DNA from: a virus
Taxonomy: Duplodnaviria > Heunggongvirae > Uroviricota > Caudoviricetes
IMG/VR virus record: IMGVR_UViG_2713897056_000005
DNA length: 38,380 nt
Reading direction: 5' to 3' (one strand)
In this document: positions 1 through 38,380 of the stretch, piece by piece
How positions within the stretch are numbered: position 1 is the first letter of the stretch
How the letters are laid out: the number at the start of each line of letters is the position of its first letter
The notes under the pieces: model-generated
The model's database searches: none
What the model was told of the DNA's origin: nothing
Seen by the model: the letters and a program-made list of their open reading frames with translations, nothing else
Translations under genes and position numbers: made by a program

Positions 1-258
1 ATGCAAACCGTTATTTTTGGTCGTTCGGGTTGCCCTTACTGTGTGCGTGCAAAAGATCTGGCTGAGAAATTGAGCAATGAACGCGATGATTTTCAGTATC
101 AGTATGTAGATATTCGTGCGGAAGGGATCACTAAAGAAGATCTACAACAAAAGGCAGGTAAACCCGTAGAAACCGTGCCGCAGATTTTTGTCGATCAGCA
201 ACATATCGGCGGCTATACCGATTTTGCTGCATGGGTGAAAGAAAATCTGGACGCCTGA
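1..258 (+). CDS. grxA: Glutaredoxin 1
   Basis: 85 aa ORF with CPYC active-site motif near the N-terminus (GRSGCPYCVRAKDLAEKL); matches E. coli GrxA as I remember it; ATG at position 1. Confidence 0.9.
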   Translation: MQTVIFGRSGCPYCVRAKDLAEKLSNERDDFQYQYVDIRAEGITKEDLQQKAGKPVETVPQIFVDQQHIGGYTDFAAWVKENLDA

Positions 259-268
259 TCGTCTGACA

Positions 269-300
269 AGCCCTCGCGTTGAGGGCTTTACTGATTTTTT
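269..300. terminator. Hairpin plus T-run between convergent grxA and ybjM (likely bidirectional intrinsic terminator)
   Basis: agccctc-gcgtt-gagggct stem-loop at 269..287 followed by a T-rich tract ending in six Ts. Confidence 0.5.
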
Positions 301-665
301 CTGTGCTGTGGTTTAAACAAACTACTGATAAATAAGAAACACAGTGCCCCCAGCGCACACCAGAACACCGCGCTTAGTAACCATGCCAGCTCTTGCCAGA
401 ATGAGCGCGTCGGTGAAAAAAACAGCCGCATAATGAGCATCGAACAGGGTGCCGCCAGCATTGCGCCAAACAGAGGTTTCAGGACTTCTCTACGCTGTGA
501 AAAGAAGCTGGCGACTGCTCCAGGAAGAATGAAAAATAGCAAGCCGATTTCAGGATGCCCGGCAGCCCGAAAAGCGCCTTTCATGTGCGTCGCCAGAAAA
601 AGGCACACCACAATGAAGAGGACAAAACAGCAGATTGCCCCCGCCCAACGTTGTTTATGTTTCAC
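288..665 (-). CDS. ybjM: Inner membrane protein YbjM
   Basis: 125 aa hydrophobic multi-helix ORF in the conserved position between grxA and ybjL. Confidence 0.7.
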   Translation of the reverse strand: MKHKQRWAGAICCFVLFIVVCLFLATHMKGAFRAAGHPEIGLLFFILPGAVASFFSQRREVLKPLFGAMLAAPCSMLIMRLFFSPTRSFWQELAWLLSAVFWCALGALCFLFISSLFKPQHRKNQ

Positions 666-934
666 TCGTTCCTCCTGACACTGCGTCTATCGAACACATT
701 TTTCGCCAGTGTGGCGTTCAGTAAGATAAAGCCGCTTCGCATTCCATGCTAATATAGGCCAACGCAATTCATATAGCCGTTGATACCTAATGTGATTACA
801 CTAGTAAAATATATTGTTACTTTACTATCGTTTAGGTGCGCTGAATGAATCTGCGCCCTGAATTCTGGTAAAAAACATTATCGTAAATTACCATTTCTTT
901 CAACAGCTTACTAGTAAACAAGAAGTTAGCCTCC

Positions 935-2620
935 GTGAATATAAACGTCGCCGAATTGTTAAATGGGAATTACATTCTGTTATTATTTGTGGTCCTCGCG
1001 CTTGGGCTATGTCTCGGAAAGTTACGACTTGGTTCGATCCAACTGGGTAATTCCATTGGCGTTTTAGTCGTATCGCTGTTATTAGGCCAACAACATTTCA
1101 GCATTAACACCGATGCGCTTAATCTTGGCTTTATGCTGTTTATTTTCTGCGTCGGGGTCGAAGCCGGACCGAACTTTTTTTCCATTTTTTTTCGCGATGG
1201 GAAAAATTACCTAATGTTAGCACTGGTGATGGTTGGCAGTGCGCTGGTGATCGCCTTAGGGTTAGGTAAGCTGTTTGGCTGGGATATTGGCCTGACGGCC
1301 GGTATGTTAGCAGGCTCTATGACGTCGACACCGGTTCTGGTCGGTGCTGGCGATACACTGCGTCATTCCGGCATGGAAAGCAGGCAGCTCTCACTGGCAC
1401 TGGATAATCTGAGCCTCGGGTATGCCTTAACCTATTTAATCGGTCTGGTGAGTTTGATTGTTGGTGCGCGTTACTTGCCGAAATTGCAGCATCAGGACTT
1501 ACAGACCAGCGCCCAGCAAATCGCCCGCGAACGTGGCCTGGACACTGATGCCAACCGTAAGGTTTATTTACCGGTGATCCGCGCCTATCGCGTCGGCCCG
1601 GAGCTGGTGGCCTGGACCGACGGCAAAAATCTGCGTGAACTGGGTATTTATCGACAAACCGGCTGCTACATTGAACGTATTCGACGTAACGGGATTCTGG
1701 CAAATCCAGACGGTGATGCCGTGCTACAAATGGGCGATGAAATAGCGTTGGTAGGCTATCCCGACGCCCATGCCCGACTCGATCCCAGCTTCCGTAACGG
1801 TAAAGAAGTTTTCGATCGTGACCTTCTCGACATGCGTATCGTCACTGAAGAAGTGGTCGTTAAAAACCATAACGCTGTAGGTAAACGTCTCGCACAACTG
1901 AAGTTGACCGATCACGGTTGCTTCCTTAACCGCGTCATTCGTAGCCAGATTGAGATGCCGATAGATGACAACGTCGTGCTTAACAAAGGTGACGTTTTAC
2001 AAGTCAGCGGTGATGCCCGTCGCGTAAAAACCATCGCCGATCGCATCGGCTTTATCTCGATTCACAGCCAGGTCACTGACCTGCTGGCATTTTGCGCCTT
2101 CTTTGTTATTGGGCTGATGATCGGGATGATCACCTTCCAGTTCAGCACATTCAGTTTCGGCATGGGGAACGCTGCCGGGTTGTTATTCGCCGGAATTATG
2201 CTGGGCTTTATGCGTGCTAACCACCCGACCTTCGGTTACATTCCGCAAGGTGCATTAAGCATGGTGAAAGAGTTCGGCTTGATGGTGTTTATGGCAGGCG
2301 TTGGTCTGAGCGCCGGTAGCGGTATTAATAACGGCCTGGGCGCGATTGGCGGTCAGATGTTGATTGCCGGATTAATTGTCAGTCTTGTGCCCGTGGTTAT
2401 CTGTTTCTTGTTCGGTGCTTATGTATTGCGAATGAACCGCGCACTGTTGTTCGGCGCAATGATGGGCGCACGCACCTGCGCGCCGGCAATGGAGATCATC
2501 AGTGATACAGCTCGCAGTAACATCCCTGCGCTGGGCTACGCGGGCACCTACGCAATCGCCAACGTCCTGCTGACGCTGGCAGGGACAATCATCGTCATGG
2601 TATGGCCAGGATTAGGATAA
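935..2620 (+). CDS. ybjL: Putative transporter YbjL (AAE-family, duplicated membrane domains with central soluble region)
   Basis: 561 aa ORF; hydrophobic N- and C-terminal halves flanking a soluble domain; length and N-terminus ([18 protein letters not shown]) match E. coli YbjL from memory. Apparent GTG start at 935. Confidence 0.85.
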
Positions 2621-2732
2621 AACTGAAGTTGCCCTGAAAATGAAATTTTTTTGCACAACCGCAGAACTTTTCCGCAGGGCATCAGTCTTAATTAGTGCCA
2701 CTGCTTTTCTTTGATGTCCCCATTTTGTGGAG

Positions 2733-2775
2733 CCCATCAACCCCGCCATTTCGGTTCAAGGTTGATGGGTTTTTG
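2733..2775. terminator. Structured hairpin followed by T-run downstream of ybjL
   Basis: cccatcaacc (2733..2742) pairs with ggttgatggg (2760..2769), followed by ttttt; the 17 nt loop is unusually large. Confidence 0.4.
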
Positions 2776-2865
2776 TTGCCTGTTAGATTACTCTCGATAA
2801 AATAATCACTTACTAGCCATATCAGCCTGCAATGGCGACAAAGTGGCGACAGAGAGAGAAAGAGC

Positions 2866-3387
2866 GTGTCCTTATCATTTAGTGACTCAGTAGCAATCGT
2901 CGGAATCATTGTAGGAATTTTGTGTATTGTTGTGGGATTGCCCGCACTTCTAACATTTATCCCACAACGGAAAGAGGCAAAAAGATTACGCAGGGAAAGA
3001 TATGCACAAATTCTAAAAGGTAAAAGTTGGAATAACCTTGGAGTTAACCATGGATTTCCTGAGCCATCACTGGACATACGAATTAACACCGTAGATAACG
3101 CAGGTACACTTCAAGGTGAGATTATCAACTGCCAAAGTAATGTTATGGATTTAGATAAAATAACATTCCATATCAATGGTAAGCTAACCGATAAAGGAAC
3201 TGCATCAATAACACTATGCACTGCTATCGGATGGCGCCAAGTACCGGTGGGAGTTGCGAAATTACGTTATCGCGAAAAAGATGACACACTAGATTTCATC
3301 TATCTGCATGATCATAAATTCAATCCAACCTTATCATGGGAACTAAGCCTCCCTCGGTTTACTACCTACGGACTAGTTGGCTGCTAA
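2866..3387 (+). CDS. Hypothetical membrane-anchored protein (single N-terminal TM helix)
   Basis: 173 aa ORF with N-terminal hydrophobic helix (VAIVGIIVGILCIVVGLPALLTFIP) then a soluble domain; AT-rich; GTG start after a purine-rich tract; lies between host ybjL and prophage ogr. No family recognised. Confidence 0.45.
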   Translation: MSLSFSDSVAIVGIIVGILCIVVGLPALLTFIPQRKEAKRLRRERYAQILKGKSWNNLGVNHGFPEPSLDIRINTVDNAGTLQGEIINCQSNVMDLDKITFHINGKLTDKGTASITLCTAIGWRQVPVGVAKLRYREKDDTLDFIYLHDHKFNPTLSWELSLPRFTTYGLVGC

Positions 3388-3508
3388 CTCTTTGTATATG
3401 GTTCATGCCAGTCTGAACCCAAAAGGTAAATGGCTGCATATCCCTTTCTCTGAATTAAACCAGTAAAAACCCTCCAGCGGTGGGTTAATATTAGTAAGCT
3501 AATTGTTC

Positions 3509-3706
3509 TTAAATTCCGTTCGGATGAGGTGGCGCAGCGCTGATTTTTTGCGGGCGGCACACTGACCGCACAAAAGTCTCATGGGTCACGAAGGTATGTC
3601 CACACTCGATGTTAGTGCACTGGTTGTAACGCTCTTTGGTCAATGAAGATACCTGAAAACTGCTGCGAGTATGGGCGGCACTTCCACACAGTGGGCAAAT
3701 CATCAT
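3509..3706 (-). CDS. ogr: Ogr/Delta-family zinc-finger late gene activator
   Basis: CPLCG...C..C..CGH zinc-finger pattern and KERY motif as in P2 Ogr; start chosen at the ATGATG with GGGGAGAA Shine-Dalgarno 8 nt upstream rather than the longer ORF start at 3739. Confidence 0.8.
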   Translation of the reverse strand: MMICPLCGSAAHTRSSFQVSSLTKERYNQCTNIECGHTFVTHETFVRSVCRPQKISAAPPHPNGI

Positions 3707-3796
3707 TTTTCGAGTTCTCCCCATTTTTGCTAAATTCATAATAATGATACCGTATTATTCCATTTTGCAAACTTAAAAGTTCTCCATTGCGAAGAA

Positions 3797-4897
3797 TCAT
3801 TCTATTTCGAAATCATCAATCCTCACTTCAAGCTCCAGACTGGTCGTAAAACCGTTATCCGGGCTGACGGTATGTGTCAGAGTCGTAATGGTCCATTCCG
3901 CATCATCTATCGGCTGTTTAAAACCACTGACTTTCACTGGCATTTCCGTGTAGAGATCTGCCCGACCTTCCGCCAGTTGTAGCGAGAATGACGCAACGCC
4001 GCGTTGCAGGCGTTCCCACTGCATTTTCGCTGCCCGTTCAGCGTTGCTCCGGTTGGCATAAGTGCGATTAAGTACCAGCACGTTTTCATCCGTACCCACC
4101 AGGTAATCGCCCTGCTTCGCTTCCGGCTCTTTCTTCTGCTTCTTAGTCCTGCGCTTACGCTTCACCGTTGTGCTTTCTTTCTTCGCGGGTTCGCGGGTAT
4201 GCAACCAACTGGCAATTACGCCCGTATAGGCTCCGCGATCTGCCAGGGTAAAGCGGTGACTGTCGCCGTCCTTACGTGTGATAGTGATCACCGGCAGTGG
4301 TTTACCGCTGACACTTTTACTCTGTCCCTGTCGGATGAATAACAGATTGCCATTTTTCACCGACGCAATAGCACCGTACTGGCGCGCCAGCCGCATCAGA
4401 AAACTGCCGTCACTCTCATTAGTCTGGTCTATATGCTCCACGGGCTTATCCGACAGGTCTTTACCCAGTGCCATCTTCAGCTTGTGACGTACGGCTATTT
4501 CCTTCACTACTTCCCCGACGGTGGTCTTGTGCCACGACTTTTCACGGCGGGTATTCAGCGTTTCACGAAAATCAGCACTTCGCGCCCGAATAGTCAGGCG
4601 GTCCGGTGCGCCAGTGTGTTCAATCTCGTCCACCGTGAATGCCCCTTTCGGGAAAAGCGGCTGCCCCTTCCAGCCCAGCGCCAGCGTAATGACCGCACCA
4701 CGGCGCGGCAGCACGATTTTTCCATCGGCGTCGTCCAGCTCCAGATCAAGCTGGTCCGCTTCAAATCCCCGGTTATCCGTCAGCGTCAGCCCCATCAGGC
4801 GGTTGTCCAGCACAGTGGTGATATCCCTGCCTTCAATACTGATGCTGAATGCCGGAGTTTTGTTGCCTTTGTTAAGCAGTTCAGAGCTGAAATTCAC
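3797..4897 (-). CDS. D: Tail protein D (late control gene D family)
   Basis: 366 aa; position downstream of U and adjacent to ogr as in P2; N-terminal region resembles gpD. Confidence 0.8.
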   Translation of the reverse strand: MNFSSELLNKGNKTPAFSISIEGRDITTVLDNRLMGLTLTDNRGFEADQLDLELDDADGKIVLPRRGAVITLALGWKGQPLFPKGAFTVDEIEHTGAPDRLTIRARSADFRETLNTRREKSWHKTTVGEVVKEIAVRHKLKMALGKDLSDKPVEHIDQTNESDGSFLMRLARQYGAIASVKNGNLLFIRQGQSKSVSGKPLPVITITRKDGDSHRFTLADRGAYTGVIASWLHTREPAKKESTTVKRKRRTKKQKKEPEAKQGDYLVGTDENVLVLNRTYANRSNAERAAKMQWERLQRGVASFSLQLAEGRADLYTEMPVKVSGFKQPIDDAEWTITTLTHTVSPDNGFTTSLELEVRIDDFEIE

Positions 4898-5379
4898 GAC
4901 AGAAGCCCTCCCACCGTTTTACTGATATCGCTTAAGGCAGATGTTGCCGTTCCCTGCAGATTATTCAGTTGCGCACTGAGATCACCGAACATATCGGACA
5001 GGGATTCATCCACCCGCTTGAGCGACAAGGTGAACTCAATCCGGCGCGGCATACCGTCGCGGAAAAACTCCGTTTTAGTCTGATTCAGTCCCTCAATCAC
5101 ATACATGCCGTAAATCGTGCCGCTGCCTTCAATCAGAGGCCATGCTTTCCCCTGTTCTGCCATCTGCTCAAGTGCCAGCAACGACAGCCTGCCGCCTGTT
5201 ATCTCCGGCATAAGAACACCGGAAAGCGTCAGCATGTCGTTGTCTGGTCCCAGAAACTGCGTGGACGGACGACGATTTACCCGGCTGTTAGCCGCATGTC
5301 GCCAGCTGCGTTGATACTGCAGTTCCTGATACGGCACGGTGCGCAGCATAAACACGTACAATCCCAGCACCATCATCAT
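4894..5379 (-). CDS. U: Tail protein U
   Basis: 161 aa ORF between T and D, overlapping D start by 4 nt; P2 gpU size and position. Confidence 0.8.
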   Translation of the reverse strand: MMMVLGLYVFMLRTVPYQELQYQRSWRHAANSRVNRRPSTQFLGPDNDMLTLSGVLMPEITGGRLSLLALEQMAEQGKAWPLIEGSGTIYGMYVIEGLNQTKTEFFRDGMPRRIEFTLSLKRVDESLSDMFGDLSAQLNNLQGTATSALSDISKTVGGLLS

Positions 5380-8300
5380 GCGTCGTATCCCCCCTGATCG
5401 CTGTAGTTACTCCTGGCTTTTGCCTTCAGCCTGCGTTCACGTTCATCAAGCTGGCGGGCCACCTCCCGCGCAATATCCTGCGCACTTTGTCCTGGCAGTG
5501 TCTGGATGATGATCTGCGTCGGTGCTTCAATCCGGTAAACAGGCGGCACAGTGGCTGCGCGACTCACAATTGCTTCACCGCCTTTCGCGGGAAGCGCCAA
5601 AGGATGCAACGGTGGAAGCTCTGCTGGCGCGGCAGCAACCCCCATCATTCCGGCGACAACGGCAGCCAGTGCAGCTGTATTTCTCCGGCTGGTCACGTTT
5701 GCCGGGCCGTTAACAATTTCCGGCCCGTTTTCACCGACGATGCCAAACTGCCCACGCGGGATATAGCCGCCGCTGTCATACATCCCCGCAAAGCCATATC
5801 CCCATGACGGAAAACCACCCGATGGAATCATCACTTTACCGTCTGCATTCACCGTCGCAGGTTGCTGACGCGTCACGCTTTCCGGCAGTTTTGCCTTTGC
5901 GGCCTCTTTACTGACAATGCCGAGCTTCTCCAGCAACCAGGAAACGCCGGATTTCAGGGAGTCCAGCGGATGCATGACCATATTCAGCCCTTCCGCCAGT
6001 GCCTCCCCGAATCTCCGCCCCATTGCCGCTGTACTCTGCAGTTCGGCAGAGGTCGACTTAATGGGCGTCAGCAGATCAGTAAACCAGCCCCACAGCGCCT
6101 GTACTTTGTCGCCAATCCACTGGAACACGGGCTTAAGCTGTTCGAATGCTGCACTGACGGGACCTGCCGCCGCTTTGAATCCTTCCACCACGCCACCAAG
6201 AAATGCGGTGATGGGTTGCCAGTATTTCCACACAACCAGCGCCACGCCCGCCAGTGCAGTAACCACAAGACCTATCGGACTGAGCAGAGCACCTAACAGA
6301 CCAGATACGGCATACAGGGCAACGCGCAGCATCGCCAGTGGACCAGATGCCAGTACTCGCAGCACCGTGCCTGCGGCGGCCAGTCCACCGCGCAGTACCG
6401 CCAGAGGATTCATAAACATCACAGCAACAGCACGTAAACCGGATAATCCAGACTGCAAAAGTGCAACCGGCGCACCTGCTACAGTTTTCAGGACATTTCC
6501 CGTCAGTGATGCCGTGCGGCGCAAAGACGACAACGGCGCAGTAAGTAAACCTGCGGCGTTGCCCGATGAAGCAAGCCCGCGTCGCAGCAGTGCCAGTGGT
6601 GCGCCAGCCAGCCAGGACAACGCGTTGCTGGTTCGGGTTACTGCTGCCGTAACGGAAGGTAACGTTTTGATACCCAGCACAGAGAATCCCAGACGGATCA
6701 CTGCCAGCGGCCCCAGAACTGCAGCCAGCGCCACCGCTAAGGTGCCGAGGCCTACGGTAACCGCAGCCACAACAGCCGCTACTTTCATCAGTGTGCCTGT
6801 CAGTTCCGGGTTAGCTTCCACCCAGCGGCGCAACGCCCCCGTGATGCTTTTCACCGTGTACAGAATATCCATCAGCGGCTGGCGCAGCGTTTCGCCCAGG
6901 CTGCTGAAGGTGTTCTGCGCTCCAGTTTTGACCAGCAACCACTGAGCAGAAAGTGAGTCTTTGTTGATGTCGGATTCTTTCTGCATGGAACCGAGCGCAT
7001 CATTGCCCGCTGTCAGTTTTAGCTGGCGCTGCAGTTCCGGCAGGTTGTTTGCCAGTTTCGCCGCGTCATCACCAAACTCTTTACCAAACAACATGGTCAT
7101 GGCAGACAGACGCTTGTCCTGCGGCAGTGCGTTCACCTTCTCCAGCACACGCTGGATAGTTCCCATCGCATCCTTCGTCATCTGCTTTTCAATCACTTCA
7201 GGATTGAGTTTCAGCAGATTCATCCCTTCAAAGAAACTCTTGCTTTGCATGGTGGCAATGGACAATTCACGCACCATCGCGTTTGCTGCACTGGCTGCAA
7301 CCTCCGGCGCAGCACCCAGAGTCAGGAAGGTGGACCCCAGCGCCGCCGCTTTACGATAATCCAGACGGTCAGCCACACCGCCCAGACGTTGCATCACATC
7401 GATGATGTCCGCCCCTTTCGACATGGCGTTATCATCCAGATAGTTCAGCGCATCACCGAGCTGTTCAATATTGCGGGTAGGTATTTTGTAGAGCTGGGCG
7501 ATTTTCCCCAGACTTTCTGACAGTTCATCCGCTGGCAGCTCAAAGGCTGTTGCCGCCTTTGCCGCCGTACTGGCGAAGGCCAGCAGGTCACGTTTCTGGT
7601 CTTCCCAGCTGTCGTCAGGGTTTGCGACGTTCATACGCGCACCACCTTCAACCAGTGCAGCGAAGTCCACCGCACCGTTTTCCATCGGCAACTGTTCGCT
7701 GGCAGCCTTGATGGCATCCTGCATTTCATAAAAACGTGCAGTACGGTTTCCATTATCGTCACGCAGACCATTGACCTGCTTTGCCACACCTTTCATGGCA
7801 TCTTCCATGCTGGTATAGCTTTTTACTGCCGCCATCACTGGCGTCCCCATTGCCAGCCCTGCAGCCGTGGTAGTGGCTCCGGCTCCTGCAATACGATCGC
7901 GCACCTCCAGCGAACGGGCATAACTGGCACGCGCCGCATTCATCCTGCGCTGAGCTTCACCCAGTCGCTTCAGCCGCGCCTCCTGTTTCGACAATTCCTG
8001 GTTATAACGTGATGTTTCACGGGCTAAACGGGCAGTTGCTCCCGCATCATCTTTCGCAGAAATTCCCGCCCGGTACAGTTCTGCACGCACAAGCGCCGTT
8101 TGCTTCTGCAAATATTTTTGTTGTTCTTCCAGGCGTTGGACTGCCAGCGTTTGCCGACCTAAAGCCACAAGGTGCCGTTGTGATGGTTGTTCCATCGCCT
8201 CCAGCTCAGAGCTAAGCAAATTAGCCTTCTGTCTGGCATAGTTCAGCCTGTCGCCTAACTTCTTGTTATCGGCCTGCAGCTTGCGAAATTTTTCCAGGCT

Positions 8301-8453
8301 GTTACCCGCCTGATTGAGTTGCTTTAATGCGTCACGGGAATTTCTGATTGCGCCAGCCAGCTCTTTCGAACTGGCCTGTGCAGCACGGAATGGGCGGGTG
8401 AGTTTGTCAACCGCATTAAGAATGACCTGCAGCCGCAGGTTGTTATCACTCAT
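5376..8453 (-). CDS. T: Tail tape measure protein T
   Basis: 1025 aa; coiled-coil N-terminal region, Ala/Gly-rich hydrophobic central segment, follows E/E'; start overlaps the E' stop. Confidence 0.85.
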   Translation of the reverse strand: MSDNNLRLQVILNAVDKLTRPFRAAQASSKELAGAIRNSRDALKQLNQAGNSLEKFRKLQADNKKLGDRLNYARQKANLLSSELEAMEQPSQRHLVALGRQTLAVQRLEEQQKYLQKQTALVRAELYRAGISAKDDAGATARLARETSRYNQELSKQEARLKRLGEAQRRMNAARASYARSLEVRDRIAGAGATTTAAGLAMGTPVMAAVKSYTSMEDAMKGVAKQVNGLRDDNGNRTARFYEMQDAIKAASEQLPMENGAVDFAALVEGGARMNVANPDDSWEDQKRDLLAFASTAAKAATAFELPADELSESLGKIAQLYKIPTRNIEQLGDALNYLDDNAMSKGADIIDVMQRLGGVADRLDYRKAAALGSTFLTLGAAPEVAASAANAMVRELSIATMQSKSFFEGMNLLKLNPEVIEKQMTKDAMGTIQRVLEKVNALPQDKRLSAMTMLFGKEFGDDAAKLANNLPELQRQLKLTAGNDALGSMQKESDINKDSLSAQWLLVKTGAQNTFSSLGETLRQPLMDILYTVKSITGALRRWVEANPELTGTLMKVAAVVAAVTVGLGTLAVALAAVLGPLAVIRLGFSVLGIKTLPSVTAAVTRTSNALSWLAGAPLALLRRGLASSGNAAGLLTAPLSSLRRTASLTGNVLKTVAGAPVALLQSGLSGLRAVAVMFMNPLAVLRGGLAAAGTVLRVLASGPLAMLRVALYAVSGLLGALLSPIGLVVTALAGVALVVWKYWQPITAFLGGVVEGFKAAAGPVSAAFEQLKPVFQWIGDKVQALWGWFTDLLTPIKSTSAELQSTAAMGRRFGEALAEGLNMVMHPLDSLKSGVSWLLEKLGIVSKEAAKAKLPESVTRQQPATVNADGKVMIPSGGFPSWGYGFAGMYDSGGYIPRGQFGIVGENGPEIVNGPANVTSRRNTAALAAVVAGMMGVAAAPAELPPLHPLALPAKGGEAIVSRAATVPPVYRIEAPTQIIIQTLPGQSAQDIAREVARQLDERERRLKAKARSNYSDQGGYDA

Positions 8454-8882
8454 CGTTGGCCCCGCTTCTCTGAATCGCTTTATACCGCCATTCCAGCACT
8501 TCGGTCAGCGGCATAACGTCAGTAACGGATGGCGGCCAGTGAAAAATGGTGGCGATATCTGCCACCAGATCGTCAACCGTCAGGCTGTCGGTAAACCGGC
8601 AAGCACCGACTTCTTCAACAAAAAAGTGACAACCTCAACCGACATGGCGGTGAGATCTGCCGGGTCCATCTCTGCAATTTCCTGCGCGGTCAGTGCCGGG
8701 CTGGAGATGCGGGGGATCACGGTCATCATCGCGTTCACATCCATATCCATAATGGCCTGCAGGCGTGTACCGCGCAGCGCACCGGACTGCGGTTTACGCA
8801 GCACAATTTCGGTAATTTCTGTTTTACCACGCTTGATAGGGGTATCCAGTTGAATAGTCTTTTCAGTCTGCTTATCGCTCAT
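8446..8882 (-). CDS. E+E': Tail assembly chaperone E+E' (product of -1 programmed ribosomal frameshift)
   Basis: Hand translation in the -1 frame from the slippery site gives an open extension (FFVEEVGACRFTDSLTVDDLVADIATIFHWPPSVTDVMPLTEVLEWRYKAIQRSGANDE) ending at TGA 8446..8448, overlapping the T start codon at 8453. Confidence 0.7.
8580..8882 (-). CDS. E: Tail assembly chaperone E
   Basis: 100 aa ORF directly upstream of T; contains the TTTTTTG slippery heptamer near its 3' end. Confidence 0.8.
   Translation of the reverse strand: MSDKQTEKTIQLDTPIKRGKTEITEIVLRKPQSGALRGTRLQAIMDMDVNAMMTVIPRISSPALTAQEIAEMDPADLTAMSVEVVTFLLKKSVLAGLPTA
8619..8625 (-). other. -1 programmed frameshift slippery heptamer T-TTT-TTG
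   Basis: Minus-strand TTTTTTG (plus-strand caaaaaa) located in-frame as X-XXY-YYZ within gpE codons ACT-TTT-TTG. Confidence 0.7.
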
Positions 8883-8936
8883 TTTATTGTCCTGTAAATT
8901 GGGTTCTGGCGCGGAATCCCGCGCCGTTCAGATACA

Positions 8937-9452
8937 TCAGAGGCCGAGGGCGTTGCGGTGTGCTTCCATCAGGTCCACACCGTCCACAATTTCCACCATG
9001 TTGATAAGGTCCACTTCATAGAGCACCTCACCATTGATAGTCAGCTTCGCGTAGCTGTTGGTACTGGTCACTTTGGTGGTGTTGCTTTCGCCCGTCTTCC
9101 ACTCGCCGGAATCCACTTCTTTGTGACGTCCACGCACCACAAGCTCCACGGCCTGCACTTCCCCGGTATCGTCACGCTGGATAGAGCCGGTAAAGCGCAA
9201 CTGGATACCATCCACCGTGGCTTTGCCCATCTGCTTAAACAGCAGCAGTTCAGTACCACCAATGGAAAATTCCGTATCCAGTGCGCCGTCATCCAGTCCC
9301 AGATCCACATCCACTGCACCCGGCATTCCGCCGCCGCGATACTTCTCATATTTGCGGGTGAATTTCGGCAGCGTCAGCGACTCAACGATCCCCTGCCAGT
9401 TGTTCCCGTCATTAAACAGGTTCAGGTGTTTTAATTTGCGTGGTAAAGCCAT
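8937..9452 (-). CDS. FII: Major tail tube protein FII
   Basis: 171 aa; immediately downstream of FI; P2 gpFII size and order. Confidence 0.85.
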   Translation of the reverse strand: MALPRKLKHLNLFNDGNNWQGIVESLTLPKFTRKYEKYRGGGMPGAVDVDLGLDDGALDTEFSIGGTELLLFKQMGKATVDGIQLRFTGSIQRDDTGEVQAVELVVRGRHKEVDSGEWKTGESNTTKVTSTNSYAKLTINGEVLYEVDLINMVEIVDGVDLMEAHRNALGL

Positions 9453-9461
9453 GTTGTCCCC

Positions 9462-10634
9462 TTACGCGCTGACCTGGCTGGCAAAATTCACCAGGTACTG
9501 ATCGGTGATGCGCTGACGCAGCATCAGGTTTTCAAGTGGCGGCACTGGCGTGTAGTCGTAGTCGATGGTGAGCTTCCCGGCTTTCAGAGTGTCTTTATCG
9601 TTCACCGACTCATCCAGCCAGCAATCACCACCAATGAGATAGCCCTGACTGACCAGGCTGCGCATTTTGGCGCGGATACCTTCGATAATGTCGCGGGCCA
9701 GCGACGGGTTCAGCGGTTTGTCCACCGCCCACATATGCGCTTCTGCCATCGTGTCCATCAGTACCTGCGCCGTGCGGGTGTAGTTTTCGAAGGCAAAGAG
9801 CGGGTCATCACTCAGGCAGCGGGAACCCCAGAAGCGGAAACCGTCTTTGCGGATAAGCGTGGTGACGTCGTTCTGGTTCAGCAGACCTGCATCGGTTGCC
9901 GGGTCCTGCAGATCCCAGAACACATCAGCAAAAATTCCGGTGACACCGTTCACGCCCACGTTGGACAGGCTTTTGTGCCACCCGGTCTGCTCATCAATTT
10001 TGGCGCGCAGACCGAGCGCACGAGCGGTGGCATATGCCGTTGCTTCGGCATTCAGCAGCGTGTCCCAGCCAGTAAAGTCAGGCCAGATCAGCATCCCTTC
10101 GCGCTGGCTGAAGTTTTCGCGGTAAGTGATCGCCTCCTGCACTGTCTTGCAGCCATACGCTGACAGGTAAGCAAACCCACGCAGGCTTTGCGCCACGCTC
10201 AGCAACTCAGTCGCTACCGCCTTGGTGTCGTGGCCTGGCACGCCGAGAATGCGCGGTTTAACGCCGAGCTGTGACTGGGCAGATAACAGGGCTTTCATAC
10301 CTGTTTTTTTACCTTCAGCAGTCACTGCGCCGATGATATTGGTCGTGGTTTCTTCTTCCGTTTCACCCTGCGGCACACGCACAACAACGGTCACGGGTTT
10401 TGCCTGGTCAGCGATGGCATCCAGCGAGCGGGCCAGTGTGCCGGACTCACCCGCTTTACCGCTGGCAATCAGCACATCAGTGATCAGCACGGGTTTATTA
10501 AGAGGAAACATTTTTGCATCGGCATCATCGCCCGTGCAGACCATACCCACGATGGCGGTGCTCACCGTGGTAATGGATCGGGTGCCTTCGTTGACTTCAA
10601 CAACGCGCACCCCGTGGTGGTAATCCTGAGCCAT
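9462..10634 (-). CDS. FI: Tail sheath protein FI
   Basis: 390 aa; contractile sheath size and position. Confidence 0.85.
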
Positions 10635-10710
10635 AGTGGCGAACCTCCTGATTGGATTAGGCTTCGCCCTATGTTGAAGTGATTGTGCCTGACAAACAGC
10701 TAAGCGCAGT

Positions 10711-10728
10711 TGTACCGTTATTCACACA
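10711..10728. promoter_or_regulatory. Candidate Ogr-dependent late promoter activator site (TGT-N12-ACA) upstream of FI
   Basis: tgtaccgttattcacaca: TGT, 12 nt, ACA; centre about 85 nt upstream of the FI start codon. Confidence 0.5.
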
Positions 10729-10776
10729 AAATGACGGTATTTGTCTACTTGCGGGGATAATCAAAATAATGCTGAT

Positions 10777-11349
10777 TCAGGGGGATTCATTGCTCTTATT
10801 TGCCGGAAATTTTCTATAAATTGTGGAAACACCCACATCAAAAATCAGTGCAATACGCTGTCTTGATTCTCCGGCCTCGAGTAAGCGCCCAATCTGTGCC
10901 CACTGTTCGGTGGTCAACTTAGGACGGCGTCCACCTACTCTGCCTTTATCACGAGCTGCAGCCAGCCCCGCCCTGGTACGTTCAACTATCAGTTCGCGTT
11001 CCATTTCTGCCAGGGCCCCCATGACATGAAAAAAGAAACGGCCCATTGGGGTGCTGGTATCAATACTGTCAGTCAGGCTTCGGAAATTCACGCCACGCTG
11101 GCGCAACTCTTCTATCAGCGTAACAAGATGCCGCATACTGCGCCCCAACCTGTCCAGCTTCCAGACGACCAGCGTGTCTCCTGCCGATAGTGTCCTGAGC
11201 AGTTTTTTCAGCCCCGGTCTGTCGGACTTAGTGCCACTGATTTTATCCTCAAAAATTCGCTCACATCCCGCGCAGTTCAGTGCATTACGTTGCAAATCGG
11301 TGTTCTGGTCATTTGTTGACACGCGTACATAGCCAATAAGCATGATCAT
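10777..11349 (-). CDS. Serine-recombinase DNA invertase (Gin/Cin/Pin/Hin family)
   Basis: MLIGYVRVSTNDQ N-terminal catalytic-serine motif, resolvase/invertase core, C-terminal helix-turn-helix (GVSTIYRKF); true start may be the third codon (11343). Confidence 0.85.
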   Translation of the reverse strand: MIMLIGYVRVSTNDQNTDLQRNALNCAGCERIFEDKISGTKSDRPGLKKLLRTLSAGDTLVVWKLDRLGRSMRHLVTLIEELRQRGVNFRSLTDSIDTSTPMGRFFFHVMGALAEMERELIVERTRAGLAAARDKGRVGGRRPKLTTEQWAQIGRLLEAGESRQRIALIFDVGVSTIYRKFPANKSNESP

Positions 11350-11408
11350 CCCCCTGAATAAAAACCGGAGATGATGCCAGTTAGCCGTAATCTCTGCATT
11401 TTCATAAA

Positions 11409-11424
11409 CGTTGGTTTGGGAGAA
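11409..11424. repeat. Inversion crossover site (invertase-proximal inverted repeat)
   Basis: cgttggtttgggagaa; reverse complement matches 13226..13241 at 15 of 16 positions; resembles gix/hix half-site pattern. Confidence 0.7.
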
Positions 11425-11760
11425 GCGGCAAAACGAAATGTGGGAACAGGGGAAAATCAGATACCAGATATGTCTGCATTCCCATCTGGCAAAAACTGGT
11501 TTCAGTTACCAAGTGGTCATATTGTCCAAATGTTTTCGATGAATGTTTATGGGGCGGACACTAACGGAACTACTGGTAATTTCCCTATTGCATTTCCTTC
11601 AGGTGCACTTGCTGTTAGTGCCTTATGGTCTGATGGCACATTAACGGCTGCTCCGACCTTTAAACTTATGGGGTACACGACAACAAGGACATCAGTAACC
11701 TTAAAAGTATCAACCGGAAATGGTTTGTATGGAACTATGATTATCGCAATAGGAAGATAA
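11425..11760 (+). CDS. Silent alternative tail-fibre C-terminal cassette (promoterless, fuses to the constant part of H after inversion)
   Basis: Frame begins inside the repeat with GLGE, then AAKRNVGTGENQ...; in-frame with H codons LGLGE at the other repeat, so inversion creates an in-frame fusion. Confidence 0.65.
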   Translation, partial: AAKRNVGTGENQIPDMSAFPSGKNWFQLPSGHIVQMFSMNVYGADTNGTTGNFPIAFPSGALAVSALWSDGTLTAAPTFKLMGYTTTRTSVTLKVSTGNGLYGTMIIAIGR

Positions 11761-11761
11761 T

Positions 11762-12205
11762 ATGAATCAATATATTTATTCCCCCTCGGAAAATGCATTT
11801 TATGCTGTTAATTTAAAAAATACTTATGAAGTAAATGGAACATGGCCCGCTGATGCATTAGATATTCCTGATAACATTTCTGTAAAATATATGGCGGAAC
11901 CGCCACAAGGGAAAATCCGAGTTGCAGGGGTAAATGGTTTTCCCACATGGGCTGAAATACCTCAACCATCACATGAAGAACTTATTCAACAGGCAGAATC
12001 AGAAAGACAATTATTGCTTAATCAGGCCAACGAACACATGAACAGTAAACAATGGCCTGGTAAAGCGGCTATTGGTCGTCTGAAAGGTGAGGAACTGGCG
12101 CAATATAATTTGTGGCTGGATTATCTGGACGCACTGGAGCTGGTCGATACTTCCGGTGCGCCAGATATTGAATGGCCTACGCCTCCGGCAGTTCAGGCCA
12201 GATGA
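11762..12205 (+). CDS. Alternative tail fibre assembly protein (silent orientation)
   Basis: 147 aa ORF directly after the alternative cassette; C-terminus (LWLDYLDALELVDTSGAPDIEWPTPP) parallels the active Tfa C-terminus (LDYIDAVTATDTSTAPDVIWPELP). Confidence 0.65.
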   Translation: MNQYIYSPSENAFYAVNLKNTYEVNGTWPADALDIPDNISVKYMAEPPQGKIRVAGVNGFPTWAEIPQPSHEELIQQAESERQLLLNQANEHMNSKQWPGKAAIGRLKGEELAQYNLWLDYLDALELVDTSGAPDIEWPTPPAVQAR

Positions 12206-12779
12206 CATCCGGCGCGGTGCTGGTATCTGTTGCCGTCACCGCGTCAATGTAATCCAGCATGGCGTTAAGTCGGGTTGTTTCTGCCTGCGTCAGTTTCCGT
12301 CCGGCCTGCAATTTCAACTGAATCAGACTAATGGAAGCCATTGCAGTATCAATCAGTGACTGACGTTGTGCTTCTGCCGCGTCTACTGCGGCGCTATGCT
12401 GTGCCTCGGTATCCGTCACCCATTTCTCACCATCCCATTTATCGTATGGCGTTAACGGGGCGATAGTGGTTGTTTTTTCGGGGTAATCACCCGGAGTTGT
12501 GATTTCTTTGGCGTCTCCCGTTTCGGTGTTATAGACAATTTCACCGCGATGGTCTGGCACATATTCCCATGAGTTTAAATCCATCGAACGGCAGATAGCA
12601 TAACCTGCCTTATGTGTGCCAGGGGCATCTAAACAGGAATATGCAGGGATACCGACACCAATGGCAAGATATTCATTTGAAGTGGAAATATATTCCCGTG
12701 TTTCGCCATCATAGTTATAGACGGTAATATTTCCCGCCTTTGTAGCAATAAACTCGCTATTTAATACAGCGTTATCCAT
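12177..12779 (-). CDS. G: Tail fibre assembly protein (gpG/Tfa family), active orientation
   Basis: 200 aa immediately downstream of H; start overlaps the H stop. Confidence 0.8.
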   Translation of the reverse strand: MDNAVLNSEFIATKAGNITVYNYDGETREYISTSNEYLAIGVGIPAYSCLDAPGTHKAGYAICRSMDLNSWEYVPDHRGEIVYNTETGDAKEITTPGDYPEKTTTIAPLTPYDKWDGEKWVTDTEAQHSAAVDAAEAQRQSLIDTAMASISLIQLKLQAGRKLTQAETTRLNAMLDYIDAVTATDTSTAPDVIWPELPEA

Positions 12780-14287
12780 TATGCAGCCCTCACGATATAG
12801 TTAAATGCAATATTCCGTGGGCGAGTATCGGCAGGAACGACATACATTTCACCAATTGCCCGCTCATTAGAGTTGTTCAGCAATAGGCTTGAGCCATTAC
12901 TGTCATGACCCGTAATTAAGATATCATTGGACAAAATAAGTGAGCCCGTACCTGCAGGAATACCATAAATTCCCATATCAAATTTAATATAACCAACACG
13001 CGCGCTCTGTGCAGACATAACGCTGCGACCAGTATCTACTGAACGACCGTCATCCCAGCCACGAATAAACTCACCGCGTAAATCAGGCAATTTATTTGTC
13101 GGGTAAGCCTTTGCCAGTTCCGGGTATTCTTCAGCAGAAAAAGCCGCACCGTTACATTTCAGCCAGCCAGTAGGCGGTGTTGCAGAAGGCCACGGAACAG
13201 GCACACCAACGGGTAATGCCGAACCTTCTCCCAAACCAAGGTATGTGAGAAGACCAGCTACATCCTTTCCACTCAAATTAGTCAGCGTATTGTCCAGCGG
13301 TTGTTTACCTGCCAGCGCATTAAGCATTGTCGTGGCAAAGTTCGGATCATTCCCCAGTGCCGCCGCCAGTTCGTTCAGTGTATCCAGTGCCGCAGGTGCA
13401 GAACCCACCATTCCTGCAATCGCCGATTTCACAAAAGCCGTAGTGGCAATCTGTGTATTATTGACCGACTGCGCCGCCGTAGGGGCTGTTGGCGTTCCGG
13501 TGAGTGCCGGACTCGACAGCGGCGCTTTCAGTGCCAGCGCATTGTTAATGGTGGTACTGAATTTCGGATCATTGTTAATGGCTACGGCTATTTCTTTCAG
13601 CGTGTCCAGCGTGGCTGGCGCACCATTAATAAGAGCCGTCAGTGCCGCCTGAACAAATGCGGTGGTCGCAATCTGCGTGGTGTTATTCCCCTCCGCTGGC
13701 GTTGGCGCTTTGGGTGTTCCGGTCAATGTCGGGCTTTCTTTGGGTGCATACTGTGAATGCGGGTCCGGTGCGGCAAGATGTTTTGCCATCTTATCATCCA
13801 CGAACACCTTCAGCTCCAGTACCTTGTCATCCACATACTTGCGGGTTGCCAGCACGACGGCAGGGTCGATTTTCAGGGTGATATTGTCCGTGCTGCTGGT
13901 AATCAGCACCATGCGCACGGTCTGGGTGCGCCCGCTGCCTTCAGCCAGTTGCGGCTTATAGCTTTCCGGGCAGTTGCCTACGGCAATCAATGCCCCGGAC
14001 TCATCAAACAGACCCACTTCACGTATCCACCAACCACCCTCATTTTCAGGGATCACCTGTTCAGCAATAATCTGGCTGCTGTTCTGCGGGTCGATATAGA
14101 GCATATTCAGCGCAGCCCGGCGTTTCTCATTTACCAGTGCCGTCTGCTTTGCGTCCGGCGCCGACAATGCTCCGCCGCCATCGCCCACCGCCATATGGGT
14201 AATTTTTAGCGGCACACCTAGCGCGGCGGCGCTGGCAAGTTTCGCCGCGCCAATATCCGTCAGCAGGGTATAAAATTTTGTGCTCAT
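12779..14287 (-). CDS. H: Tail fibre protein H (constant N-terminal about 354 aa plus current variable C-terminus)
   Basis: 502 aa; N-terminus MSTKFYTLLTDIGAAKLA resembles P2 gpH; contains internal crossover repeat. Confidence 0.85.
   Translation of the reverse strand: MSTKFYTLLTDIGAAKLASAAALGVPLKITHMAVGDGGGALSAPDAKQTALVNEKRRAALNMLYIDPQNSSQIIAEQVIPENEGGWWIREVGLFDESGALIAVGNCPESYKPQLAEGSGRTQTVRMVLITSSTDNITLKIDPAVVLATRKYVDDKVLELKVFVDDKMAKHLAAPDPHSQYAPKESPTLTGTPKAPTPAEGNNTTQIATTAFVQAALTALINGAPATLDTLKEIAVAINNDPKFSTTINNALALKAPLSSPALTGTPTAPTAAQSVNNTQIATTAFVKSAIAGMVGSAPAALDTLNELAAALGNDPNFATTMLNALAGKQPLDNTLTNLSGKDVAGLLTYLGLGEGSALPVGVPVPWPSATPPTGWLKCNGAAFSAEEYPELAKAYPTNKLPDLRGEFIRGWDDGRSVDTGRSVMSAQSARVGYIKFDMGIYGIPAGTGSLILSNDILITGHDSNGSSLLLNNSNERAIGEMYVVPADTRPRNIAFNYIVRAA
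13226..13241. repeat. Inversion crossover site inside gene H (encodes LGLGE)
   Basis: ttctcccaaaccaagg; inverted copy of 11409..11424. Confidence 0.7.
13304..13729. repeat. Diverged tandem duplication of about 225 bp inside H
   Basis: Protein shows two copies of a roughly 70 aa unit (NNTQIATTAFV...LDTL.E.A.A...DP.F.TT..NALA.K); coordinates approximate. Confidence 0.4.
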
Positions 14288-14889
14288 GGATTCACTCTCA
14301 TTGTGTCAATAACATGGACCGCCCCGCCTTCATGCGCGGTGCCGCCGGAAATAATTGTTTCGTTGATATACGGATAGATCGTGATTTCTTCGCCAAGATA
14401 ACTGGCGGCTCCCACCCAATGCGAACCGCTGGTCTGCAGATTGATGGACATGCCGATCATGTGACGGCTACATGGTTTGGCATCGCTTATCAGTCGCTCA
14501 AGTTCCAGATAGGTATCTTCAGTGATGCCCTGGTCCTGCACACCAATGTCCAGACGAAACGTGCCCGGTGTTTCTCCGGTCTGCCACCACTCAATAATGC
14601 GGATCAGGAAGCCGAACGGCTCCACCACCCGCCGTACGGCACTGGTGGTTCCTTTGTGCTGATGAATATAAAAAGCATCCTTCACTACCTGGCGTTTGAC
14701 GCTTTCTGTCCAGCCCTCGTCCCAGCGATCCACAGAGAACGCCCAGGCGAGATAAGGCAGGAAACTGACCGGACAGGTTGCCGGATTCCACAAGTCACGC
14801 AGTGACACCTGCAGATCAGAAATCCCGCTACAGGTTTGCGCCAGTCGGCGCTCCAGTGGCGTTGAACCCGGTGGCAGCAGACTATTCAT
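14284..14889 (-). CDS. I: Baseplate assembly protein I
   Basis: 201 aa; between J and H; stop abuts the H start. Confidence 0.8.
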   Translation of the reverse strand: MNSLLPPGSTPLERRLAQTCSGISDLQVSLRDLWNPATCPVSFLPYLAWAFSVDRWDEGWTESVKRQVVKDAFYIHQHKGTTSAVRRVVEPFGFLIRIIEWWQTGETPGTFRLDIGVQDQGITEDTYLELERLISDAKPCSRHMIGMSINLQTSGSHWVGAASYLGEEITIYPYINETIISGGTAHEGGAVHVIDTMRVNP

Positions 14890-15790
14890 CCGTTCCCCCG
14901 TTGGTCACGCTCCACTGCGTACATGATGCCGCCTGCGTTTTGTTCAGGACCACATCAGCCAGCGGTGAAGCCAGCTCCACACGTTGAACACCCTCAACAT
15001 GCAGCGCGGCAAAAATAGCACTACGGCGAATATCCCGACCGAGCCGCGTCTGACTGGCGATGTACCTCTGCAGGCTGACTTTTGCCGCTGCCATTACCGG
15101 CTCTGCTTCCGGTCCCGGATAAAGAAAAATGGTAGCTTCCACACGGTACGGGATGATTTCTGCGCTGCGAACCGTCAGACGGTCAGCCACCGGGCGGACG
15201 TTCTCACTGTTCAGGGCTTTCTCCACCACATCCAGCAAGTCTTTTTCTGCTGTTCCGTCGCCTTCACGACTCAGGACAGTCAGTACCACCTCTGCAGGTG
15301 CCGGACTGGTTGCACTGGCATCCGCCACCCGACCGTCGGCGCTTCGGGCATGAAATTCATAAGCGGCAGTTGGCCCCGCAACAGAAAGCCCTTCAAAGGC
15401 TGCAGGCACACGCAGGCGTAACGCTTCATCGCTTTCCATCACAGCCGCAACGGGTGGCACAGCGTCATTATCAGCAGGCGTCACCGTCAGGCGTTTCACG
15501 TTGTAGTTGGCAGCGAGCTGGTCAAGATCGCCGCCCATCGCGTAAGCCACCATCACAGCCTGCGCGGCTTCGTTAATGCGCTGGCGCAGAAGCAACTCAC
15601 GGTAAGCGTTCTCCTGCAGCAATTTGGTGACGGGTTCAGATTCCAGTTCCAGCGTGCGGATCACGGCTTCCTGCTCATCTTTCGGATGAAGCACCACAAA
15701 TTCGGCCTTGCGTTCGGCAAGCAGCGTCTCAAAGTCCGGCACATCGACAATCTGCGGCGCAGGCAACTGCGAAAGGTCAATCACTGCCAT
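14882..15790 (-). CDS. J: Baseplate assembly protein J
   Basis: Start set at MAVIDLSQLP (internal Met of the longer ORF), giving about 302 aa as in P2 gpJ. Confidence 0.8.
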   Translation of the reverse strand: MAVIDLSQLPAPQIVDVPDFETLLAERKAEFVVLHPKDEQEAVIRTLELESEPVTKLLQENAYRELLLRQRINEAAQAVMVAYAMGGDLDQLAANYNVKRLTVTPADNDAVPPVAAVMESDEALRLRVPAAFEGLSVAGPTAAYEFHARSADGRVADASATSPAPAEVVLTVLSREGDGTAEKDLLDVVEKALNSENVRPVADRLTVRSAEIIPYRVEATIFLYPGPEAEPVMAAAKVSLQRYIASQTRLGRDIRRSAIFAALHVEGVQRVELASPLADVVLNKTQAASCTQWSVTNGGTDE

Positions 15791-16136
15791 TCTCTGCTCC
15801 TGTTGATACGGAAAGGGAAACAGGCACACCGTTATTACGCCGCCCGGTCAGCCCCACCACCATTGAACCGTCAAAATTGCTGTTGATGGTGATGGAATCC
15901 AGCGTCAGCCGTGGCTCCCAGCGACTCAGCGCCACATACACTGCCGACATGACCTGCAGGCGTAATGCCGGATTTTGTGGCTGGTCTATCAGTGTCGACA
16001 GCAGGGAACCATATTCACGACGGGCAATGCGGCAACCCTGCGGTGTCAGCAGAATGTCCCGCACCGACTGACGCAGATGGTCAATATCAGTAATGGCTTT
16101 ACCGCTGGTATTGTTCATCCCGATATAAAGCGTCAT
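15777..16136 (-). CDS. W: Baseplate protein W
   Basis: 119 aa; gpW size and position between V and J. Confidence 0.8.
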   Translation of the reverse strand: MTLYIGMNNTSGKAITDIDHLRQSVRDILLTPQGCRIARREYGSLLSTLIDQPQNPALRLQVMSAVYVALSRWEPRLTLDSITINSNFDGSMVVGLTGRRNNGVPVSLSVSTGAENGSD

Positions 16137-16711
16137 ACCGGGCCTCCGGTTGTATCGCCGCCTTTCAGGACGCCAGTATGCTGATGCGCATCAACCACGA
16201 TCCCGTTAGAACTCATCGCTCCGCCGCCCTGGATAACGCCACCATTGATCACCACTTCGCTGTTAATGCGCGTGCGGTCAGCCTCCAGTACAAACTCACT
16301 GGTTTTCATAGTGATGTTGTCAGCGGCCTCAATGACCATTGATTTGATGCCCCTGACATACCAGCGCCCGGTGGCGGGTTCGTATTCAAACCAGCCACCG
16401 TCAGGATGTTCTGTCACGCAGGCGTCCGCCGACGTCGACGGTGGTGCGAACTGATTCGAATAGACAGCGGGCAGCGCAAAGGCGGTTTCCAGATTGCCGC
16501 CCAGACTCAGCAGCACCACCTGCTCACCTTCCGATGGTCGCCACCATGTGCGGGCATTCCCGGCACGCAGCGTCAGCCAGCTAATCCAGTTGGTTTCAAG
16601 CTCGCCCGTTTTCACCCGGCAAAGCCAGTTTTCCCTGTCCACTTCGGTGACTACCCCTGTGCGAATCAGGTTGGTGATAAGGCGCATGATTTCGGTTAAT
16701 TGTGCGTTCAT
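16133..16711 (-). CDS. V: Baseplate spike/assembly protein V
   Basis: 192 aa; P2 gpV position. Confidence 0.8.
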   Translation of the reverse strand: MNAQLTEIMRLITNLIRTGVVTEVDRENWLCRVKTGELETNWISWLTLRAGNARTWWRPSEGEQVVLLSLGGNLETAFALPAVYSNQFAPPSTSADACVTEHPDGGWFEYEPATGRWYVRGIKSMVIEAADNITMKTSEFVLEADRTRINSEVVINGGVIQGGGAMSSNGIVVDAHQHTGVLKGGDTTGGPV

Positions 16712-16757
16712 AGGGAAAGGTTGCCATCAGGGGAAGAAAGGCGGCAGTGCTGCAACT

Positions 16758-16775
16758 TGTATCAGTGCTGATACA
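16758..16775. promoter_or_regulatory. Candidate Ogr-dependent late promoter site (TGT-N12-ACA) upstream of V
   Basis: tgtatcagtgctgataca, a near-perfect dyad, in the S-V intergenic gap; spacing to the annotated V start is short, so V start or site role is uncertain. Confidence 0.4.
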
Positions 16776-16779
16776 AAGA

Positions 16780-17226
16780 TCATCCCGCCAGCCATTGCAG
16801 AATCATGTCGCGGGTCATTGCCTCAACATCATCATTTACACCCAGCAGGCGGCGCTCTGCATAGCGGACCTCCGGTCCTTTGCGACTGACGCGATCGCGC
16901 AGGCCGTAATGGTGAACACGGGCAATACGCTGCACCTTACCTTCAAACTGTACGCTGGCAGAATCAGAGCTGGCGGCAGTTCTCAGGTATTTTGTGGTGC
17001 GCAGCTTTGTAAACATCTGACGTTTGATACGGCCTTTTTTACTGCGTGCTGTTACTCGCCTCGGTTCATAGCGGCTGCCATCAGGATTGCGTTGCATCCT
17101 GATGTTCTGCCGCTGTGTCCGGCGCAGTTCCTGTGCCAGCTGGCGCATCATTCGGCTTCTTGCGGCTGGCTCCAGATTCGCCAGCAAGGCACTCAGCCAG
17201 TCGTCAACTTTCTGCAGTTCAGCCAC
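16780..17226 (-). CDS. S: Tail completion protein S
   Basis: 148 aa; order R-S-V as in P2. Confidence 0.8.
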   Translation of the reverse strand: MAELQKVDDWLSALLANLEPAARSRMMRQLAQELRRTQRQNIRMQRNPDGSRYEPRRVTARSKKGRIKRQMFTKLRTTKYLRTAASSDSASVQFEGKVQRIARVHHYGLRDRVSRKGPEVRYAERRLLGVNDDVEAMTRDMILQWLAG

Positions 17227-17671
17227 GTTTCACCGTCCACATTTCTTCAGGTTCATCAGGTTCCGCTACCGCTTCAACACTCGACACACTGCCGTCAGTG
17301 CTGACCAGCACACGCTCCGTCAGTTGCAGGTTCAGGCTGATATCACAGACATCATTGCGCAGAATATCCACCTCAAAGGTGAATAGCTTTTCCCGTAACG
17401 CCGGGTTCTTGATGGCATCGGGCTGGTTATCCCGCAGCCACAGCAAAACCGGGGCCATCAGCAGATTCTGGTCGCCGCTGAAATCCTCAATCACCGCGTT
17501 CAGGGTGTAACGGTACTCCCACGACATGGAGCTGGCCCCCGTGGCAACCAGCGAACCGTTATCCACAAACAGATGCAGTTTGTCCGGGTTATTGCGGACA
17601 TAAGGCACCGCTTTATTGAGGGCGTGGCGCAGGGATTGTGGTTTGTTCACTGTTTCGCTCCTGACACGCAA
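17219..17671 (-). CDS. R: Tail completion protein R
   Basis: 150 aa; follows lysis cassette. Confidence 0.8.
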   Translation of the reverse strand: MRVRSETVNKPQSLRHALNKAVPYVRNNPDKLHLFVDNGSLVATGASSMSWEYRYTLNAVIEDFSGDQNLLMAPVLLWLRDNQPDAIKNPALREKLFTFEVDILRNDVCDISLNLQLTERVLVSTDGSVSSVEAVAEPDEPEEMWTVKRG

Positions 17672-17903
17672 TAATCATGTCCACTTTGTCTGCACAGACC
17701 GCCCAGGCGGCCTCCGTTTCATCCAGCAATGCGTTCAGATCACCGTTAGTGCGCGGCGCTGTCTGATCCAGCCGACACGGCGTCACTCGCGGACAACCAC
17801 TGACGGTAAGCTGCACCTCCGGTGAGTGCCGGACGTTCCCGCAGCCGGATAATGTCAGCAGGCAAAGGAGTATCAGCCCAGTGGCGTAAATCCTCGTTCT
17901 CAC
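17613..17903 (-). CDS. lysC: LysC, Rz1-like outer-membrane spanin lipoprotein (embedded, alternate frame)
   Basis: Signal peptide with lipobox LSGC; ORF begins inside lysB in another frame and runs into R, as in P2 lysC. Confidence 0.6.
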   Translation of the reverse strand: MRTRIYATGLILLCLLTLSGCGNVRHSPEVQLTVSGCPRVTPCRLDQTAPRTNGDLNALLDETEAAWAVCADKVDMIIACQERNSEQTTIPAPRPQ

Positions 17904-18174
17904 GTTTCAGTTCCTCGATCCGGCGTTGTCGTTGTCTCAGCTGTGCGCTGGTCTGTTCTGCTTCGGCATAGAGCCGCGCCTGCTCCCGGTTATTGGTTTC
18001 AGTCAGAATGGACAGGCTGATAAGCTGGCTGTTGCTCTTTGCCAGTGCCTGGCTTTTGCTCTGCAGCTCGTTTGCCTGCGTGCTGATGGTCTGGCTGGCA
18101 TCAGCCAGCCGCCACGTCTGCCAGCCCAGCGCCGCCAGTAATAACGCCAGCACAACCAGCAGCAACCGGTTCAT
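17746..18174 (-). CDS. lysB: LysB, Rz-like inner-membrane spanin
   Basis: 142 aa; N-terminal TM helix then coiled-coil. Confidence 0.7.
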   Translation of the reverse strand: MNRLLLVVLALLLAALGWQTWRLADASQTISTQANELQSKSQALAKSNSQLISLSILTETNNREQARLYAEAEQTSAQLRQRQRRIEELKRENEDLRHWADTPLPADIIRLRERPALTGGAAYRQWLSASDAVSAGSDSAAH

Positions 18175-18548
18175 GCTGCTACCTGTTGCGCCATCTGATT
18201 ACGGGTGATCCAGAAGGCAATAACGGTCAGTAGATAAAAGACCAGGGTAATAGCCCACCCCGTCCATGCGAGACTTACAACAATCAGCAATCGCATCACC
18301 CAACTGATAAATACGTTTTCTTTTCGGGTAATTGTCTTCAGCAAAGATGCCCTTAACTCCTGCCAGAGCGGGCCATTCTGAATTAACGCAGCCAGTGCTA
18401 CCGGAATTACCGCCCATGTCAGCAAACAGGCTACCCAAACGCCGGACGCTGCCAGTACCGGAAAGATCCCCTGCGGATACACCATTGCTGCGATTAACAG
18501 CGCCATCCATAACATCAGAAACAGTCCGCTGATTAATTTCTTTTTCAT
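18171..18548 (-). CDS. lysA: LysA membrane protein (lysis timing)
   Basis: Multi-TM small protein after endolysin; start set at MKKKLISGLF. Confidence 0.6.
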   Translation of the reverse strand: MKKKLISGLFLMLWMALLIAAMVYPQGIFPVLAASGVWVACLLTWAVIPVALAALIQNGPLWQELRASLLKTITRKENVFISWVMRLLIVVSLAWTGWAITLVFYLLTVIAFWITRNQMAQQVAA

Positions 18549-18549
18549 T

Positions 18550-19062
18550 TCAGTTTGCTCCCTGTAAACACCAGGCCATCTCCCGCGCACGGCGGTTATC
18601 CAGCCCCTGATTAAACACACCTTTTACATAAACCCAGCGCGGCAACTGTCGGCACGCATCCGCCCAGCGCCGCTGATTGAGCAATTTCACCAGCGTGGAA
18701 CTACAGGCATTGCCCGTCCCCACGTTGAAGGCAAACGACACCGTAGCGTCATACACCTTCTGTGGTGGCTGTTGCTTCACACACCTTTCCAGTGCCCGCT
18801 CCACACGCAGCACGTTGGAGATCAGCCCTTCTGCTGCCTGTCGTTCCGTGATTGTTTTGCCGGGAATGACGCCCGATGTATTACCAATGCCGTCGGTCCA
18901 GACACCCGCGCTGCACTGATACGGCTGCAGACGACAGCCCTCGTAATCGGCAATCAGTTTCAGCCCCTCCACGGAGGTGTGAAGCTGCTGAAAACCCGGC
19001 AGCGTGGCAGCAATAGCCAGCACGGCCCCGACAAGGCAGCGTTTAACGATTGATGGATTCAT
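18550..19062 (-). CDS. K: Endolysin (lysozyme family), gpK
   Basis: 170 aa; N-terminal signal/anchor-like segment; gpK position after holin. Confidence 0.8.
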   Translation of the reverse strand: MNPSIVKRCLVGAVLAIAATLPGFQQLHTSVEGLKLIADYEGCRLQPYQCSAGVWTDGIGNTSGVIPGKTITERQAAEGLISNVLRVERALERCVKQQPPQKVYDATVSFAFNVGTGNACSSTLVKLLNQRRWADACRQLPRWVYVKGVFNQGLDNRRAREMAWCLQGAN

Positions 19063-19258
19063 AGTCCTCCCGCGAGATCTGCCCGTCGCGCAGAAGCTGG
19101 TAGGCTTTGTGTTTGTAGTACCAGTTGATAGCCAGCATCAGCACACCGATCATCAGGCCGCCCAGCGTTGAGGCATCCTTGATGGACAAATCGCCCAGCC
19201 AGGCCAGCACGACGGCGATGCAATACGTGATAAAGGCGCTGATTCGCTCAAGCGTCAT
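19043..19258 (-). CDS. Y: Holin (gpY-like)
   Basis: 71 aa, two hydrophobic helices and charged C-terminus, immediately upstream of endolysin. Confidence 0.65.
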   Translation of the reverse strand: MTLERISAFITYCIAVVLAWLGDLSIKDASTLGGLMIGVLMLAINWYYKHKAYQLLRDGQISREDYESINR

Positions 19259-19261
19259 AAT

Positions 19262-19465
19262 TCAGTCCCATAGCTGGACGGTCTGCACGGTGGTGGTGGT
19301 CGGAATGTCCGGCAGCTCCACCTGCAGCCCTTGAGGTAAAAAGGGGCCGTATTCGGCAAGCCCCGGATTTGCCTTCAGTACCTGCTCCGTGACACCCTGC
19401 GTGCGCCCGTAATGACGCCAGCAAAGCGCGTCCACCGTGTCATACTGATGCGCACGCACTTTCAT
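19262..19465 (-). CDS. X: Tail protein X
   Basis: 67 aa; P2 gpX size and position. Confidence 0.75.
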   Translation of the reverse strand: MKVRAHQYDTVDALCWRHYGRTQGVTEQVLKANPGLAEYGPFLPQGLQVELPDIPTTTTVQTVQLWD

Positions 19466-19929
19466 CAGATAAGCTCCACAGTGCAGTGCGGCGCATCCTG
19501 TACCCGGCTGATGGCCCAGCGGGCGTCACGCCATAAATCACCGCTGGCTTCCGCCAGTTCCTCGCCCCGCTTCACACCGGATGCCGTGGCGTCATAGTCC
19601 TGGTAACGTTCGTTGAGCATGGCGCGTGCCCAGCAGTAAACCGCGTTGAAATAGTGCTGAATGCGCTCACTTTTCCCATCCAGCTGTTCTGCCGGAACCT
19701 CTGCCAGCGAGGCATATCCCAGCATCTGCTGGCGTCTGCGAAACTCATACAGCTCTGCGTTGACCTCCGAAATTGCCGACAGGGCAACCTGTTTTAAACG
19801 CGGCTGCGTTACCGTGCCGTCAGTGCGCATCACACTGCGAAACTCCGACAGGTCCACATCAGGCCAGAACGGCGTATTTCTGATGATTTCCGCCTGTTCC
19901 GGTGCCTGTTCTGGCGCAACAAACATCAT
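19465..19929 (-). CDS. L: Capsid completion protein L
   Basis: Start set at MMFVAPEQ; resembles P2 gpL including the WRDxRWA motif near the C-terminus. Confidence 0.8.
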   Translation of the reverse strand: MMFVAPEQAPEQAEIIRNTPFWPDVDLSEFRSVMRTDGTVTQPRLKQVALSAISEVNAELYEFRRRQQMLGYASLAEVPAEQLDGKSERIQHYFNAVYCWARAMLNERYQDYDATASGVKRGEELAEASGDLWRDARWAISRVQDAPHCTVELI

Positions 19930-20024
19930 GCGGCTTTCTCCTGAAATAGAGGGCGGTGGACGGGGTTTTGATGTGGCAGTGCCTTTCGCCACCCCGTGCC
20001 GCCCGTGCGCGGGGGCACGTTCTG

Positions 20025-20675
20025 TCAGCGGCTGTCATTGCGCAGTCTGCGCTCCAGCTGCTGTTTGTCTTTTTTCACGCCACAGCGGGGATCGAGCTGT
20101 AACGCATGGTTGAGATGATTAAGGGCGGAAGCCGGGTTGCTTTCACTCAGGACAGCGCCAATCGCTTTATGCAGACGCGCCCGTGACTGGTCCGGCATAT
20201 CCAGACCGTCTGTCAGCTCCAGCGTCTGCAGCAACAGATCGGCATCAAAGCCGGTGGCGGCAAGCATTGCGCTCTGCGCCGCGTCTGCCATTTCCTCTGC
20301 CAGCACGGTCTGCACATTGCGATTACCCAGCGGCATCACCCAGCCATGACGCAGGGCATGACGCCCGATCTCCAGCGCCCCGGCATAATCTCCGGCATCA
20401 ATGCGCCACAGCATCACGTACATCAGCACGTCATCCTGTTGAGCGCCTCCGGCAGCCAGGACACCCTCTGCCCAGGCGACGTATTTCGGCAGCAGCTCCA
20501 CCTTGATTTCCGCTTTTTTGACCGTGGACTGAACGCCCTTGAGACGGCGGCGGTCTTCCGCCAGTTGCAGCAGCATCAGGTCATAGCCCGACGCGTGGCG
20601 AACACTGCCGCCCTCACGGGCGGCCTGTTCAGCCTGAACGCGCAGGCGATGCTGCCGTGCGGGACTCAGGCTCAT
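20025..20675 (-). CDS. M: Terminase endonuclease (small) subunit M
   Basis: 216 aa; order O-N-M-L. Confidence 0.8.
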   Translation of the reverse strand: MSLSPARQHRLRVQAEQAAREGGSVRHASGYDLMLLQLAEDRRRLKGVQSTVKKAEIKVELLPKYVAWAEGVLAAGGAQQDDVLMYVMLWRIDAGDYAGALEIGRHALRHGWVMPLGNRNVQTVLAEEMADAAQSAMLAATGFDADLLLQTLELTDGLDMPDQSRARLHKAIGAVLSESNPASALNHLNHALQLDPRCGVKKDKQQLERRLRNDSR

Positions 20676-20678
20676 GAA

Positions 20679-21737
20679 TTACGCTCCGGCTTCTGCTGCA
20701 GCGGCGCTGAAATCGCCAATCTGGATGTTTTCCACCAGTGCGGCGCAGCGGTAGTCCTCAACCACATAGGCTTCGTTAACGGATTCAAAGTTTTCAATCC
20801 GGTCACGTTTCGGGTTGTCGATAACTGAACGGCGGCGGGTGTCTTCCTGCCAGTAGATGGACAGGTTATCCAGGCGGGTGATCAGCAGCGCATTCGGCGG
20901 GAAGAACGGCGCACGCACGGCCTGCAGGCCCCCCATGCGTTTCTGACTGATGATCATATCGGCAGCCAGTTTTTCACTGTTTTCCTGCTCTTTGTTGACC
21001 AGCGGGAAATACTTGTCAGACAACAGTTCACGACCGCAAATCACCACCAGATCGTCATCGTCCTGGTAAACCACGTCGATAAGCTCATTGACCGCATCCA
21101 TCACCACAGCGTCCAGGTTGGCATATTCGCCACCTTTCCCGACTTTCACCGCACCCGGTGTGGTTTCACCGCCCGTGGTGGTACTGCCCATGACGTGATC
21201 CGGTGCATCCTCACGGATTTTCTGCAGCCAGCCTTTGTTCACATCCTGCAGCAGCGGGTTTTCGCTACGGTTGGAGGTTTTCGCACGCTTCACGCCGTTA
21301 AAGCCGATCATGATGCGGTCCAGTGCCTGACGTTTCACGATGGCGTTACGGATACGCACCTGGAAATCCTGAAACTTCGCCCACAGGTCCAGCTTCGCGT
21401 AGGTCAGCACCGTGTCAAAGTTGGTCTGCTCGCATTTATATTCCACATCGACCATCAGCGTCGGATCGACAGGCTCACGCTCTTTTGCGGTGGTATCAGT
21501 GGTTCCGGCAATGGTGCTGCCAACCCCCAGCCCCAGCAACTGCCCAGACTGCTCAGTCACTGGCGTGACGTTAATCAGCGTCAGGAAAGCGGCGGACTGC
21601 TGGATCTGGTCTTCCAGCGTCTGCTGTACAGACGGCTCCACGGTGAACTTGCTGGACAGTTCTTCAACTGCCACACCGTTCAGACGCGCCAGCTGCTGCA
21701 GGTAAGCGTTAAAAGCAAAGCGGGTATTCTTCTTCAT
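20679..21737 (-). CDS. N: Major capsid protein N
   Basis: 352 aa; P2 gpN size and position. Confidence 0.9.
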   Translation of the reverse strand: MKKNTRFAFNAYLQQLARLNGVAVEELSSKFTVEPSVQQTLEDQIQQSAAFLTLINVTPVTEQSGQLLGLGVGSTIAGTTDTTAKEREPVDPTLMVDVEYKCEQTNFDTVLTYAKLDLWAKFQDFQVRIRNAIVKRQALDRIMIGFNGVKRAKTSNRSENPLLQDVNKGWLQKIREDAPDHVMGSTTTGGETTPGAVKVGKGGEYANLDAVVMDAVNELIDVVYQDDDDLVVICGRELLSDKYFPLVNKEQENSEKLAADMIISQKRMGGLQAVRAPFFPPNALLITRLDNLSIYWQEDTRRRSVIDNPKRDRIENFESVNEAYVVEDYRCAALVENIQIGDFSAAAAEAGA

Positions 21738-21753
21738 CAGGTTTTGTGCTCCA

Positions 21754-22587
21754 TCAGCAATTGGTCAGAGTGTCAGCGGGGGCGTTACCGCCTGTTGCAC
21801 GCTGGCGGTAGTCCTGGCGGCTGTCTTCATGGCTCAGCTTATTCACCAGTTCGTTAAAGGCGGTTTGCTGCTCCTGCAGAGCAGTCTCCAGCTCAGACAG
21901 GCGTTCTTCCTGCTCAGACAGGGATTTTTCGGTGCGTGCGCTCAGGTTCTGCTGCTCAGTGGCGACCAGCTCCACGGCTTTATGCACATCAGAGAACCGG
22001 GCATCGTCTGACTGCTCTTTTTTGGTGAACAGCGCCGTGACGCGGGCAAACAGGGACGGTTTGTCATCCTGGATTTCTTCCAGTTCGATCACCGTTTCCT
22101 CTGCAGCGGTAAAGAGATTGGCGGGATTCTGCTTGCGGTTTGCCAGCGGGTTATGGGCTGCACTGGCGCTGAATGTCAGCATTTCCGTACCCAGACTGGC
22201 AGGGTCATCAGTGGCAGCCAGGCCGACCAGGTAGGCTTTGCCCGTATCAGCGAACTTCGGGCTGACTTCCATAGAGGTGAATAATTTCTGGCCTTTTTTC
22301 ACCAGTTCCACCAGGGACTCCGTTGGCTCAACATCGGCATACAGCGCCATCTTGCCTGCCAGCGGACCTTCCGTGATTTCTTCAGCAAACAGCGCCGTCA
22401 CCTTGCCGTAGCGGTTAAAGGTGCTGTCCGGCAGATAAGACTTGATGTGCTCAAGGTTAATCAGCGCGGTATACACCGCCGGGTTGTAGCTGGCTGCCAT
22501 CTGTTCCAGCCATTCACGCTGGATTTCGCGTCCGTCGGTGGTGGCACCTTCCACCCCGATGCGAAAACGCTTTGCTTTCACTGTCAT
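21754..22587 (-). CDS. O: Capsid scaffold protein O
   Basis: 277 aa; coiled-coil rich C-terminus; divergent from P. Confidence 0.85.
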   Translation of the reverse strand: MTVKAKRFRIGVEGATTDGREIQREWLEQMAASYNPAVYTALINLEHIKSYLPDSTFNRYGKVTALFAEEITEGPLAGKMALYADVEPTESLVELVKKGQKLFTSMEVSPKFADTGKAYLVGLAATDDPASLGTEMLTFSASAAHNPLANRKQNPANLFTAAEETVIELEEIQDDKPSLFARVTALFTKKEQSDDARFSDVHKAVELVATEQQNLSARTEKSLSEQEERLSELETALQEQQTAFNELVNKLSHEDSRQDYRQRATGGNAPADTLTNC

Positions 22588-22665
22588 GAGCCGTGCTCCG
22601 TTAGAAAAAACTTACTGGAGCCTTATGGTTGCGGTGATGGGGGCAGTGAAACAATGCGCGGTATT

Positions 22666-22683
22666 TGTACCGACAACCACACA
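22666..22683. promoter_or_regulatory. Candidate Ogr-dependent late promoter site (TGT-N12-ACA) in the divergent O/P control region
   Basis: tgtaccgacaaccacaca; 55 nt from the P start and 87 nt from the O start; assignment to PO or PP is ambiguous. Confidence 0.45.
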
Positions 22684-22729
22684 AACCGCAGGCGGGGAAA
22701 GCCTTCATTCAAGGCTGTAGGTTTGTGCC

Positions 22730-24499
22730 ATGAACACCACACTGACACCCGCAGATCTCGATCCCCGTCGGCAGGCCATGCTGCTGTACTTTCAGGGATA
22801 CCGCGTAGCCCGCATTGCTGAAATGCTGGGCGAGAAAGTTGCAACCGTTCACAGCTGGAAAAAAAACGCGACAAGTGGGGTGACTATGGGCCGCTGGATC
22901 AGATGCAGCTCACCACCGCCGCACGCTACTGCCAGCTCATTATGAAGGAGCACAAAGAAGGGAAAGATTTCAAAGAGATTGACCTGCTGGCGCGCCAGTC
23001 GGAGCGCCATGCGCGGATCGGCAAGTTTAACAATGGCGGCAACGAAGCCGACTTAAACCCTAACGTCGCCAACCGCAACAAAGGCCCGCGCCGTCAGCCG
23101 GAAAAGAACGTTTTCACCGATGAACAGATTGAGAAGCTGGAAGAAATCTTCCATTCCTCCATGTTCAACTACCAGCGCCACTGGTGGGAAGCCGGAAAAA
23201 CCAACCGCATCCGCAACCTGCTGAAGTCACGCCAGATCGGCGCGACCTTTTACTTTGCCCGTGAAGCCCTGATTGACGCCCTGCTTACCGGACGTAACCA
23301 GATTTTCCTTTCTGCCAGTAAGGCACAGGCTCACGTCTTTAAGCAGTACATCATAGACTTCGCCAAAGAAGTCGAGGTGGAGCTGAAAGGCGATCCGATG
23401 GTGCTTCCTAACGGAGCCACGCTTTACTTCCTCGGCACCAATGCCCGCACGGCCCAGAGTTATCACGGCAACCTGTATCTGGATGAATATTTCTGGATAC
23501 CGAAATTCCAGGAGCTGCGCAAAGTGGCTTCCGGTATGGCTATTCACAAAAAATGGCGACAAACCTATTTTTCCACGCCATCCAGCCTGACACACAGTGC
23601 TTATCCGTTCTGGTCCGGTGCGCTATTCAACCGTGGGCGCAACAAAGCCGATAAGGTGGACATCGACCTGTCCCACAGCAATCTGGCCCCCGGCCTGCTG
23701 TGCGCAGACGGGCAATACCGCCAGATAGTCACCGTGGAAGATGCGGTGCGCGGCGGCTGTAACCTGTTCGACCTTGACCAGTTGCGCATGGAGTACAGCC
23801 CGGACGAATACCAGAACCTGCTGATGTGCGAGTTTGTGGACGATCTCGCGTCCGTGTTTCCGCTCAGCGAGCTGCAGGCGTGCATGGTGGACAGCTGGGA
23901 AGTCTGGACCGACTTTCATGCACTGGCGCTGCGCCCGTTTGGCTGGCGCGAGGTGTGGATCGGTTATGACCCGGCAAAAGGTACGCAGAACGGCGATAGT
24001 GCCGGATGCGTGGTGGTGGCTCCGCCAGCCGTGCCGGGTGGTAAGTTCCGCATTCTTGAGCGTCACCAGTGGCGCGGGATGGACTTCCGCGCCCAGGCTG
24101 ACGCCATCAAAAAACTGACCGAACAGTATAACGTGACCTATATCGGCATCGACTCGACCGGCGTCGGTCACGGGGTTTACGAGAACGTGAAAGCGTTTTT
24201 TCCTGCCGTCAGGGAGTTTGTCTACAACCCCAACGTTAAAAAACGCCCTGGTACTCAAGGCCTACGACATTATCAGCCACCGCCGTCTGGAGTTTGACGC
24301 CGGGCACACCGACATTGCGCAGTCATTTATGGCAATCCGTCGCGCTACCACTGCCAGTGGCAACCGCCCGACCTATGAAGCCAGCCGCAGCGAAGAAGCC
24401 AGCCATGCCGATCTGGCCTGGGCAACAATGCACGCACTGTTTAACGAACCGCTGCAGGGCGAATACGCCAATACCAGCAATATTGTGGAGATTTTTTGA
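22730..24499 (+). pseudogene. P: Terminase ATPase (large) subunit P, reading frame broken twice at homopolymer A runs
   Basis: Three consecutive ORFs in different frames (22730..22945, 22903..24297, 24218..24499) together give a continuous terminase-like protein; breaks at A8 (22859..22866) and A6 (24238..24243). Confidence 0.75.
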
Positions 24500-25533
24500 T
24501 GGGAAAGAGTAAGAAGAACCGAGCTGCGGCGACGAAACAGATCCAGCTTAAAAGTCAAACTACAGCCGAAGCATTCAGCTTCGGCGATCCCGTTCCTGTT
24601 CTGGACCGCCGTGAACTGCTGGACTATGTGGAATGCGTACAGATGGACCGTTGGTATGAGCCGCCCGTCAGCTTTGACGGACTGGCGCGCACCTTCCGCG
24701 CCGCCGTGCATCACAGTTCCCCGATTGCAGTAAAGTGCAACATTCTGACCAGTACCTATATCCCTCATCCGCTGCTCAGCCAGCAGGCTTTTTCGCGTTT
24801 TGTGCAGGACTATCTGGTATTTGGTAACGCCTACCTGGAGAAACGCACGAACCGATTCGGTGAAGTTATCGCTCTTGAGCCTGCGCTTGCAAAATACACC
24901 CGACGCGGATTAGACCTGGATACCTACTGGTTTGTGCAATACGGTATGACAACCCTGCCGTATCAGTTCACGAAAGGCAGCATTTTTCATCTGATGGAAC
25001 CGGACATCAACCAGGAGATCTACGGCCTGCCCGGTTATCTTTCTGCCATTCCGTCAGCCCTGCTCAACGAGTCCGCCACGCTGTTCCGCCGCAAGTATTA
25101 CATTAACGGTAGCCATGCAGGCTTCATCATGTATATGACCGATGCCGCGCAGAACCAGGAAGATGTGAACAACCTCCGCAACGCAATGAAAAGCGCCAAA
25201 GGCCCTGGCAACTTCCGCAATCTGTTTATGTACTCGCCTAACGGCAAAAAGGACGGACTTCAGATTATCCCGTTGTCAGAGGTCGCAGCGAAAGATGAGT
25301 TTTTGAATATCAAGAACGTGAGTCGGGATGACATGATGGCAGCACATCGTGTGCCGCCGCAAATGATGGGGATTATGCCGAGTAATGTTGGGGGGTTTGG
25401 GGATGTGGAGAAAGCCAGCCGCGTCTTTGTTCGCAACGAGTTGATACCTCTGCAGAAGCGCCTTCAGGAATTGAACGACTGGCTTGGAGAAGAAGTCATG
25501 CGTTTTGAAGATTATAATTTAGGTATTGAATGA
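24496..25533 (+). CDS. Q: Portal protein Q
   Basis: 345 aa; directly after P; P2 gpQ size. Confidence 0.9.
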   Translation: MMGKSKKNRAAATKQIQLKSQTTAEAFSFGDPVPVLDRRELLDYVECVQMDRWYEPPVSFDGLARTFRAAVHHSSPIAVKCNILTSTYIPHPLLSQQAFSRFVQDYLVFGNAYLEKRTNRFGEVIALEPALAKYTRRGLDLDTYWFVQYGMTTLPYQFTKGSIFHLMEPDINQEIYGLPGYLSAIPSALLNESATLFRRKYYINGSHAGFIMYMTDAAQNQEDVNNLRNAMKSAKGPGNFRNLFMYSPNGKKDGLQIIPLSEVAAKDEFLNIKNVSRDDMMAAHRVPPQMMGIMPSNVGGFGDVEKASRVFVRNELIPLQKRLQELNDWLGEEVMRFEDYNLGIE

Positions 25534-25540
25534 TATTTAA

Positions 25541-25570
25541 AAGCCTGTACAAACAGGCTTTTATTCTTTA
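25541..25570. terminator. Hairpin plus T-rich tract between convergent Q and cargo operon (likely bidirectional terminator)
   Basis: agcctgt-acaa-acaggct followed by a T-rich tract (ttttattcttt). Confidence 0.5.
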
Positions 25571-25602
25571 GTTTAAAATCACCAAGACATGAGCATTAAA
25601 AC

Positions 25603-26268
25603 TTAAAGATCCGGATCTACAGGCTCATGATATAGATTTACAGGGTAATGAATAACTTCATAATTCAGTTGAGTAACTGTGTGAACATGCTGGCTATAAA
25701 AAACCAATGGATTTTTTTGACAAGGAGTAATCGTTATAGATTTACAGGCATGAATTCTTGGTGCGAATTTATCTAAATGCGCCTTCCAGTTGCTCATCAT
25801 TTCATTACATTTTCTATTACGAGTATAGATAATCAATCCACCACTTGCGCTGTCTACGGTCCCTGTACTATATCGTTCAGTGAGTTGAGCATACCCTTTA
25901 AATAAATAACTATATGAAGATGTATGTTTTTTGGCTTCGCCATGCCAAATATAATCCTTTAGTTTTATTGTAATATCACAATGTCCGCGCTGATTATTTT
26001 CATGAAATGCTTCAATGCCCATATCTTTATTTTTGATATTGGCCAATAAAATTAAAGTAAGCTGATCTTCTGTTAAATCGAAGTTTAACTTATTTGAATT
26101 CTCTTCTATTTCCTTTACAGCAGAATCAAGTTCAATCCTGACAAATTGTTTGAAATTATCGTACGATTGAAGTGCAAATCTAACACGAGTAATAGAAGCA
26201 TTAATACGCTGAAGAAAAATATCATTATCAATATCAGCCAAACTCATTGCTGCAGACATTTTTAACAT
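25603..26268 (-). CDS. Hypothetical protein, gene 3 of AT-rich cargo operon; possible PD-(D/E)xK-like nuclease motif
   Basis: 221 aa; start ATG overlaps the stop of the upstream gene (TGATG); segment GHCDITIKLKDYIWHGEAKK fits a D...ExK pattern (weak). Confidence 0.5.
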   Translation of the reverse strand: MLKMSAAMSLADIDNDIFLQRINASITRVRFALQSYDNFKQFVRIELDSAVKEIEENSNKLNFDLTEDQLTLILLANIKNKDMGIEAFHENNQRGHCDITIKLKDYIWHGEAKKHTSSYSYLFKGYAQLTERYSTGTVDSASGGLIIYTRNRKCNEMMSNWKAHLDKFAPRIHACKSITITPCQKNPLVFYSQHVHTVTQLNYEVIHYPVNLYHEPVDPDL

Positions 26269-26702
26269 CAGATAATATCCTTTGATTTAGATTCATCTAA
26301 TGTAAAAAAAGGAAATACGAATGACTTATAGTCATACATAAGCTCCCCTGTAAATGGGTTTACTAAAGATTGACTGATTTCCGCCTCAATAACTTCCTCT
26401 ATTTCAAGTTCTACAGGGTCATGAAAATCATCAATGAACCAATAATTGAGTTTTAAAAAATCAACCTTTGGGCTACAAAGAATTTGTATGGCCGGATAGA
26501 TAACCTGCTCATACGTTTCTGGCTGTAAAACCTTATTATAACCACCAGCTATATTAAATAAATCCTTATAACTTAAAGCTATATTTGATGATTTTTTAGC
26601 CCTTGCCTCGATTTCATCGTACAAATAGCAAGCTAACGCCCCAATTTCAGGGCGTTCTGCACACATTTCTTTGATGATCTTGGGCATATCACCATCCTTC
26701 AT
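26268..26702 (-). CDS. Hypothetical acidic protein, gene 2 of cargo operon
   Basis: About 144 aa from the ATG at 26702 with GGAG Shine-Dalgarno; Asp/Glu-rich. Confidence 0.5.
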   Translation of the reverse strand: MKDGDMPKIIKEMCAERPEIGALACYLYDEIEARAKKSSNIALSYKDLFNIAGGYNKVLQPETYEQVIYPAIQILCSPKVDFLKLNYWFIDDFHDPVELEIEEVIEAEISQSLVNPFTGELMYDYKSFVFPFFTLDESKSKDII

Positions 26703-26714
26703 TGCTGACTCCAA

Positions 26715-27821
26715 TTATAATATCAGCTTTGTGAGGGTTTCGAAATCATCTTTGGATATACATTTACTTAATATAGCATAGTTAACAGGAGAGCAACTAC
26801 TCCCTCCTAGATGCCTGCGGAGTGTTCCCGGAATGATAAGCTCTACGTTATCCGCTAATTGCAGTTTTGGATTATTTCTATCAACTCTAATTCCAATACG
26901 ATACAAACCAATACTGCCTACTGCTTTGATGCCTTCCTTATTAAACAAATCATCACGTAAGTCTTTAGTGGCCACATTTTTCTTTTCTTTATGCGTAGTC
27001 CCCTCATTCGTCAAAAATGACAAATCAAAGACTTTATAGCTTAATTTTGAATAAGGCAATGAATTTTGTTTGAAAATTGGCTCAATTAACGGATAAAAAT
27101 CTTTTTCCGATGATTTAAATTCATAACCGACATGATTATACAATTCACGAATAATGTTACTCTTTGCAAAAGTAACATTATCACCAATAATATTACCATT
27201 AGTATCTACCAAAACATGAATTTTATTAGTAACAGAGTCTAATATACAGACATCAAAACATTGTCGCTTTTCTTTTCGCTTTGCAATAATTTCATCAAAC
27301 TGCTTGTATTGCGCAAGTGCTGACGGGGGAATTTTTTCTCTTACAACTAATTCTCTGACAGATGAAAAAACAAGTATTGACTGGGTGTTTTGAATAGAAT
27401 AATTAACAAGTTCAGGTTGATTTTTTACAGCATTTTGCAATTGGACATCATCAAGGATCGAATCAACCAATAATGATGGTTGATTCATCAAATTCCATTG
27501 AAAACTAAATCTGTCATTTAGTGTTTTAATTACACTATTATCTACAGTCAAACTAAATATTGCTTTTTCACCATAAACGACCTGACCAAAAATTAGGTCA
27601 TTTACGTTTGCCATAATGCCATCAAACTTTTGCCTATCTTTACTTTTAAGATCAATGAGGCTTTCTAGTATTTTTTCGTTTGTTGCTTCACGCCCCCTAC
27701 CTGTTGGCAGCCCTAAAGACGCAATAATTGGCCTTGCAACGTTCCATGTGAAACGTTCAGTTAAGGTCAAGATCGACTTTAACTCAGACTCAGAAAGCAC
27801 TACTGGGACACTACCTGTCAT
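26715..27821 (-). CDS. Hypothetical protein, gene 1 of cargo operon
   Basis: About 368 aa from the ATG at 27821 with AGGTG Shine-Dalgarno (a GTG at 27830 is an alternative start); no recognisable ATPase or other motif. Confidence 0.5.
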   Translation of the reverse strand: MTGSVPVVLSESELKSILTLTERFTWNVARPIIASLGLPTGRGREATNEKILESLIDLKSKDRQKFDGIMANVNDLIFGQVVYGEKAIFSLTVDNSVIKTLNDRFSFQWNLMNQPSLLVDSILDDVQLQNAVKNQPELVNYSIQNTQSILVFSSVRELVVREKIPPSALAQYKQFDEIIAKRKEKRQCFDVCILDSVTNKIHVLVDTNGNIIGDNVTFAKSNIIRELYNHVGYEFKSSEKDFYPLIEPIFKQNSLPYSKLSYKVFDLSFLTNEGTTHKEKKNVATKDLRDDLFNKEGIKAVGSIGLYRIGIRVDRNNPKLQLADNVELIIPGTLRRHLGGSSCSPVNYAILSKCISKDDFETLTKLIL

Positions 27822-27980
27822 AACTTGCACCTAGTCATCCAAAAAGCAATAAGAATTTGCTCTTGTCTTAATTTATCCTTCGATACCTAACAAATTACCT
27901 CAATGTTGAAAAAATTTGCAAGCCATTTGCTTCTAAAAAGCGACCTTACTCAGAGTGTTACAAAACTAAGCGAGCGCGCG

Positions 27981-27999
27981 CTCGTATCCCCGCCACGCC
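27981..27999. other. cos-like cohesive-end site
   Basis: Reverse complement GGCGTGGCGGGGATACGAG; the first 13 nt match the P2/186 cohesive-end sequence as I recall it; sits in a 720 bp non-coding stretch. Confidence 0.5.
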
Positions 28000-28020
28000 T
28001 GCCCGCTTTATGCAGTGATT

Positions 28021-28123
28021 TTCATGCACCTGCATGACATAAGCGAAAGCCCGCCAGTTCTGGGGGGCCTCAGCAAAAACGATCCTCAAACGATCATGCA
28101 ATTTCATGCAGCATAGTCATGCA
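28021..28123. repeat. Cluster of short CATGCA repeats adjacent to cos (possible terminase binding sites)
   Basis: CATGCA at 28023, 28095, 28105 and 28118 plus an inverted TGCATG at 28031. Confidence 0.35.
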
Positions 28124-28552
28124 CAGCCAAGAGAAGTGAAAATCCGTATCTGAATGACCACTTAAAAAACGAAATATACGGGTTTACAAACATGGAGGTT
28201 CACTGTGAGCGAAGAGCGGAAGTTGCCTTAATTAGGTTACATGGGGGACAAATGTTACTAGCATGATTATGCGGGATACTTACAATACCACGCCTTAATT
28301 GCTTTGTTATCCCACCAGAAAGTCATGGAGCCGCAACTGATAAGAAAATTGTTGTAAAAGTGCCAGTTGGTTACTCTGAATTTCTGCTTAGCCAGGAGAG
28401 TGCCTGCGTTGTCAGCGAATGCGTAAGTTGATCCTTCAATGCAGAAATAGTTCAATTTATTAAACAACACTCCTGGCGGGATTAACGCCGCATCTATAAT
28501 GCGTGAGAGTGTGCATGCGCAATTTCAGCAAAAAAAATTGAAAATAGCGCTA

Positions 28553-29525
28553 CTAACTTCCCTTTATTTTTAGTTCGTTAAAAATATCTTCGATTACCAA
28601 TCCATTTTTAATTAAATGCTGCACAATATTTTCATATTCTTTGAAATTGTCAATATGCAAGCCATGATCTTTTTCTTTAGCAATTCTCGTGATCACATGT
28701 ACGCTATCTGTATAATCAATCTTATTTTTAAGAGCATTGAGCAAACTTATACTTGGATTTAAAGTTGAGATTAGTTTACCAAACTCGGTTTGTAACTCTT
28801 TGGATTGATGAGTATTAATATAATCTTCAATAAAAGCATCAAAATCTCCTTGCAACTCAACTTTAAGGTTTGCTATATCCTTCATAATATTTTCTAACTC
28901 AGAAGAGTATGGCCGACCATGTTTAAAATCGAATAAAAAAAGATTTGCTTTCTCAATACATTCGCAAATATAAAAAACTGTATAAAGGGAATATTTTTGC
29001 TTAACTTTTAATTTTCCATAGGCGTAGTGAACCAAAAGATGCTTAGCATTAATAACATTTTTATTTTTTGAAAGTTGATTGTTAGTTGCAGGCGGATAAA
29101 TTACCACATCAACATTATCTAAATTTTGAAAAGTTTTTAAAATAAGAGCCTCAACCTTATTCCAATCGAGGCCCCCATTACCACAGCCTAAAGGTGGTAT
29201 TGATATTGATGTAATTTTTTTTTTCATCTATAATTTTTGCTAAAGATTCAAGGCCTTGCGAGATAAAATCATATGTTGATTTTTTTCTCCAACTATCTTT
29301 AGTGGGAAAGTTTACAATTATTTTTCCCTTTTCCTCTACAATTAAAACCTGTCCAATTTTCATTGTACCAGTGGCGCATGCTCTCTTATAAACTTCGAAA
29401 TTATAGGGAAAAGTTTCTTTAAAAGCCAAAGCAATACCCTTTCCCATGACTCCTTGGCAGTTTACAGCATTCACAAGAGCTTGCGATGTAGAGTTTAGAA
29501 GATTTCCGCTTGCATACTTAATCAT
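28553..29525 (-). pseudogene. darG: DarG-like macrodomain antitoxin, split into two ORFs at an A10 tract
   Basis: 29178..29525 encodes the macrodomain N-terminus (ALVNAVNCQGVMGKGIALAF) and 28553..29227 continues it (SIPPLGCGNGGL) plus a C-terminal domain; frames switch inside the A10 run at 29215..29224. Confidence 0.65.
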
Positions 29526-29529
29526 AGAA

Positions 29530-30111
29530 TTAGAACATATAAGTGTTGATCGTTATCAATATACTTAATCCTTGTTGTTTTATCAACCCTTCAACATATT
29601 TTTTTTCGTTATCATTTTTGACAAAGATGCAATGGAAATTTTTCGGCTCGACCGTTACACTTGATAAACACTCAGCCATACATACAGATTTGCATTCTGC
29701 ATTTTTATAATCCCTTATATTCATTAGCTCCCAGTCAATTTGGGCCATTCCTTGTTCATAATCTAAGAGGTCTATAACAGAACTGGTGGATAATGGATGT
29801 TTAGGGATAACTTTCCAACCATTTTCTTTGGCAAATGCCCGACAAACCGAAATAATACAAAATGATTTTTCCTTATGATCTTTCAGGACTCTTCCATCAA
29901 ATGGATTCTTAGTAAAGAAATGAAAAGGAACCATTGTTTGCAAATTTAATGCTTCGCGACCTGTTATTATTTCACCGTCGGCCACATCAACAAACTCACC
30001 TTTTACTGATGCACGAGATCTTAATCCTGTATCTAAAATACTAGGTAGATTATCCATACATGTTAAATGATAGAGAAGATACTGATCTTCAATTCTTTTC
30101 CTTTCGCTCAT
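29530..30111 (-). CDS. darT: DarT-like DNA ADP-ribosyltransferase toxin (DUF4433 family)
   Basis: N-terminal LLYHLTCMDNLPSILDTGLRSR matches the DarT signature as I recall it; 193 aa; 4 nt upstream of the macrodomain gene; GGATGA Shine-Dalgarno. Confidence 0.65.
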   Translation of the reverse strand: MSERKRIEDQYLLYHLTCMDNLPSILDTGLRSRASVKGEFVDVADGEIITGREALNLQTMVPFHFFTKNPFDGRVLKDHKEKSFCIISVCRAFAKENGWKVIPKHPLSTSSVIDLLDYEQGMAQIDWELMNIRDYKNAECKSVCMAECLSSVTVEPKNFHCIFVKNDNEKKYVEGLIKQQGLSILITINTYMF

Positions 30112-30578
30112 TTCAACTCATCCTTTCAAATTCGTAAGTCTATTTATAGAACCAAACCTCACTGGCAGTCAAGGTTTTTAAGATTATTCACATTGCCTTC
30201 TGCCTGTCGATCTAATTATTTTCGATTTTTTGGGTATGATTTGGCATTATTGATATACAAGGTAAAACAATTTTTCAGTAGTTTACTGACGCTGAGTGAT
30301 TACGATAGCTAGCTTGGGAAGGAAATGGCCATAGTGCATGTGCTGAACAAAATGAAAAAGGCAGGGACATTCTGGTCTTCCCCATGAGTATGGATTTTCA
30401 TTGCATCGATGGGTATGAGCAACGTCCCCTTGATTAAGGATAGCGTTGCATCGACCCGTTGAACTCACAACACAAATCGTACAATCACTTATCAAAATGG
30501 CCGCCCACCTTACGCCTCGTTTCACTCGCTACCCAAACTAGCCCCCATCAGAATGAATCCTCCTGGGGGCAATGTTTC

Positions 30579-30812
30579 TTAATGCAGCCAGCTGTCGTCC
30601 TCCCACACCTTCTGCATAATTTTCATCACTTGTTTTCTTTCTTCATCCAGTTGCAGTCCGGTTAGTTCCACACCGTTAGAGCTACCTTTGCGAATGCGAA
30701 TTACCGTTTTGGGATACAGGGGGCGCAGATTGCGGTAAAGCTCGGATTCAAGGGCGTCCAGGGTAGACTGGCTAATCTTCTGCTCTTTATCGATCATTAT
30801 TTCAATGCGCAT
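30579..30812 (-). CDS. DinI-family protein (possible C-terminal domain of a Tum-like antirepressor)
   Basis: MRIEIMIDKEQKIS...VWEDDSWL resembles DinI; the longer ORF to 30884 and upstream frames may be part of the same gene. Confidence 0.65.
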   Translation of the reverse strand: MRIEIMIDKEQKISQSTLDALESELYRNLRPLYPKTVIRIRKGSSNGVELTGLQLDEERKQVMKIMQKVWEDDSWLH

Positions 30813-31054
30813 AAAAGTCACCTCAGCTGATGACATCCATTGAGCGGTTGTATTCGTGGCTTCTGATTTTTGCCATGAGTTCATCTGTCAGTTCAGAAAC
30901 CCACTGCAGAGCCAGCCCTTTCTCTTCATCACTACACTCACTAGCCGCTACAAGCTTAAGAAAAAAAATCAATGCGCTGGAGCTTCAAAGACTCCAAAAA
31001 ATAGTCCTGCATCTTTCCTCCTATGACACCAAAGCAATACTGTATACATAACCA

Positions 31055-31070
31055 CTGTTTATATTTACAG
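31055..31070. promoter_or_regulatory. LexA (SOS) box
   Basis: CTGTTTATATTTACAG, a perfect CTGT-N8-ACAG; lies upstream of a GGAGGA-ATG (31012) and the DinI-like gene on the minus strand. Confidence 0.6.
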
Positions 31071-31167
31071 TATATAATAATCTTACTGATGTAAAACGTT
31101 TTTTTTTTACGTTCATCAGCCTGATATGCCTAGTATTATTAAGAGCACGAATTGTTAACCCGCGTAA

Positions 31168-33582
31168 TTAATACAGATCCCGCCACTTATCATCTTCCTG
31201 CAAACGCTGGTTCCGATAGAAGATACGCAGGCCTGCTCCTGACGGAATACTGCCACCGCGAAGGAGTAAATCGACCTCTTTCTCGCTTCCATCAAATCCT
31301 CTGGACTTCAGTTCATAGACGAGCTGCTGTCGCTGATGATCTGTAATTCGCTGTTTGTAGTCTCTACGCCGTTTCGGTTTCACCAGGCGTAACCTTGCAG
31401 CCAGTTCCCGGCGCTCTTTTTTGTTCATACTGTGCAGGTAATCGTGCAATTCCTTGTCATCCATGCAGGTGATATCCGTTCTGGTATCCCCATCAGCTGA
31501 TTTGTCTTTCCCTTGTTGGTACAAATTTTCAGCAAGGGGACAGTTATTGCCACGAGTCCAAGGGGCGCAAGCGCCCTGGTCGGCTGCCGCCTCCTGAACG
31601 TCAACGGCTTTACGAACCATTTTCCACTTCACTGCATGAGTGCAGATCTTGCCCTCTGCAATGGGTGACCAGATGCCATAAATACGAATGCCGTGATCGC
31701 CATAGGCGGTCGGCTCTTCGTTGATTTCATAAGCGGTTCTGATGAGGTGATATTTACGGGGAACCAGTACGCCGCCCTGCTTCATGATGTAGGTGGCAAA
31801 ACAACCAGCATCAGCAGCAGCCAGGATGGCATCAAGGCGCGGGTTATCCAGTACCGGCGCACCTGCTTTTTTGTCCCCCTTTTGCCTTACCGCCTGACCA
31901 GCCAGCAATCGCAGTTCACGGTAAGCCTGACGCCCCGGAATGCCAAAGAAGCGGAATTGCTGAACACGATGCAAAGACGCCCAGGCATTCACGTATTCAG
32001 CGTTATCACGCAGAGATTTACCCGTTTCCTTGCTGATCTCGCCAGCCAGACCACGCCCGTCAATGTTCTTACTGATGTATTTCGCTATGTAGCTTGTCGG
32101 CGTTCCTTTGCGCGGGTTAATCAGCTCAGACTTAAAGCGCGGCCCCGTGTTATTGCCCAGCTCCTCGCGGTCTTCACGGATAGCAAACTTACGCAACAAT
32201 GCTGTAATGGCGCGGCGGTCTTTTTTGCGCATGAAACACAACAGGTGCCAGTGAACTGTGCCGTCGTGATGCGGCTCAGCCACCCGCACGCCATACCAGC
32301 GCAACCCGGCTTTGTGCATCGCCTTACGAAATGCAGCAAACATACCGACCAGATAATCGCTGCTTTGTCTTACCGTCGCATTTGTCCAGGTCGGGTTGGG
32401 CCTGCCGTTATTTAGCGTGGAATGGAAACGTGACGGACAGGTGATGGTGTAGAAAACGGCGCAGTCACCGCGCATTTCCGCGATAAGCTCCAGACCTTTA
32501 ACACAGGCCATCATCTCATTGCGGCGATGCGCAGGGTTGCTGCTGCTGGCGTTTACCACATCCTCCATGTCTAGCGTGTCGCCGTCTTCGTTCACCAGTT
32601 CATGAGAACGGAAAAACTCCAGCGACTTACGGCGCTGCTCACGTTTATGCAACACGGCTTCATAGCTGACATAGGGAGATGCTTTTTTGCTGACAAGGCA
32701 GACAGCACGCAACTGCTCTTCCCGCCATTCGCAACGCATCTTCCATAATTTCCGATACCACCAGTCGGCGCACAACATACGCGCCAGCGAACCCGGAATG
32801 AGTTCATAGGGCACGGGTTTACGGCGGTTTCTTTTCCGACGGAGTTGCTCAAACGCAGGCGGGATGACATCCAGACGCAGGGTTTCCGCTGCCACCCTTT
32901 CCCATGTATTGCGGATTTCTTCTGGCTTAACGTCATCGGTGGCATACAAATCGCCACAAGCGGCATCAAGGCACATACTCATATGCGCAGCTACCAGGGT
33001 GGACAGGCGTTTCACCTGATCCTGACTCATTTCAGGCAGGATCAGCAGGCCGTCCAGCCCTTCATGGCTTGCCATAAAGCGAAAAGATGCAGATAGCTGA
33101 CTGTCGCGTACATGCTCCAGTCGTTCCAGACATGGCTTAATCGTCTCACGTAAATAGCGGGAATAAGCCTTTGGCCTGCCCAGGCTGCTGAAGTATTCAA
33201 TACGTTGCATCAGCGGCTTGCTGATATGGGAAGGCTGGGCGTTGACGTCCGCCAGAATGACCATATCCGGATTAAAACGCTGCTGCTCATGCGCCAGCTT
33301 TGCCCGACTAATGAGCTTATCCTGTTCCATTTCGCGCTGGACAGGATCACGGGATTCATTAAAGAAATAACGCTCCCAGACCTGATCACTCAGCGCCTCA
33401 CGGCGCAGCTGTTCCTGCTCGTTATCGGCAGCGTACAGAGTGATCAGGTTTGAAAGCGTAGAAACCGGCGCAACTTCCACCGGGTCCAGATAAGGGTTAA
33501 TGGCCTTTTTCGAGCTGTTCCATGAGAACGATGCGGCAGCTTCGTTAAAGCCGCAGCAGTTGTTCATATCGGCATGACTCAT
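31168..33582 (-). CDS. A: Replication initiation endonuclease A (rolling-circle initiator)
   Basis: 804 aa; last gene of early operon; P2/186 gene A size class. Confidence 0.8.
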
Positions 33583-34436
33583 GCACGTACTCCGTACACG
33601 GCAGAACTATCCACGCCACGCGAATAATCAAATCCCACCCAGCAGCGCGGCCCGGAAACAGCAATGATTTCTGTTGCTGATTTACCCTCGCCAGCTGCCA
33701 CACCGATGCTGCGTTTTGCCTTGATGTAGTGGTGAGTAAAATTGCGATACAGCGAACGGATCAGGGATGTGTCACTGTTAGAAACAATGACCGGATGTCC
33801 TTCTGATAACCGATGTTCAAGAACAGATGCCAGGTGATACTGGTCATCTTCAGTGAAGCCGTCAGTGTGATAGCCGGAAAACGTACCGTCATACGGCGGA
33901 TCGCAATACACCACATCCCCCGCCTTCAACATCGCCAGCGTTTCATCAAAGCTGGCGCAGATAAACGTTGCTCGCTGGGCCTTTTCTGCAAATGCGCGAA
34001 TTTCTTTTTCAGGGAAATATGGATTTTTATAATTACCGTAGGGAATGTTGAAATGCCCGCTCTTGTTATAGCGACATAAACCACGGTAACCGTGACGATT
34101 GAGATACAGGAAATATACCGCTTTCATGAAATCAGTAATTTCAGTTGAGTAATTAAACTCCTGCCTTATATTGTAATAAGCCACCTCCCTGTTTGCGATC
34201 TCAAATAAAACTCTGGCGCGAGATATAAACGATTCACAATCAGCGGCAACCTTTTTATAGAGGTTGATTAAATCAGGATTAATATCCGCAACCAGATAGC
34301 TGGGATAATCCGTCTCCATCATCACAGCACAGGAACCCGCGAAAGGTTCAACCAGTCGCGGGCCAGCAGGAAGATGTTTTTTTAGTTCGGACATTATGGC
34401 AGTTTTATTTCCCGCCCATTTCAGGATGGTGCTCAT
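33579..34436 (-). CDS. dam: DNA adenine methyltransferase (Dam family)
   Basis: N-terminus [11 protein letters not shown] and catalytic DPPY motif ([10 protein letters not shown]); start set at internal Met. Confidence 0.85.
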
Positions 34437-34660
34437 ACAGCACCTCCGTTGTAATGTTTGCCTTTCAGCTCTGCGATTTCCTGACAGGTAATGCAAAGCT
34501 GCACACCCGGAATGGCACGGCGGCGTGCTGGCGGAATTGGCGCTTCACACTCAATGCAAAGCACGCGGGACACGCCCGGCGTTTTGGCACGGGCAGCACG
34601 GATATGGCGTTGGCGTTCTTCTTCAACGCGCTGCTGTACGAGATCCATTGCATCAGCCAT
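34433..34660 (-). CDS. TraR/DksA-family C4 zinc-finger protein
   Basis: 75 aa; CxxC-N17-CxxC (CIECEAPIPPARRRAIPGVQLCITCQ). Confidence 0.7.
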   Translation of the reverse strand: MADAMDLVQQRVEEERQRHIRAARAKTPGVSRVLCIECEAPIPPARRRAIPGVQLCITCQEIAELKGKHYNGGAV

Positions 34661-34899
34661 TAGTGGATCTCCTGCGCTTCGTTCTGGATTGCTTCAGCAG
34701 TCACACGAAGCAGTTCTGCCGCTTCGACGTGGGTTAGCTGGCGGGATGTGATATGACACGCCAGGCTATCAAGGCGAGCTGCCATTGCTTCAGCCCTTGC
34801 CCGGCGTTCTTCCAGACGAGCCTCTGTCAGTAAAATATTAAGCCCTGCGTCATCCGGTCCGGTTTTGGTCGAGAGGGTTTCAATATTACGCATAATCAA
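34660..34899 (-). CDS. Hypothetical early-operon protein
   Basis: 79 aa ORF tightly packed in the early operon. Confidence 0.4.
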   Translation of the reverse strand: MIMRNIETLSTKTGPDDAGLNILLTEARLEERRARAEAMAARLDSLACHITSRQLTHVEAAELLRVTAEAIQNEAQEIH

Positions 34900-34960
34900 T
34901 TCTCCTGAATTTAGATAAAGGGATGCCCGGCGGGTTTACGCCATTAATTTCATTAGTTGG

Positions 34961-35302
34961 TTAATTCGGCATGGTTAGCCGTCTGGGAAATAAGCTCACC
35001 ACTGCACGAAAATGATTCATTGCTTTAATCAACTCCCGCTTTTCGTCAGTGGTCAGCTCATTAATGCTGATGCTATGACGTTCAGCTGGAATTTTTGCCA
35101 TAAAGAATATGGCAGCCAGTGCCCGTTTATTTTGTTCGCTATTAATATCCCGTGAATCACGCATATCTTTAATAAACCGCTCAAGCTCTGACTCAATATT
35201 CAGGCCAAAAACTTTCGCCCTTAACTCCGCAATGTGATTAAGTCCATTCAGGCGTTCACCGGGGCTTAATGGAACAGTCGCCGCAGTGCCTTCAATAGCC
35301 AT
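34961..35302 (-). CDS. Hypothetical early-operon protein
   Basis: 113 aa ORF in the early operon. Confidence 0.4.
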   Translation of the reverse strand: MAIEGTAATVPLSPGERLNGLNHIAELRAKVFGLNIESELERFIKDMRDSRDINSEQNKRALAAIFFMAKIPAERHSISINELTTDEKRELIKAMNHFRAVVSLFPRRLTMPN

Positions 35303-35466
35303 TTGTTCCCCCGTTTTTTCGTAGATAGTTCTGCCAGCAATTCATCTTGTGAACGGCACGGATGCCAGCGTTTACCATCCTCCCCCATGATCCAGCCGTG
35401 ACCGTAATGCATTGCCGGGCTTTGTTTAACCAGCAGCGATGCAAATGATGGTTCTTTCGTCAGCAT
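35266..35466 (-). CDS. Hypothetical early-operon protein
   Basis: Start chosen at MLTKEPSF to avoid overlap with cII; weak. Confidence 0.3.
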   Translation of the reverse strand: MLTKEPSFASLLVKQSPAMHYGHGWIMGEDGKRWHPCRSQDELLAELSTKKRGNKWLLKALRRLFH

Positions 35467-35473
35467 AAGCACC

Positions 35474-35989
35474 TCACAGCAAACCAAATGAAGCACCGAG
35501 GCCAGTCACGGTATCAACTGCACTCGCCATCGCAGGATTAGCCTGTAAACGGGCCTGCAATGAAACAGCCGCCAGCGCCATCAGTCGTGTTACAGAGTTA
35601 ATGCTGCTGATAGCATCACGACGACCGGCACAGGTTTTTACATCGCCAGACACCGCACCTGCAGCAACACGCCCGATCTCTGCGGTTGCACTCATGACGT
35701 AATGTGGCAGTTTCTCTTTTGCCACCTCATTAATCGGTACACATGGCAGACAATGAATCTGTGCCAGAAAACCATCTACCAGCGTTGAATCTTCAGTCAG
35801 ATCGGTAAGCAGCCAGATTTCTGGTGCGGTTAATAAATGAGGCTGAGCTGGGTTCAGCTTGTTCCGCAGAATCTGCACATTCATGCCTGCACGTTCTGCC
35901 AGTTGCACCAGATTGTGGCGCAGTGCAAATGCACGACAGGCTTCATCAAAATGTGGATGTTTGGAAACTTGGTAATCAAACATGGTCAA
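35474..35989 (-). CDS. cII: CII-like lysogeny establishment activator (phage 186 CII family)
   Basis: [20 protein letters not shown]...LNPAQPH...[25 protein letters not shown] closely resembles 186 CII from memory. Confidence 0.7.
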
Positions 35990-36015
35990 TGCCTCTGATG
36001 TATTTCAGAATCGAA

Positions 36016-36237
36016 CTAATTAAGGTTTAGATTGCATTCTGAAAGCGCATCAACGGTCATTGCTGCTATGTTGATCATCACTTTTTCGCGTTTTTTATCT
36101 TTGCGCAGACGGTGACGGATAAGGCGTCCATCAGCCAACATGTCATTGATGGTATCGATGGATAGCCCTGTCAGCTCGCTATAGCGTTCAATAGTCACAT
36201 GAGGCGTGGTAAGAGTGATTGAAATGTTAGGTCTCAT
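36016..36237 (-). CDS. apl: Apl/Cox-like small DNA-binding excisionase and switch repressor
   Basis: 73 aa, first gene of the lytic operon, divergent from cI; GAGGA Shine-Dalgarno. Confidence 0.5.
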
Positions 36238-36356
36238 GATGCAACATTCCTCGTTTAATGATGATTAATCAGGACGAATACGGATCGTTTGTATTTTGTG
36301 AACACCATAAACATACGATCGCACGGTGAAATCGTCAAGATAAAAGTTCACTTGGA
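36238..36356. promoter_or_regulatory. Lysis-lysogeny switch region (lytic and lysogenic promoters and operators)
   Basis: 119 bp between divergent apl and cI; individual promoter hexamers not confidently assignable by eye. Confidence 0.5.
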
Positions 36357-36932
36357 GTGACCATGAATTTGGAGAAAGGCGGACGAGGCGCCATAGAGCG
36401 CATGGTAGAAGCTTATGGATTCAAGACTCGACAGGCGTTGTGCGATCATTTAGGAATCTCTAAAAGTACACTCGCCACACGCTACATGCGTGACTCATTC
36501 CCAGCAGAATGGGTAATCCAGTGCGCCCTTGAAACAGGCACCTCGCTTAATTGGCTCACAACCGGGCATGGTTCAAAGCAAACTTCAGGTAATACAAATA
36601 CTATGGAAGTTGCTAAATATGTATTATCTGATGGGGCCTTGTGTGAAGACGGTTTTTATATTTTCGATAGAGAATTTCTACCGTCGGCATTCAAGAATCT
36701 TTTTGTAATCACAGATAATAATTCTGAATTTATTTGTGATAAGGAATTTGATGATATACGTGATGGTAAATGGGTAATAAGTATTGATGGCGAAATAACG
36801 ATCCGTGACATTACTCGTTTACCCGGTGGAAGAATCTTCGTCGAGGGTGGAAACAGAGCCTTTGAATGTAAGATAGAAGACATTGAAATAATTGGTAAAA
36901 TTATAAGTTTAACAGTCAAGTATGTTAAATAG
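36357..36932 (+). CDS. cI: Immunity repressor (186 CI-like)
   Basis: 191 aa; N-terminal HTH region (EAYGFKTRQALCDHLGISKSTLATRY) and C-terminal LPGGRIFVEGG resemble 186 CI from memory. Confidence 0.7.
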   Translation: MTMNLEKGGRGAIERMVEAYGFKTRQALCDHLGISKSTLATRYMRDSFPAEWVIQCALETGTSLNWLTTGHGSKQTSGNTNTMEVAKYVLSDGALCEDGFYIFDREFLPSAFKNLFVITDNNSEFICDKEFDDIRDGKWVISIDGEITIRDITRLPGGRIFVEGGNRAFECKIEDIEIIGKIISLTVKYVK

Positions 36933-36947
36933 TACCGGGAGGAAATT

Positions 36948-37139
36948 ATGCTTGGTAAGGTATTTTTTGTGGTTTTGTCATGTTCTTTGTTATTAAACCC
37001 ACTAGCTACCTATGCTAGAAATTATCCCTGCTCAGGGAAAAAGGGAGGTGTTTCTCACTGTACCTCTGATGGCAAATTCGTTTGCAATGATGGAACTATT
37101 AGTAAATCCAAAAAAATCTGTACTAAAAACTCACGATAA
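36948..37139 (+). CDS. Small secreted cysteine-rich protein (candidate lysogenic-conversion moron)
   Basis: 63 aa; signal-peptide-like N-terminus ([23 protein letters not shown]) and four Cys in the mature part; between cI and int on the lysogenic transcript. Confidence 0.4.
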
Positions 37140-37327
37140 CTTTTGCTTTTATATCTGCGCCTAAAATAAAAATGAGCCACAGGTTAACCGCAAAAGTTAC
37201 ATGATCACATAGCAAAAAGAATAGCCTACTTCATTATGGCTTCAGTGAGATGTATGGTCGCAGGATTTCATACATTGACACTGGTTATACATACAGTAAA
37301 AATGCTCTCTATTGGAGGGCATTTTTT

Positions 37328-38380
37328 ATGGCTGTACGAAAACTCACCACAGGAAAATGGCTTTGCGAATGTTACCCCGCCGGACGTAGTGGGCGTCGTG
37401 TGCGTAAACAATTCGCCACCAAAGGCGAAGCACTGGCTTTTGAGCGTCACACGATGGAAGAAACCGAAGCAAAGCCCTGGCTAGGTGAATCAGTGGATCG
37501 TCGAACACTGAAAGACGTGGTTGAGCTATGGTTCAAACTACATGGTAAATCACTGACTGCTGGGCAGCATGTCTATGACAAATTGCTGCTGATGGTTGAC
37601 GCTCTGGGCAATCCCCTTGCAACTGATCTAACCTCTAAAATGTTTGCCCACTATCGAGATAAACGCCTGACAGGTGAGATCTACTTCAGCGAGAAATGGA
37701 AGAAAGGAGCAAGCCCGGTCACCATTAACCTGGAGCAAAGCTATCTAAGTAGTGTTTTTAGCGAACTATCCCGCCTGGGCGAATGGTCGTATCCGAACCC
37801 ACTGGAGAACATGCGAAAATTCACCATCGCAGAAAAAGAGATGGCATGGCTTACCCATGAGCAGATTGTTGAATTACTGGCTGATTGCAAACGTCAGGAC
37901 CCAATTCTGGCACTGGTAGTTAAGATATGCTTAAGCACAGGCGCACGCTGGCGAGAAGCCGTAAATCTTACTCGTTCACAGGTGACCAAATACCGAATTA
38001 CCTTTGTAAGAACGAAGGGGAAGAAAAACAGAAGCATCCCTATCAGTAAAGAGCTTTACGAAGAGATCATGGCGCTTGATGGGTTCAATTTCTTCACAGA
38101 CTGCTATTTTCAATTTTTATCCGTGATGGAAAAAACGTCTATCGTGCTCCCTCGCGGTCAACTCACACACGTTCTGCGCCATACGTTTGCGGCGCACTTC
38201 ATGATGTCGGGTGGAAACATTCTGGCCTTACAAAAAATTCTCGGACACCACGATATAAAAATGACTATGCGTTACGCACATCTGGCACCGGATCATCTGG
38301 AAACGGCGCTCCGTTTCAATCCTCTGGCAACGCTGCCAAGTGGCGACAAAGTGGCGGCAGCGGTTGGCATTACCCCGTAA
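37328..38380 (+). CDS. int: Tyrosine integrase (P2/186 family)
   Basis: Start at MAVRKLTTGKW; C-terminal catalytic region with R...HxxR...Y (LRHTFAAHF, MRYAHL); stop codon is the last 3 nt of the window. Confidence 0.85.
   Translation: MAVRKLTTGKWLCECYPAGRSGRRVRKQFATKGEALAFERHTMEETEAKPWLGESVDRRTLKDVVELWFKLHGKSLTAGQHVYDKLLLMVDALGNPLATDLTSKMFAHYRDKRLTGEIYFSEKWKKGASPVTINLEQSYLSSVFSELSRLGEWSYPNPLENMRKFTIAEKEMAWLTHEQIVELLADCKRQDPILALVVKICLSTGARWREAVNLTRSQVTKYRITFVRTKGKKNRSIPISKELYEEIMALDGFNFFTDCYFQFLSVMEKTSIVLPRGQLTHVLRHTFAAHFMMSGGNILALQKILGHHDIKMTMRYAHLAPDHLETALRFNPLATLPSGDKVAAAVGITP

Follow-up and report, generated by a model that had tools for sequence, protein, structure and literature searches.

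The window, by which is meant the whole 38,380-nucleotide stretch of viral DNA that was analysed, carries at positions 2866-3387 of the plus strand an open reading frame (ORF) of 173 amino acids with a GTG start, as given by the open-reading-frame listing. The same coding sequence is found in Escherichia coli S40 as WP_139816873.1, which RefSeq labels a 'hypothetical protein'. Upstream lies flanking host DNA with ybjL (935-2620, plus strand), a gene of the aspartate:alanine antiporter family recognised from the ORF listing, RefSeq and synteny with E. coli K-12, followed by the full-length host sRNA gene rybB (2700-2778, plus strand; Rfam RF00110, 99.6 bits, E 7.9e-21, model positions 1-79 of 79). 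The ORF runs in the direction of rybB and is situated 87 bp beyond the rybB terminator, directly after the P' arm of the phage attachment site. It is followed by the convergent ogr and then by gene D. The gene for the late-gene zinc-finger activator Ogr, which is the first core phage gene, occupies 3509-3739 on the minus strand (ORF listing and RefSeq, with Pfam Ogr_Delta in homologous loci); the RefSeq version is a shorter form of 65 amino acids, 3509-3706. The late control gene D (3797-4897, minus strand; ORF listing, RefSeq and homologous loci) starts the P2-type tail module. In the spacer between the ORF and ogr a weak hairpin with a T-run (3466-3486, minus strand; fold -10.6 kcal/mol, z -1.4) is the likely ogr terminator. 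The gene of the tyrosine integrase (37250-38380, plus strand; gene listing) closes the window, its stop codon ending at the last base. A sequence-only reading of this DNA had put the ORF between ybjL and ogr, which is correct, and had described the place as a ybjL junction, a description that does not hold because rybB had been overlooked.

The attachment site was located by a three-way comparison of the K-12 attB with both junctions of the S40 prophage, which is 99.95-99.98% identical to the window over its full length, one inverted segment excepted. The att core at the ogr-proximal junction, ATGGGTTTTT(T)GTT, lies at 2765-2777 and contains a run of five T in the window and of six T in S40 and K-12. 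The window coincides with K-12 through the rybB hairpin and the T-run and is divergent straight after it. In S40 the host identity stops at the T-run on the ybjL side and restarts after an identical 14-bp core past int. Since the window ends at the int stop codon, the int-proximal junction falls outside it and was read from the near-identical S40 prophage, where the int stop is followed by a terminator hairpin, the core and then rcdA; the junction has the sequence ...CATAAATGGGTTTTTTGTTATCTAAAAC... and passes into K-12-type sequence and rcdA. The empty site of K-12 has the order ybjL-rybB-rcdA, and the ORF is absent from it. By this comparison of sequences the 3' end of the rybB terminator is the true integration target of the prophage, and rybB is a known insertion site of P2-like prophages in E. 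coli W, B and Crooks (Archer et al. 2011, PMC3032704). The side of the ORF on which the core lies had been left open by the sequence-only reading, which proposed a comparison with an empty site; run on K-12, this comparison placed the att boundary in the rybB terminator, and hence upstream of the ORF, on its ybjL/rybB side.

A direct-repeat search revealed tandem 11-bp repeats, TGGCGACAAAG and TGGCGACAGAG, between the core and the ORF (2833-2854, plus strand), and a matching pair, AAGTGGCGACA and AAGTGGCGGCA, is present in the 3' end of int, which forms the other arm. Because of the analogy with the attP of P2 and 186, the repeats are regarded as putative integrase arm-type binding sites of the P' arm. 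They are conserved upstream of the ORF homologues. With the core and the arm repeats both upstream of it, the ORF is positioned about 90 bp inside the prophage. An upstream ATG start, giving a protein beginning 'MATKWRQR...', was rejected, as in the window it does not share the reading frame of the ORF and corresponds to translated integrase arm repeats; the over-long N-termini of the same sequence in some homologue gene calls are likewise arm repeats read as protein. In the reconstructed circular phage, int immediately precedes the core and the ORF and reads in the direction of the latter.

The ORF had been described beforehand as an AT-rich frame of 173 codons with a single N-terminal transmembrane (TM) helix, and its coordinates, GC content and hydrophobicity all agree with that description. 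Its GC content is 40.2% (GC3 32%), lower than in ybjL (51%), gene D (54%) and the prophage overall (50%), and that of all its homologues is 38-41%. It could be argued that such a frame arose by chance or is decaying and devoid of function, given that no known domain is found in it and that the family is very rare. This explanation is very improbable, as the probability of a 173-codon open frame at the base composition of the ORF is about 9e-6, and the start position is kept among homologues, being ATG in Klebsiella aerogenes and in P0003 and GTG in the window and in P0001. Moreover, the predicted fold is a confident one, and the frame is intact in prophage remnants stripped of much else. Comparison with homologues of other genera gave dN/dS values of 0.10-0.27 with synonymous sites near saturation, from which it follows that the ORF is a genuine and constrained protein-coding gene on which purifying selection acts.

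The distribution of the ORF defines its relation to the prophage. A search of 5426 complete E. coli genomes showed its DNA in 10 of them, each time as a single copy, 100% identical, at one site and always adjoining ogr. The P' arm follows rybB in 181 E. coli genomes, which leaves about 171 related rybB prophages without the ORF. In the prophage of E. coli XH988 (L001) the blastn homology extends through window position 2866 and begins again at 3564, with 62 bp replacing a 697-bp cassette (2867-3563) made up of the ORF, the spacer and a variant 3' end of ogr. The ORF is a dispensable cargo cassette inside the element, and it is almost certainly prophage cargo in an att-proximal slot. It has the marks of an accessory gene (moron): a position inside the att bounds, presence or absence among close relatives, and a deviant base composition.

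Three origins had been offered for the ORF by the sequence-only reading, namely cargo at the prophage end, a host gene truncated by integration, and an independent islet. The first was borne out, the core being in the rybB terminator upstream of the ORF and the arm repeats lying between the two. The cassette swap in XH988 and the occurrence in 10 of 5426 genomes exclude a host gene as well as a truncated host gene, in agreement with the K-12 site, where no such sequence is present. The islet was abandoned, since the ORF is inside the att-bounded element and its relatives are all in the int-att-ogr slot of P2/186-like phages. Its presence without a prophage, which would have made it an ordinary host gene, was looked for with a negative outcome: of the 5426 E. 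coli genomes, the 10 that carry the ORF all have ogr beside it. That the ORF should be an ordinary host gene, a host fragment cut by integration or an islet unrelated to the prophage is therefore hardly credible. Only its adjacency to host DNA and its deviant base composition speak for such an origin; against it, the ORF is missing from 5416 of the 5426 genomes, never occurs without ogr or phage DNA adjoining, lies beyond the att core and arm sites as seen from the host DNA, and has every one of its relatives inside P2/186-like elements.

The protein family to which the ORF belongs comprises about 21 clusters among 5.8 billion proteins, all from Enterobacterales, as obtained by a profile search. 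With a word-indexed search of the 5.8 billion the number was 6, and an exhaustive HMMER search of 1.84 billion representatives gave 8 matches, 2 of them spurious. P0010 and P0012 were rejected as relatives because they are leucine-rich-repeat proteins in which one beta-hairpin segment was matched repeatedly, and P0019, a fusion of BamB with the ORF, was judged an assembly chimera. Among 185,579 species representatives of GTDB a single one, Huaxiibacter chinensis, carries the family. The INPHARED phages contained no match to the ORF at the level of DNA or of protein, the latter by tblastn against 50,697 phage records, and IMG/VR gave no match to the ORF. One weak partial match was obtained in the plasmid collection, on a 30.8-kb circular 'plasmid' of Pantoea dispersa, which proved to be a circular P2/186-like phage genome with a distant relative of 108 amino acids after int.

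Two subfamilies can be distinguished. Subfamily 1, with 46-92% identity, has the order ybjL-rybB-core-ORF-ogr in E. coli, Huaxiibacter, K. aerogenes and uncultured relatives; P0004, a more distant member, directly follows the 3' end of a tRNA gene and a terminator. Subfamily 2, with about 25% identity, is found in Salmonella, Enterobacter and Siccibacter, and its gene comes right after int, with an ATGA overlap with the int stop in all six of the family members looked up. Here the order is CI-(cargo)-int-ORF and the prophage end adjoins a tRNA(CAU), presumably ileX, given that it lies between mug and yqjH; one locus shows int-ORF-ogr-D directly. In all members with a readable neighbourhood the gene is located in the int-att-ogr interval of P2/186-like prophages and has the CI-int direction, so a single slot, the int-attP-ogr interval, accounts for the entire family. 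Within it the core lies differently in the two lineages. In subfamily 2 the core is downstream of the ORF, and the gene therefore stays with int, and in the lineage of the window the core is upstream of the ORF, with the consequence that integration moves the gene to the ogr end, behind rybB. Cargo adjoining the gene in relatives includes a TIR-like effector. The ORF is intact in three lineages of prophage remnants with large internal deletions (Huaxiibacter, K. aerogenes and the L013 contig), and its retention there is a hint of host benefit.

The protein contains one hydrophobic segment only, residues 9-32 (Kyte-Doolittle 19-residue maximum 2.95), and the predicted layout obtained from the ORF listing, RefSeq, AF2 models and dN/dS is that of an accessory gene product with a TM helix (9-32), a basic juxtamembrane helix (33-50) and an eight-stranded beta-barrel (approximately 54-172). 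No positive and one negative charge precede the TM segment, and the 21 residues after it include nine positive and two negative ones. Because of these flanking charges and the positive-inside rule, the topology is predicted to be N-out/C-in, which would leave the N-terminus of eight residues outside and the bulk of the protein in the cytoplasm. The AF2 model of the full-length protein, built on a 7-sequence alignment, has a pLDDT of 79 and a pTM of 0.68 and consists of one long helix, residues 5-50, followed by the beta domain; that of the domain only, built on 21 sequences, has a pLDDT of 86.9 and a pTM of 0.81 and consists of eight meander strands and a short helix. W55, N57, G59 and G105 (numbering of the 173-residue protein) are invariant across both subfamilies, and H150 and N153 are shared by most members but not by all. 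The conserved positions are mostly glycines and aromatic residues and appear to form no evident catalytic constellation. A metal site made of the YLHDH motif and Cys89/Cys173 was considered and dropped, since motif and cysteines are confined to subfamily 1, with His148, Asp149 and Cys89 varying in subfamily 2. A lipoprotein was dropped as well, for there is no lipobox and Cys20 is not conserved.

Homology and structure searches of the protein, which the sequence-only reading had recommended, gave no significant match in Pfam, PHROGs, PADLOC or the PDB. The Pfam scan of the window protein was empty. In PHROGs nothing was found below E 0.05, the best being phrog_1350 (holin) with E 0.053 over the TM region; a holin was rejected on account of this value and of the distance of the prophage's own lysis cassette. 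The best matches in PADLOC-DB v2 (PglZ, E 0.045) and NCBIfam (CtaJ, E 0.039) were noise. Family members gave weak, sub-threshold matches to the PycTM and 2TM effector models of PADLOC, the best with E 0.0014. These are attributed to the TM helix, on the basis of the residues that are aligned: the match of P0021 to the analogous Pfam PycTM model covers residues 6-44. The model TcaA_3rd_4th (PF22820; TcaA 3rd/4th domain) was also rejected, as four subfamily 2 members scored 13.7-23.9 bits with a gathering threshold of 27 bits and the window protein had no match to it.

The sequence-profile search of the PDB gave nothing below E 0.39. By Foldseek the nearest structures were avidins, shwanavidin, GID4, the N-terminal barrel of PvdP, nitrobindin and lipocalins, none of them significant (TM scores 0.35-0.54, E 0.018-0.3 and 7-17% identity for the full-length and domain models together; best TM scores 0.40-0.54 with E at least 0.04 for the domain only, E at least 0.018 for the full-length model), and no defence protein was among these neighbours. 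The Foldseek search of BFVD also gave no significant structural match to the protein. The AF2 model may be likened to the calycin-type barrels (avidin/streptavidin, lipocalins, nitrobindin, GID4 and PvdP) in the meander of eight strands and in the short helix before the last strand. It differs from them in that no profile match links them to the protein and the fold matches are non-significant; furthermore, the barrel of the ORF protein has a TM tether and a predicted cytoplasmic location, in contrast to the secreted avidins and lipocalins.

Small or single-pass membrane proteins acting in superinfection exclusion are known from temperate and virulent phages, examples being HK97 gp15, P22 SieA and T4 Imm. 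By analogy, the ORF product is comparable to these as a small inner-membrane moron protein of a prophage that would be expected to be expressed in the lysogen. It differs in that its bulk is a predicted cytoplasmic beta-barrel, whereas proteins of the HK97 gp15/SieA/Imm type have a periplasmic or membrane-embedded domain, and no homology to characterised exclusion proteins was found in PHROGs, by tblastn of 50,697 phage records or among BFVD structures. The accessory genes of P2 offer a further parallel, with cargo that is swapped between near-identical phages and has core genes on either side. As in P2 old, tin and Z/fun and in the defence hotspots of P2-like phages (Rousset et al.), the cargo is AT-rich, dispensable, of a single gene and placed in a fixed slot; the protein itself resembles neither old, tin and fun nor any PADLOC model in sequence or profile. 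The int-att slot of P2-like phages has recently been reported as a minor defence hotspot (PMC13586616), and subfamily 2 occupies exactly this slot, whereas the window ORF, on the ogr side of the core, has a position that is not among the hotspots of that report. The P2-like prophages in rybB of E. coli W, B and Crooks have the same target, the same phage type and variable cargo, that of E. coli B carrying retron Ec86 (PMC3032704). They differ in that other cargo (the retron) is described for them and the ORF is not mentioned, and most rybB prophages are without it. The window prophage also carries DarT/DarG (DarTG), in the A-Q hotspot.

With respect to transcription, a consensus scan gave one sigma-70-like promoter candidate, TTGCCT and TAAAAT separated by a 16-nt spacer (2776-2803, plus strand; 9/12 matches), which is possibly the own promoter of the ORF. 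Promoter-like sites in the region are as frequent as expected by chance, and the element is also present in relatives lacking the ORF, so it may instead be a feature of the attP arm. The terminator scan was likewise at chance level and the candidate hairpins downstream of the ORF are weak. In the reconstructed attP a hairpin with six T precedes the ORF (z -2.1), and the ORF is thus behind a terminator hairpin in the integrated and circular forms alike; read-through from rybB, or from int in the circle, must pass terminators. It is tempting to speculate that the integration state sets the expression of the ORF, by the CI-int transcript in the circle and, in the lysogen, by read-through from the sigma-E-dependent rybB promoter, through which a phage-encoded membrane protein would be linked to envelope stress. 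The ORF has the same orientation as rybB at a distance of 87 bp from its terminator, it comes after int in the same direction in attP, P0004 similarly follows a tRNA 3' end with a terminator, and the consensus scan provided no convincing private promoter. However, rybB retains its full terminator hairpin and U-run, the hairpin with T6 stands before the ORF in attP, and the promoter-like element does exist, which makes such control improbable.

The explanation proposed takes the ORF as a dispensable accessory gene of the moron type, belonging to a P2/186-like prophage inserted in the rybB terminator. In the circular phage it occupies the int-attP-ogr interval in the CI-int direction, and, with the core between int and the ORF, integration shifts it to the ogr end, about 90 bp past an intact rybB. 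Its product would be a single-pass inner membrane protein with a strongly basic helix and, in the cytoplasm, an eight-stranded up-and-down barrel of about 120 amino acids. At the inner membrane face the barrel may bind some component of a phage or of the host, with the TM helix serving to tether or to oligomerise it, and the protein would be a lysogen-expressed factor in phage-phage conflict, acting in superinfection exclusion or abortive infection. Expression in lysogens, topology and anti-phage role are what we infer in this scheme. The retention in remnants, taken with the CI-int co-orientation and the coupling of subfamily 2, suggests that the gene acts in the lysogen and not in the making of virions. 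Among P2 accessory proteins of unknown function, 15-32% score as defensive by machine-learning predictors (PMC13586616), and this base rate, the slot and the TIR-like and DarTG cargo favour an exclusion or abortive-infection factor. The low level of the same base rate counts against an anti-phage role, as do the lack of a PADLOC, PHROG, Pfam or NCBIfam match of the window protein, fold neighbours none of which is a defence protein, a candidate promoter no better than chance and the terminator hairpin before the gene; a family so rare is also hardly one of broad advantage. An anti-phage role may be suggested tentatively, at somewhat less than an even chance, and the full explanation, which joins cargo, topology and anti-phage function, is to be held with the same reserve. 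The more specific version, a single-gene anti-phage or exclusion system with a TM anchor and a cytoplasmic avidin-like barrel, specific to the attP slot and with expression tied to the integrated or circular state, is rather unlikely.

The main competing explanation is that the ORF product is an accessory protein of lysogenic conversion or of the phage life cycle and takes no part in phage exclusion; it could be, for instance, a membrane-tethered binder that alters envelope or transport, or a modulator of lysis, establishment or the timing of excision, expressed with CI-int when lysogeny is established or maintained. It draws on the same positional and selection evidence as the anti-phage explanation. 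The translational coupling to int in subfamily 2 fits a role in the establishment of lysogeny, calycin- and avidin-like barrels typically bind small ligands, and the ORF is directly downstream of rybB, an envelope-stress sRNA. On the other hand, about 171 close prophages at the same site are without the ORF, which therefore is not needed for integration, excision or lysis. A complete lysis cassette (HP1-family holin, lysozyme and LysB/LysC, all far from the ORF) and control genes of the CI/Cox type are present elsewhere in the prophage. No ligand-binding signature of avidins or lipocalins was recognised in the protein by sequence, and retention in remnants that are unable to make phage argues against a role purely in the phage cycle. 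A conversion or life-cycle function appears somewhat less probable than the anti-phage one and well ahead of control by integration state.

Accessory genes of AT-rich composition are familiar from the ends of P2-like prophages, and the sRNA target is a known one too. What is new is modest: an unannotated and very rare family with an architecture of TM helix and small barrel and a strict association with the attP slot, and the occurrence of the same cargo at one or the other prophage end, as set by where the core lies. The prophage boundary is now fixed, with the core in the rybB terminator and the ORF as phage cargo, which replaces the description as a ybjL junction. Should the protein be an exclusion or defence factor, it would represent a new membrane-anchored effector architecture and the hotspot would be extended to the ogr side of att; otherwise the ORF would be an ordinary prophage 'hypothetical protein'. 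The finding of the same cargo at opposite prophage ends, according to the position of the core, means that the placement of att reshapes the transcriptional context of accessory genes.

The T-run of the rybB terminator, at whose 3' end the prophage is integrated, consists of 5 T in the window (2770-2774), compared with 6 in the near-identical prophage of E. coli S40, in K-12 and in all the homologous loci. The shorter run is either a genuine variant of the terminator and att core or a homopolymer error. In a comparison with window 2700-2782, many genomes, such as that of E. coli O157:H7 86-24, agree over rybB and 8 more bases, as far as GTTGCCT, and differ from there on; this pattern suggests that the rybB att site is also used by other elements with a different arm.

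The hotspot between gpA and gpQ contains, on the minus strand, the gene for DarT (29530-30111) and that for the macro-domain protein DarG, the latter being broken up in the window over two ORFs, at 28553-29227 and at 29178-29525, compared with a single 972-bp CDS in S40. Because a cell deprived of the antitoxin would be expected to die, the likely source of this frameshift is an indel error in the sequencing. The same hotspot also includes, between the portal gene and DarG, three unnamed minus-strand genes coding for 221, 148 and 371 aa (25603-27830) and a fragment of an IS5-family element (about 28280-28400).

Additional cargo was observed beside the relatives of the 173-aa ORF (2866-3387) in other prophages. 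In the CI-int-ORF operon of locus L021, CI and int are separated by the gene for a TIR-like effector (5158-5970; PADLOC E 1.3e-9), and the corresponding operon of L022 carries a 254-aa gene (7531-8292) which overlaps the stop codon of the ORF homologue and gives a weak CARF-like match (E 2.9e-4). A GmrSD-type (DUF262/DUF1524) restriction gene is located between a portal fragment and CI in Klebsiella aerogenes (L005, 7361-9100), in the same degraded rybB prophage that retains the ORF. In Enterobacter, P2/186-like prophage remnants with repeated CII-CI-int units form tandem arrays (L018, 1-8528; L017, 4156-8528) stacked at tRNA(CAU) and adjoining mug, the gene order in L017 being int-homologue-ogr-D. 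The Pantoea dispersa replicon pESL4.2 (L023, NZ_CP109855.1, 30.8 kb), deposited as a non-mobilisable plasmid, has the gene content of a P2/186-like phage (CI, CII, Fil, int and baseplate V) and, judged from this content, is apparently a phage genome in circular form; its int is closely followed by a 108-aa ORF distantly related to the one in the window. The 305-aa predicted protein P0019 from a Logan contig, in which the N-terminal 232 residues of BamB are joined to the last 73 residues of the ORF with 100% identity in the latter, is most likely a chimeric assembly.

The 1.84-kb segment encoding the tail fibre and its assembly protein (11411-13251) has the opposite orientation in the S40 prophage, which is otherwise 99.95% identical to that of the window. 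The segment is of the invertible kind and adjoins a minus-strand gene for a Cin/Gin-type recombinase (10777-11349), and this arrangement implies that inversion of the segment would allow host-range switching.

What the first reader, a model, noticed from the sequence alone, without database searches (positions are those of the whole stretch)
11409..13241. Invertible tail-fibre host-range switch driven by a Gin/Pin-family invertase
A 16 bp inverted repeat pair (15/16 match) brackets a 1.83 kb segment. One copy lies inside tail-fibre gene H at codons LGLGE; the other precedes a promoterless ORF whose frame also reads GLGE across the repeat. Inversion would therefore swap the last 148 aa of H for an alternative C-terminus of about 112 aa and exchange the cognate assembly chaperone. 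This mirrors the Mu G, P1 C and e14 P segments and implies two adsorption specificities in one prophage.
Basis: seen in the sequence. Interest (0 to 1): 0.6.

Follow-up and report, generated by a model that had tools for sequence, protein, structure and literature searches.

The report
Invertible tail-fibre switch in a P2-like prophage
This is a working but ordinary DNA-flipping switch in an E. coli P2/186-like prophage: it swaps the tip of the tail fibre and its helper protein, and it is a close relative of the long-known e14, P1 and Mu switches.

Summary
The 16-bp repeat is the core of two 26-bp sites in inverted orientation (11399-11424 and 13226-13251). Each has two 12-bp half-sites around a central TT. 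The left site is identical, 26 of 26, to the site next to pin in prophage e14.

The sites bracket an 1827-bp segment holding two convergent cassettes, each a tail-fibre tip plus an assembly chaperone. Beside it lies an intact 188-aa serine invertase, 85% identical to e14 Pin, 77% to P1 Cin and 74% to Mu Gin.

Flipping the segment in silico joins H codons 1-350 in frame to the other tip, changing H from 502 to 465 aa.

That flipped sequence matches the E. coli S40 chromosome at 100% over 3601 nt in a single piece. The window's flanks are 99.9% identical to S40. Two further pairs of near-identical genomes differ only by this inversion. Each exact isoform occurs on 8 public contigs, and draft assemblies often break at the sites.

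Change of host range is inferred, because the receptors are unknown.

The same kind of switch has been shown experimentally in P2-like prophages of EPEC and described in Fels-2. It is already known and of low interest.

The parts
10777..11343 (-). DNA invertase gene, 188 aa, of the Pin/Gin/Cin/Hin family. The ORF finder extends it to an upstream ATG at 11349.
   Evidence: Pfam Resolvase E 7e-53 and HTH_7 E 1.5e-15. PDB Gin 3uj3 E 3e-93 over residues 1-184. 85% identical to e14 Pin, 77% to P1 Cin, 74% to Mu Gin. Ser9, H106 and M114 are as in the wild-type enzymes, and Q150, R153, L154, K46, K47 and R50 are present.
11254..11325 (.). Putative Fis-dependent recombinational enhancer, nt 19-90 of the invertase gene. 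Inferred by homology only.
   Evidence: It is homologous to the stretch annotated as 'enhancer of Cin-mediated C-segment inversion' in P1. It is identical at 57 of 72 positions to P1, 62 of 72 to e14 pin and 53 of 72 to Mu gin. The exact Fis cores were not resolved, and the test for excess synonymous conservation was inconclusive.
11363..11382 (-). Weak hairpin followed by a T-run, between site L and the invertase start. It could be a terminator or attenuator for read-through from the late operon. Its status is uncertain.
   Evidence: It matches the terminator-like scan. The stem is not conserved in e14 or Mu.
11399..11424 (+). Crossover site L, 26 bp, next to the invertase gene, with the central TT at 11411-11412.
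   Evidence: It is identical at 26 of 26 positions to the pin-proximal site of e14 and aligns with cixL, cixR and gix.
11412..13238 (.). Invertible segment, 1827 bp between the two crossover centres.
   Evidence: The in-silico inversion of exactly this interval matches E. coli S40 at 100% over 3601 nt in one piece. The window aligns to S40 as flank, reversed segment, flank.
11413..11760 (+). Tip cassette Hv', silent in this orientation. It contributes 111 aa after GLGE and is of the gp53-like_C type. The mechanical ORF starts at 11371.
   Evidence: Pfam PF21882 E 8e-9. It reads in frame with H across the site. The best match among phages is 60% identical. The match to the R1 pyocin fibre 6cxb is weak, E 0.013.
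11762..12205 (+). Tail-fibre assembly chaperone, 147 aa, belonging to the silent tip.
   Evidence: Pfam Caudo_TAP E 8e-33. Its C-terminal half is 65% identical to e14 TfaP.
12177..12779 (-). Tail-fibre assembly chaperone, 200 aa, TfaE-like, belonging to the tip that is expressed in this orientation.
   Evidence: Pfam Caudo_TAP E 5e-32. 89% identical to e14 TfaE. Its start overlaps the H stop codon, and its 3' end overlaps the other chaperone gene by 29 bp.
12779..13225 (-). Variable C-terminal part of H in this orientation, codons 355-502, made of a Collar domain plus the tip.
   Evidence: Pfam Collar at residues 361-408. 55% identical to e14 StfE. PDB short tail fibre 9cuy E 3e-18 and T4 gp37 2xgf E 2e-14.
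13226..13251 (-). Crossover site R, 26 bp, inside H at codons 347-354, with the central dinucleotide at 13238-13239.
   Evidence: Many 'partial' H proteins from draft assemblies end exactly here.
13240..14287 (-). Constant N-terminal part of tail-fibre gene H, codons 1-349.
   Evidence: Pfam Phage_tail_fib at residues 1-150, E 8e-65. It is identical in the 502-aa and 465-aa isoforms. Residues 181-340 are 80% identical to P1 S.

Best explanation
This is a functional switch of the Pin/Gin type in the late tail-fibre operon of a P2/186-like prophage. The prophage is integrated between ybjL and rcdA in an E. coli very close to strain S40.

Proposed mechanism. Dimers of the 188-aa serine invertase bind the two 26-bp sites. 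With Fis bound to an enhancer inside the 5' end of the invertase gene, they form a synaptic complex. They cut both sites at the central TT with a 2-nt stagger through Ser9, rotate one pair of half-sites by 180 degrees, and religate. The 1827-bp segment is thereby flipped.

Consequence. The late transcript then encodes one of two fibres. One is H(1-354) plus a 148-aa tip with a Collar domain, followed by a 200-aa TfaE-like chaperone; this is the window's state, 502 aa. The other is H(1-354) plus a 111-aa gp53-like tip, followed by a 147-aa chaperone; this is the flipped state, 465 aa. A lysogen culture therefore releases two kinds of virion, presumably with different receptors.

What is shown: the sites, the frames, the invertase family, and the occurrence of both orientations in otherwise identical DNA.

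What is inferred from family knowledge: the chemistry, the dependence on Fis and the enhancer, and the difference in host range.
For: Anatomy
- The two 26-bp sites have dyad half-sites and the same TT core.
- The in-silico inversion gives an in-frame 465-aa H'.

Recombinase
- The match to Gin structure 3uj3 has E 3e-93, and identity to Pin is 85%.
- PMC3798978 describes certain residues as uniquely conserved in Fis-dependent invertases. They are Hin Q151, R154, L155 and the basic residues 47, 48 and 51. The window's enzyme has them as Q150, R153, L154, K46, K47 and R50.

Inversion has happened
- The flipped construct matches S40 (NZ_CP010235.1) at 100% over 3601 nt in one piece, and S40 annotates the predicted 465-aa protein.
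- The window's flanks are 99.94-99.98% identical to S40.
- Two sibling pairs, OkiPb01682/OkiPb01698 and NQ3/LS4, have 100% identical flanks of 4.7 and 5.1 kb and a precisely inverted segment.
- Among complete E. coli genomes, 95 records match the window's orientation and 67 the flipped one at 80% coverage or more.
- The exact 502-aa and 465-aa proteins are each on 8 public contigs.
- Draft contigs end 6-13 nt before site L, and partial H proteins of 345-354 aa (one of them seen on 148 contigs) end at site R.

Precedent
- Inversion in P2-like prophages of EPEC was shown by sequencing and PCR (PMC4272514).
- Inversion of the Fels-2 tail fibre next to fin was reported (PMC7953296).
Against: - No promoter for the invertase was found by the consensus scan, so its expression is assumed.
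- The enhancer is supported only by homology. Simple G-N13-C candidates for Fis cores lie 49 bp apart, not the 48 bp I recall from the literature. Synonymous sites are not clearly more conserved there.
- Neither tip resembles a receptor-binding domain of known specificity. The best phage matches are 55-60% identical and uncharacterised.
- Other invertases in the same host could do the flipping in trans.
- I could not inspect reads from one culture, so coexistence of both orientations within a single population is inferred from assembly breaks.
Confidence: 0.93

Rival explanations
1. The segment is flipped mainly in trans, by another Pin-family invertase of the host such as e14 Pin, PinQ or PinR. 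On this view the adjacent gene is dispensable or poorly expressed.
For: Site L is identical to the e14 pin-proximal site. PinQ of prophage Qin is reported to invert the e14 P segment in trans (PMC12529663). No promoter for the invertase was detected.
Against: The adjacent invertase is intact, with all catalytic and Fis-contact residues. It is conserved next to the segment in every related prophage inspected. This rival changes who catalyses the inversion, not what the element is.
Confidence: 0.1
2. The switch is a fossil. The invertase or the sites are inactive, each lineage has a fixed orientation, and the differences between genomes are old events.
For: Only static assemblies were examined, not reads.
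Against: Sibling genomes with 100% identical flanks differ in orientation. The window and S40 differ by a handful of indels over 38 kb yet have opposite orientations. Orientation counts are near parity, at 95 against 67 records and 8 against 8 contigs. Draft assemblies break at the sites.
Confidence: 0.03
3. The orientation differences are assembly artefacts, or result from RecA-dependent recombination between the repeats, rather than site-specific inversion.
For: Repeats can confuse assemblers.
Against: The repeats are only 26 bp, 22 of 26 identical. That is shorter than read lengths and far below the usual length needed for efficient RecA exchange (the latter from established knowledge). The junctions fall exactly at the centre of sites matching the invertase consensus, and the outer arms stay with the flanks. 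Independent complete genomes show both states.
Confidence: 0.02
4. The main role of the switch is in the lysogen, not the virion. On this view one orientation yields a tail-fibre-derived protein that blocks adsorption of other phages, as reported for StfE2 of e14.
For: The tip and chaperone expressed in the window are the e14 StfE and TfaE types, 55% and 89% identical. PMC12529663 reports that the inverted e14 P segment produces StfE2, which blocks adsorption of T2.
Against: Here the cassettes sit in an apparently complete prophage, with capsid, tail, lysis, replication, repressor and integrase genes. They lie behind the late operon, which in P2-like phages is silent in lysogens (established knowledge). 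No promoter-like site lies directly upstream of the silent cassette.
Confidence: 0.05

Closest known systems
P segment and pinE of the defective prophage e14 (E. coli K-12)
   Same: The invertase is 85% identical. The invertase-proximal site is identical at 26 of 26 positions, and the central TT is the same. The distance between site centres is 1827 bp in both by my count. The layout is the same: two convergent tip-plus-chaperone cassettes whose chaperone genes overlap by 29 bp, with the invertase reading away from the segment. TfaE is 89% identical.
   Different: e14 is a decayed element with a truncated fibre gene, and stfE is annotated as a pseudogene. Here the segment is attached to a full-length P2-type H in an apparently complete prophage. 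The tips have diverged, at 55% to StfE and about 32% to the StfP tip.
Invertible tail-fibre loci of P2-like prophages in EPEC E2348/69 (Goldberg et al. 2014, PMC4272514) and of Fels-2 with fin (PMC7953296)
   Same: The phage group and the position in the tail-fibre operon are the same. The segment is about 1.8 kb. Alternative C-termini are fused to a constant N-terminus. Both orientations coexist, as shown there by sequencing and PCR.
   Different: I did not align those loci with the window. One EPEC locus has three repeats and four variants, whereas the window has only two sites.
G segment and Gin of phage Mu
   Same: The invertase is 74% identical and matches the solved Gin structure at E 3e-93. 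The sites are 26 bp. The invertase gene lies outside the segment and reads away from it. The S/U against S'/U' logic is the same.
   Different: The Mu segment is about 3 kb, with a different central dinucleotide (TC/GA). Its tips and chaperones are unrelated or only weakly related.
C segment and Cin of phage P1
   Same: The invertase is 77% identical. The cix sites have the same TT core. The annotated enhancer in the 5' end of cin is 57 of 72 identical to the window. The H constant part is 80% identical to P1 S over 160 aa.
   Different: The P1 segment is 4.2 kb. cin reads towards the segment, so cixL overlaps its 3' end.

Membership tests
Fis/enhancer-dependent serine DNA invertase systems (Hin, Gin, Cin, Pin) | A small serine recombinase: an N-terminal resolvase-type catalytic domain with a Ser9/10 nucleophile, plus a C-terminal helix-turn-helix domain | tested here: met
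   Pfam Resolvase plus HTH_7. Full-length match to Gin 3uj3/4m6f at E 3e-93. Ser9 lies in the conserved motif YVRVSTNDQ.
Fis/enhancer-dependent serine DNA invertase systems (Hin, Gin, Cin, Pin) | Two 26-bp crossover sites in inverted orientation, each with two imperfect 12-bp half-sites around an identical 2-bp core | tested here: met
   Sites at 11399-11424 and 13226-13251. The half-sites are TTTTCATAAACG, TTCTCACATACC and TTCTCCCAAACC, and the core is TT in both. There are only two such sites in the window and 0 in shuffles. They align with the pix, cix and gix sites.
Fis/enhancer-dependent serine DNA invertase systems (Hin, Gin, Cin, Pin) | A recombinational enhancer in cis with two Fis-binding sites, which in Gin, Cin and Hin lies in the 5' part of the invertase gene | tested here: inconclusive
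   The homologous stretch (window 11254-11325) is 57 of 72 identical to the enhancer annotated in P1. Candidate G-N13-C cores lie at nt 22-36 and 71-85. Coding constraint alone could explain the conservation, and the synonymous-site test was not decisive.
Fis/enhancer-dependent serine DNA invertase systems (Hin, Gin, Cin, Pin) | The invertase residues that contact Fis and the enhancer: Hin Q151, R154, L155 and the basic residues 47, 48 and 51 | tested here: met
   Q150, R153 and L154 are invariant across the window's enzyme, Gin, Cin and Pin. K46, K47 and R50 are present. The feature is defined in PMC3798978.
Fis/enhancer-dependent serine DNA invertase systems (Hin, Gin, Cin, Pin) | The segment really inverts: both orientations occur in otherwise identical DNA, with junctions at the site centres | tested here: met
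   S40 matches the in-silico inverted construct at 100%. Two sibling genome pairs differ only by the inversion. Both protein isoforms are in public data.
Fis/enhancer-dependent serine DNA invertase systems (Hin, Gin, Cin, Pin) | Dependence on host Fis and on negative supercoiling | not testable with these tools
   This needs an in-vitro inversion assay or a fis mutant.
Phage host-range switches by exchange of the tail-fibre C-terminus (Mu G, P1 C, e14 P) | One site lies inside the fibre gene, so that inversion fuses a constant N-terminus in frame to alternative C-termini, each followed by its own chaperone | tested here: met
   S40 annotates the 465-aa fusion followed by the 147-aa chaperone.
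Phage host-range switches by exchange of the tail-fibre C-terminus (Mu G, P1 C, e14 P) | The two forms adsorb to different receptors or hosts | not testable with these tools
   The tips are unrelated in sequence and belong to different Pfam families. No characterised receptor-binding homologue was found.
Shufflons (multi-site inversion clusters, Rci tyrosine recombinase) | More than two crossover sites and a tyrosine recombinase | tested here: not met
   There are only two sites, and the recombinase is of the serine type.

The most novel reading that the evidence does not exclude
The switch might also act in the uninduced lysogen. The cassette next to the invertase, or leaky expression of the StfE/TfaE-type fusion, could yield a free receptor-binding fragment that blocks adsorption of unrelated phages. 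This has been reported for StfE2 of e14 after PinQ-driven inversion (PMC12529663). It would make an apparently intact P2-like prophage carry a phase-variable defence function. Separately, the two tips may recognise receptors not yet described for P2-like phages.
Probability: 0.05. Interest if true: 0.5.

Novelty: already known. Interest (0 to 1): 0.1.

Why it matters
It matters little as a discovery. The mechanism, the gene family and this placement in P2-like prophages are all documented, and related segments occur in about two thirds of complete E. coli genomes (3514 of 5426).

It has practical value in three ways:
- Annotation pipelines label the silent cassette as an independent protein and the invertase only as 'recombinase family protein'.
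- Short-read assemblies break at the two 26-bp sites.
- Comparative genomics can mistake the two states for different tail-fibre alleles.

The two tips are uncharacterised, so a lysogen carrying this prophage could be used to map two new pairs of receptor and tail-fibre tip.

Tried and rejected
- Promoter scan for the invertase and for the silent cassette. Nothing convincing turned up. A GAAAAT hexamer overlapping the outer arm of site L aligns with GATAAT in Mu, but I found no matching -35 hexamer, so I make no claim.
- Terminator-like hairpin at 11363-11382. The stem is not conserved in e14 or Mu, so I list it as uncertain.
- Locating the Fis cores exactly with a G-N13-C rule. The conserved candidates are 49 bp apart, and the synonymous-site test was inconclusive.
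- Exact-match scan of GTDB species representatives for the window-orientation junction. It found no hit, so the source genome is not a species representative.
I replaced it with the cluster look-up.
- Hubner & Arber 1989 and Kutsukake et al. 2006 are not held in the library. I cite them only from memory or from reference lists.
- I considered a shufflon or multi-site system and rejected it, because there are only two sites.
- I did not run structure prediction of the tips, because it would not change the verdict.
Full report
**Observation**

The region holds five genes:
- A 188-aa recombinase at 10777-11343, minus strand. Pfam finds Resolvase plus HTH_7.
- A 129-aa ORF at 11371-11760, plus strand, with a gp53-like_C domain.
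- A 147-aa Caudo_TAP chaperone at 11762-12205, plus strand.
- A 200-aa Caudo_TAP chaperone at 12177-12779, minus strand.
- A 502-aa P2-type tail fibre H at 12779-14287, minus strand, with a Phage_tail_fib N-terminus and a Collar domain at residues 361-408.

The reported 16-bp repeat is there and matches at 15 of 16 positions. It is the inner part of two 26-bp sites:
- L, 11399-11424: TTTTCATAAACG TT GGTTTGGGAGAA.
- R, 13226-13251, read on the minus strand: TTCTCACATACC TT GGTTTGGGAGAA.

The two sites agree at 22 of 26 positions. Each has two imperfect 12-bp half-sites around the same central TT. The pair is the longest inverted repeat in 9000-15500.

By my arithmetic, the 16-mer alone would occur by chance about 1.3 times per window within 3 kb. 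The 26-mer pair would occur about 0.03 times. The invertase-site consensus, allowing up to 3 mismatches, hits only these two places and none in 100 shuffles.

H reads L350-G-L-G-E354 across R, and the plus-strand ORF reads V-G-L-G-E across L in the same frame. Inverting 11412-13238 in silico gives an open 465-aa H', with 148 aa replaced by 111 aa.

**What it is**

The recombinase aligns end to end with the solved Mu Gin structure (3uj3, E 3e-93), with the Ser9 nucleophile in place. It is 85% identical to e14 Pin, 77% to P1 Cin and 74% to Mu Gin.

McLean et al. (PMC3798978) describe certain residues as uniquely conserved in Fis/enhancer-dependent invertases: Hin Q151, R154, L155 and the basic residues 47, 48 and 51. 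The window's enzyme has them as Q150, R153, L154, K46, K47 and R50.

Site L is identical, 26 of 26, to the site next to pinE in e14. Both sites align with cixL, cixR and gix. The core is TT as in e14 and P1, whereas Mu has TC. The distance from centre to centre is 1827 bp in both the window and e14 by my count. PMC12529663 quotes 1797 bp for e14.

The rest of the segment also resembles e14:
- The 200-aa chaperone is 89% identical to e14 TfaE.
- The expressed tip is 55% identical to StfE.
- The other chaperone's C-terminal half is 65% identical to TfaP.
- The two convergent chaperone genes overlap by 29 bp, as tfaP and tfaE do in e14.

The element is therefore a homologue of the e14 P segment, attached to a full-length H gene. 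The surrounding prophage is P2-like in its late genes and 186-like in its early genes. The invertase and the segment sit between gene G and the tail-sheath gene.

**Does it invert?**

The in-silico inverted 3.6-kb construct matches E. coli S40 (NZ_CP010235.1) at 100% over all 3601 nt in one piece. S40's annotation carries the predicted 465-aa fibre followed by the 147-aa chaperone.

The window's left and right flanks are 99.98% and 99.94% identical to S40, including the chromosomal genes grxA to ybjL. Only the 1.83-kb segment aligns in reverse.

Two further pairs of complete genomes show the same thing for related alleles. In OkiPb01682/OkiPb01698 and NQ3/LS4, 4.7 kb and 5.1 kb of flank are 100% identical and the segment is precisely inverted.

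Among complete E. coli genomes, 95 records match the window orientation and 67 the flipped one at 80% coverage or more. The exact 502-aa and 465-aa proteins are each recorded on 8 public contigs.

Draft assemblies break at the sites:
- Two contigs that carry the exact 502-aa H end 6-13 nt before site L.
- The protein cluster contains many 'partial' H proteins of 345-354 aa that stop at ...DVAGLL or ...TYLGLGE, that is, at site R. One of them is seen on 148 contigs.

A 26-bp repeat should not break an assembly unless both orientations are present in the reads. I take this as indirect evidence that cultures are mixed.

**Mechanism**

Shown here: the sites, the reading frames, the family and key residues of the enzyme, and the natural occurrence of both states with junctions at the site centres.

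Inferred from established knowledge of Hin, Gin and Cin: invertase dimers at L and R and a Fis-bound enhancer assemble an invertasome on supercoiled DNA. Ser9 makes staggered cuts at the central TT. One subunit pair rotates by 180 degrees, and the ends are religated.

The enhancer is proposed at 11254-11325, which is nt 19-90 of the invertase gene and 87-158 bp from the centre of site L. This is the stretch homologous to the enhancer annotated in P1 cin. It is identical at 57 of 72 positions to P1 and 62 of 72 to e14. The evidence is weak. Coding constraint could explain the conservation. My simple search for Fis cores gave conserved candidates 49 bp apart. Synonymous conservation exceeds the rest of the gene in five of six pairwise comparisons, but on small counts.

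I found no promoter for the invertase. A weak hairpin with a T-run at 11363-11382 lies between site L and the gene, but it is not conserved in e14 or Mu.

**Functional consequence**

The two tips share no detectable similarity (E 0.37) and belong to different Pfam families.
- The expressed tip resembles the collar domains of a solved short tail fibre (9cuy, E 3e-18) and of T4 gp37 (2xgf, E 2e-14).
- The silent tip has only a marginal match to the R1 pyocin fibre tip (6cxb, E 0.013).
- In the phage collection the best matches are 55-60% identical and uncharacterised.

Two adsorption specificities are thus a reasonable inference from Mu, P1 and the literature. The receptors are unknown.

**Comparison with what is known, and novelty**

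Inversion of tail-fibre segments in P2-like prophages was demonstrated by sequencing and PCR in EPEC E2348/69. That work found a two-state locus of about 1.8 kb and a four-state locus with three repeats (PMC4272514).

The Fels-2 tail-fibre inversion next to fin has been described (PMC7953296).

The e14 P segment has been known since 1985, cited as Plasterk & van de Putte in PMC4272514. It was recently linked to phage defence through PinQ and StfE2 (PMC12529663).

Sequenced P2-like phages annotate a 'DNA invertase' at this position. Matches to the 3.6-kb region occur in 3514 of 5426 complete E. coli genomes.

The finding is real and correctly interpreted, but it is already known. I score interest at 0.1. 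The most novel reading not excluded is a function in the lysogen like that of StfE2, at about 5% probability.

Noticed in passing
window 28553-30111 (minus strand): A DarT-DarG toxin-antitoxin defence pair sits in the prophage's cargo region. DarT (29530-30111) is intact. DarG is split into two overlapping ORFs, a 115-aa macro-domain part at 29178-29525 and a 224-aa C-terminal part at 28553-29227. S40 RefSeq annotates a single 323-aa protein. The cause is probably an indel or a sequencing error in one of the two assemblies.
   Followed up: partly
window 25603-27830 (minus strand): Three consecutive ORFs of 221, 148 and 371 aa have no Pfam hit and no PADLOC hit. They lie between the portal gene and DarTG, with an IS5 fragment nearby, at the place where P2-like phages carry variable cargo. 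They could be an undescribed defence or accessory module.
   Followed up: partly
site R, window 13226-13251; loci L012 and L013 ends: Public draft assemblies often end at the two 26-bp sites. 'Partial' H proteins of 345-354 aa, one of them on 148 contigs, stop at site R. Two contigs stop 6-13 nt before site L. This is what mixed orientations in the sequenced cultures would produce.
   Followed up: partly
window 11371-11760; L001 3671-4060; L002 20672-21172: RefSeq annotation treats whichever tip cassette is silent as a free-standing CDS, named 'gp53-like domain-containing protein' or 'phage tail protein'. Its N-terminus (MMPVSRNLCIFINV...) lies outside the invertible segment. This is probably an annotation artefact of the switch.
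   Followed up: partly
window 12177-12205: The two convergent chaperone genes overlap by 29 bp at their 3' ends. The same overlap is seen between tfaP and tfaE in e14. In Mu, U and U' do not overlap.
   Followed up: no
window 13268-13747 (H residues 181-340): The constant part of H is 80% identical over 160 aa to residues 253-412 of the P1 tail fibre S, with an internal repeat. This is the known mosaicism between P2 H and P1 S.
   Followed up: no
whole window; S40 NZ_CP010235.1 3251624-3289995: The window runs from the start of grxA to the stop codon of the prophage integrase. The prophage lies between ybjL and rcdA. Its early region is 186-like (CI, CII, Fil, a DinI-like protein, Dam methylase). 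Apart from the inversion, the window differs from S40 by 4 mismatches and 7 gap openings in 32.5 kb aligned.
   Followed up: partly
window 11399-11405 and Mu L003 around 4533-4539: A -10-like hexamer (GAAAAT here, GATAAT in Mu) overlaps the outer arm of the invertase-proximal site on the invertase strand. If it is the invertase promoter, binding of the enzyme to the site could autoregulate its expression. No matching -35 hexamer was found.
   Followed up: no

What the first reader, a model, noticed from the sequence alone, without database searches (positions are those of the whole stretch)
22730..24499. Terminase large subunit gene P broken by two homopolymer indels
The P coding sequence is spread over three frames with switches at an A8 run (22859..22866; continuity needs A6 or A9) and an A6 run (24238..24243; continuity needs A5). 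If real, the prophage cannot package DNA and is defective, which would be consistent with domestication of a prophage retained for its cargo. Because both breaks, and the darG break, are in A runs, systematic homopolymer error is an equally likely explanation.
Basis: seen in the sequence. Interest (0 to 1): 0.5.

Follow-up and report, generated by a model that had tools for sequence, protein, structure and literature searches.

The report
Terminase frameshifts are sequencing artefacts
The two breaks in this prophage's DNA-packaging (terminase) gene are almost certainly base-counting errors made by an Ion Torrent sequencer in runs of A, not real mutations, so there is no evidence that the prophage is defective.

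Summary
A8 at 22859-22866 and A6 at 24238-24243 split a P2-type terminase large-subunit gene into three pieces. The biological reading (defective, domesticated prophage) is not supported.

- **Source.** The window comes from contig JNNL01000042.1 of a draft STEC O91:H21 assembly made only from Ion PGM reads (36x, MIRA).
- **Closest relative.** An independent assembly (L012) is identical over 22.4 kb, with no substitutions even in the chromosomal flank. It differs only at six A/T homopolymers, all longer in the window.
- **Seventh indel.** T5 against T6 at 2769 is also private to this assembly.
- **Length dependence.** The fraction of runs that differ rises with run length: 0/219 at 4 nt and 3/10 at 7 nt.
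- **Other records.** No A8 or site-2 A6 allele occurs among more than 1000 complete E. coli genomes carrying this gene. All 120 IMG/VR contigs read have six bases (Lys-Lys) at site 1.
- **In-silico repair.** Deleting the three extra A's recreates exactly a 588 aa terminase found on 31 other contigs. The truncated product is a database singleton.

Verdict: homopolymer over-calls, about 95% confidence. The darG break has the same origin. Interest is low.

The parts
22730..24499 (+). Terminase large (ATPase/nuclease) subunit gene of a P2-like prophage. It is 1770 nt as deposited and 1767 nt (588 aa) after the three surplus A's are removed.
   Evidence: Pfam gives PF06056, PF03237 and PF17289. The in-silico repair equals P0001 exactly.
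22859..22866 (+). Site 1: an A8 run. Relatives have A6, or AAG variants, encoding Lys-Lys. This is an apparent +2 insertion.
   Evidence: Searches show A6 in S40, L011, L012 and L014. In one search, none of 1071 E. coli records matches better than 64/66. In one search, all 120 IMG/VR contigs have 6 nt.
24238..24243 (+). Site 2: an A6 run. Relatives have A5. This is an apparent +1 insertion.
   Evidence: Searches show A5 in the relatives. In one search, none of 1167 E. coli records matches better than 70/71. In one search, 93 IMG/VR contigs have A5 and one (L040) has A6.
22730..22945 (+). Fragment 1: 71 aa, of which the first 45 are genuine terminase sequence. It was deposited as hypothetical protein KFV21530.1.
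   Evidence: One search finds it on one contig only. One search shows it is a singleton cluster.
22903..24297 (+). Fragment 2: 464 aa, carrying the ATPase domain and the first 94 profile positions of the nuclease domain.
24218..24499 (+). Fragment 3: 93 aa, the C-terminal part of the nuclease domain.
28530..28537 (.). Same class of private length difference: A8 against A7 in relatives. It is intergenic, just downstream of darG.
29215..29224 (-). Same class: T10 against T9 in relatives. It splits the macro-domain (darG-like) gene.
   Evidence: Relatives have a 323 aa ORF.
30961..30968 (-). Same class: A8 against A7 in relatives. It breaks a 62 aa hypothetical gene.
31099..31108 (.). Same class: T10 against T7 in relatives (+3). 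It is intergenic.
2765..2769 (.). Same class: T5 against T6 in all eight relatives (-1). It is intergenic, near the left prophage edge.

Best explanation
The gene is an ordinary, intact P2-type terminase large-subunit gene. The two frameshifts are consensus errors in the deposited draft assembly. Ion PGM flow-based chemistry estimates the length of a homopolymer from signal amplitude. In this assembly it over-called A6 as A8 and A5 as A6, and MIRA carried those calls into the consensus at 36x coverage. The same process produced five more A/T-run length errors in the window, including the darG break.

In the living strain the prophage most likely encodes the same 588 aa terminase as its relatives. 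Nothing here indicates a packaging defect.

**Shown:** the sequencing platform, the pattern of differences, the uniqueness of the alleles, and the exact match after repair.

**Inferred:** that the reads, rather than the DNA, carry the extra bases. No reads were available.
For: 1. **Source and platform.** The truncated 71 aa product locates the window to GCA_000749545.1, contig JNNL01000042.1. L002 is identical to window 12730-32945. JNNL00000000 is isolate P, sequenced only on an Ion PGM at 36x and assembled with MIRA 4.0.5 (PMC4192381). Abundant false homopolymer indels in PGM data, worse in longer runs, are documented on E. coli DH10B (PMC3446914).
2. **Closest relative.** L012 (GCA_023788245.1) equals the source contig over 22,415 nt, including 5.2 kb of chromosome, with no substitutions. 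It differs only by six indels (9 nt), all in A/T runs and all longer in the window.
3. **Other backgrounds.** L011, L013, L014 and L016 lie in different chromosomal backgrounds, with 25-45 flank SNPs. They have no substitutions inside the prophage and the same shorter runs.
4. **Seventh indel.** T5 at 2769 is T6 in S40 and in L004-L010.
5. **Length dependence against S40.** The fraction of A/T runs that differ is 0/219 at 4 nt, 1/86 at 5, 2/42 at 6, 3/10 at 7 and 1/1 at 9. For G/C runs it is 0/119. The indels track where the long runs lie.
6. **Uniqueness.** No E. coli complete genome has A8 or the site-2 A6. IMG/VR holds no exact match to either allele, and the GTDB representatives hold none to A8. 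All 120 IMG/VR contigs read have 6 nt at site 1, with synonymous AAA/AAG variation that keeps Lys-Lys.
7. **Repair.** Removing the three A's gives exactly P0001, a protein on 31 contigs within a cluster of 17,027 members. The truncated product is a singleton.
Against: - No reads or independent resequencing of this isolate could be examined, so the call is circumstantial.
- The 7.9 kb of chromosomal flank available from the same contig shows no homopolymer indels. About 2.2 would be expected at the prophage's per-run rates (Poisson P about 0.11). I therefore could not show the error process acting on core genes.
- One unrelated IMG/VR contig (L040) also reads A6 at site 2. That run can evidently change or be miscalled repeatedly, and this does not distinguish the two readings.
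- A/T runs are also genuine slippage hot spots.
Confidence: 0.95

Rival explanations
1. The frameshifts are real slippage mutations in this isolate. The terminase is inactivated, and the prophage is a defective element kept for its DarT/DarG-type cargo.
For: - A/T runs are natural slippage hot spots.
- A truly degraded relative exists: L013 has lost window 20869-24917 and 7330-20126, including P, yet keeps the cargo and replication modules.
- L040 shows an independent A6 at site 2.
- No homopolymer indel was seen in 7.9 kb of chromosomal flank.
Against: - There are seven private indels against no private substitutions over 22.4 kb relative to L012. From established knowledge of E. coli mutation-accumulation studies, substitutions outnumber indels even in mismatch-repair mutants, and slippage in 6-7 nt runs is overwhelmingly +/-1. 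Here there is a +2 and a +3.
- Three of the seven indels are intergenic, and one hits the antitoxin-like darG gene, whose real loss next to an intact darT would be expected to be harmful.
- The platform is Ion PGM only.
- The alleles are seen in no other record.
Confidence: 0.04
2. The runs are real and are decoded by recoding. Transcriptional or ribosomal slippage on A8 (a -1 shift) and on A6 (a +1 shift) would produce some full-length terminase, as a form of expression control or phase variation.
For: Runs of 8 or more A are known to provoke RNA-polymerase slippage in E. coli (established knowledge). The net insertion is +3, so the first and last pieces share a frame.
Against: - No relative uses such an arrangement. 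Site 1 is always six bases and is often AAGAAG, which is not slippery.
- Two opposite-direction shifts 1.37 kb apart would be needed.
- An A6 run is too short for efficient slippage.
- The same assembly has equivalent length changes in non-coding runs.
Confidence: 0.01

Closest known systems
GpP, the terminase large (ATPase) subunit of P2-like phages (Peduoviridae)
   Same: It has the same three-domain layout (PF06056, PF03237, PF17289). It sits in the same position, divergent from the O-N-M capsid genes and followed by the portal gene Q. After repair it aligns over its full length to the terminases of Peduovirus and fiAA91-ss.
   Different: It belongs to a sister group of P2-like prophages found in E. 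coli and Klebsiella: 99.8% identical to vB_EcoM-813R9 and 99.2% to ST512-KPC3phi13.2.
E. coli S40 prophage (NZ_CP010235.1, 3254324-3289995) and the same prophage in GCA_023788245.1
   Same: The prophage, its cargo and its insertion site between ybjL and rcdA are essentially the same. Identity is 99.95% or 100% outside homopolymers.
   Different: Those records have a single 588 aa terminase ORF, an intact 323 aa macro-domain gene and shorter A/T runs. S40 also has the invertible tail-fibre segment in the other orientation.
Homopolymer-length errors of flow-based sequencing (Ion Torrent PGM, 454)
   Same: The errors are confined to homopolymers, their frequency rises with run length, the length changes vary in size, and substitutions are absent. 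This matches the PGM error behaviour described in PMC3446914.
   Different: Nothing differs in kind. Only A/T runs are affected here, which fits the absence of G/C runs longer than 6 in the window.

Membership tests
P2-type terminase large subunit (GpP) | N-terminal gpP-like domain (PF06056) | tested here: met
   The repaired protein scores 94.6 bits over residues 11-68. Fragment 1 covers profile positions 1-35.
P2-type terminase large subunit (GpP) | Terminase ATPase domain (PF03237) followed by an RNaseH-like nuclease domain (PF17289) | tested here: met
   The scores are 220 bits (residues 162-382) and 168 bits (residues 410-571). Fragments 2 and 3 split the nuclease domain at profile position 94.
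P2-type terminase large subunit (GpP) | Gene order Q-P divergent from O-N-M, as in P2 | tested here: met
   The genes are N at 20679-21737 (-), O at 21754-22587 (-), P at 22730-24499 (+) and Q at 24496-25533 (+). The S40 annotation agrees.
P2-type terminase large subunit (GpP) | Full-length sequence similarity to characterised P2-group terminases | tested here: met
   Identity is 62.6-63.4% over residues 3-588 to P2-group records, and 99.8% to vB_EcoM-813R9.
P2-type terminase large subunit (GpP) | ATPase, nuclease and packaging activity | not testable with these tools
   This needs biochemistry or an induction experiment.
Sequencing artefact (flow-chemistry homopolymer miscall) | The assembly derives from a platform prone to homopolymer errors, with no polishing by another technology | tested here: met
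   The assembly used Ion PGM reads only, at 36x, with MIRA (PMC4192381).
Sequencing artefact (flow-chemistry homopolymer miscall) | Differences from near-identical independent assemblies are confined to homopolymers and depend on run length, without accompanying substitutions | tested here: met
   There are 7 of 7 indels in A/T runs of at least 5 nt, no substitutions against L012 over 22.4 kb, and a rate that rises from 0/219 to 3/10 with run length.
Sequencing artefact (flow-chemistry homopolymer miscall) | The same error class is visible in conserved chromosomal genes of the same assembly | tested here: inconclusive
   Only 7.9 kb of flank was reachable. It has five A/T runs of at least 7 nt and no indels, against about 2.2 expected (P about 0.11).
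Sequencing artefact (flow-chemistry homopolymer miscall) | Read pile-ups show mixed or ambiguous run lengths at the sites | not testable with these tools
   No reads were available.
Genuine pseudogene in a defective prophage | The disrupting allele is confirmed in independent data or shared by related isolates | tested here: not met
   The A8 and A6 alleles are absent from 1071 and 1167 E. coli records. IMG/VR has neither, and the GTDB representatives lack A8. The truncated product is a singleton.

The most novel reading that the evidence does not exclude
The A8 and A6 alleles are real in this O91:H21 pork isolate. In that case a very recently acquired, otherwise sequence-identical P2-like prophage was inactivated by several homopolymer slippage events, perhaps in a transient mutator background. 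It would then be a packaging-dead carrier of DarT/DarG-type cargo.
Probability: 0.04. Interest if true: 0.3.

Novelty: not a real feature. Interest (0 to 1): 0.05.

Why it matters
The main value is as a caution. Pseudogene calls and 'defective prophage' calls from Ion PGM-only, or other unpolished, draft assemblies are unreliable at A/T runs of 5-6 nt or longer. In this window, all four apparent gene disruptions (terminase twice, the darG-like gene and a 62 aa ORF) have this signature.

For the biology, the practical conclusion runs the other way from the finding. This prophage is nucleotide-identical in at least five chromosomal backgrounds, which points to a recently mobile and probably functional phage carrying a DarT/DarG-type module.

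Tried and rejected
- **Walking along the source contig** to test core genes for the same error class. The 173 aa edge protein was too common, and the source contig was not among the places shown. The gpA look-up worked and gave 5.2 kb of flank. The reachable flank was too poor in long runs to be decisive.\n- **Look-up of the 464 aa middle fragment** found nothing on record, because the gene caller did not call it that way.\n- **NCBIfam** has no specific model for this protein, giving only a sub-threshold small-terminase hit. A gapped pattern built from the window's own flanks replaced it.\n- **Search for a complete genome closer than S40** over the structural half found none.\n- **Programmed recoding or phase variation** was considered and rejected. 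Relatives always have six bases at site 1, often the non-slippery AAGAAG, and non-coding runs show the same length changes.

Full report
**1. Observation**

An A8 run lies at 22859-22866 and an A6 run at 24238-24243. The terminase reading frame is split into 22730-22945 (71 aa), 22903-24297 (464 aa) and 24218-24499 (93 aa).

Pfam shows the three pieces are consecutive parts of one protein:
- The gpP-like N-terminal domain PF06056 is cut at profile position 35/58.
- The ATPase domain PF03237 is whole in the middle piece.
- The RNaseH-like nuclease domain PF17289 is cut at position 94/155.

Two details need correction. The pieces occupy two absolute frames, not three, because +2 and +1 sum to +3. 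The intact product is 588 aa, not 590. The surrounding order is that of P2: N(-), O(-), P(+), Q(+).

**2. Where the window comes from**

The truncated 71 aa product is on record on exactly one contig among the collection's gene positions. That contig is JNNL01000042.1 of GCA_000749545.1, and the locus is identical to the window. In the protein collection it is a singleton cluster, deposited as hypothetical protein KFV21530.1.

The genome announcement for JNNL00000000 describes STEC O91:H21 isolate P, of porcine origin. The genome was sequenced only on an Ion PGM at 36x and assembled with MIRA 4.0.5 (PMC4192381). Ion PGM data are documented to give large numbers of false indels at homopolymers, persisting in longer runs and with variable widths, including on E. 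coli DH10B (PMC3446914).

**3. Comparison with near-identical relatives**

*S40.* The prophage of E. coli S40 (NZ_CP010235.1) is 99.95% identical to window 2701-38380 and has a single 588 aa terminase gene. The differences are four substitutions and seven indels. Every indel lies in an A or T run:

| Window position | Window | S40 |
|---|---|---|
| 22859 | A8 | A6 |
| 24238 | A6 | A5 |
| 28530 | A8 | A7 |
| 29215 | T10 | T9 |
| 30961 | A8 | A7 |
| 31099 | T10 | T7 |
| 2769 | T5 | T6 |

*Relatives sharing the gpA allele.* Closer relatives came from a look-up of the window's gpA-type protein.
- L012 (GCA_023788245.1) is identical to the source contig over all 22,415 nt compared. That includes 5.2 kb of chromosome (ybjG-mdfA-ybjH-ybjI-ybjJ-rcdA) with no substitutions. 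The only differences are the six right-hand homopolymer indels.
- L011, L013, L014 and L016 come from different chromosomal backgrounds, with 25-45 SNPs in that flank. They too have no substitutions within the prophage and the same shorter runs.
- The seventh indel (T5 at 2769) is T6 in S40 and in seven further loci. L005 differs from window 1-3500 by that base alone.

Against its closest relatives, the window therefore has seven private indels and no private substitutions. Six of the seven are insertions, including a +2 and a +3.

**4. Length dependence**

Against S40, the fraction of A/T runs that differ rises with run length:

| Run length (nt) | Runs that differ |
|---|---|
| 4 | 0/219 |
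| 5 | 1/86 |
| 6 | 2/42 |
| 7 | 3/10 |
| 8 | 0/1 |
| 9 | 1/1 |

None of 119 G/C runs differs; the longest of these is 6 nt. The clustering of indels at 22.8-31.1 kb follows the distribution of long runs, which concentrate in the 36% GC cargo region.

**5. Uniqueness of the alleles**

- Among complete E. coli RefSeq genomes, 1071 records match the site-1 neighbourhood and none better than 64/66, which corresponds to A6. For site 2, 1167 records match and none better than 70/71, which corresponds to A5.
- Exact A8 and site-2 A6 patterns are absent from IMG/VR, and A8 is absent from the GTDB representative genomes.
All have exactly six bases at site 1, always two lysine codons: AAAAAA 77, AAGAAG 23, AAAAAG 11 and AAGAAA 9. 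This is the signature of a conserved reading frame with synonymous drift.
- At site 2, 93 contigs have A5. One divergent contig (L040) has A6 and a premature stop. That case cannot be resolved here. It shows only that the run is a recurrent site of change or miscall.

**6. Repair**

Deleting two A's at site 1 and one at site 2 gives a 1767 nt ORF. Its product is identical, residue for residue, to P0001. That terminase is present on 31 contigs from NCBI, Logan and ENA, within a 90% identity cluster of 17,027 members. It is 99.8% identical to the terminase of phage vB_EcoM-813R9 and about 63% identical to P2-group GpP.

**7. Interpretation**

The best explanation is that both breaks are Ion PGM homopolymer over-calls carried into the MIRA consensus. 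The darG break, the break in the 62 aa ORF and three intergenic length changes have the same origin.

The alternative is real slippage mutations. That would require seven indels, including a +2 and a +3, to accumulate with no substitutions, in a prophage otherwise identical to copies in several lineages. One of them would have to fall in an antitoxin-like gene next to an intact toxin gene. From established knowledge of E. coli mutation spectra, this is very unlikely even in a mismatch-repair mutator. Recoding is excluded by the non-slippery AAGAAG variants in relatives and by the matching changes in non-coding runs.

**8. Limits**

- I had no reads.
- I could reach only 7.9 kb of chromosomal flank on the source contig. 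It holds five A/T runs of at least 7 nt and shows no indels, where about 2.2 would be expected at the prophage's rates (P about 0.11). The error process could therefore not be demonstrated independently in core genes.

**9. Verdict**

The 'defective, domesticated prophage' reading is not supported, and the 'systematic homopolymer error' alternative is strongly supported (about 0.95). This is not a real feature, and interest is low. The nucleotide identity of this prophage across different chromosomal backgrounds suggests, if anything, a recently mobile and functional phage.

Noticed in passing
window 11399-13251 (recombinase gene at about 10777-11343, - strand): A 1.8 kb tail-fibre segment is bounded by 27 nt imperfect inverted repeats (11399-11425 and 13225-13251). 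It lies in the opposite orientation to the otherwise identical S40 prophage, next to a serine-recombinase gene. This looks like a Gin/Cin-type invertible host-range switch caught in both states.
   Followed up: partly
window 28553-30111 (darG-like 28553-29525 in two pieces; darT 29530-30111, - strand): The DarT / macro-domain (DarG-like) toxin-antitoxin cargo lies between the portal-side genes and the replication module. The apparent darG break at T10 (29215-29224) is T9 in every relative, where the gene is a single 323 aa ORF. It is the same artefact class.
   Followed up: yes
window 21166-38380 versus L011, L013, L014, L016: Apart from homopolymers, the prophage is nucleotide-identical in at least five assemblies whose adjacent chromosomal flanks differ by 25-45 SNPs in 5 kb. 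In all of them it is inserted between ybjL and rcdA. This implies recent horizontal spread of one phage genotype.
   Followed up: partly
L013 (GCA_034319445.1, JAXKXF010000001.1), junctions at locus about 18655-18659 and 19392-19396: This relative lacks window 20869-24917 (part of N, O, P and part of Q) and 7330-20126 (most tail and lysis genes), but keeps the DarT/DarG cargo and the replication and lysogeny genes.
   Followed up: partly
L040 (IMGVR_UViG_2636416165_000003), locus about 3571-3577: An independent, more divergent P2-like contig also reads A6 instead of A5 at terminase site 2, with a premature stop near residue 521. This is its only indel against its nearest relative, which differs by 44 substitutions. 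Whether it is real or an error is unknown.
   Followed up: partly
KC618326.1 (P2-like prophage of E. coli O157:H43 T22), 10016-11777: The terminase matches in two pieces and is annotated as two 'terminase, ATPase subunit' CDSs. This is another public record with a split terminase gene and may deserve the same scrutiny.
   Followed up: no
window 23227-23595 and 23601-23885 (- strand): In the collection's gene calls for the source contig, the broken terminase region is covered by two antisense ORFs (122 aa and 94 aa) with no Pfam hits, plus a 137 aa fragment. These spurious calls are a downstream consequence of the frameshifts.
   Followed up: no
window about 28285-28392 (S40 locus L001 25586-25693): The S40 annotation marks a short IS5/IS1182-family transposase remnant between the three hypothetical cargo genes and darG. 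This hints that the cargo region was assembled by insertion events.
   Followed up: no

What the first reader, a model, noticed from the sequence alone, without database searches (positions are those of the whole stretch)
27831..28552. cos-like site embedded between two cargo blocks, with adjacent CATGCA repeat cluster
The sequence GGCGTGGCGGGGATACGAG (reverse complement of 27981..27999) resembles the P2/186 cohesive end. It lies about 2.4 kb from the end of Q rather than immediately beside it, with cargo inserted on both sides, and a cluster of CATGCA repeats about 25 to 125 bp away that could be terminase recognition elements. This places both cargo blocks at the extreme ends of the virion chromosome.
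Basis: partly seen in the sequence, partly recalled or inferred. Interest (0 to 1): 0.4.

Follow-up and report, generated by a model that had tools for sequence, protein, structure and literature searches.

The report
Ordinary P2-family phage packaging (cos) site
This is the normal DNA-packaging cut site of a P2/186/Fels-2-type prophage of E. coli, sitting, as is usual for this phage group, in the middle of a known hotspot for accessory defence genes; it is real but not new.

Summary
The reverse complement of 27981..27999 is GGCGTGGCGGGGATACGAG. It matches the 186 cohesive end at 15 of 19 bases and the P2 end at 14 of 19. It is identical to the published, similarity-based cos annotation of the plaque-forming Salmonella phage SEN8.

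The 19-mer sits in a 152-bp block (27973-28124) that aligns with the cos regions of P2, 186, P4, Fels-2 and more than 110 viral contigs. Similarity collapses on both sides of this block. A profile built from the other cos cores hits the window once (E 2e-41).

The "CATGCA" cluster is five copies of TCATGCA. Their positions (+24, +31 inverted, +96, +106, +119 from the nick) are conserved across all cohesive-end classes. Terminase recognition is the best reading, but it is inferred.

Cargo lies on both sides:
- An uncharacterised three-gene operon lies on the Q side.
- An IS903-like remnant plus DarTG lies on the A side.

This is the known gpA-gpQ cos-proximal hotspot. In this clade a cargo-sized gap (>500 bp) between Q and cos is the rule (20 of 24 contigs). 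The finding is already known in kind, so interest is low.

The parts
25538..25563 (+). Intrinsic terminator immediately after portal gene Q. It corresponds to tQ of P2 and tW of 186. Q-side cargo is inserted between it and cos.
   Evidence: Terminator scan. P2 and 186 annotate a terminator at the same relative place.
25603..27821 (-). Q-side (left-end) cargo: a three-gene operon of 368, 148 and 221 aa with unknown function.
   Evidence: No Pfam family above the curated cut-off (one weak Rep3_C match on the 221-aa protein) and no NCBIfam or PADLOC hit. PHROGs 12777, 11490 and 9664 are all 'unknown function'. RefSeq calls them hypothetical proteins. The block occurs with other A-side cargo in other E. 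coli genomes.
27831..27972 (.). AT-rich spacer between cos and the start of the Q-side operon. Presumably its promoter and leader, but this was not shown.
   Evidence: It travels with the Q-side block in other genomes (matches span query 1-2590). It is not conserved in other cos regions. The consensus scan found no minus-strand promoter here.
27973..28124 (.). Conserved cos core (152 bp).
   Evidence: This is the only part of 27831-28552 shared with 80-90 phage records, at 84-93% identity among the fuller-length matches. It aligns with P2, 186, Fels-2 and others. Column conservation collapses at both edges. nhmmer E 2.2e-41.
27974..28028 (.). Equivalent of the 55-bp block that is near-identical between P2 and its satellite P4: GCGCGC, 1 nt, the 19-nt end, then 29 nt ending in the first ATGCA.
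   Evidence: Counted from the P2 and P4 sequences. [quoted passage not shown]
27981..27999 (-). 19-nt cohesive end GGCGTGGCGGGGATACGAG. Predicted nicks lie between 27980 and 27981 on the + strand and between 28000 and 27999 on the - strand, giving 5' overhangs.
   Evidence: Sequence read. P2 cosL and 186 cos annotations. Identical 19-mer at SEN8 1-19. The end of the SEN8 record aligns to window 28000.
28022..28028 (+). TCATGCA repeat R1 (ATGCA at +24 from the nick).
   Evidence: ATGCA is at +24 in 111 of 114 unique cos regions.
28031..28037 (-). TCATGCA repeat R2, inverted relative to R1 (TGCAT at +31).
   Evidence: TGCAT is at +31 in 78 of 114. It is absent in P2 itself.
28049..28068 (.). Imperfect palindrome GCCCGCCAG-TT-CTGGGGGGC (one mismatch). 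Optional element of the family.
   Evidence: A perfect inverted repeat of at least 6 bp is present at this position in 42 of 114 cos regions, against 3-8 of 114 in control windows, with 13 different arm sequences. It is absent in P2. As minus-strand RNA it folds at -17.2 kcal/mol, z -1.35, here, against z -4.24 in Fels-2.
28094..28100 (+). TCATGCA repeat R3 (+96).
   Evidence: ATGC is at +96 in 98 of 114.
28104..28110 (+). TCATGCA repeat R4 (+106).
   Evidence: ATGC is at +106 in 90 of 114.
28117..28123 (+). TCATGCA repeat R5 (+119). It marks the right edge of the conserved core.
   Evidence: ATGC is at +119 in 72 of 114. Conservation ends at 28124.
28125..28282 (.). Unassigned spacer that travels with the A-side cargo block.
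   Evidence: No phage-database match. No Rfam match. Included in right-block matches that start at 27973-27975.
28283..28473 (-). Remnant of an IS903-like (IS5 family) element: the terminal inverted repeat plus about the first 36 codons of the transposase. It is truncated on the side facing cos.
   Evidence: 73-74% identity to IS903 in P7, HK022 and others. It aligns to the IS903 end. RefSeq annotates a pseudogene, 'IS5/IS1182 family transposase, incomplete'.
28553..30111 (-). A-side (right-end) cargo: the DarT-DarG toxin-antitoxin and defence pair. DarG is split in the window by a 1-nt homopolymer difference at 29215.
   Evidence: Pfam DarT and Macro. PADLOC DarT and DarG. DarG is intact (323 aa) in E. 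coli S40. The same DarT protein accession (WP_016239482) is listed in the P2-hotspot table of PMC9122126.

Best explanation
The window holds a Fels-2/186-type (Peduoviridae) prophage of E. coli, and 27973-28124 is its cos site.

Proposed mechanism. After replication, the phage terminase (small or endonuclease subunit gpM plus ATPase gpP, both encoded in the window) recognises this 152-bp module. It makes two nicks 19 bp apart: between 27980 and 27981 on the + strand, and between 28000 and 27999 on the - strand. This leaves 5' single-stranded ends, GGCGTGGCGGGGATACGAG and its complement.

Where recognition sits. Specific recognition most likely lies on the replication-gene (A) side of the nick. 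That side carries five TCATGCA elements in fixed positions: an inverted pair at +22 to +37, and three direct copies at +94 to +123 spaced 10 and 13 bp apart. These probably act like lambda cosB. On the Q side only about 7 conserved bases (GCGCGC) are needed.

Consequence for cargo. Because so little flanking sequence is needed, foreign DNA can sit right up against the module on both sides. Here that is an unknown three-gene operon between tQ and cos, and an IS903 remnant plus DarTG between cos and tum/A. In the virion these two blocks form the two extreme ends of the linear chromosome.

What is shown and what is inferred.
- Shown: the sequence, its homology, the conservation of repeat positions, and the independent assortment of the two cargo blocks.
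- Inferred: cleavage at these bases, binding of terminase to the repeats, and that this particular prophage still packages.
For: - 19-mer identity. The 19-mer is read. It matches 186 at 15 of 19 and P2 at 14 of 19. It is identical to the SEN8 cos annotation, and the SEN8 record ends align to 27999|28000.
- SEN8 as a working example. SEN8 forms plaques and carries two genes between cos and Q.
- Extent of homology. Alignment with P2, 186, Fels-2, MLG42, 500465-1 and a Klebsiella phage shows homology from GCGCGC to the last TCATGCA, with unrelated flanks. A 118-sequence profile gives one hit, E 2.2e-41.
- Repeat positions. ATGCA or ATGC at +24, +96, +106 and +119, and TGCAT at +31, are conserved in 114 unique cos regions and in every cohesive-end class. 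Motif density is 3.9 per 100 bp inside the core against 0.23 in the flanks.
- P4 comparison. P4 must be packaged by P2 terminase. It shares the same layout but nothing beyond GCGCGC on the other side.
- Gene context. Q, P, M, A, tum and int lie in P2/186 order.
- Block assortment. In other E. coli genomes the Q-side block matches 25534-28123 and the A-side block matches 27973-30560. They overlap only in the cos core.
- Literature. PMC9122126 and PMC13586616 describe the gpA-gpQ cos-proximal hotspot. PMC5694545 gives the 55-bp core and the cos-Q insertion hotspot.
Against: - No virion ends have been mapped for this prophage. I also found none for any phage with exactly this 19-mer; the SEN8 site was assigned during annotation.
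- In the window the terminase ATPase gene P is split by homopolymer differences at 22859-60 and 24238 relative to E. coli S40, where it is intact. If those differences are real rather than sequencing errors, this copy cannot package.
- The central palindrome is degenerate here.
- I could not read any published footprint or mutational evidence that links the TCATGCA elements to terminase.
Confidence: 0.9

Rival explanations
1. The site is a genuine cos by descent but a relic. The prophage would be defective, so the site is never cut and the cargo never reaches virion ends.
For: In the window, P (terminase ATPase) is broken into three ORFs and DarG into two.
Against: All breaks are single-base or 2-3-base length differences in A or T runs relative to the otherwise 99.95%-identical S40 prophage. 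There every late, lysis, replication and integration gene is intact. That pattern is typical of assembly error. The cos core keeps every conserved element and has more perfect TCATGCA copies than the plaque-forming phage MLG42.
Confidence: 0.08
2. The TCATGCA repeats are transcription signals for the neighbouring accessory genes, not packaging signals. Terminase would need only the roughly 55-bp core.
For: In P2 the old-tin transcript starts (33424 and 33426) lie just outside the distal repeats, so the old promoter must overlap them. P2 and P4 are near-identical only over 55 bp.
Against: The repeats keep the same positions in phages and in satellite P4, whose neighbouring genes differ in identity and orientation. 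In the window nothing is transcribed outward from them: the next features are an IS fragment and the 3' end of DarG. No promoter-like site was found there.
Confidence: 0.12
3. The match is a chance resemblance of a GC-rich 19-mer.
For: None beyond the shortness of the 19-mer.
Against: 152 bp of homology at E 7e-58 to phage records. Profile hit at E 2.2e-41. Correct map position between Q and A.
Confidence: 0.005

Closest known systems
cos of Salmonella phage SEN8 and Fels-2 (Felsduovirus)
   Same: The 19-mer is identical (SEN8 1-19). The A-side arm is 89-92% identical over about 126-150 bp. Both have accessory genes between cos and Q: two genes in SEN8 and one 565-aa gene in Fels-2. Both have tum/DinI and A on the other side.
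   Different: The host is E. coli. The cargo on both sides is different. The central palindrome carries a mismatch here.
cos of coliphages 186 and P2 (experimentally defined 19-nt 5' cohesive ends) and of satellite P4
   Same: The architecture is the same: GCGCGC, a 19-nt end starting GGCG(A/T)GGCGGGGA, GCCCRC, a proximal ATGCA at +24, and three distal ATGCA copies at about +96 to +120 on the A or old (or psu) side.
   Different: The last six bases of the overhang differ (TACGAG against AAGCAT or AAGCAC). In 186 and P2, Q lies about 165-190 bp from cos with only a terminator between, whereas here the gap is 2.4 kb.
cos-proximal gpA-gpQ accessory and defence hotspot of P2-like phages (Rousset et al. 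2022, PMC9122126; Dodd and Egan 1996 and Nakayama 1999 as cited in PMC5694545)
   Same: Variable gene content lies between A and Q with cos inside it. DarT and Macro arrangements that include this very DarT protein are listed in their Table S5. The three hypothetical proteins of the Q-side block are also listed there.
   Different: Nothing essential. This locus simply has both sub-slots occupied (tQ-cos and cos-tum). The two sub-slots can be seen to assort independently.
lambda cos (cosN plus cosB R-sites)
   Same: It works alike: a nicking site with partial two-fold symmetry, plus an array of short repeats on one side only.
   Different: There is no sequence relationship. The overhang is 19 nt rather than 12 nt. 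No convincing IHF site was seen by eye. From my own knowledge, not checked here, P2-family terminase cuts monomeric circles.

Membership tests
P2-family (Peduoviridae) cos site | 19-nt cohesive-end sequence of the GGCG(A/T)GGCGGGGA... type | tested here: met
   15 of 19 to 186 and 14 of 19 to P2. Identical to the SEN8 annotated cos.
P2-family (Peduoviridae) cos site | Conserved flanking core (the 55-bp P2/P4 block) and the wider A-side arm | tested here: met
   Alignments. nhmmer E 2.2e-41.
P2-family (Peduoviridae) cos site | Map position between portal gene Q and replication gene A, with cognate terminase genes M and P present | tested here: met
   P is interrupted in the window by homopolymer differences but intact in S40.
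P2-family (Peduoviridae) cos site | Staggered cleavage giving 19-nt 5' overhangs at exactly these bases in virion DNA | not testable with these tools
   Needs end-mapping of particle DNA. The SEN8 site was assigned by annotation.
P2-family (Peduoviridae) cos site | Sufficiency of the fragment for packaging (cosmid transduction) | not testable with these tools
   Shown for P2 and P4 cos fragments in the literature (PMC9942202), not for this variant.
gpA-gpQ cos-proximal defence hotspot of P2-like phages | Gene content between A and Q varies among otherwise similar prophages | tested here: met
   Only 3 of 5,426 complete E. coli genomes carry both blocks. Others carry one block with different partners. 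Q-cos distances are 148-3374 bp and cos-A distances 487-3647 bp in the same cos class.
gpA-gpQ cos-proximal defence hotspot of P2-like phages | Carries recognisable anti-phage systems | tested here: met
   DarT and DarG by Pfam and PADLOC. The Q-side operon is unclassified.
lambda-type cosB (terminase small-subunit binding array) | Repeated short elements on one side of the nick site, with conserved position | tested here: met
lambda-type cosB (terminase small-subunit binding array) | Direct binding by the small terminase subunit | not testable with these tools
   No binding data were available to me.

The most novel reading that the evidence does not exclude
The five phased TCATGCA elements would be the so far unmapped binding array for the P2-family small terminase subunit. 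The 152-bp module would then have two roles. It would be the minimal portable packaging signal. It would also be the shared homology on which the Q-side and A-side cargo slots recombine independently among phages, and possibly with P4-like satellites.
Probability: 0.45. Interest if true: 0.3.

Novelty: already known. Interest (0 to 1): 0.12.

Why it matters
The result fixes the ends of the packaged chromosome of this prophage type. It also delimits two separate cargo slots (tQ-cos and cos-tum/A), which helps when mining P2-like prophages for defence systems. It gives a comparative definition of the cos module: 152 bp, five TCATGCA elements and only about 7 bp needed on the Q side. That definition could guide cosmid or transducing-particle design for Fels-2-type phages. 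It does not change what is known about P2-family packaging.

Tried and rejected
- Rfam. A scan of 27500-28800 gave only a chance miRNA match (E 0.56), so there is no known RNA element.
- Promoter for the Q-side operon. The consensus scan found none in 27831-27972, so this stays open.
- Motif avoidance. CATGCA looked three-fold depleted outside cos (14 against 44 expected from dinucleotides). This might have meant the phage avoids its packaging motif elsewhere. The deficit disappears under a third-order model (17.8 expected) and follows the general avoidance of CATG and TGCA, so I rejected the idea.
- Central palindrome as a required hairpin or terminator. It is enriched in the family (42 of 114) but absent in P2 and weak here, so it is optional.
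- Rousset's validated 'hp+hp+hp' system. The Q-side operon shows no similarity to it.
- P4-like satellites with this cohesive-end class. None were found among the viral contigs that hold the cos pattern with room to read its flanks; the 4 satellites there all have the P2-type end. The sample is too small to conclude anything.
- Literature. Ziermann and Calendar 1990 and the Christie and Calendar review could not be read.
- IHF consensus. I found no convincing match near the distal repeats by eye. This was not tested formally.

Full report
**What the window is.** The gene order runs ogr, D, U, T, E, tail, baseplate, lysis, L, M, N, O on the minus strand. P and Q follow on the plus strand. Then come accessory genes, tum/DinI, A, a Dam-type methylase, cII, cI and int. 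The window is 99.95% identical to a prophage of E. coli S40 (NZ_CP010235.1) inserted between ybjL and rcdA. It is a 186/Fels-2-type member of the Peduoviridae, shown in the reverse of the usual P2 map orientation.

**Checking the observation.**
- Window 27981..27999 reads CTCGTATCCCCGCCACGCC, whose reverse complement is GGCGTGGCGGGGATACGAG.
- The annotated cohesive ends are GGCGAGGCGGGGAAAGCAC for P2 and GGCGTGGCGGGGAAAGCAT for 186. That is 14 and 15 matches of 19, with the first 13 bases identical to 186.
- Q ends at 25533, so the site is 2,447 bp from Q.
- CATGCA occurs at 28023, 28031 (minus strand), 28095, 28105 and 28118.
- The unit is in fact the 7-mer TCATGCA. Five of its ten occurrences in the window lie within 102 bp.
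- The conserved half of the site occurs once in the window.

**Is it a cos site?**
- A BLAST of the whole intergenic region against 50,697 phage records matches only two pieces. Window 27973-28124 matches 80-90 P2-like phages of Escherichia, Salmonella, Klebsiella and Yersinia, at 84-93% among the fuller-length matches. Window 28285-28470 matches IS903.
- Aligning this core with the circularised ends of P2 and 186, and with Fels-2, MLG42, 500465-1 and a Klebsiella phage, shows continuous homology. It starts at a GCGCGC box 1 nt outside the overhang and runs to the last TCATGCA. The flanks on both sides are unrelated.
- The GenBank record of Salmonella phage SEN8 starts with exactly this 19-mer, annotated 'putative cos site'. 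Its last base aligns to window 28000, the base next to the overhang.
- SEN8 was grown from a plaque and CsCl-purified. Its cos was assigned during annotation, not by end mapping (PMC5427200).
- A pattern scan of IMG/VR returned 120 stretches with a match, of which 116 (115 distinct cores) could be read with their flanks. Eight overhang variants were seen, and 36 contigs have the window's variant.
- A profile HMM made from 118 of these cores, without the window, hits the window once at 27970-28127 with E 2.2e-41.
- The exact 29-mer around the site occurs in 35 species-representative genomes, nearly all of them Enterobacterales.

**The repeats.**
- In 114 unique cos regions, counted without any gap adjustment, ATGCA sits at +24 from the nick in 111.
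- ATGC sits at +96 in 98, at +106 in 90 and at +119 in 72. TGCAT sits at +31 in 78.
- The same positions recur in every overhang class.
- Motif density is 3.9 per 100 bp at +15 to +130, against 0.23 in the flanks.
- These columns lie outside the pattern used to collect the contigs, so their conservation is independent of how the set was chosen.
- Satellite P4 depends on P2 terminase. It has the same layout on its psu side: a proximal TGCA pair, a palindrome and three distal ATGCA copies. On its gop side it shares only YGCGCGC with P2.
- P2 and P4 are near-identical over 55 bp, corresponding to window 27974-28028. This matches the '55-bp core' of Ziermann and Calendar as cited in PMC5694545.
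- My inference is that recognition elements lie on the A side of the nick and that very little is needed on the Q side. Binding by the small terminase subunit is not shown.
- On each strand the nick follows G-Y-G-S-G-C-R (GCGGGCA| and GCGCGCG| here). This partial two-fold symmetry is read directly from the sequences of P2, 186 and the window. It fits a symmetric nicking enzyme.

**A palindrome in the core.** An imperfect palindrome lies at 28049-28068.
- It is enriched in the family: 42 of 114 have a perfect inverted repeat of at least 6 bp there, with 13 different arm sequences, against 3-8 of 114 in control windows.
- It is missing in P2 and weakened here (z -1.35 against -4.24 in Fels-2).
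- On the minus strand it would resemble a terminator for transcripts arriving from the A side.
- I treat it as optional.

**The surroundings.**

Q side:
- A strong terminator sits directly after Q at 25538-25563, as in P2 and 186.
- Next is a three-gene minus-strand operon at 25603-27821. It has no Pfam family above the curated cut-off (one weak Rep3_C match on the 221-aa protein) and no NCBIfam or PADLOC match.

A side:
- A 158-bp unassigned spacer comes first.
- An IS903-like 5' end remnant follows at 28283-28473 (RefSeq pseudogene).
- DarG and DarT occupy 28553-30111.

Assortment of the two blocks:
- In other complete E. coli genomes the Q-side block matches 25534-28123 with different A-side genes, for example in ECONIH4.
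- The A-side block matches 27973-30560 with no Q-side cargo at all in TUM2820, where Q ends about 150 bp from cos.
- Only 3 of 5,426 genomes have both blocks. The two slots therefore assort independently and overlap only in the cos core.

**Is the distance from Q unusual?** No.
- Among viral contigs with the same 19-mer and a detectable Q, 20 of 24 have 546-3374 bp between Q and cos.
- Among P2-type ends, 27 of 31 have about 175 bp.
- Fels-2 has a 565-aa gene there, SEN8 has two genes, and phage 500465-1 has a TIR protein.
- PMC5694545 cites Dodd and Egan 1996 (retrons Ec67 and Ec86 replacing DNA between cos and a terminator) and Nakayama 1999 (ctx of phiCTX) for cos-Q as an insertion hotspot.
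- Rousset et al. 2022 describe the whole gpA-gpQ cos-proximal region as a defence hotspot with 1,650 arrangements. Their tables list this DarT protein and the Q-side hypothetical proteins.

**Caveats.**
- Relative to S40 the window has extra bases in A or T runs at 22859-60, 24238, 28530, 29215, 30961 and 31099-101. These split P and DarG into pieces. The pattern looks like assembly error, but if it is real this copy could not package.
- A 16-bp repeat (S40 locus positions 3858 and 39357) would make the prophage about 35.5 kb, close to the 35.2 kb of SEN8. This att assignment is weak.

**Verdict.** The site is a typical Fels-2-class cos embedded in the known cos-proximal cargo hotspot. It is already known in kind, and the only open mechanistic point is whether the TCATGCA array is the terminase binding site.

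Noticed in passing
window 25603-27821 (minus strand): The Q-side cargo is an uncharacterised three-gene operon. The 368-aa protein has an AlphaFold model with pLDDT 86, and its best PDB fold match is the DNA-binding protein RdgC (Foldseek E 3e-6, TM 0.35-0.41). The 221-aa protein has invariant D98, E111 and K113. It gives only weak fold hits (E >= 0.03), many of them to PD-(D/E)xK-type nucleases such as Bax1, AF1548, Cap4, Can1 and Hjc. Both families appear almost confined to Enterobacterales. The operon is not Rousset's 'hp+hp+hp' system. It is a candidate new defence cassette.
   Followed up: partly
window 22859-22860, 24238, 29215 (also 28530, 30961, 31099-31101): Extra A or T bases in homopolymer runs, relative to the otherwise near-identical E. 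coli S40 prophage, split terminase gene P into three ORFs and antitoxin DarG into two. These are probably sequencing errors. If real, the prophage would be packaging-defective and DarT would be left with only a 115-aa macro-domain fragment.
   Followed up: partly
window 11411-13251: The tail-fibre and tail-fibre-assembly segment next to a serine-recombinase gene (10777-11349) is inverted relative to S40. This indicates an active invertible host-range switch of the Gin/Cin type.
   Followed up: no
window 28283-28473: A 190-bp 5' end fragment of an IS903-like element (terminal inverted repeat plus about 36 codons) sits between cos and DarG. It travels with the DarTG block in several E. coli genomes, so it is a scar of how that cargo arrived.
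   Followed up: yes
window 30579-30884 and 33579-34496: A Tum/DinI-like gene and a Dam-type DNA adenine methylase flank gene A, as in 186, Fels-2 and the retron Ec67 phage. This suggests SOS-inducible derepression of the 186 type.
   Followed up: no
whole window outside 27960-28135: Palindromic hexamers such as CACGTG, CCGCGG, CGCGCG and GCATGC are strongly under-represented. The apparent depletion of CATGCA is part of this general pattern and is not specific avoidance of the cos motif.
   Followed up: yes

Follow-up and report, generated by a model that had tools for sequence, protein, structure and literature searches.

The toxin-antitoxin systems of the DarTG2 class, described in Thermus aquaticus, M. 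tuberculosis and E. coli, pair a DarT toxin with a macrodomain antitoxin, DarG, and in them thymidine is ADP-ribosylated reversibly. The antitoxin has an N-terminal macrodomain, with a catalytic lysine (K80 in T. aquaticus) and a glycine-rich loop, followed by a C-terminal region, and darT precedes darG. A locus of this kind is found in the window, as the whole 38,380-nt stretch of viral DNA analyzed here is called, where the antitoxin gene is written as two reading frames, meeting in a run of ten A. Genes of similar appearance, rescued by transcriptional slippage at 9A or 9T, were described by Baranov et al. (2005) as pseudo-pseudogenes: a +1 indel in a long A run interrupts an otherwise intact gene, which has single-ORF orthologues in other strains (PMC1088944). 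Both traits are shared by the window gene, which differs from that group because the sequencing platform is the best explanation of its extra base, and because rescue would need a -1 or +2 change. The split of darG is very probably not biological: the true sequence would contain A9, and the tenth A would be a homopolymer over-call of an Ion Torrent PGM/MIRA assembly.

The features of the operon, as read in the window, are listed below.

29530..30111, minus strand: darT, intact, 193 aa; predicted ssDNA ADP-ribosyltransferase toxin (ORF, Pfam and PADLOC)
28553..29525, minus strand: darG as restored with A9, 972 nt, 323 aa; predicted N-terminal macrodomain and C-terminal DarT-binding region
29178..29525, minus strand: darG 5' fragment, as written, 115 aa, made of 102 native residues and a 13-residue out-of-frame tail NYININTTFRLW
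28553..29227, minus strand: darG 3' fragment, as written, a 224-aa ORF, whose ATG arises from GAT-GAA directly before the run
29215..29224, minus strand: A10 run (T10 on the plus strand), the apparent frameshift site; A9 in relatives
30183..30210, minus strand: weak promoter-like site by consensus match alone (TCGACA, 16-nt spacer, AATAAT), 72 nt upstream of darT

The product of darT matches the Pfam DarT family PF14487 (E 9.2e-22, profile positions 1-199 of 201) as well as the PADLOC DarT profile (E 2.2e-36), and exactly the same 193-aa protein is present on 744 contigs, as found by exact-sequence look-up. DarT homology had been named as a check by the initial annotation, whose identification of a DarT/DarG pair with an intact toxin gene is therefore supported; the order darT then darG is also as it had described, with the correction that both genes lie on the minus strand. 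The two genes are adjacent, with a 4-nt gap between the stop of darT (29530) and the ATG of darG (29525). The 5' fragment of darG matches the Pfam Macro family and positions 1-104 of the 329 positions of the PADLOC DarG profile, while the 3' fragment covers positions 102-314 of the same profile (E 3.5e-28). Since the two ORFs hit consecutive stretches of one DarG profile, and the frame switches exactly within the run, where the interruption had already been placed, the arrangement is not a chance one. As had been proposed, nine A give one ORF, although its length is 323 aa (a CDS of 972 nt in relatives) and not about 338 aa. In the GenBank annotation of the source contig the 3' part of darG is reported as a 184-aa version with a GTG start. 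The G+C content of the operon is 32%, versus 50% for the window. A promoter scan returned 10 sites versus 8.4 expected from shuffles, which is not significant, and a terminator scan of the region found none.

The restored DarG was aligned to proteins of known structure. Over residues 1-148 it aligns with the DarG macrodomain of M. tuberculosis (PDB 5m3i, E 2.6e-43; also 5m31), and in the alignment to 5m3i both the catalytic lysine (K76, in the motif PTK) and the PPLGCGNGG loop are conserved. The frame break falls inside the macrodomain and not at the border of the two domains, after this lysine and before the loop, and A10, as literally written, cuts the domain at residue 102. The sequence similarity of the window DarT to the sole solved relative, 7omu, is distant (E 1.4e-4); E147 of the window DarT (CMAECL) is aligned with an alanine of that chain (MAACL), which suggests that the crystallized protein may be a catalytic Glu-to-Ala mutant. 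The DarT domain, the gene order, the two macrodomain elements (if the run is A9) and a C-terminal region with similarity to the DarG profile, which is predicted to bind DarT, are thus common to the window locus and to DarTG2 systems, and with an A9 run no difference of substance is left in a locus known here from its sequence. Judged by family membership, it is an ordinary DarTG2-type toxin-antitoxin and phage-defence operon. Its DarT would ADP-ribosylate thymidine in ssDNA; the DarG macrodomain would undo this modification, and DarG would additionally bind DarT.

The length of the run was examined in relatives by comparing window positions 28400..30300, by megablast, with 5,426 complete E. 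coli genomes. The locus is present in 10 of them, always at an identity of at least 99.3%, and in all 10 a single intact macrodomain CDS is annotated. T9 (A9 on the coding strand) was found in each of the 9 genomes fetched and aligned, and the tenth shows the same match length. In the alignment of the locus to that of the prophage of strain S40, the window shows only two inserted bases, one in the intergenic A run at 28530 and the other in the darG run. A9 and one 323-aa DarG are also found in 8 of 8 near-identical IMG/VR prophage loci, and one ORF is found in 4 more diverged IMG/VR loci (88-90% identity), examined at the run.

The same picture emerges from an exact look-up in a protein collection with about 15 billion entries. 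Intact 323-aa DarG variants are present on 365, 105, 98 and 38 contigs, and a 297-aa call of intact DarG on 116, for a total of 722 counts, within which 323-aa and 297-aa calls may overlap, versus 3 contigs for the products of A10. An 89-aa product of the window is found nowhere but on the window's own contig; the 224-aa product of the darG 3' fragment is absent from this collection, as are the products expected from A6, A7, A11 and A12. No match to the darTG operon was found in a phage genome collection. A 184-aa call in GCA_005395625.1 was considered as evidence of a frameshift and rejected, as that contig ends inside darG before the run.

Ion Torrent chemistry is prone to homopolymer-length errors. 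Contig JNNL01000042.1 (GCA_000749545.1) corresponds to window positions 20553..37107, being 100.000% identical over 16,555 nt, and JNNL00000000 is the genome of isolate P, a STEC O91:H21 pork isolate sequenced by Ion PGM at 36x coverage and assembled by MIRA (PMC4192381). The window was compared with the S40 prophage over 38 kb. The comparison showed 4 substitutions outside an inversion boundary, 4 mismatches at that boundary, and seven indel sites, all seven in A or T runs. Six of the seven are extra bases in the window (+1, +1, +1, +1, +2 and +3), clustered within 8.3 kb (22859..31108), as listed below. Since the contig and the window are aligned with no mismatch or gap, all six over-called runs are also carried by the contig.

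22859..22866, plus strand: A8 versus A6 in relatives; private over-call, frameshifts the terminase ATPase gene
24238..24243, plus strand: A6 versus A5 in relatives; second private over-call in the terminase ATPase gene
28530..28537: A8 versus A7 in 12 of 12 relatives; intergenic, just downstream of darG
29215: T10 versus T9 in S40 and relatives; darG, +1
30961..30968: A8 versus A7 in 11 relatives; frameshifts a 62-aa gene between gpA and a DinI-like gene
31099..31108: T10 versus T7 in 11 relatives; intergenic, +3

At the five sites outside darG, all the relatives covering each of them (3 to 12 loci) agree with S40, and the window is the lone outlier. The terminase ATPase gene (22730..24499, plus strand) is split by its two over-calls, at 22859 and 24238, into three ORFs; the 62-aa gene, annotated as intact in relatives, was not called as a gene in the source contig. 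Ion Torrent and 454 draft assemblies typically contain indels that are restricted to homopolymers, increase with the length of the run, occur in one assembly only and disrupt several genes with no relation to one another; the window shows the same pattern, with no difference noted. The seventh indel, the sole apparent under-call, is a T5 versus T6 in S40 at 2770..2774, intergenic after ybjL, and was compared with S40 only.

Two other origins of these indels were considered and rejected. Errors in S40 instead of the window are contradicted by up to 12 independent relatives, which side with S40 at each site checked. A mismatch-repair mutator lineage does not account for six insertions out of seven indels, two of them of +2 and +3 and all six clustered in 8.3 kb, and is also ruled out by just four accompanying substitutions outside the inversion boundary and by the Ion PGM data.

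Of the three readings offered by the initial annotation, a homopolymer sequencing error is thus the one favoured by the data, given the Ion PGM source, the five other private over-calls and the A9 run of every complete genome with the locus, and we infer A9 for isolate P itself. In order to weigh error against mutation, two frequencies were compared: 4 of the 16 window runs with a true length of at least 7 are miscalled (about 25%), while about 0.5% of relatives carry a +1 or -1 allele. With the darG run being the longest in the region, these values translate into odds of about a hundred to one for error. The length of the run cuts both ways, as error and real slippage are both likeliest there, and the artefact is rated as very probable, short of certainty.

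The evidence against an artefact comes from other assemblies. The 115-aa A10 product is found on two contigs from other strains, with haplotypes different from that of the window and different neighbouring cargo. Between the Logan assembly SRR27204173 and strain Br_178_kylling, A10 versus A9 is the sole difference over 14,930 nt, and darT of the former is wild-type; the same extra A is the sole difference between GCA_020051355.1 and strain LR-46 over 1,843 nt. The other runs of at least 7 look clean in both (14 in SRR27204173 and 5 in GCA_020051355.1), so that of the 3 contigs with A10 one is an Ion PGM product and two are apparently clean. Predicted A8 products are also on record, of 111 aa on 2 contigs and of 85 aa on 1. 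A literature search for JACWCP, SRR27204173, SRR14141755 and SRR17734920 found nothing. In the SRR27204173 contig, a portal fragment is joined directly to the baseplate J, gpD and ogr genes (14532..16484); this prophage is a remnant, which cannot form virions, and retains darTG and a PDDEXK_GAPS4 cassette.

Given the two clean A10 assemblies, a real A9-to-A10 mutation at the darG run is possible in principle. Isolate P would then truly carry a replication-slippage allele, and the lysogen would survive by low or repaired DarT, or by slippage or ribosome sliding yielding some full-length DarG. In favour of such an event, beside the A10 and A8 products, runs of 9 A or 9 T slip readily during transcription and are hypermutable when replicated (PMC1088944). 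Against it, the assembly is an Ion PGM one, its five other private over-calls include a +2 and a +3, which are rare from real slippage, intact products prevail by far in the protein collection, and both Logan contigs with A8 show further homopolymer deletions nearby, indicating noisy reads. Also against it, rescue of A10 would take a -1 or +2 transcript, whereas slippage at A/T runs, analyzed genome-wide in E. coli, consists mainly of single-base insertions, with less than 1% of deletions starting in homopolymers (PMC5574713); at the ribosome, by our reading of the frames, it would take a +1 shift and not the common -1. A true A10 allele in isolate P is consequently judged improbable.

The probable over-call in the window leaves aside the alleles of other isolates, where rare real +1 or -1 alleles of the nine-base run are plausible, without changing the verdict on the window. 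A stronger form of this idea, regarded as rather unlikely, is that the A9 run is hypermutable in this darG lineage, and that the A10 of SRR27204173 and GCA_020051355.1, together with the NCBI A8 products, are real. Lysogens would then survive with a wild-type darT and a frameshifted darG, perhaps via slippage or ribosome sliding giving a trickle of catalytic DarG. If true, this would be an accidental yet reversible dosage switch on a toxin-antitoxin defence, in other isolates and not in the window. A modest question, namely how a lysogen tolerates an intact DarT with a frameshifted DarG, would arise only if reads confirmed the A10 and A8 alleles of these few other, cleaner assemblies.

The initial annotation had also suggested that the C-terminal fragment of DarG is translated on its own and neutralizes DarT by binding; macrodomain activity would then not be needed. 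The 3' fragment does contain the whole of the C-terminal region (PADLOC DarG positions 102-314). Inspection of the window sequence, however, found no Shine-Dalgarno-like sequence upstream of either candidate start (ATG, 29227; GTG, 29107), and the ATG is absent on the GAC haplotypes that also show A10. As the 224-aa product is missing from the protein collection, and the frameshift is most probably an artefact, a free-standing fragment is considered very unlikely.

The remaining suggestion, slippage or frameshifting as an antitoxin supply, started from the statement that A/T runs of nine or more cause RNA polymerase slippage, which holds for bacteria (PMC1088944). The run was examined in more distant homologues. 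It is interrupted in three homologues of about 90% identity, which read GAAAGAAAAA, with GAA AGA AAA encoding E-R-K-I; Klebsiella and Enterobacter homologues (proteins on about 200 contigs) also read ERKI (GAAAGAAAAA). E-K-K-I is kept in one 88% homologue and in a Serratia protein, and the run is absent from a 44% homologue. The G+C content of darG is 31%, with AAA used for 26 of 36 lysine codons and GAA for 13 of 20 glutamate codons; with this usage, E-K-K-I would give A9 in about one case out of three, and the run is what AT-rich codon usage would be expected to give. Since neither the split arrangement nor the run is conserved, the site does not qualify as a functional slippage site in the sense of Baranov et al. 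(PMC1088944). A programmed recoding site, in which a conserved slippery sequence would set the ratio of truncated to full-length DarG and make the antitoxin tunable, can be practically discarded: A9 and A10 runs can slip in E. coli, and this one lies inside a gene whose dosage matters, but relatives have a single ORF, and the run is neither conserved nor unexpected from codon usage. More generally, a frameshift seen in a single draft, in a long homopolymer, calls for a check of platform and close relatives before recoding is invoked; for the window darG, both point to an artefact.

The operon lies within a P2-like prophage, whose integration site is between ybjL and rcdA. According to the main text of Rousset et al. 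2022 (PMC9122126), the cos-proximal gpA-gpQ locus of P2 (old/tin) is a hotspot of anti-phage systems; that main text makes no mention of DarT, macro or DUF4433. In the window, darTG sits between the same two genes, beside a second variable cassette.

24496..25533, plus strand: portal gene gpQ, one boundary of the hotspot
31168..33582, minus strand: replication endonuclease gene gpA, 804 aa, the other boundary

In related prophages the neighbours of the same darTG are different: an AAA ATPase, an AIPR protein, a STAS-like pair or a PDDEXK_GAPS4 set. The window darTG is therefore cargo of the gpA-gpQ defence hotspot, and both the system and its location are of kinds already described.

The second cassette of the window hotspot is composed of three abutting, co-oriented ORFs of 221, 148 and 371 aa (25603..27830, minus strand), also found in S40, RM10809-3 and 2022CK-00450. 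They match PHROG families of unknown function (phrog_9664, 11490 and 12777, E 4e-86 to 6e-129), with no PADLOC match and no significant Pfam match, and represent a candidate uncharacterized defence cassette. Downstream of darG, at about 28290..28395, a 108-nt remnant of an IS5/IS1182 transposase is present in nearly all relatives, which suggests that the darTG module was once mobilized with, or beside, an IS element. In 2022CK-00450 an IS1A is found just upstream of darT (NZ_CP104681.1, locus positions 4866..5563, corresponding to about 30250 in the window), possibly separating the operon from its promoter. Elsewhere in the prophage, a 1.8-kb tail-fibre segment (11411..13251), adjoining a gene of the recombinase (invertase) family, is inverted with respect to S40; it is a host-range inversion switch of the P2/Mu type, found in the other orientation.

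What the first reader, a model, noticed from the sequence alone, without database searches (positions are those of the whole stretch)
30579..31070. SOS-regulated DinI/Tum-like antirepressor module next to cos
A perfect LexA box (CTGTTTATATTTACAG) sits just upstream of a strong Shine-Dalgarno-ATG at 31012 and a DinI-family domain at 30579..30812. In phage 186, LexA-controlled Tum (C-terminal DinI-like domain) is the antirepressor that couples prophage induction to the SOS response, so this looks like the equivalent module. The reading frame from ATG 31012 closes after 18 codons at a T8 run (complement of the A run 30961..30968) and the DinI domain is in a different frame; the gene may be a short leader plus separate DinI-like gene, or a Tum-like gene with further homopolymer indels.
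Basis: partly seen in the sequence, partly recalled or inferred. Interest (0 to 1): 0.45.

Follow-up and report, generated by a model that had tools for sequence, protein, structure and literature searches.

The report
Known SOS prophage-induction module, frameshifted
This is the already known DNA-damage switch of Fels-2/186-type prophages (a LexA-repressed promoter, a small antirepressor gene and a separate DinI gene); the broken reading frame is one extra T found only in this sequence, and is probably a sequencing error.

Summary
The interpretation needs correcting. The region is the Fels-2/PSP3-type split tum operon of a P2/186-like prophage. After replication gene A comes a promoter overlapped by two overlapping SOS boxes, not one. 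The operator closely resembles the colicin N operator. Next comes a 62-codon gene, 97% identical to Fels-2 STM2728. Profile comparisons show it is homologous to the N-terminal half of 186 Tum. A separate 77-codon DinI gene, like PSP3 tumB, starts 10 nt further on. The 18-codon "leader" is the start of the 62-codon gene, cut short by one extra T (T8 instead of T7). T7 was found in 125 of 125 related viral contigs, and no T8 allele was found in 1,104 E. coli genome records. The window is almost identical to the intact prophage of E. coli S40. It differs by about five substitutions plus seven indels, all in A/T homopolymers. These indels also break the terminase and the DarG antitoxin, which points to sequencing error. 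The likely antirepressor is the small upstream protein, not DinI. The cos site lies 2.6 kb away, beyond a DarTG cargo. The module is already known and of low interest.

The parts
31090..31095 (-). Putative -35 hexamer TTTACA of the SOS promoter (counterpart of 186 p95)
   Evidence: Read. It lies 17 nt upstream of TACTGT, the same layout as the annotated 186 p95. The stretch GTTTTACATCAGTAAGATTATTATATACTGT is identical in 107 of 119 related loci. The simple consensus scan did not report it.
31067..31072 (-). Putative -10 hexamer TACTGT, lying inside the distal SOS box
   Evidence: the annotated -10 of 186 p95 is also TACTGT, the first six bases of its LexA site.
31053..31072 (-). Distal SOS box TACTGTAAATATAAACAGTG (core CTGT-N8-ACAG at 31055..31070), matching the LexA consensus at 17 of 20 positions
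   Evidence: It is nearly invariant across 119 related loci.
31038..31057 (-). Proximal SOS box CAGTGGTTATGTATACAGTA (15 of 20 to consensus). Its core shares one base with the distal core, giving a colicin-type double operator.
   Evidence: the double operator aligns with the one 43 nt upstream of the colicin N gene; the arms are conserved and the centre varies across 119 loci.
31017..31022 (-). Shine-Dalgarno sequence AGGAGG, 4 nt before the ATG at 31012
   Evidence: invariant in the alignment.
30823..31012 (-). tumA-like antirepressor gene (Fels-2 STM2728 type; 62 codons in relatives). Here it is frameshifted, and as written it ends after 18 codons at TAA 30956..30958.
30961..30968 (-). T8 homopolymer carrying the extra T (T7 in all relatives examined)
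30579..30812 (-). Separate DinI-family gene (tumB type, 77 aa) with its own GAGG ribosome-binding site. It starts 10 nt after the tumA-like stop codon.
31099..31108 (-). A10 run just upstream of the -35 hexamer (A7 in S40 and other relatives, A6 in Fels-2); another homopolymer length difference
30541..30570 (-). GC-rich hairpin (GCCCCCA...TGGGGGC) followed by a weak T tract after dinI. It may be a partial terminator. It belongs to the variable cargo, not to the conserved module.
   Evidence: 7-bp stem, but the fold is not distinctive (z -1.1); sequences diverge right after the dinI stop.
36363..36932 (+). 186-type CI repressor, the presumed target of the antirepressor
   Evidence: 33% identity to 186 CI, E 7e-38. 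Phage_CI_repr plus Phage_CI_C, the same domain pair as 186 CI..
31168..33582 (-). Replication endonuclease gene A, immediately upstream of the module
   Evidence: Phage_GPA, E 1.7e-127.
27975..28033 (-). cos site (core GGCGTGGCGGGGATACGAG at 27981..27999)
   Evidence: it matches the annotated cos of phage Cartapus.

Best explanation
The region is the SOS operon of a Fels-2-like (P2/186 family) prophage, in its split form.

**Repressed state.** In an undamaged cell, LexA probably binds as two dimers to two overlapping SOS boxes that cover the -10 region of a promoter just after gene A. This keeps the operon off.

**Induced state.** DNA damage activates RecA and LexA cleaves itself. The operon is then transcribed and two proteins are made. 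The first is a 62-aa helical-hairpin protein homologous to the N-terminal half of 186 Tum. It is expected to bind the 186-type CI repressor and stop it binding its operators, which induces the prophage. The second is a separate DinI-family protein expected to modulate RecA filaments.

**What is shown and what is inferred.**
- Shown from sequence: the layout, the conservation and the homologies.
- Inferred from work on 186, PSP3, Fels-2 and the colicins: LexA binding, antirepressor activity and the role of DinI.

**The frameshift.** In this window the antirepressor gene carries one extra T (T8 instead of T7), which truncates it to 18 residues. I judge this most likely (about 70%) to be a homopolymer sequencing or assembly error rather than biology.
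For: **Layout and conservation**
- Relatives have gene A, a 62-aa gene and a 77-aa DinI gene in the same order.
- The 62-aa product is 96.8% identical to Fels-2 STM2728.
- In related viral contigs the 62-aa frame is intact in 113 of 113 loci, DinI follows in 105 of 113, and the SOS box is present in 111 of 113.

**Homology to Tum**
- Family profile against 186 Tum: hhalign probability 93.6%, E 2.1e-7, residues 5-44 of both.
- Profile against profile: 97.8%, E 1.3e-12.
- Independent PHROG profiles cross-match. The 186 Tum N-terminus hits phrog_698, the window's family, at 6.4e-6. The window protein hits phrog_1993, the PSP3 TumA family, at 0.002. Both hit phrog_8554.
- DinI: Pfam E 6.6e-23, 41% identity to the Tum C-terminus, and E. 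coli DinI 1GHH at E 2.7e-6.
- CI has the same two domains as 186 CI.

**Literature**
- Fels-2 and PSP3 have tum split in two, and in PSP3 the upstream gene carries the antirepressor activity (PMC3121763).
- The PSP3 record annotates tumA and tumB.
- The 186 record annotates p95, its LexA site and tum.

**Double operator**
- It aligns with the colicin N promoter.
- Its conservation pattern across 119 loci fits a LexA site.
- Colicin operators bind two LexA dimers (PMC2994835).

**Frameshift as an artefact**
- The window differs from the intact S40 prophage by about five substitutions and seven indels, all in A/T runs, including +3 and +2 changes.
- These indels also split the terminase and DarG.
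- T7 is present in 125 of 125 viral loci, and no T8 allele was found in 1,104 E. coli records.
Against: - No experiment was possible. LexA binding, SOS-dependent transcription and binding of the small protein to CI are all inferred.
- Plain BLASTP finds no similarity between the 62-aa protein and 186 Tum, and the profile match to PSP3 TumA alone is weak (probability 14.6%).
- Part of the score comes from mis-called N-terminal extensions that translate the SOS operator.
- The simple promoter scan did not report the proposed promoter.
- The paper with the direct Fels-2 genetics (Bunny et al. 2002) could not be read.
- The sequencing-error reading cannot be proven without reads. A real set of homopolymer mutations, for example in a mismatch-repair-deficient lineage, would look the same.
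Confidence: 0.8

Rival explanations
1. The extra T is real. The antirepressor gene is a pseudogene, so the prophage has lost SOS inducibility. Together with the terminase frameshifts, it would be a decaying, locked-in prophage.
For: The sequence as given has the frameshift. The 18-residue product lacks most of the two-helix fold and all the conserved residues of helix 2. Loss of an antirepressor promoter is documented to inactivate Gifsy-1 in Salmonella ST313 (PMC5322425).
Against: All seven indels relative to S40 are in A/T homopolymers, and two are +2 or +3. There are only about five substitutions in 38 kb. One indel splits the DarG antitoxin next to an intact DarT toxin gene, which should be harmful to the cell. 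None of about 1,230 other copies has T8.
Confidence: 0.17
2. One reading: a single fused Tum-like gene, as in 186, broken by several homopolymer indels.
For: 186 Tum is a fusion of the two parts.
Against: In every relative the two genes are separate. A TGA stop, a 10-nt gap and a separate ribosome-binding site lie between them. Removing the single T restores the 62-aa gene, which ends at its own stop codon. Many short stand-alone proteins of the Tum N-terminal type exist.
Confidence: 0.01
3. One reading: the 18-codon frame is a genuine short leader peptide that regulates an independent dinI paralogue, and the locus has no antirepressor.
For: There is a strong ribosome-binding site and ATG. DinI has its own start signals.
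Against: The 18 codons are the first 17 codons of a 62-aa protein family plus one codon altered by the frameshift. That family is conserved down to about 35% identity with an invariant Trp37. It is homologous to the Tum N-terminus. No relative ends at codon 18.
Confidence: 0.01
4. The T run is a slippage-prone switch. Either it varies between T7 and T8 as a phase-variable control of inducibility, or RNA polymerase or ribosome slippage on T8 restores some full-length protein.
For: Homopolymer runs of this length can slip during replication and, at low level, during transcription (general knowledge, not tested here).
Against: No length variation was seen at this run: 125 of 125 viral loci have T7 and no T8 allele occurs in 1,104 E. 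coli records. A phase-variable tract should show both states in such a sample.
Confidence: 0.01

Closest known systems
Salmonella prophage Fels-2, genes STM2728 and STM2726.1 (its tum homologue region)
   Same: Same gene order after gene A. The 62-aa protein is 96.8% identical, the DinI gene follows after 10 nt, and the promoter and double SOS operator are almost the same. From my own recollection of Bunny et al. 2002 (not readable here): the Fels-2 tum homologue makes lexA null mutations lethal in Salmonella LT2.
   Different: The host is E. coli. The window copy has T8 instead of T7, the cargo downstream differs, and the CI allele may differ.
Phage PSP3 tumA / tumB
   Same: A split arrangement of a small upstream gene plus a DinI gene. 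The record annotates tumA as 'UV induction of prophage', and the antirepressor activity is assigned to the upstream gene (PMC3121763). PSP3 TumB resembles the window DinI closely when the two translations are compared by eye; no alignment was run.
   Different: PSP3 TumA belongs to a different subfamily (phrog_1993 rather than phrog_698). Direct similarity is weak. PSP3 has a single 186-type SOS box that aligns with the window's proximal box.
Coliphage 186 tum and promoter p95
   Same: A LexA-repressed promoter after gene A whose -10 hexamer TACTGT lies inside the SOS box. The N-terminal part is homologous to the 62-aa protein and the C-terminal part is DinI-like. CI is of the same type.
   Different: In 186 the two parts are fused into one 146-aa protein with internal starts. 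There is one SOS box, orf97 follows, and the module is close to cos.
Gifsy-1/2/3 dinI-antirepressor (gfoA, gftA) operons
   Same: A LexA-controlled prophage operon that combines a dinI homologue with a small antirepressor acting on a non-cleavable repressor (PMC3121763).
   Different: The gene order is reversed (dinI first), the antirepressors and repressors belong to other families, and the phages are lambdoid.
Double overlapping SOS boxes of colicin operons (for example colicin N, cna)
   Same: Two SOS boxes whose cores share one base. The window is 86% identical over 43 nt to the operator just upstream of cna. Colicin operators bind two LexA dimers and give very tight repression (PMC2994835).
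   Different: It controls a prophage antirepressor rather than a toxin. Binding of two LexA dimers here is inferred, not shown.
E. coli DinI (PDB 1GHH)
   Same: The 77-aa product matches over its whole length (E 2.7e-6) and matches Pfam DinI.
   Different: It is phage-encoded and its role in induction is unclear. Deleting dinI homologues in Gifsy prophages had no significant effect on induction (PMC3121763).

Membership tests
Tum / TumA-type LexA-controlled antirepressor operon of 186-like phages | The promoter lies after replication gene A and is overlapped by a LexA (SOS) box | tested here: met
   Boxes at 31038..31072 overlap the -10 hexamer TACTGT. The layout matches the annotated 186 p95, and the box is conserved in 111 of 113 loci. 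This is sequence-level evidence only.
Tum / TumA-type LexA-controlled antirepressor operon of 186-like phages | The protein is homologous to the N-terminal (non-DinI) part of 186 Tum | tested here: met
   hhalign 93.6%, E 2.1e-7; 97.8%, E 1.3e-12; PHROG cross-hits. BLASTP alone is negative.
Tum / TumA-type LexA-controlled antirepressor operon of 186-like phages | An intact open reading frame for the antirepressor | tested here: not met
   In the window as written the frame stops after 18 codons because of T8. It is intact in S40 and in 113 of 113 related loci. The break is probably an artefact.
Tum / TumA-type LexA-controlled antirepressor operon of 186-like phages | A DinI-like domain or gene immediately downstream | tested here: met
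   A 77-aa gene lies 10 nt after the stop. Pfam DinI E 6.6e-23, and 41% identity to 186 Tum residues 71-145.
Tum / TumA-type LexA-controlled antirepressor operon of 186-like phages | A cognate 186-type CI repressor in the same phage (no self-cleaving protease domain) | tested here: met
   CI at 36363..36932 has Phage_CI_repr plus Phage_CI_C and is 33% identical to 186 CI. The Peptidase_S24 match is below threshold (16.3 bits against a cut-off of 23.3).
Tum / TumA-type LexA-controlled antirepressor operon of 186-like phages | The protein binds CI and blocks operator binding, and is required for UV induction | not testable with these tools
   Known for 186 Tum. For PSP3 it rests on a personal communication cited in PMC3121763.
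DinI family (Pfam PF06183) | A full-length match to the DinI profile above the curated cut-off | tested here: met
   81.3 bits against a cut-off of 24.2, profile positions 1-63 of 63. PDB 1GHH at E 2.7e-6.
DinI family (Pfam PF06183) | Binds and modulates RecA filaments | not testable with these tools
   Inferred from the family only.
Colicin-type double SOS operator | Two SOS boxes whose cores overlap by one base, each with recognisable CTG/CAG arms | tested here: met
   The distal box matches the consensus at 17 of 20 positions and the proximal box at 15 of 20. The operator aligns with the cna operator. The first arm of the proximal box is GTG rather than CTG, as in colicin N.
Colicin-type double SOS operator | Occupied by two LexA dimers | not testable with these tools
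   Needs a footprint or gel-shift experiment.

The most novel reading that the evidence does not exclude
The small Tum-like protein may be a broad-range antirepressor. Nearly the same protein (91.7-100% identical; at least 96.8% in 62 of 64 loci) sits next to CI repressors that are only 38-100% identical to the window's CI. In those repressors the N-terminal DNA-binding domain stays 63-100% identical, while the C-terminal domain falls to about 29%. If one antirepressor acts on all of them, it would recognise the conserved DNA-binding domain. It could then cross-induce P2-like prophages of different immunity, under a colicin-style two-LexA operator that delays firing until damage is severe. A less likely reading is that the T8 allele is real and marks a prophage that has lost SOS inducibility.
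Probability: 0.25. Interest if true: 0.4.

Novelty: already known. Interest (0 to 1): 0.15.

Why it matters
It matters little as a discovery. The module is the documented SOS induction switch of Fels-2/PSP3/186-type prophages, and it is present in about 1,100 to 1,600 of 5,426 complete E. coli genomes.

Three practical points come out of it:
- **Sequence quality.** This window carries homopolymer length errors that create false pseudogenes in tumA, the terminase and darG. Other "frameshift" findings from this sequence should be treated with caution.
- **Annotation gap.** The real antirepressor family is labelled "hypothetical", "unknown function" or, wrongly, "levan regulatory protein" in Pfam, PHROGs and GenBank records. 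Meanwhile the neighbouring DinI gene attracts the functional label.
- **Two small, testable leads.** One is the colicin-like double SOS operator. The other is the pairing of one antirepressor allele with many CI alleles.

Tried and rejected
- **BLASTP of the repaired 62-aa protein against 186 Tum:** no hit. Profiles were needed.
- **Pfam on the 62-aa protein:** no family.
- **hhalign against PSP3 TumA alone:** weak, probability 14.6%.
- **Structure and fold search:** the AlphaFold model is a confident two-helix hairpin (pLDDT 86). The Foldseek search of the PDB gave only generic helical hairpins, best E 0.96, so it says nothing about function.
- **Rfam:** no RNA family in or near the region; the only hit is RybB at 2700..2778.
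- **Consensus scans:** the promoter scan missed the proposed promoter, and the only terminator-like hit was a hairpin at 30817..30834. That hairpin spans the tumA stop and the dinI ribosome-binding site. I considered whether it couples translation of the two genes, but its folding energy is not distinctive (z -1.2), so I dropped the idea.
- **Hairpin after dinI (30541..30570):** also not distinctive.
- **The CTGT-N8-ACAG motif count alone:** not significant.
- **Bunny et al. 2002:** could not be retrieved. PMC3448106 does not mention SOS control.
- **Heterology index for the SOS boxes:** not computed, because I could not reproduce the published frequency table reliably. I compared the boxes with colicin N instead.
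- **Fused-gene and leader-peptide models:** rejected on the alignments.

Full report
**1. The observation.**
- the stop codon of an 804-aa replication protein (gene A, Pfam Phage_GPA E 1.7e-127) at 31168;
- a run of ten A at 31099..31108;
- TTTACA at 31090..31095, then 17 nt, then TACTGT at 31067..31072;
- the motif CTGTAAATATAAACAG at 31055..31070;
- AGGAGG at 31017..31022 and ATG at 31010..31012;
- a frame reading MQDYFLESLKLQRIDFFS that stops at TAA 30956..30958, just after a T8 run at 30961..30968;
- in another frame, a 77-codon gene at 30579..30812 that matches Pfam DinI over the whole profile (E 6.6e-23).

The stated coordinates are correct. The bare motif CTGT-N8-ACAG occurs once in the window, but 0.46 matches are expected by chance. 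Its meaning therefore rests on context and conservation, not on the match itself.

**2. What relatives show.**
The region matches many P2/186-family (Peduoviridae) phages of Escherichia, Klebsiella and Salmonella. In phages vB_EcoM-813R9, Cartapus and Klebsiella ST11-OXA245phi3.1 the annotation is gene A, a 189-nt gene, then a 234-nt DinI gene.

The alignment shows that these phages have T7 where the window has T8. Removing one T gives an intact 62-aa protein. That protein is 96.8% identical to Fels-2 STM2728, which is followed by STM2726.1, a DinI family protein noted as similar to PSP3 TumB. PSP3 itself is annotated with tumA ("similar to 5' end 186 tum; UV induction of prophage") and tumB (DinI-like).

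Lemire et al. (PMC3121763) state three things:
- 186 Tum is a fusion of an antirepressor part and a DinI part.
- In PSP3 the upstream gene carries the antirepressor activity.

**3. Is the small gene really Tum-like?**
- BLASTP finds nothing between the 62-aa protein and 186 Tum.
- An exhaustive HMMER search found a small family of 56 clusters at 50% identity, reaching down to about 35% identity.
- An alignment of 27 members has an invariant Trp37 and a conserved pattern, ES..LQRI...rlVa.s.C...K.LA..W..EL.
- This profile matches 186 Tum residues 5-44 with hhalign probability 93.6% and E 2.1e-7.
- Against a profile of 186-type Tum N-termini, including many stand-alone proteins of 63-92 aa named "Tum protein", the match is 97.8%, E 1.3e-12. 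Some of that score comes from wrongly extended N-termini that translate the SOS operator, so I rely mainly.
- Independent PHROG profiles agree. The 186 Tum N-terminus hits phrog_698, the window's family, at 6.4e-6. The window protein hits phrog_1993, the PSP3 TumA family, at 0.002. Both hit phrog_8554. All three PHROGs are labelled "unknown function".
- AlphaFold predicts a confident two-helix hairpin, helices 2-23 and 28-61, pLDDT 86. The PDB fold search gave nothing specific.
- The 18-residue product encoded by the window would contain only part of helix 1.

**4. The DinI gene and the repressor.**
The 77-aa protein is 41% identical to 186 Tum residues 71-145 and matches E. coli DinI, PDB 1GHH. 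It starts 10 nt after the TGA of the small gene and has its own GAGG ribosome-binding site. This arrangement holds in 105 of 113 related loci. It is therefore an independent gene, not a domain of the antirepressor.

The prophage encodes a 186-type CI at 36363..36932. It is 33% identical to 186 CI and has the same Phage_CI_repr plus Phage_CI_C domain pair, with no significant S24 protease domain. That fits induction by an antirepressor rather than by repressor self-cleavage.

**5. The operator.**
Aligning the promoter regions of the window, Fels-2, PSP3 and 186 shows that the single SOS box of 186 and PSP3 lines up with a second, weaker site in the window, not with the perfect box.

The window therefore has two boxes:
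- distal, TACTGTAAATATAAACAGTG at 31053..31072, 17 of 20 to consensus;
- proximal, CAGTGGTTATGTATACAGTA at 31038..31057, 15 of 20 to consensus.

Their 16-nt cores share one base.

A search of plasmids with this 51-nt stretch found 203 records, 128 of them mobilizable plasmids. In the one small plasmid whose annotation placed the match next to a gene, it lies 43 nt upstream of the colicin N gene, and the two operators align closely. A second plasmid examined showed no adjacent colicin gene. [quoted passage not shown]

Across 119 related loci the distal box is almost invariant. In the proximal box the arms (GTGGTTAT and TACAGTA) are conserved while the central bases vary. That is the pattern expected of a real LexA site. 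The -35 and -10 layout copies the annotated p95 of 186, where the -10 hexamer is also TACTGT inside the LexA site. LexA binding itself was not tested.

**6. The frameshift.**
The best match in complete E. coli genomes is strain S40. Over an 851-nt query, its prophage differs only by four homopolymer bases. In S40 the annotation is fully intact.

Over the whole window I found about five substitutions, plus four at the edge of an inverted segment. I also found seven indels, every one in an A/T run:

| Position | Change (S40 to window) | Location or effect |
|---|---|---|
| 31106-31108 | A7 to A10 | just upstream of the -35 hexamer |
| 30968 | T7 to T8 | frameshifts the tumA-like gene |
| 29224 | A9 to A10 | splits DarG |
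| 28537 | T7 to T8 | effect not examined |
| 24243 | T5 to T6 | splits the terminase |
| 22865-22866 | T6 to T8 | splits the terminase |
| 2769 | T6 to T5 | RybB terminator |

A pattern search that allowed any run length found T7 in all 125 related viral contigs. A 92-nt query containing T8 found 1,104 E. coli records, none at 99% identity or better, with the best hits showing a single gap.

Three features point to sequencing or assembly error:
- the indels are exclusively in homopolymers and include multi-base changes;
- there are very few substitutions;
- an antitoxin gene is broken next to an intact toxin gene.

A real origin, for example in a mutator lineage, cannot be excluded without reads.

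**7. Position relative to cos.**
The window's cos is at about 27975..28033. It matches the annotated cos of phage Cartapus, with core GGCGTGGCGGGGATACGAG. It lies 2.6 kb beyond the dinI stop. In between are DarT (29530..30111), the frameshifted DarG and an IS5 remnant.

Sequence conservation ends exactly at the dinI stop codon. In 78 related loci plus the window, the 1.5 kb that follows falls into 42 unrelated clusters. The SOS module is therefore the last conserved unit before a variable cargo site.

**8. Mechanism and verdict.**
The best-supported account has four steps:
1. LexA, probably as two dimers, holds the promoter off.
2. DNA damage removes LexA.
3. The 62-aa Tum-like protein is made and inactivates CI by binding it, which induces the prophage.
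4. DinI is co-expressed and may tune RecA activity.

Steps 1 to 4 are inferred from 186, PSP3, Fels-2 and colicin work. The layout, homology and conservation are shown here.

It assigned the antirepressor role to the wrong part, missed the second SOS box, and did not have the single-base explanation for the broken frame. The module is already known and very common, so interest is low.

One mildly interesting observation remains. Almost the same antirepressor allele sits next to CI alleles that are only 38-100% identical to the window's CI, and their N-terminal DNA-binding domain is better conserved than the C-terminal domain. This hints at a broad-range antirepressor that targets the DNA-binding domain. 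The sample was selected for a near-identical tumA segment, so this is a lead and not a result.

Noticed in passing
window 31106-31108, 30968, 29224, 28537, 24243, 22865-22866, 2769: Compared with the near-identical prophage of E. coli S40, all seven indels in 38 kb are length changes in A/T homopolymers: six expansions and one contraction. There are only about five substitutions. This looks like systematic homopolymer error in this assembly and creates false pseudogenes.
   Followed up: yes
window 29530..30111 (DarT) and 28553..29525 (DarG, split into 115-aa and 224-aa frames): A DarT-DarG toxin-antitoxin anti-phage system sits as cargo right after the SOS module (PADLOC DarT 2.2e-36; the S40 DarG scores 2.8e-80). 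In the window DarG is split by an A9-to-A10 change. If real, this would leave the toxin unopposed.
   Followed up: partly
window 22447..24499 (+): The large terminase subunit is a single 588-aa gene in S40. Here it is broken into three frames by two homopolymer insertions (T6 to T8 near 22865, T5 to T6 near 24243).
   Followed up: partly
window 11399..13239, next to 10777..11349: The tail-fibre segment is inverted relative to S40 and lies beside a serine recombinase gene (Resolvase plus HTH_7). It looks like a Gin/Cin-type invertible host-range switch caught in the opposite orientation.
   Followed up: partly
window 25603..27830 (-): Three genes (221, 148 and 371 aa) lie between the portal gene and cos. 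They have no significant Pfam or PADLOC match and may be an uncharacterised accessory or defence cassette in the second P2-type cargo site.
   Followed up: partly
window 30578 downstream; loci L008-L127: Conservation stops exactly at the dinI stop codon. The next 1.5 kb falls into 42 unrelated clusters among 79 sequences, so this is a hypervariable cargo hotspot directly downstream of an SOS promoter. This recalls 186 orf97, which is in the SOS operon and blocks 186 infection.
   Followed up: partly
loci L008-L127, with CI at window 36363..36932: Nearly the same antirepressor allele (at least 96.8% identical in 62 of 64 loci, lowest 91.7%) is paired with CI repressors only 38-100% identical to the window's CI. 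The CI N-terminal DNA-binding domain stays 63-100% identical while the C-terminal domain drops to about 29%. There is no correlation between the two (r 0.015). The sample is biased by the search pattern.
   Followed up: partly
window 2700..2778 (+): The host sRNA gene RybB (Rfam 99.6 bits) lies near the left end of the prophage. Its terminator T run is one base shorter than in S40.
   Followed up: no
proteins P0001, P0250 and others; window 31021..31116: Many database entries for this family start too far upstream (96 aa instead of 62). The extra residues are a translation of the SOS operator, which can inflate profile similarity between families. Some entries carry the unsupported name 'levan regulatory protein'.
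   Followed up: partly
window 30183..30210 (-): A promoter-like site (TCGACA, 16 nt, AATAAT; 10 of 12 matches) lies about 70 nt upstream of DarT. This suggests the cargo has its own promoter as well as possible read-through from the SOS operon.
   Followed up: no

Follow-up and report, generated by a model that had tools for sequence, protein, structure and literature searches.

In this work, a small gene of the YdcA family was identified directly behind the cI repressor gene of a 186-like (P2-family) prophage. The gene is probably a functional accessory (moron) gene of this prophage and a prophage paralogue of E. coli YdcA, which is, as a whole, the best explanation of the evidence. The analysed DNA, referred to as the window throughout, is the complete 38,380-nt stretch of the Caudoviricetes record IMGVR_UViG_2713897056_000005. 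In an earlier note on this DNA the open reading frame (ORF) had been read as a small secreted candidate for lysogenic conversion, and this moron reading is plausible.

A YdcA-family gene with a chromosomal paralogue

By its profile matches, the ydcA-like gene belongs to an already catalogued, uncharacterised family. The protein scored 114.6 bits against the NCBIfam equivalog NF007463 (PRK10040.1-2; cut-off 93), with residues 5-63 covering model positions 1-58 of 58, and it matched phrog_6000 at 3e-34. NF007463 is an equivalog separate from NF007462, by which the window protein was missed (68.5 bits, cut-off 118). The match to PF27300 (YdcA) was precomputed on an identical protein (P0001) in a large protein collection; the Pfam copy searched with the ORF itself was older than PF27300 and gave no real match, a GULLO2-like hit at E = 0.076 being noise. 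All invariant columns of the PF27300-family core motif, P-C-S-G-x-K-G-G-x3-C...F-x-C-x-D-G-x2-S-x-S-K-K-x-C, are present in the window protein, in which the motif begins PCSGKKGG and which RefSeq names either "hypothetical" or "YdcA family protein". The earlier note had overlooked both the catalogued family (YdcA, PF27300, NF007463) and its core-genome paralogue in E. coli K-12.

The family comprises 464 clusters at 50% identity in an exhaustive profile search and 1039 clusters at 90% identity in a word-seeded search. Most members are 55-140 aa long, and some contain two or three tandem domains. They are found on Acinetobacter and Rhizobium plasmids and also in chromosomes, and homologues lie within the tail modules of Moraxella and Acinetobacter phages; among the enterobacterial phage records of a collection of 50,697 phage records no homologue was present. 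An identical or near-identical coding sequence occurs in 648 of the 5426 complete E. coli genomes, so that roughly one in eight of them has the gene in a prophage. One UniRef entry for the identical protein bears the name "conjugal transfer protein". This name was rejected, since all 58 plasmid matches were "hypothetical protein" or unannotated and had no link to transfer genes. The literature searched yielded no functional study of YdcA, PRK10040, PF27300, or b1419, and the paper on the Moraxella prophage does not discuss the gene.

E. coli K-12 YdcA (b1419, 57 aa; between cybB/rydC and hokB) falls into the same PF27300/PRK10040 group and likewise combines a signal peptide with a four-Cys basic core. 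In the literature it figures as a 57-aa protein with a predicted periplasmic location and no known function (PMC11340327). BLASTP aligned it to the window protein with 30 identities over 53 positions (57%, E = 1e-19). Whereas the K-12 gene is a chromosomal core gene with reported YdcI/acid control, the window gene is a prophage copy in the presumed repressor operon. Chromosomal ydcA is reported to be regulated by YdcI and induced by acid, and E. coli W lacking the gene to become sensitive to 3-hydroxypropionate (PMC7642389). Taken with the acid induction, this sensitivity, the only phenotype reported for a family member, speaks for a role in stress physiology and not in phage exclusion. The product of the window gene could accordingly be thought to aid mainly host stress physiology as chromosomal YdcA does (acid/organic-acid tolerance), with the prophage adding a constitutive extra copy. 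The 57% identity, the acid induction via YdcI, and the deletion phenotype all agree with such a role. However, ydcA is already in the E. coli core genome, so there is little evident gain from a second copy; moreover, phages of Haemophilus, Moraxella, and Acinetobacter also carry copies, in settings of several kinds, and the phenotype stems from one observation that has no mechanism attached to it. We consider this alternative rather unlikely.

Position behind cI and the elements before int

The claim of the earlier note that a 63-aa ORF lies between cI and int was borne out by the coordinates, by a Shine-Dalgarno sequence (SD), and by an identical locus in E. coli S40, in which RefSeq annotates cI, the hypothetical protein WP_001513672.1, and an integrase whose start corresponds to window position 37328 (Table 1). 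The exact locus is also present in E. coli HS. The stop codon of cI (36930-36932) is followed after 15 nt by the ATG of the ydcA-like ORF, with no terminator predicted on the + strand between them, and a further 188 nt separate the gene from int on the same strand. For int, the longest ORF would begin with the ATG at 37250; this start was rejected in favour of the RefSeq start at 37328, and the ATG at 37250 falls within a CII box. The cI frame is also open from an upstream GTG at 36357. A search of positions 35900-38380 against Rfam returned a sub-threshold CRISPR-DR9 match within int and nothing else.

Table 1. Features of the cI-int region, with positions counted over the whole window.
Feature	Position	Strand	Basis or remark
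186-type cII gene	35474-35989	opposite to cI	
CII-box inverted repeat ATGTTTG-N13-CAAACAT, pointing to cI	35957-35983	+	putative activator site equivalent to that of pE; half-sites as in 186
Apl/Cox-like gene	36016-36237	opposite to cI	
cI repressor gene, 186 type	36363-36932	+	Pfam Phage_CI_repr 2.8e-33, Phage_CI_C 2.7e-27; RefSeq start, identical locus
Shine-Dalgarno GGAGG of the ydcA-like ORF	36938-36942	+	sequence read directly; ATG 5 nt downstream
YdcA-family gene	36948-37139	+	63-aa precursor; ATG at 36948, TAA at 37137-37139 (stop included); NF007463, phrog_6000, PF27300, purifying selection
Predicted Sec/SPase I signal peptide, residues 1-23	36948-37016	+	predicted cut after T-Y-A; alignment of 30 homologues
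Predicted mature 40-aa peptide	37017-37136	+	4.3 kDa, pI 9.7, four invariant Cys
Cargo slot, empty in the window	37140-37249	+	about 107 nt unique to this lineage
Second CII-box-like repeat ATGTATG-N12-CATACAT	37250-37275	+	abuts the -35 element
Sigma-70-like promoter TTGACA-17-AAAAAT, candidate CII-dependent int promoter	37275-37303	+	consensus scan 10/12; conserved in alignment
13-bp hairpin followed by a T-run, terminator-like and RBS-sequestering	37298-37326	+	3' arm includes the int SD GGAGG (37314-37318)
Integrase gene (tyrosine recombinase)	37328-38380	+	Pfam Int_N and Phage_integrase; RefSeq start

The gene stands directly 3' of a 186-type cI in prophages of E. coli, Klebsiella, Hafnia, and Yersinia and in Haemophilus phage HP2. 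Exact-protein look-ups placed all of the divergent homologues (58-67% identity, with the differences mostly in the signal peptide) in 186-like prophages. In phage 186, cI overlaps int with no ydcA-like gene between them, and the phage record annotates the lysogenic operon as pL-cI-int-orf69-terminator. The absence from 186, the occurrence of homologues in other contexts, and the fixed place behind cI fit an accessory gene that has turned into a stable passenger of the repressor operon. The accessory character proposed in the earlier note is thereby upheld, the gene being missing from phage 186 and having homologues elsewhere in unrelated phages, plasmids, and chromosomes. Furthermore, in P2-family prophages of several genera the gene is consistently the first passenger behind the repressor, which implies continuous production in lysogens and makes the gene a tractable entry point to the function of the family. 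From this arrangement it is likely that the ydcA-like gene is co-expressed with CI in lysogens.

The same invariant place right after cI over four enterobacterial genera and HP2, together with the overlap of the ydcA-like ATG and the cI stop in HP2, might instead mark the gene as belonging to the core of the lysogeny module, in a regulatory or structural role needed for example for proper int or cI expression, and not as a dispensable moron. However, phage 186 lysogenises without a ydcA-like gene, selection is seen on the residues of an exported peptide and not just on an open frame, int is 188 nt away and has its own promoter-like element, and homologues occur outside any lysogeny module. A core role of this kind is very unlikely.

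The pattern ATGTWTG-N12-14-CAWACAT has two matches in the window, at 35957-35983 and 37250-37275, versus 0.00 expected by chance; the annotated CII site of the 186 pE promoter reads ATGTTTG-N13-CAAACAT. In the E. coli, Klebsiella, Hafnia, and Yersinia loci, the second box, the promoter, and the hairpin recur at a constant distance before int; the box is conserved there at positions -78 to -86 relative to the int start, with compensatory changes. The RNA fold of 37125-37330 had a z-score of -4.97. A hairpin precedes int in all related loci, with stems that differ in sequence (GCTCTC/GGAGGGC, GTCCTCA/TGAGGAC, and GCCCTCA/TGAGGGC). RNAalifold applied to the int-upstream alignment missed this terminal hairpin because of indels, and each sequence was folded separately. 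As read from these elements, a lysogen operon of cI, ydcA, and any cargo is probably insulated by the CII-box promoter together with the hairpin that precedes int. The earlier note had put the gene on a lysogenic transcript running from the repressor to the integrase. The position on the repressor strand, 15 nt past cI with no predicted terminator between, agrees with this, but the gene would not be embedded in a cI-int transcript: given the CII-box promoter and the SD-sequestering hairpin with its T-run before int, it is better called the distal gene of a cI-ydcA(-cargo) operon.

We hypothesize that cI and ydcA are transcribed together from the lysogenic promoters, i.e., from pL in the lysogen and from the CII-activated pE during establishment, and that the ydcA-like ORF is translated from its own strong SD. 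Read-through cI-ydcA(-cargo) transcripts would either end at the hairpin and T-run or have the int RBS hidden by the hairpin. It would mean that the lysogen makes CI, YdcA, and any cargo of the slot, and little Int. During establishment, Int would be made from its own CII-box promoter, with a transcription start within the 5' arm of the hairpin, as with lambda pI. The cargo slot, the CII-box promoter, and the hairpin thus suggest how these phages may uncouple lysogen-expressed cargo from integrase expression.

Homology with two cargo-bearing relatives (L002 and L006) ends at 37131 and restarts at 37239-37248, about 90 nt before int. The cargo differs between phages: a KAP NTPase matching the PADLOC candidate PDC-S20 at 1.3e-171 in close relatives, a 347-aa membrane protein in Hafnia, and orf1, encoding a secreted tRNA_anti-like OB-fold protein, in HP2. 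In Moraxella, the ydcA-like gene lies beside a homologous single-pass membrane protein (212/232 aa) in both a phage and a chromosome. For the ydcA-like ORF itself, PADLOC-DB 2.0 gave no defence family at E <= 0.01. A conserved two-gene module was considered and rejected, as the downstream genes are mutually unrelated except for the two Moraxella proteins. A looser version would have the ydcA-like product partner whatever cargo lies downstream, for instance as a periplasmic sensor for the KAP NTPase, with the window copy left as an orphan after cargo loss. Such a partnership would suit the KAP NTPase, membrane protein, or secreted OB-fold protein found directly downstream in the relatives, as well as the Moraxella pairing in phage and chromosome. 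Yet the downstream genes are unrelated to one another, and in the window, in 592 E. coli genomes that share the full-length architecture, and in Yersinia the gene has no cargo beside it and is intact under purifying selection. The partnership is hardly probable.

Predicted export of the product and selection on the frame

A signal-peptide-like N-terminus had been proposed in the earlier note, and it is supported here by K4, a hydrophobic core, T-Y-A at residues 21-23, and an Ala at -1 that is conserved across homologues. By heuristic criteria only, the window signal peptide has K4 in its basic n-region, reaches a mean Kyte-Doolittle value of 2.7 across 9 residues, and places T and A at -3 and -1, respectively. 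In the alignment, all 30 homologues have Ala at -1, and the residue at -3 is small (S/A/T/V) in 24 of them; the other six have E, H, or Q there and a signal peptide ending in ...A-x-A-A, for which a cut one residue earlier would restore the rule. The first ~20 residues diverge almost wholly among these 30 sequences while the basic start and the hydrophobic core are retained, and the sequence after the signal peptide, which opens with R/K, is nearly invariant. A divergent but rule-keeping signal peptide in front of a near-invariant mature part is the signature of a protein exported by Sec and SPase I. A real, exported product is almost certain.

The earlier note counted four cysteines; the precursor has five (C12, C28, C38, C46, and C58), of which the four in the predicted mature peptide are invariant across 97 diverse members. 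The additional residue raises the question of a lipoprotein anchored via Cys12, for which V-L-S-C at residues 9-12 loosely resembles lipobox patterns. Cys12, however, is only 12 residues from the N-terminus and within the h-region, with the hydrophobic stretch running on past it. In addition, a Cys in the signal peptide is found in only 7 of the 30 homologues and a lipobox-like string in 2, and an invariant Ala at -1 stands ahead of the mature domain. The lipoprotein reading was rejected on the placement and poor conservation of Cys12 and on the absence of a conserved lipobox, and we regard it as highly improbable.

The mature peptide has a net charge of about +7. In two AF2 models, with mean pLDDT of 78.8 and 80.1 (89-92 for residues 31-50), the signal helix is followed by a small knot that includes a beta-hairpin. 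A cationic peptide of 40 aa with a charge of about +7 and two predicted disulfides might bring to mind a secreted, defensin-like antimicrobial or toxic peptide. Against this, no gene for export across the outer membrane or for immunity adjoins it, the family belongs to the E. coli core genome, its domain often occurs in tandem copies or on the N-terminal side of fused enzymes, and no bacteriocin family was matched in the Pfam, NCBIfam, and PHROG searches. An antimicrobial or toxic function is scarcely credible for the exported product.

The ydcA-like ORF is, as judged from codon comparisons, a genuine gene under strong purifying selection. Over 29 core codons compared with prophage copies from another E. 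coli lineage, Klebsiella, Hafnia, and Yersinia, pS was 0.76-1.0 and pN 0.015-0.045, and the variable sites were distributed over the three codon positions as 4/1/26. A 93%-identical E. coli copy has 13 nucleotide differences, 11 of them in third positions; at the codon level, 11 changes are synonymous and two, A20T and R24K, are conservative. The earlier note had named poor conservation as a coding frame among the outcomes that would speak against its reading; with pN of 0.015-0.045 and saturated synonymous sites, the frame is clearly conserved as coding. The GC content of the gene is 35.9% (GC3 29.7%) versus 50% for the window, and the C-terminal half of cI is likewise AT-rich (33.7%). Because of this equal AT-richness of cI, base composition is a weak argument for accessory status. 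The chance that the frame, which is short, AT-rich, and without a match in the older Pfam copy, is a random ORF or non-coding spacer between cI and int is negligible and was counted as already refuted by the curated HMM score above its cut-off, the 1039 homologous clusters, the 4/1/26 pattern with saturated synonymous sites, and the kind of changes within E. coli.

Possible function and comparison with known systems

We hypothesize that Sec exports the precursor, that cleavage follows Ala23, and that oxidation by DsbA would yield a two-disulfide mini-protein of 4.3 kDa and a charge of about +7, with RNYPCSG as its predicted N-terminus, kept in the periplasm of the lysogen. Its most likely activity would be that of a small periplasmic module binding a polyanion, either DNA or an envelope/outer-membrane component. 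This may bring the lysogen an envelope-level benefit, e.g., interference with incoming foreign DNA, or stress tolerance. That the gene gives the lysogen a measurable phenotype at all is proposed tentatively.

Extra domains in longer family members bear on this activity. Among the 52 longer representatives (>= 105 aa), Endonuclease_NS was found in 3, SNase in 1, and a PLD-like Nuc domain in 1, i.e., three unrelated nuclease folds; the other extra domains were PBCV basic adaptor (2), VasL (1), and DUF4124 (1). In the nuclease and VasL fusions, whose sequences were read, the order is signal peptide, YdcA domain, and extra domain. The nuclease fusions are rare, at 5 of 150 representatives; each stands for a metagenomic cluster with 1-3 members, and the best 120 of the 1039 matches include none. 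Together with the strong positive charge, these fusions hint at a periplasmic or extracellular module with affinity for DNA or another polyanion. That the mini-protein acts as a DNA-binding or exclusion factor is nevertheless decidedly unlikely in our estimation. A wider proposal, which we regard as equally speculative, is that P2/186-like, Haemophilus, Moraxella, and Acinetobacter lysogens secrete a periplasmic DNA-binding module that traps or obstructs incoming DNA, be it the genomes of superinfecting phages or DNA arriving by transformation, and that a "lysogen-only" cI-ydcA-cargo operon is insulated by a hairpin and by an int promoter dependent on CII in the manner of lambda pI. If true, the factors known for superinfection exclusion or interference with DNA uptake would gain a new, very small class, and the E. 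coli orphan gene ydcA would be accounted for as well. If the product is only a stress-tolerance helper, the gene would be an ordinary moron.

Of the proteins of known structure, Dis2 (Lpg0823) of the Legionella pneumophila Dot/Icm T4SS outer-membrane cap (PDB 7MUC/7MUD, chain AN) came closest in several searches. It is likewise a small periplasmic protein with a signal peptide, located under the outer membrane and non-essential (PMC8486379, PMC12716638). Dis2 has two Cys-rich lobes that share C-S-K-x-GG-I-x-x-C...G-x-x-V-C-N-x-G-x-x-S. It differs from the window protein in having two lobes with five disulfides and in being part of a secretion machine. Dis2 was the top PDB match for the full-length family profile, which includes the signal peptide (E = 1.9e-4). 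With the signal peptide removed, the E-values were 0.12 and 0.042 for profiles A2 and A3; Dis2 was top for A2 and third for the broader mature profile A3, behind LDL-receptor repeats. Profiles of two-domain relatives gave E = 0.93 or no match. By Foldseek, Dis2 was the top match for both AF2 models (E = 0.089 with probability 0.98, and E = 0.46 with probability 0.60), with 38-39% identity over 37-38 columns. Homology to Dis2 was not accepted as a result, as the mature-only E-values were 0.04-0.9, LDL-receptor class A repeats scored equally, and the deeper second AF2 model did no better. The resemblance may be taken as a weak lead. Foldseek against BFVD gave nothing better than E = 1.6. The DUF3761 motif C-x-DG-x2-S-x-S ... 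CS-x-HGGV presumably resembles a permuted YdcA core, and with the older Pfam copy the ydcA-like ORF gave no match to DUF3761.

Genes expressed by lysogens as morons or for exclusion include lambda bor and lom, P2 old, tin, and fun(Z), phi80 cor, T5 llp, and P22 sieA, and many of their products act at the envelope. The classical morons mostly come with a promoter and a terminator of their own or occupy hotspots elsewhere. The ydcA-like gene is likewise an accessory gene of a temperate phage, but it appears instead to ride in the repressor operon, and searches of Pfam, NCBIfam, PHROG, PADLOC, and BFVD brought up no sequence or fold relationship between it and the classical morons.

The interval between integrase and primase is a minor defence hotspot of P2, holding 8% of P2 defence systems (PMC13586616). 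In relatives of the window prophage, the slot after ydcA holds the KAP NTPase, and the ydcA-like gene forms its constant flank and is not itself a recognised defence gene. A close phage parallel is found in Haemophilus phage HP2/S2 (NC_003315, complement of about 2495-2668; L001 2944-3117), which carries an intact, unannotated YdcA-family ORF. Like the window prophage, HP2 is a P2-family phage with this ORF between a 186-type cI and int, and the core motif is the same. The two differ in that the ATG in HP2 overlaps the cI stop and orf1 sits between the ydcA-like ORF and int.

Integration site and accessory genes

The left end of the window (1-3400) is host DNA carrying a ybjL-type gene, and its right end, which coincides exactly with the int stop, abuts rcdA (ybjK) in identical genomes; therefore, the prophage is integrated between ybjL and rcdA. 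The DarT-like and DarG-like genes are neighbours (28553-30111, minus strand). The interval that holds them, flanked by replication gene A and the portal gene, is the main defence hotspot of P2. Three more ORFs at 25603-27830 on the minus strand gave no family match. Furthermore, a D12-class methyltransferase gene adjoins replication gene A in the early operon, and it is also present in the related prophages L002-L005.

Coordinates of the features discussed (W, window; L-handles, loci from other genomes)
Feature	Location	Strand	Remarks
ybjM	W 288-665	-	Host flank
ybjL-type Asp-Al_Ex/TrkA_C permease	W 935-2620	+	Host flank
DarG-like gene	W 28553-29227	-	PADLOC 4.7e-28
DarT-like ssDNA ADP-ribosyltransferase	W 29530-30111	-	Pfam DarT 9e-22; PADLOC DarT 2.7e-36
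D12-class N6-adenine DNA methyltransferase	W 33579-34496	-	Pfam MethyltransfD12, 8e-76
Second 186-CII-box-like inverted repeat, promoter-like -35/-10, hairpin with T-run	W 37250-37326		Directly upstream of int
Equivalents of W 37250-37326	L002 5531-5608; L006 5532-5608; L008 5294-5372; L014 4189-4271		
KAP-family P-loop NTPase, 443 aa	L002 4198-5529; L006 4198-5529; L019 2697-4028		Slot equivalent to W 37140-37249
Intact YdcA-family ORF, 57 aa	L001 2944-3117 (NC_003315 about 2495-2668)	Complement of record	Haemophilus phage HP2
Moraxella YdcA homologue and single-pass membrane protein	L011 4001-4884; L021 3438-4264		

YdcA homologues and domain architectures

The YdcA-family ORF of HP2, whose ATG overlaps the cI stop, is unannotated in both the HP2 and S2 records. 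Among the family representatives, P0168, P0151, P0185, P0109, and P0167 carry the YdcA domain after a signal peptide, fused to secreted nucleases of three unrelated folds (Endonuclease_NS, SNase, and PLD-like Nuc), and P0079-P0083 contain two or three YdcA domains in tandem. The membrane proteins that accompany the Moraxella homologues (212-232 aa) are homologous to each other, with 37% identity. A YdcA homologue together with such a membrane protein was found in the M. bovoculi chromosome and also among the tail genes of the M. catarrhalis prophage Mcat15, and the occurrence of the pair in both settings suggests a mobile two-gene cassette.

The slot and control region before int

In close relatives, a KAP-family NTPase matching the PADLOC candidate PDC-S20 (1.3e-171) lies between the YdcA-like gene and int. 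The same slot in Hafnia holds an unrelated 347-aa multi-pass membrane protein, and in the window (37140-37249) it is empty. Directly after the stop of the YdcA-like ORF, a 10-bp long-range stem (UAACUUUUGC / GCAAAAGUUA, 37136-37199) with a loop of ~44 nt is located within the 107 nt of the empty slot that are specific to this lineage. The stem lacks a downstream T-run; a scar left by recombination and an element stabilising the 3' end of the mRNA are possible explanations.

The CII-box-like repeat, promoter-like site, and hairpin with T-run before int are kept in four genera, among which the stem sequences of the hairpin differ. The int Shine-Dalgarno is sequestered in this hairpin. Judged from sequence, the arrangement points to a CII-dependent int promoter of the lambda pI type and to insulation of int from the operon of cI. 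In phage 186, cI overlaps int, and for that reason it has no counterpart of this box, promoter-like site, and hairpin.
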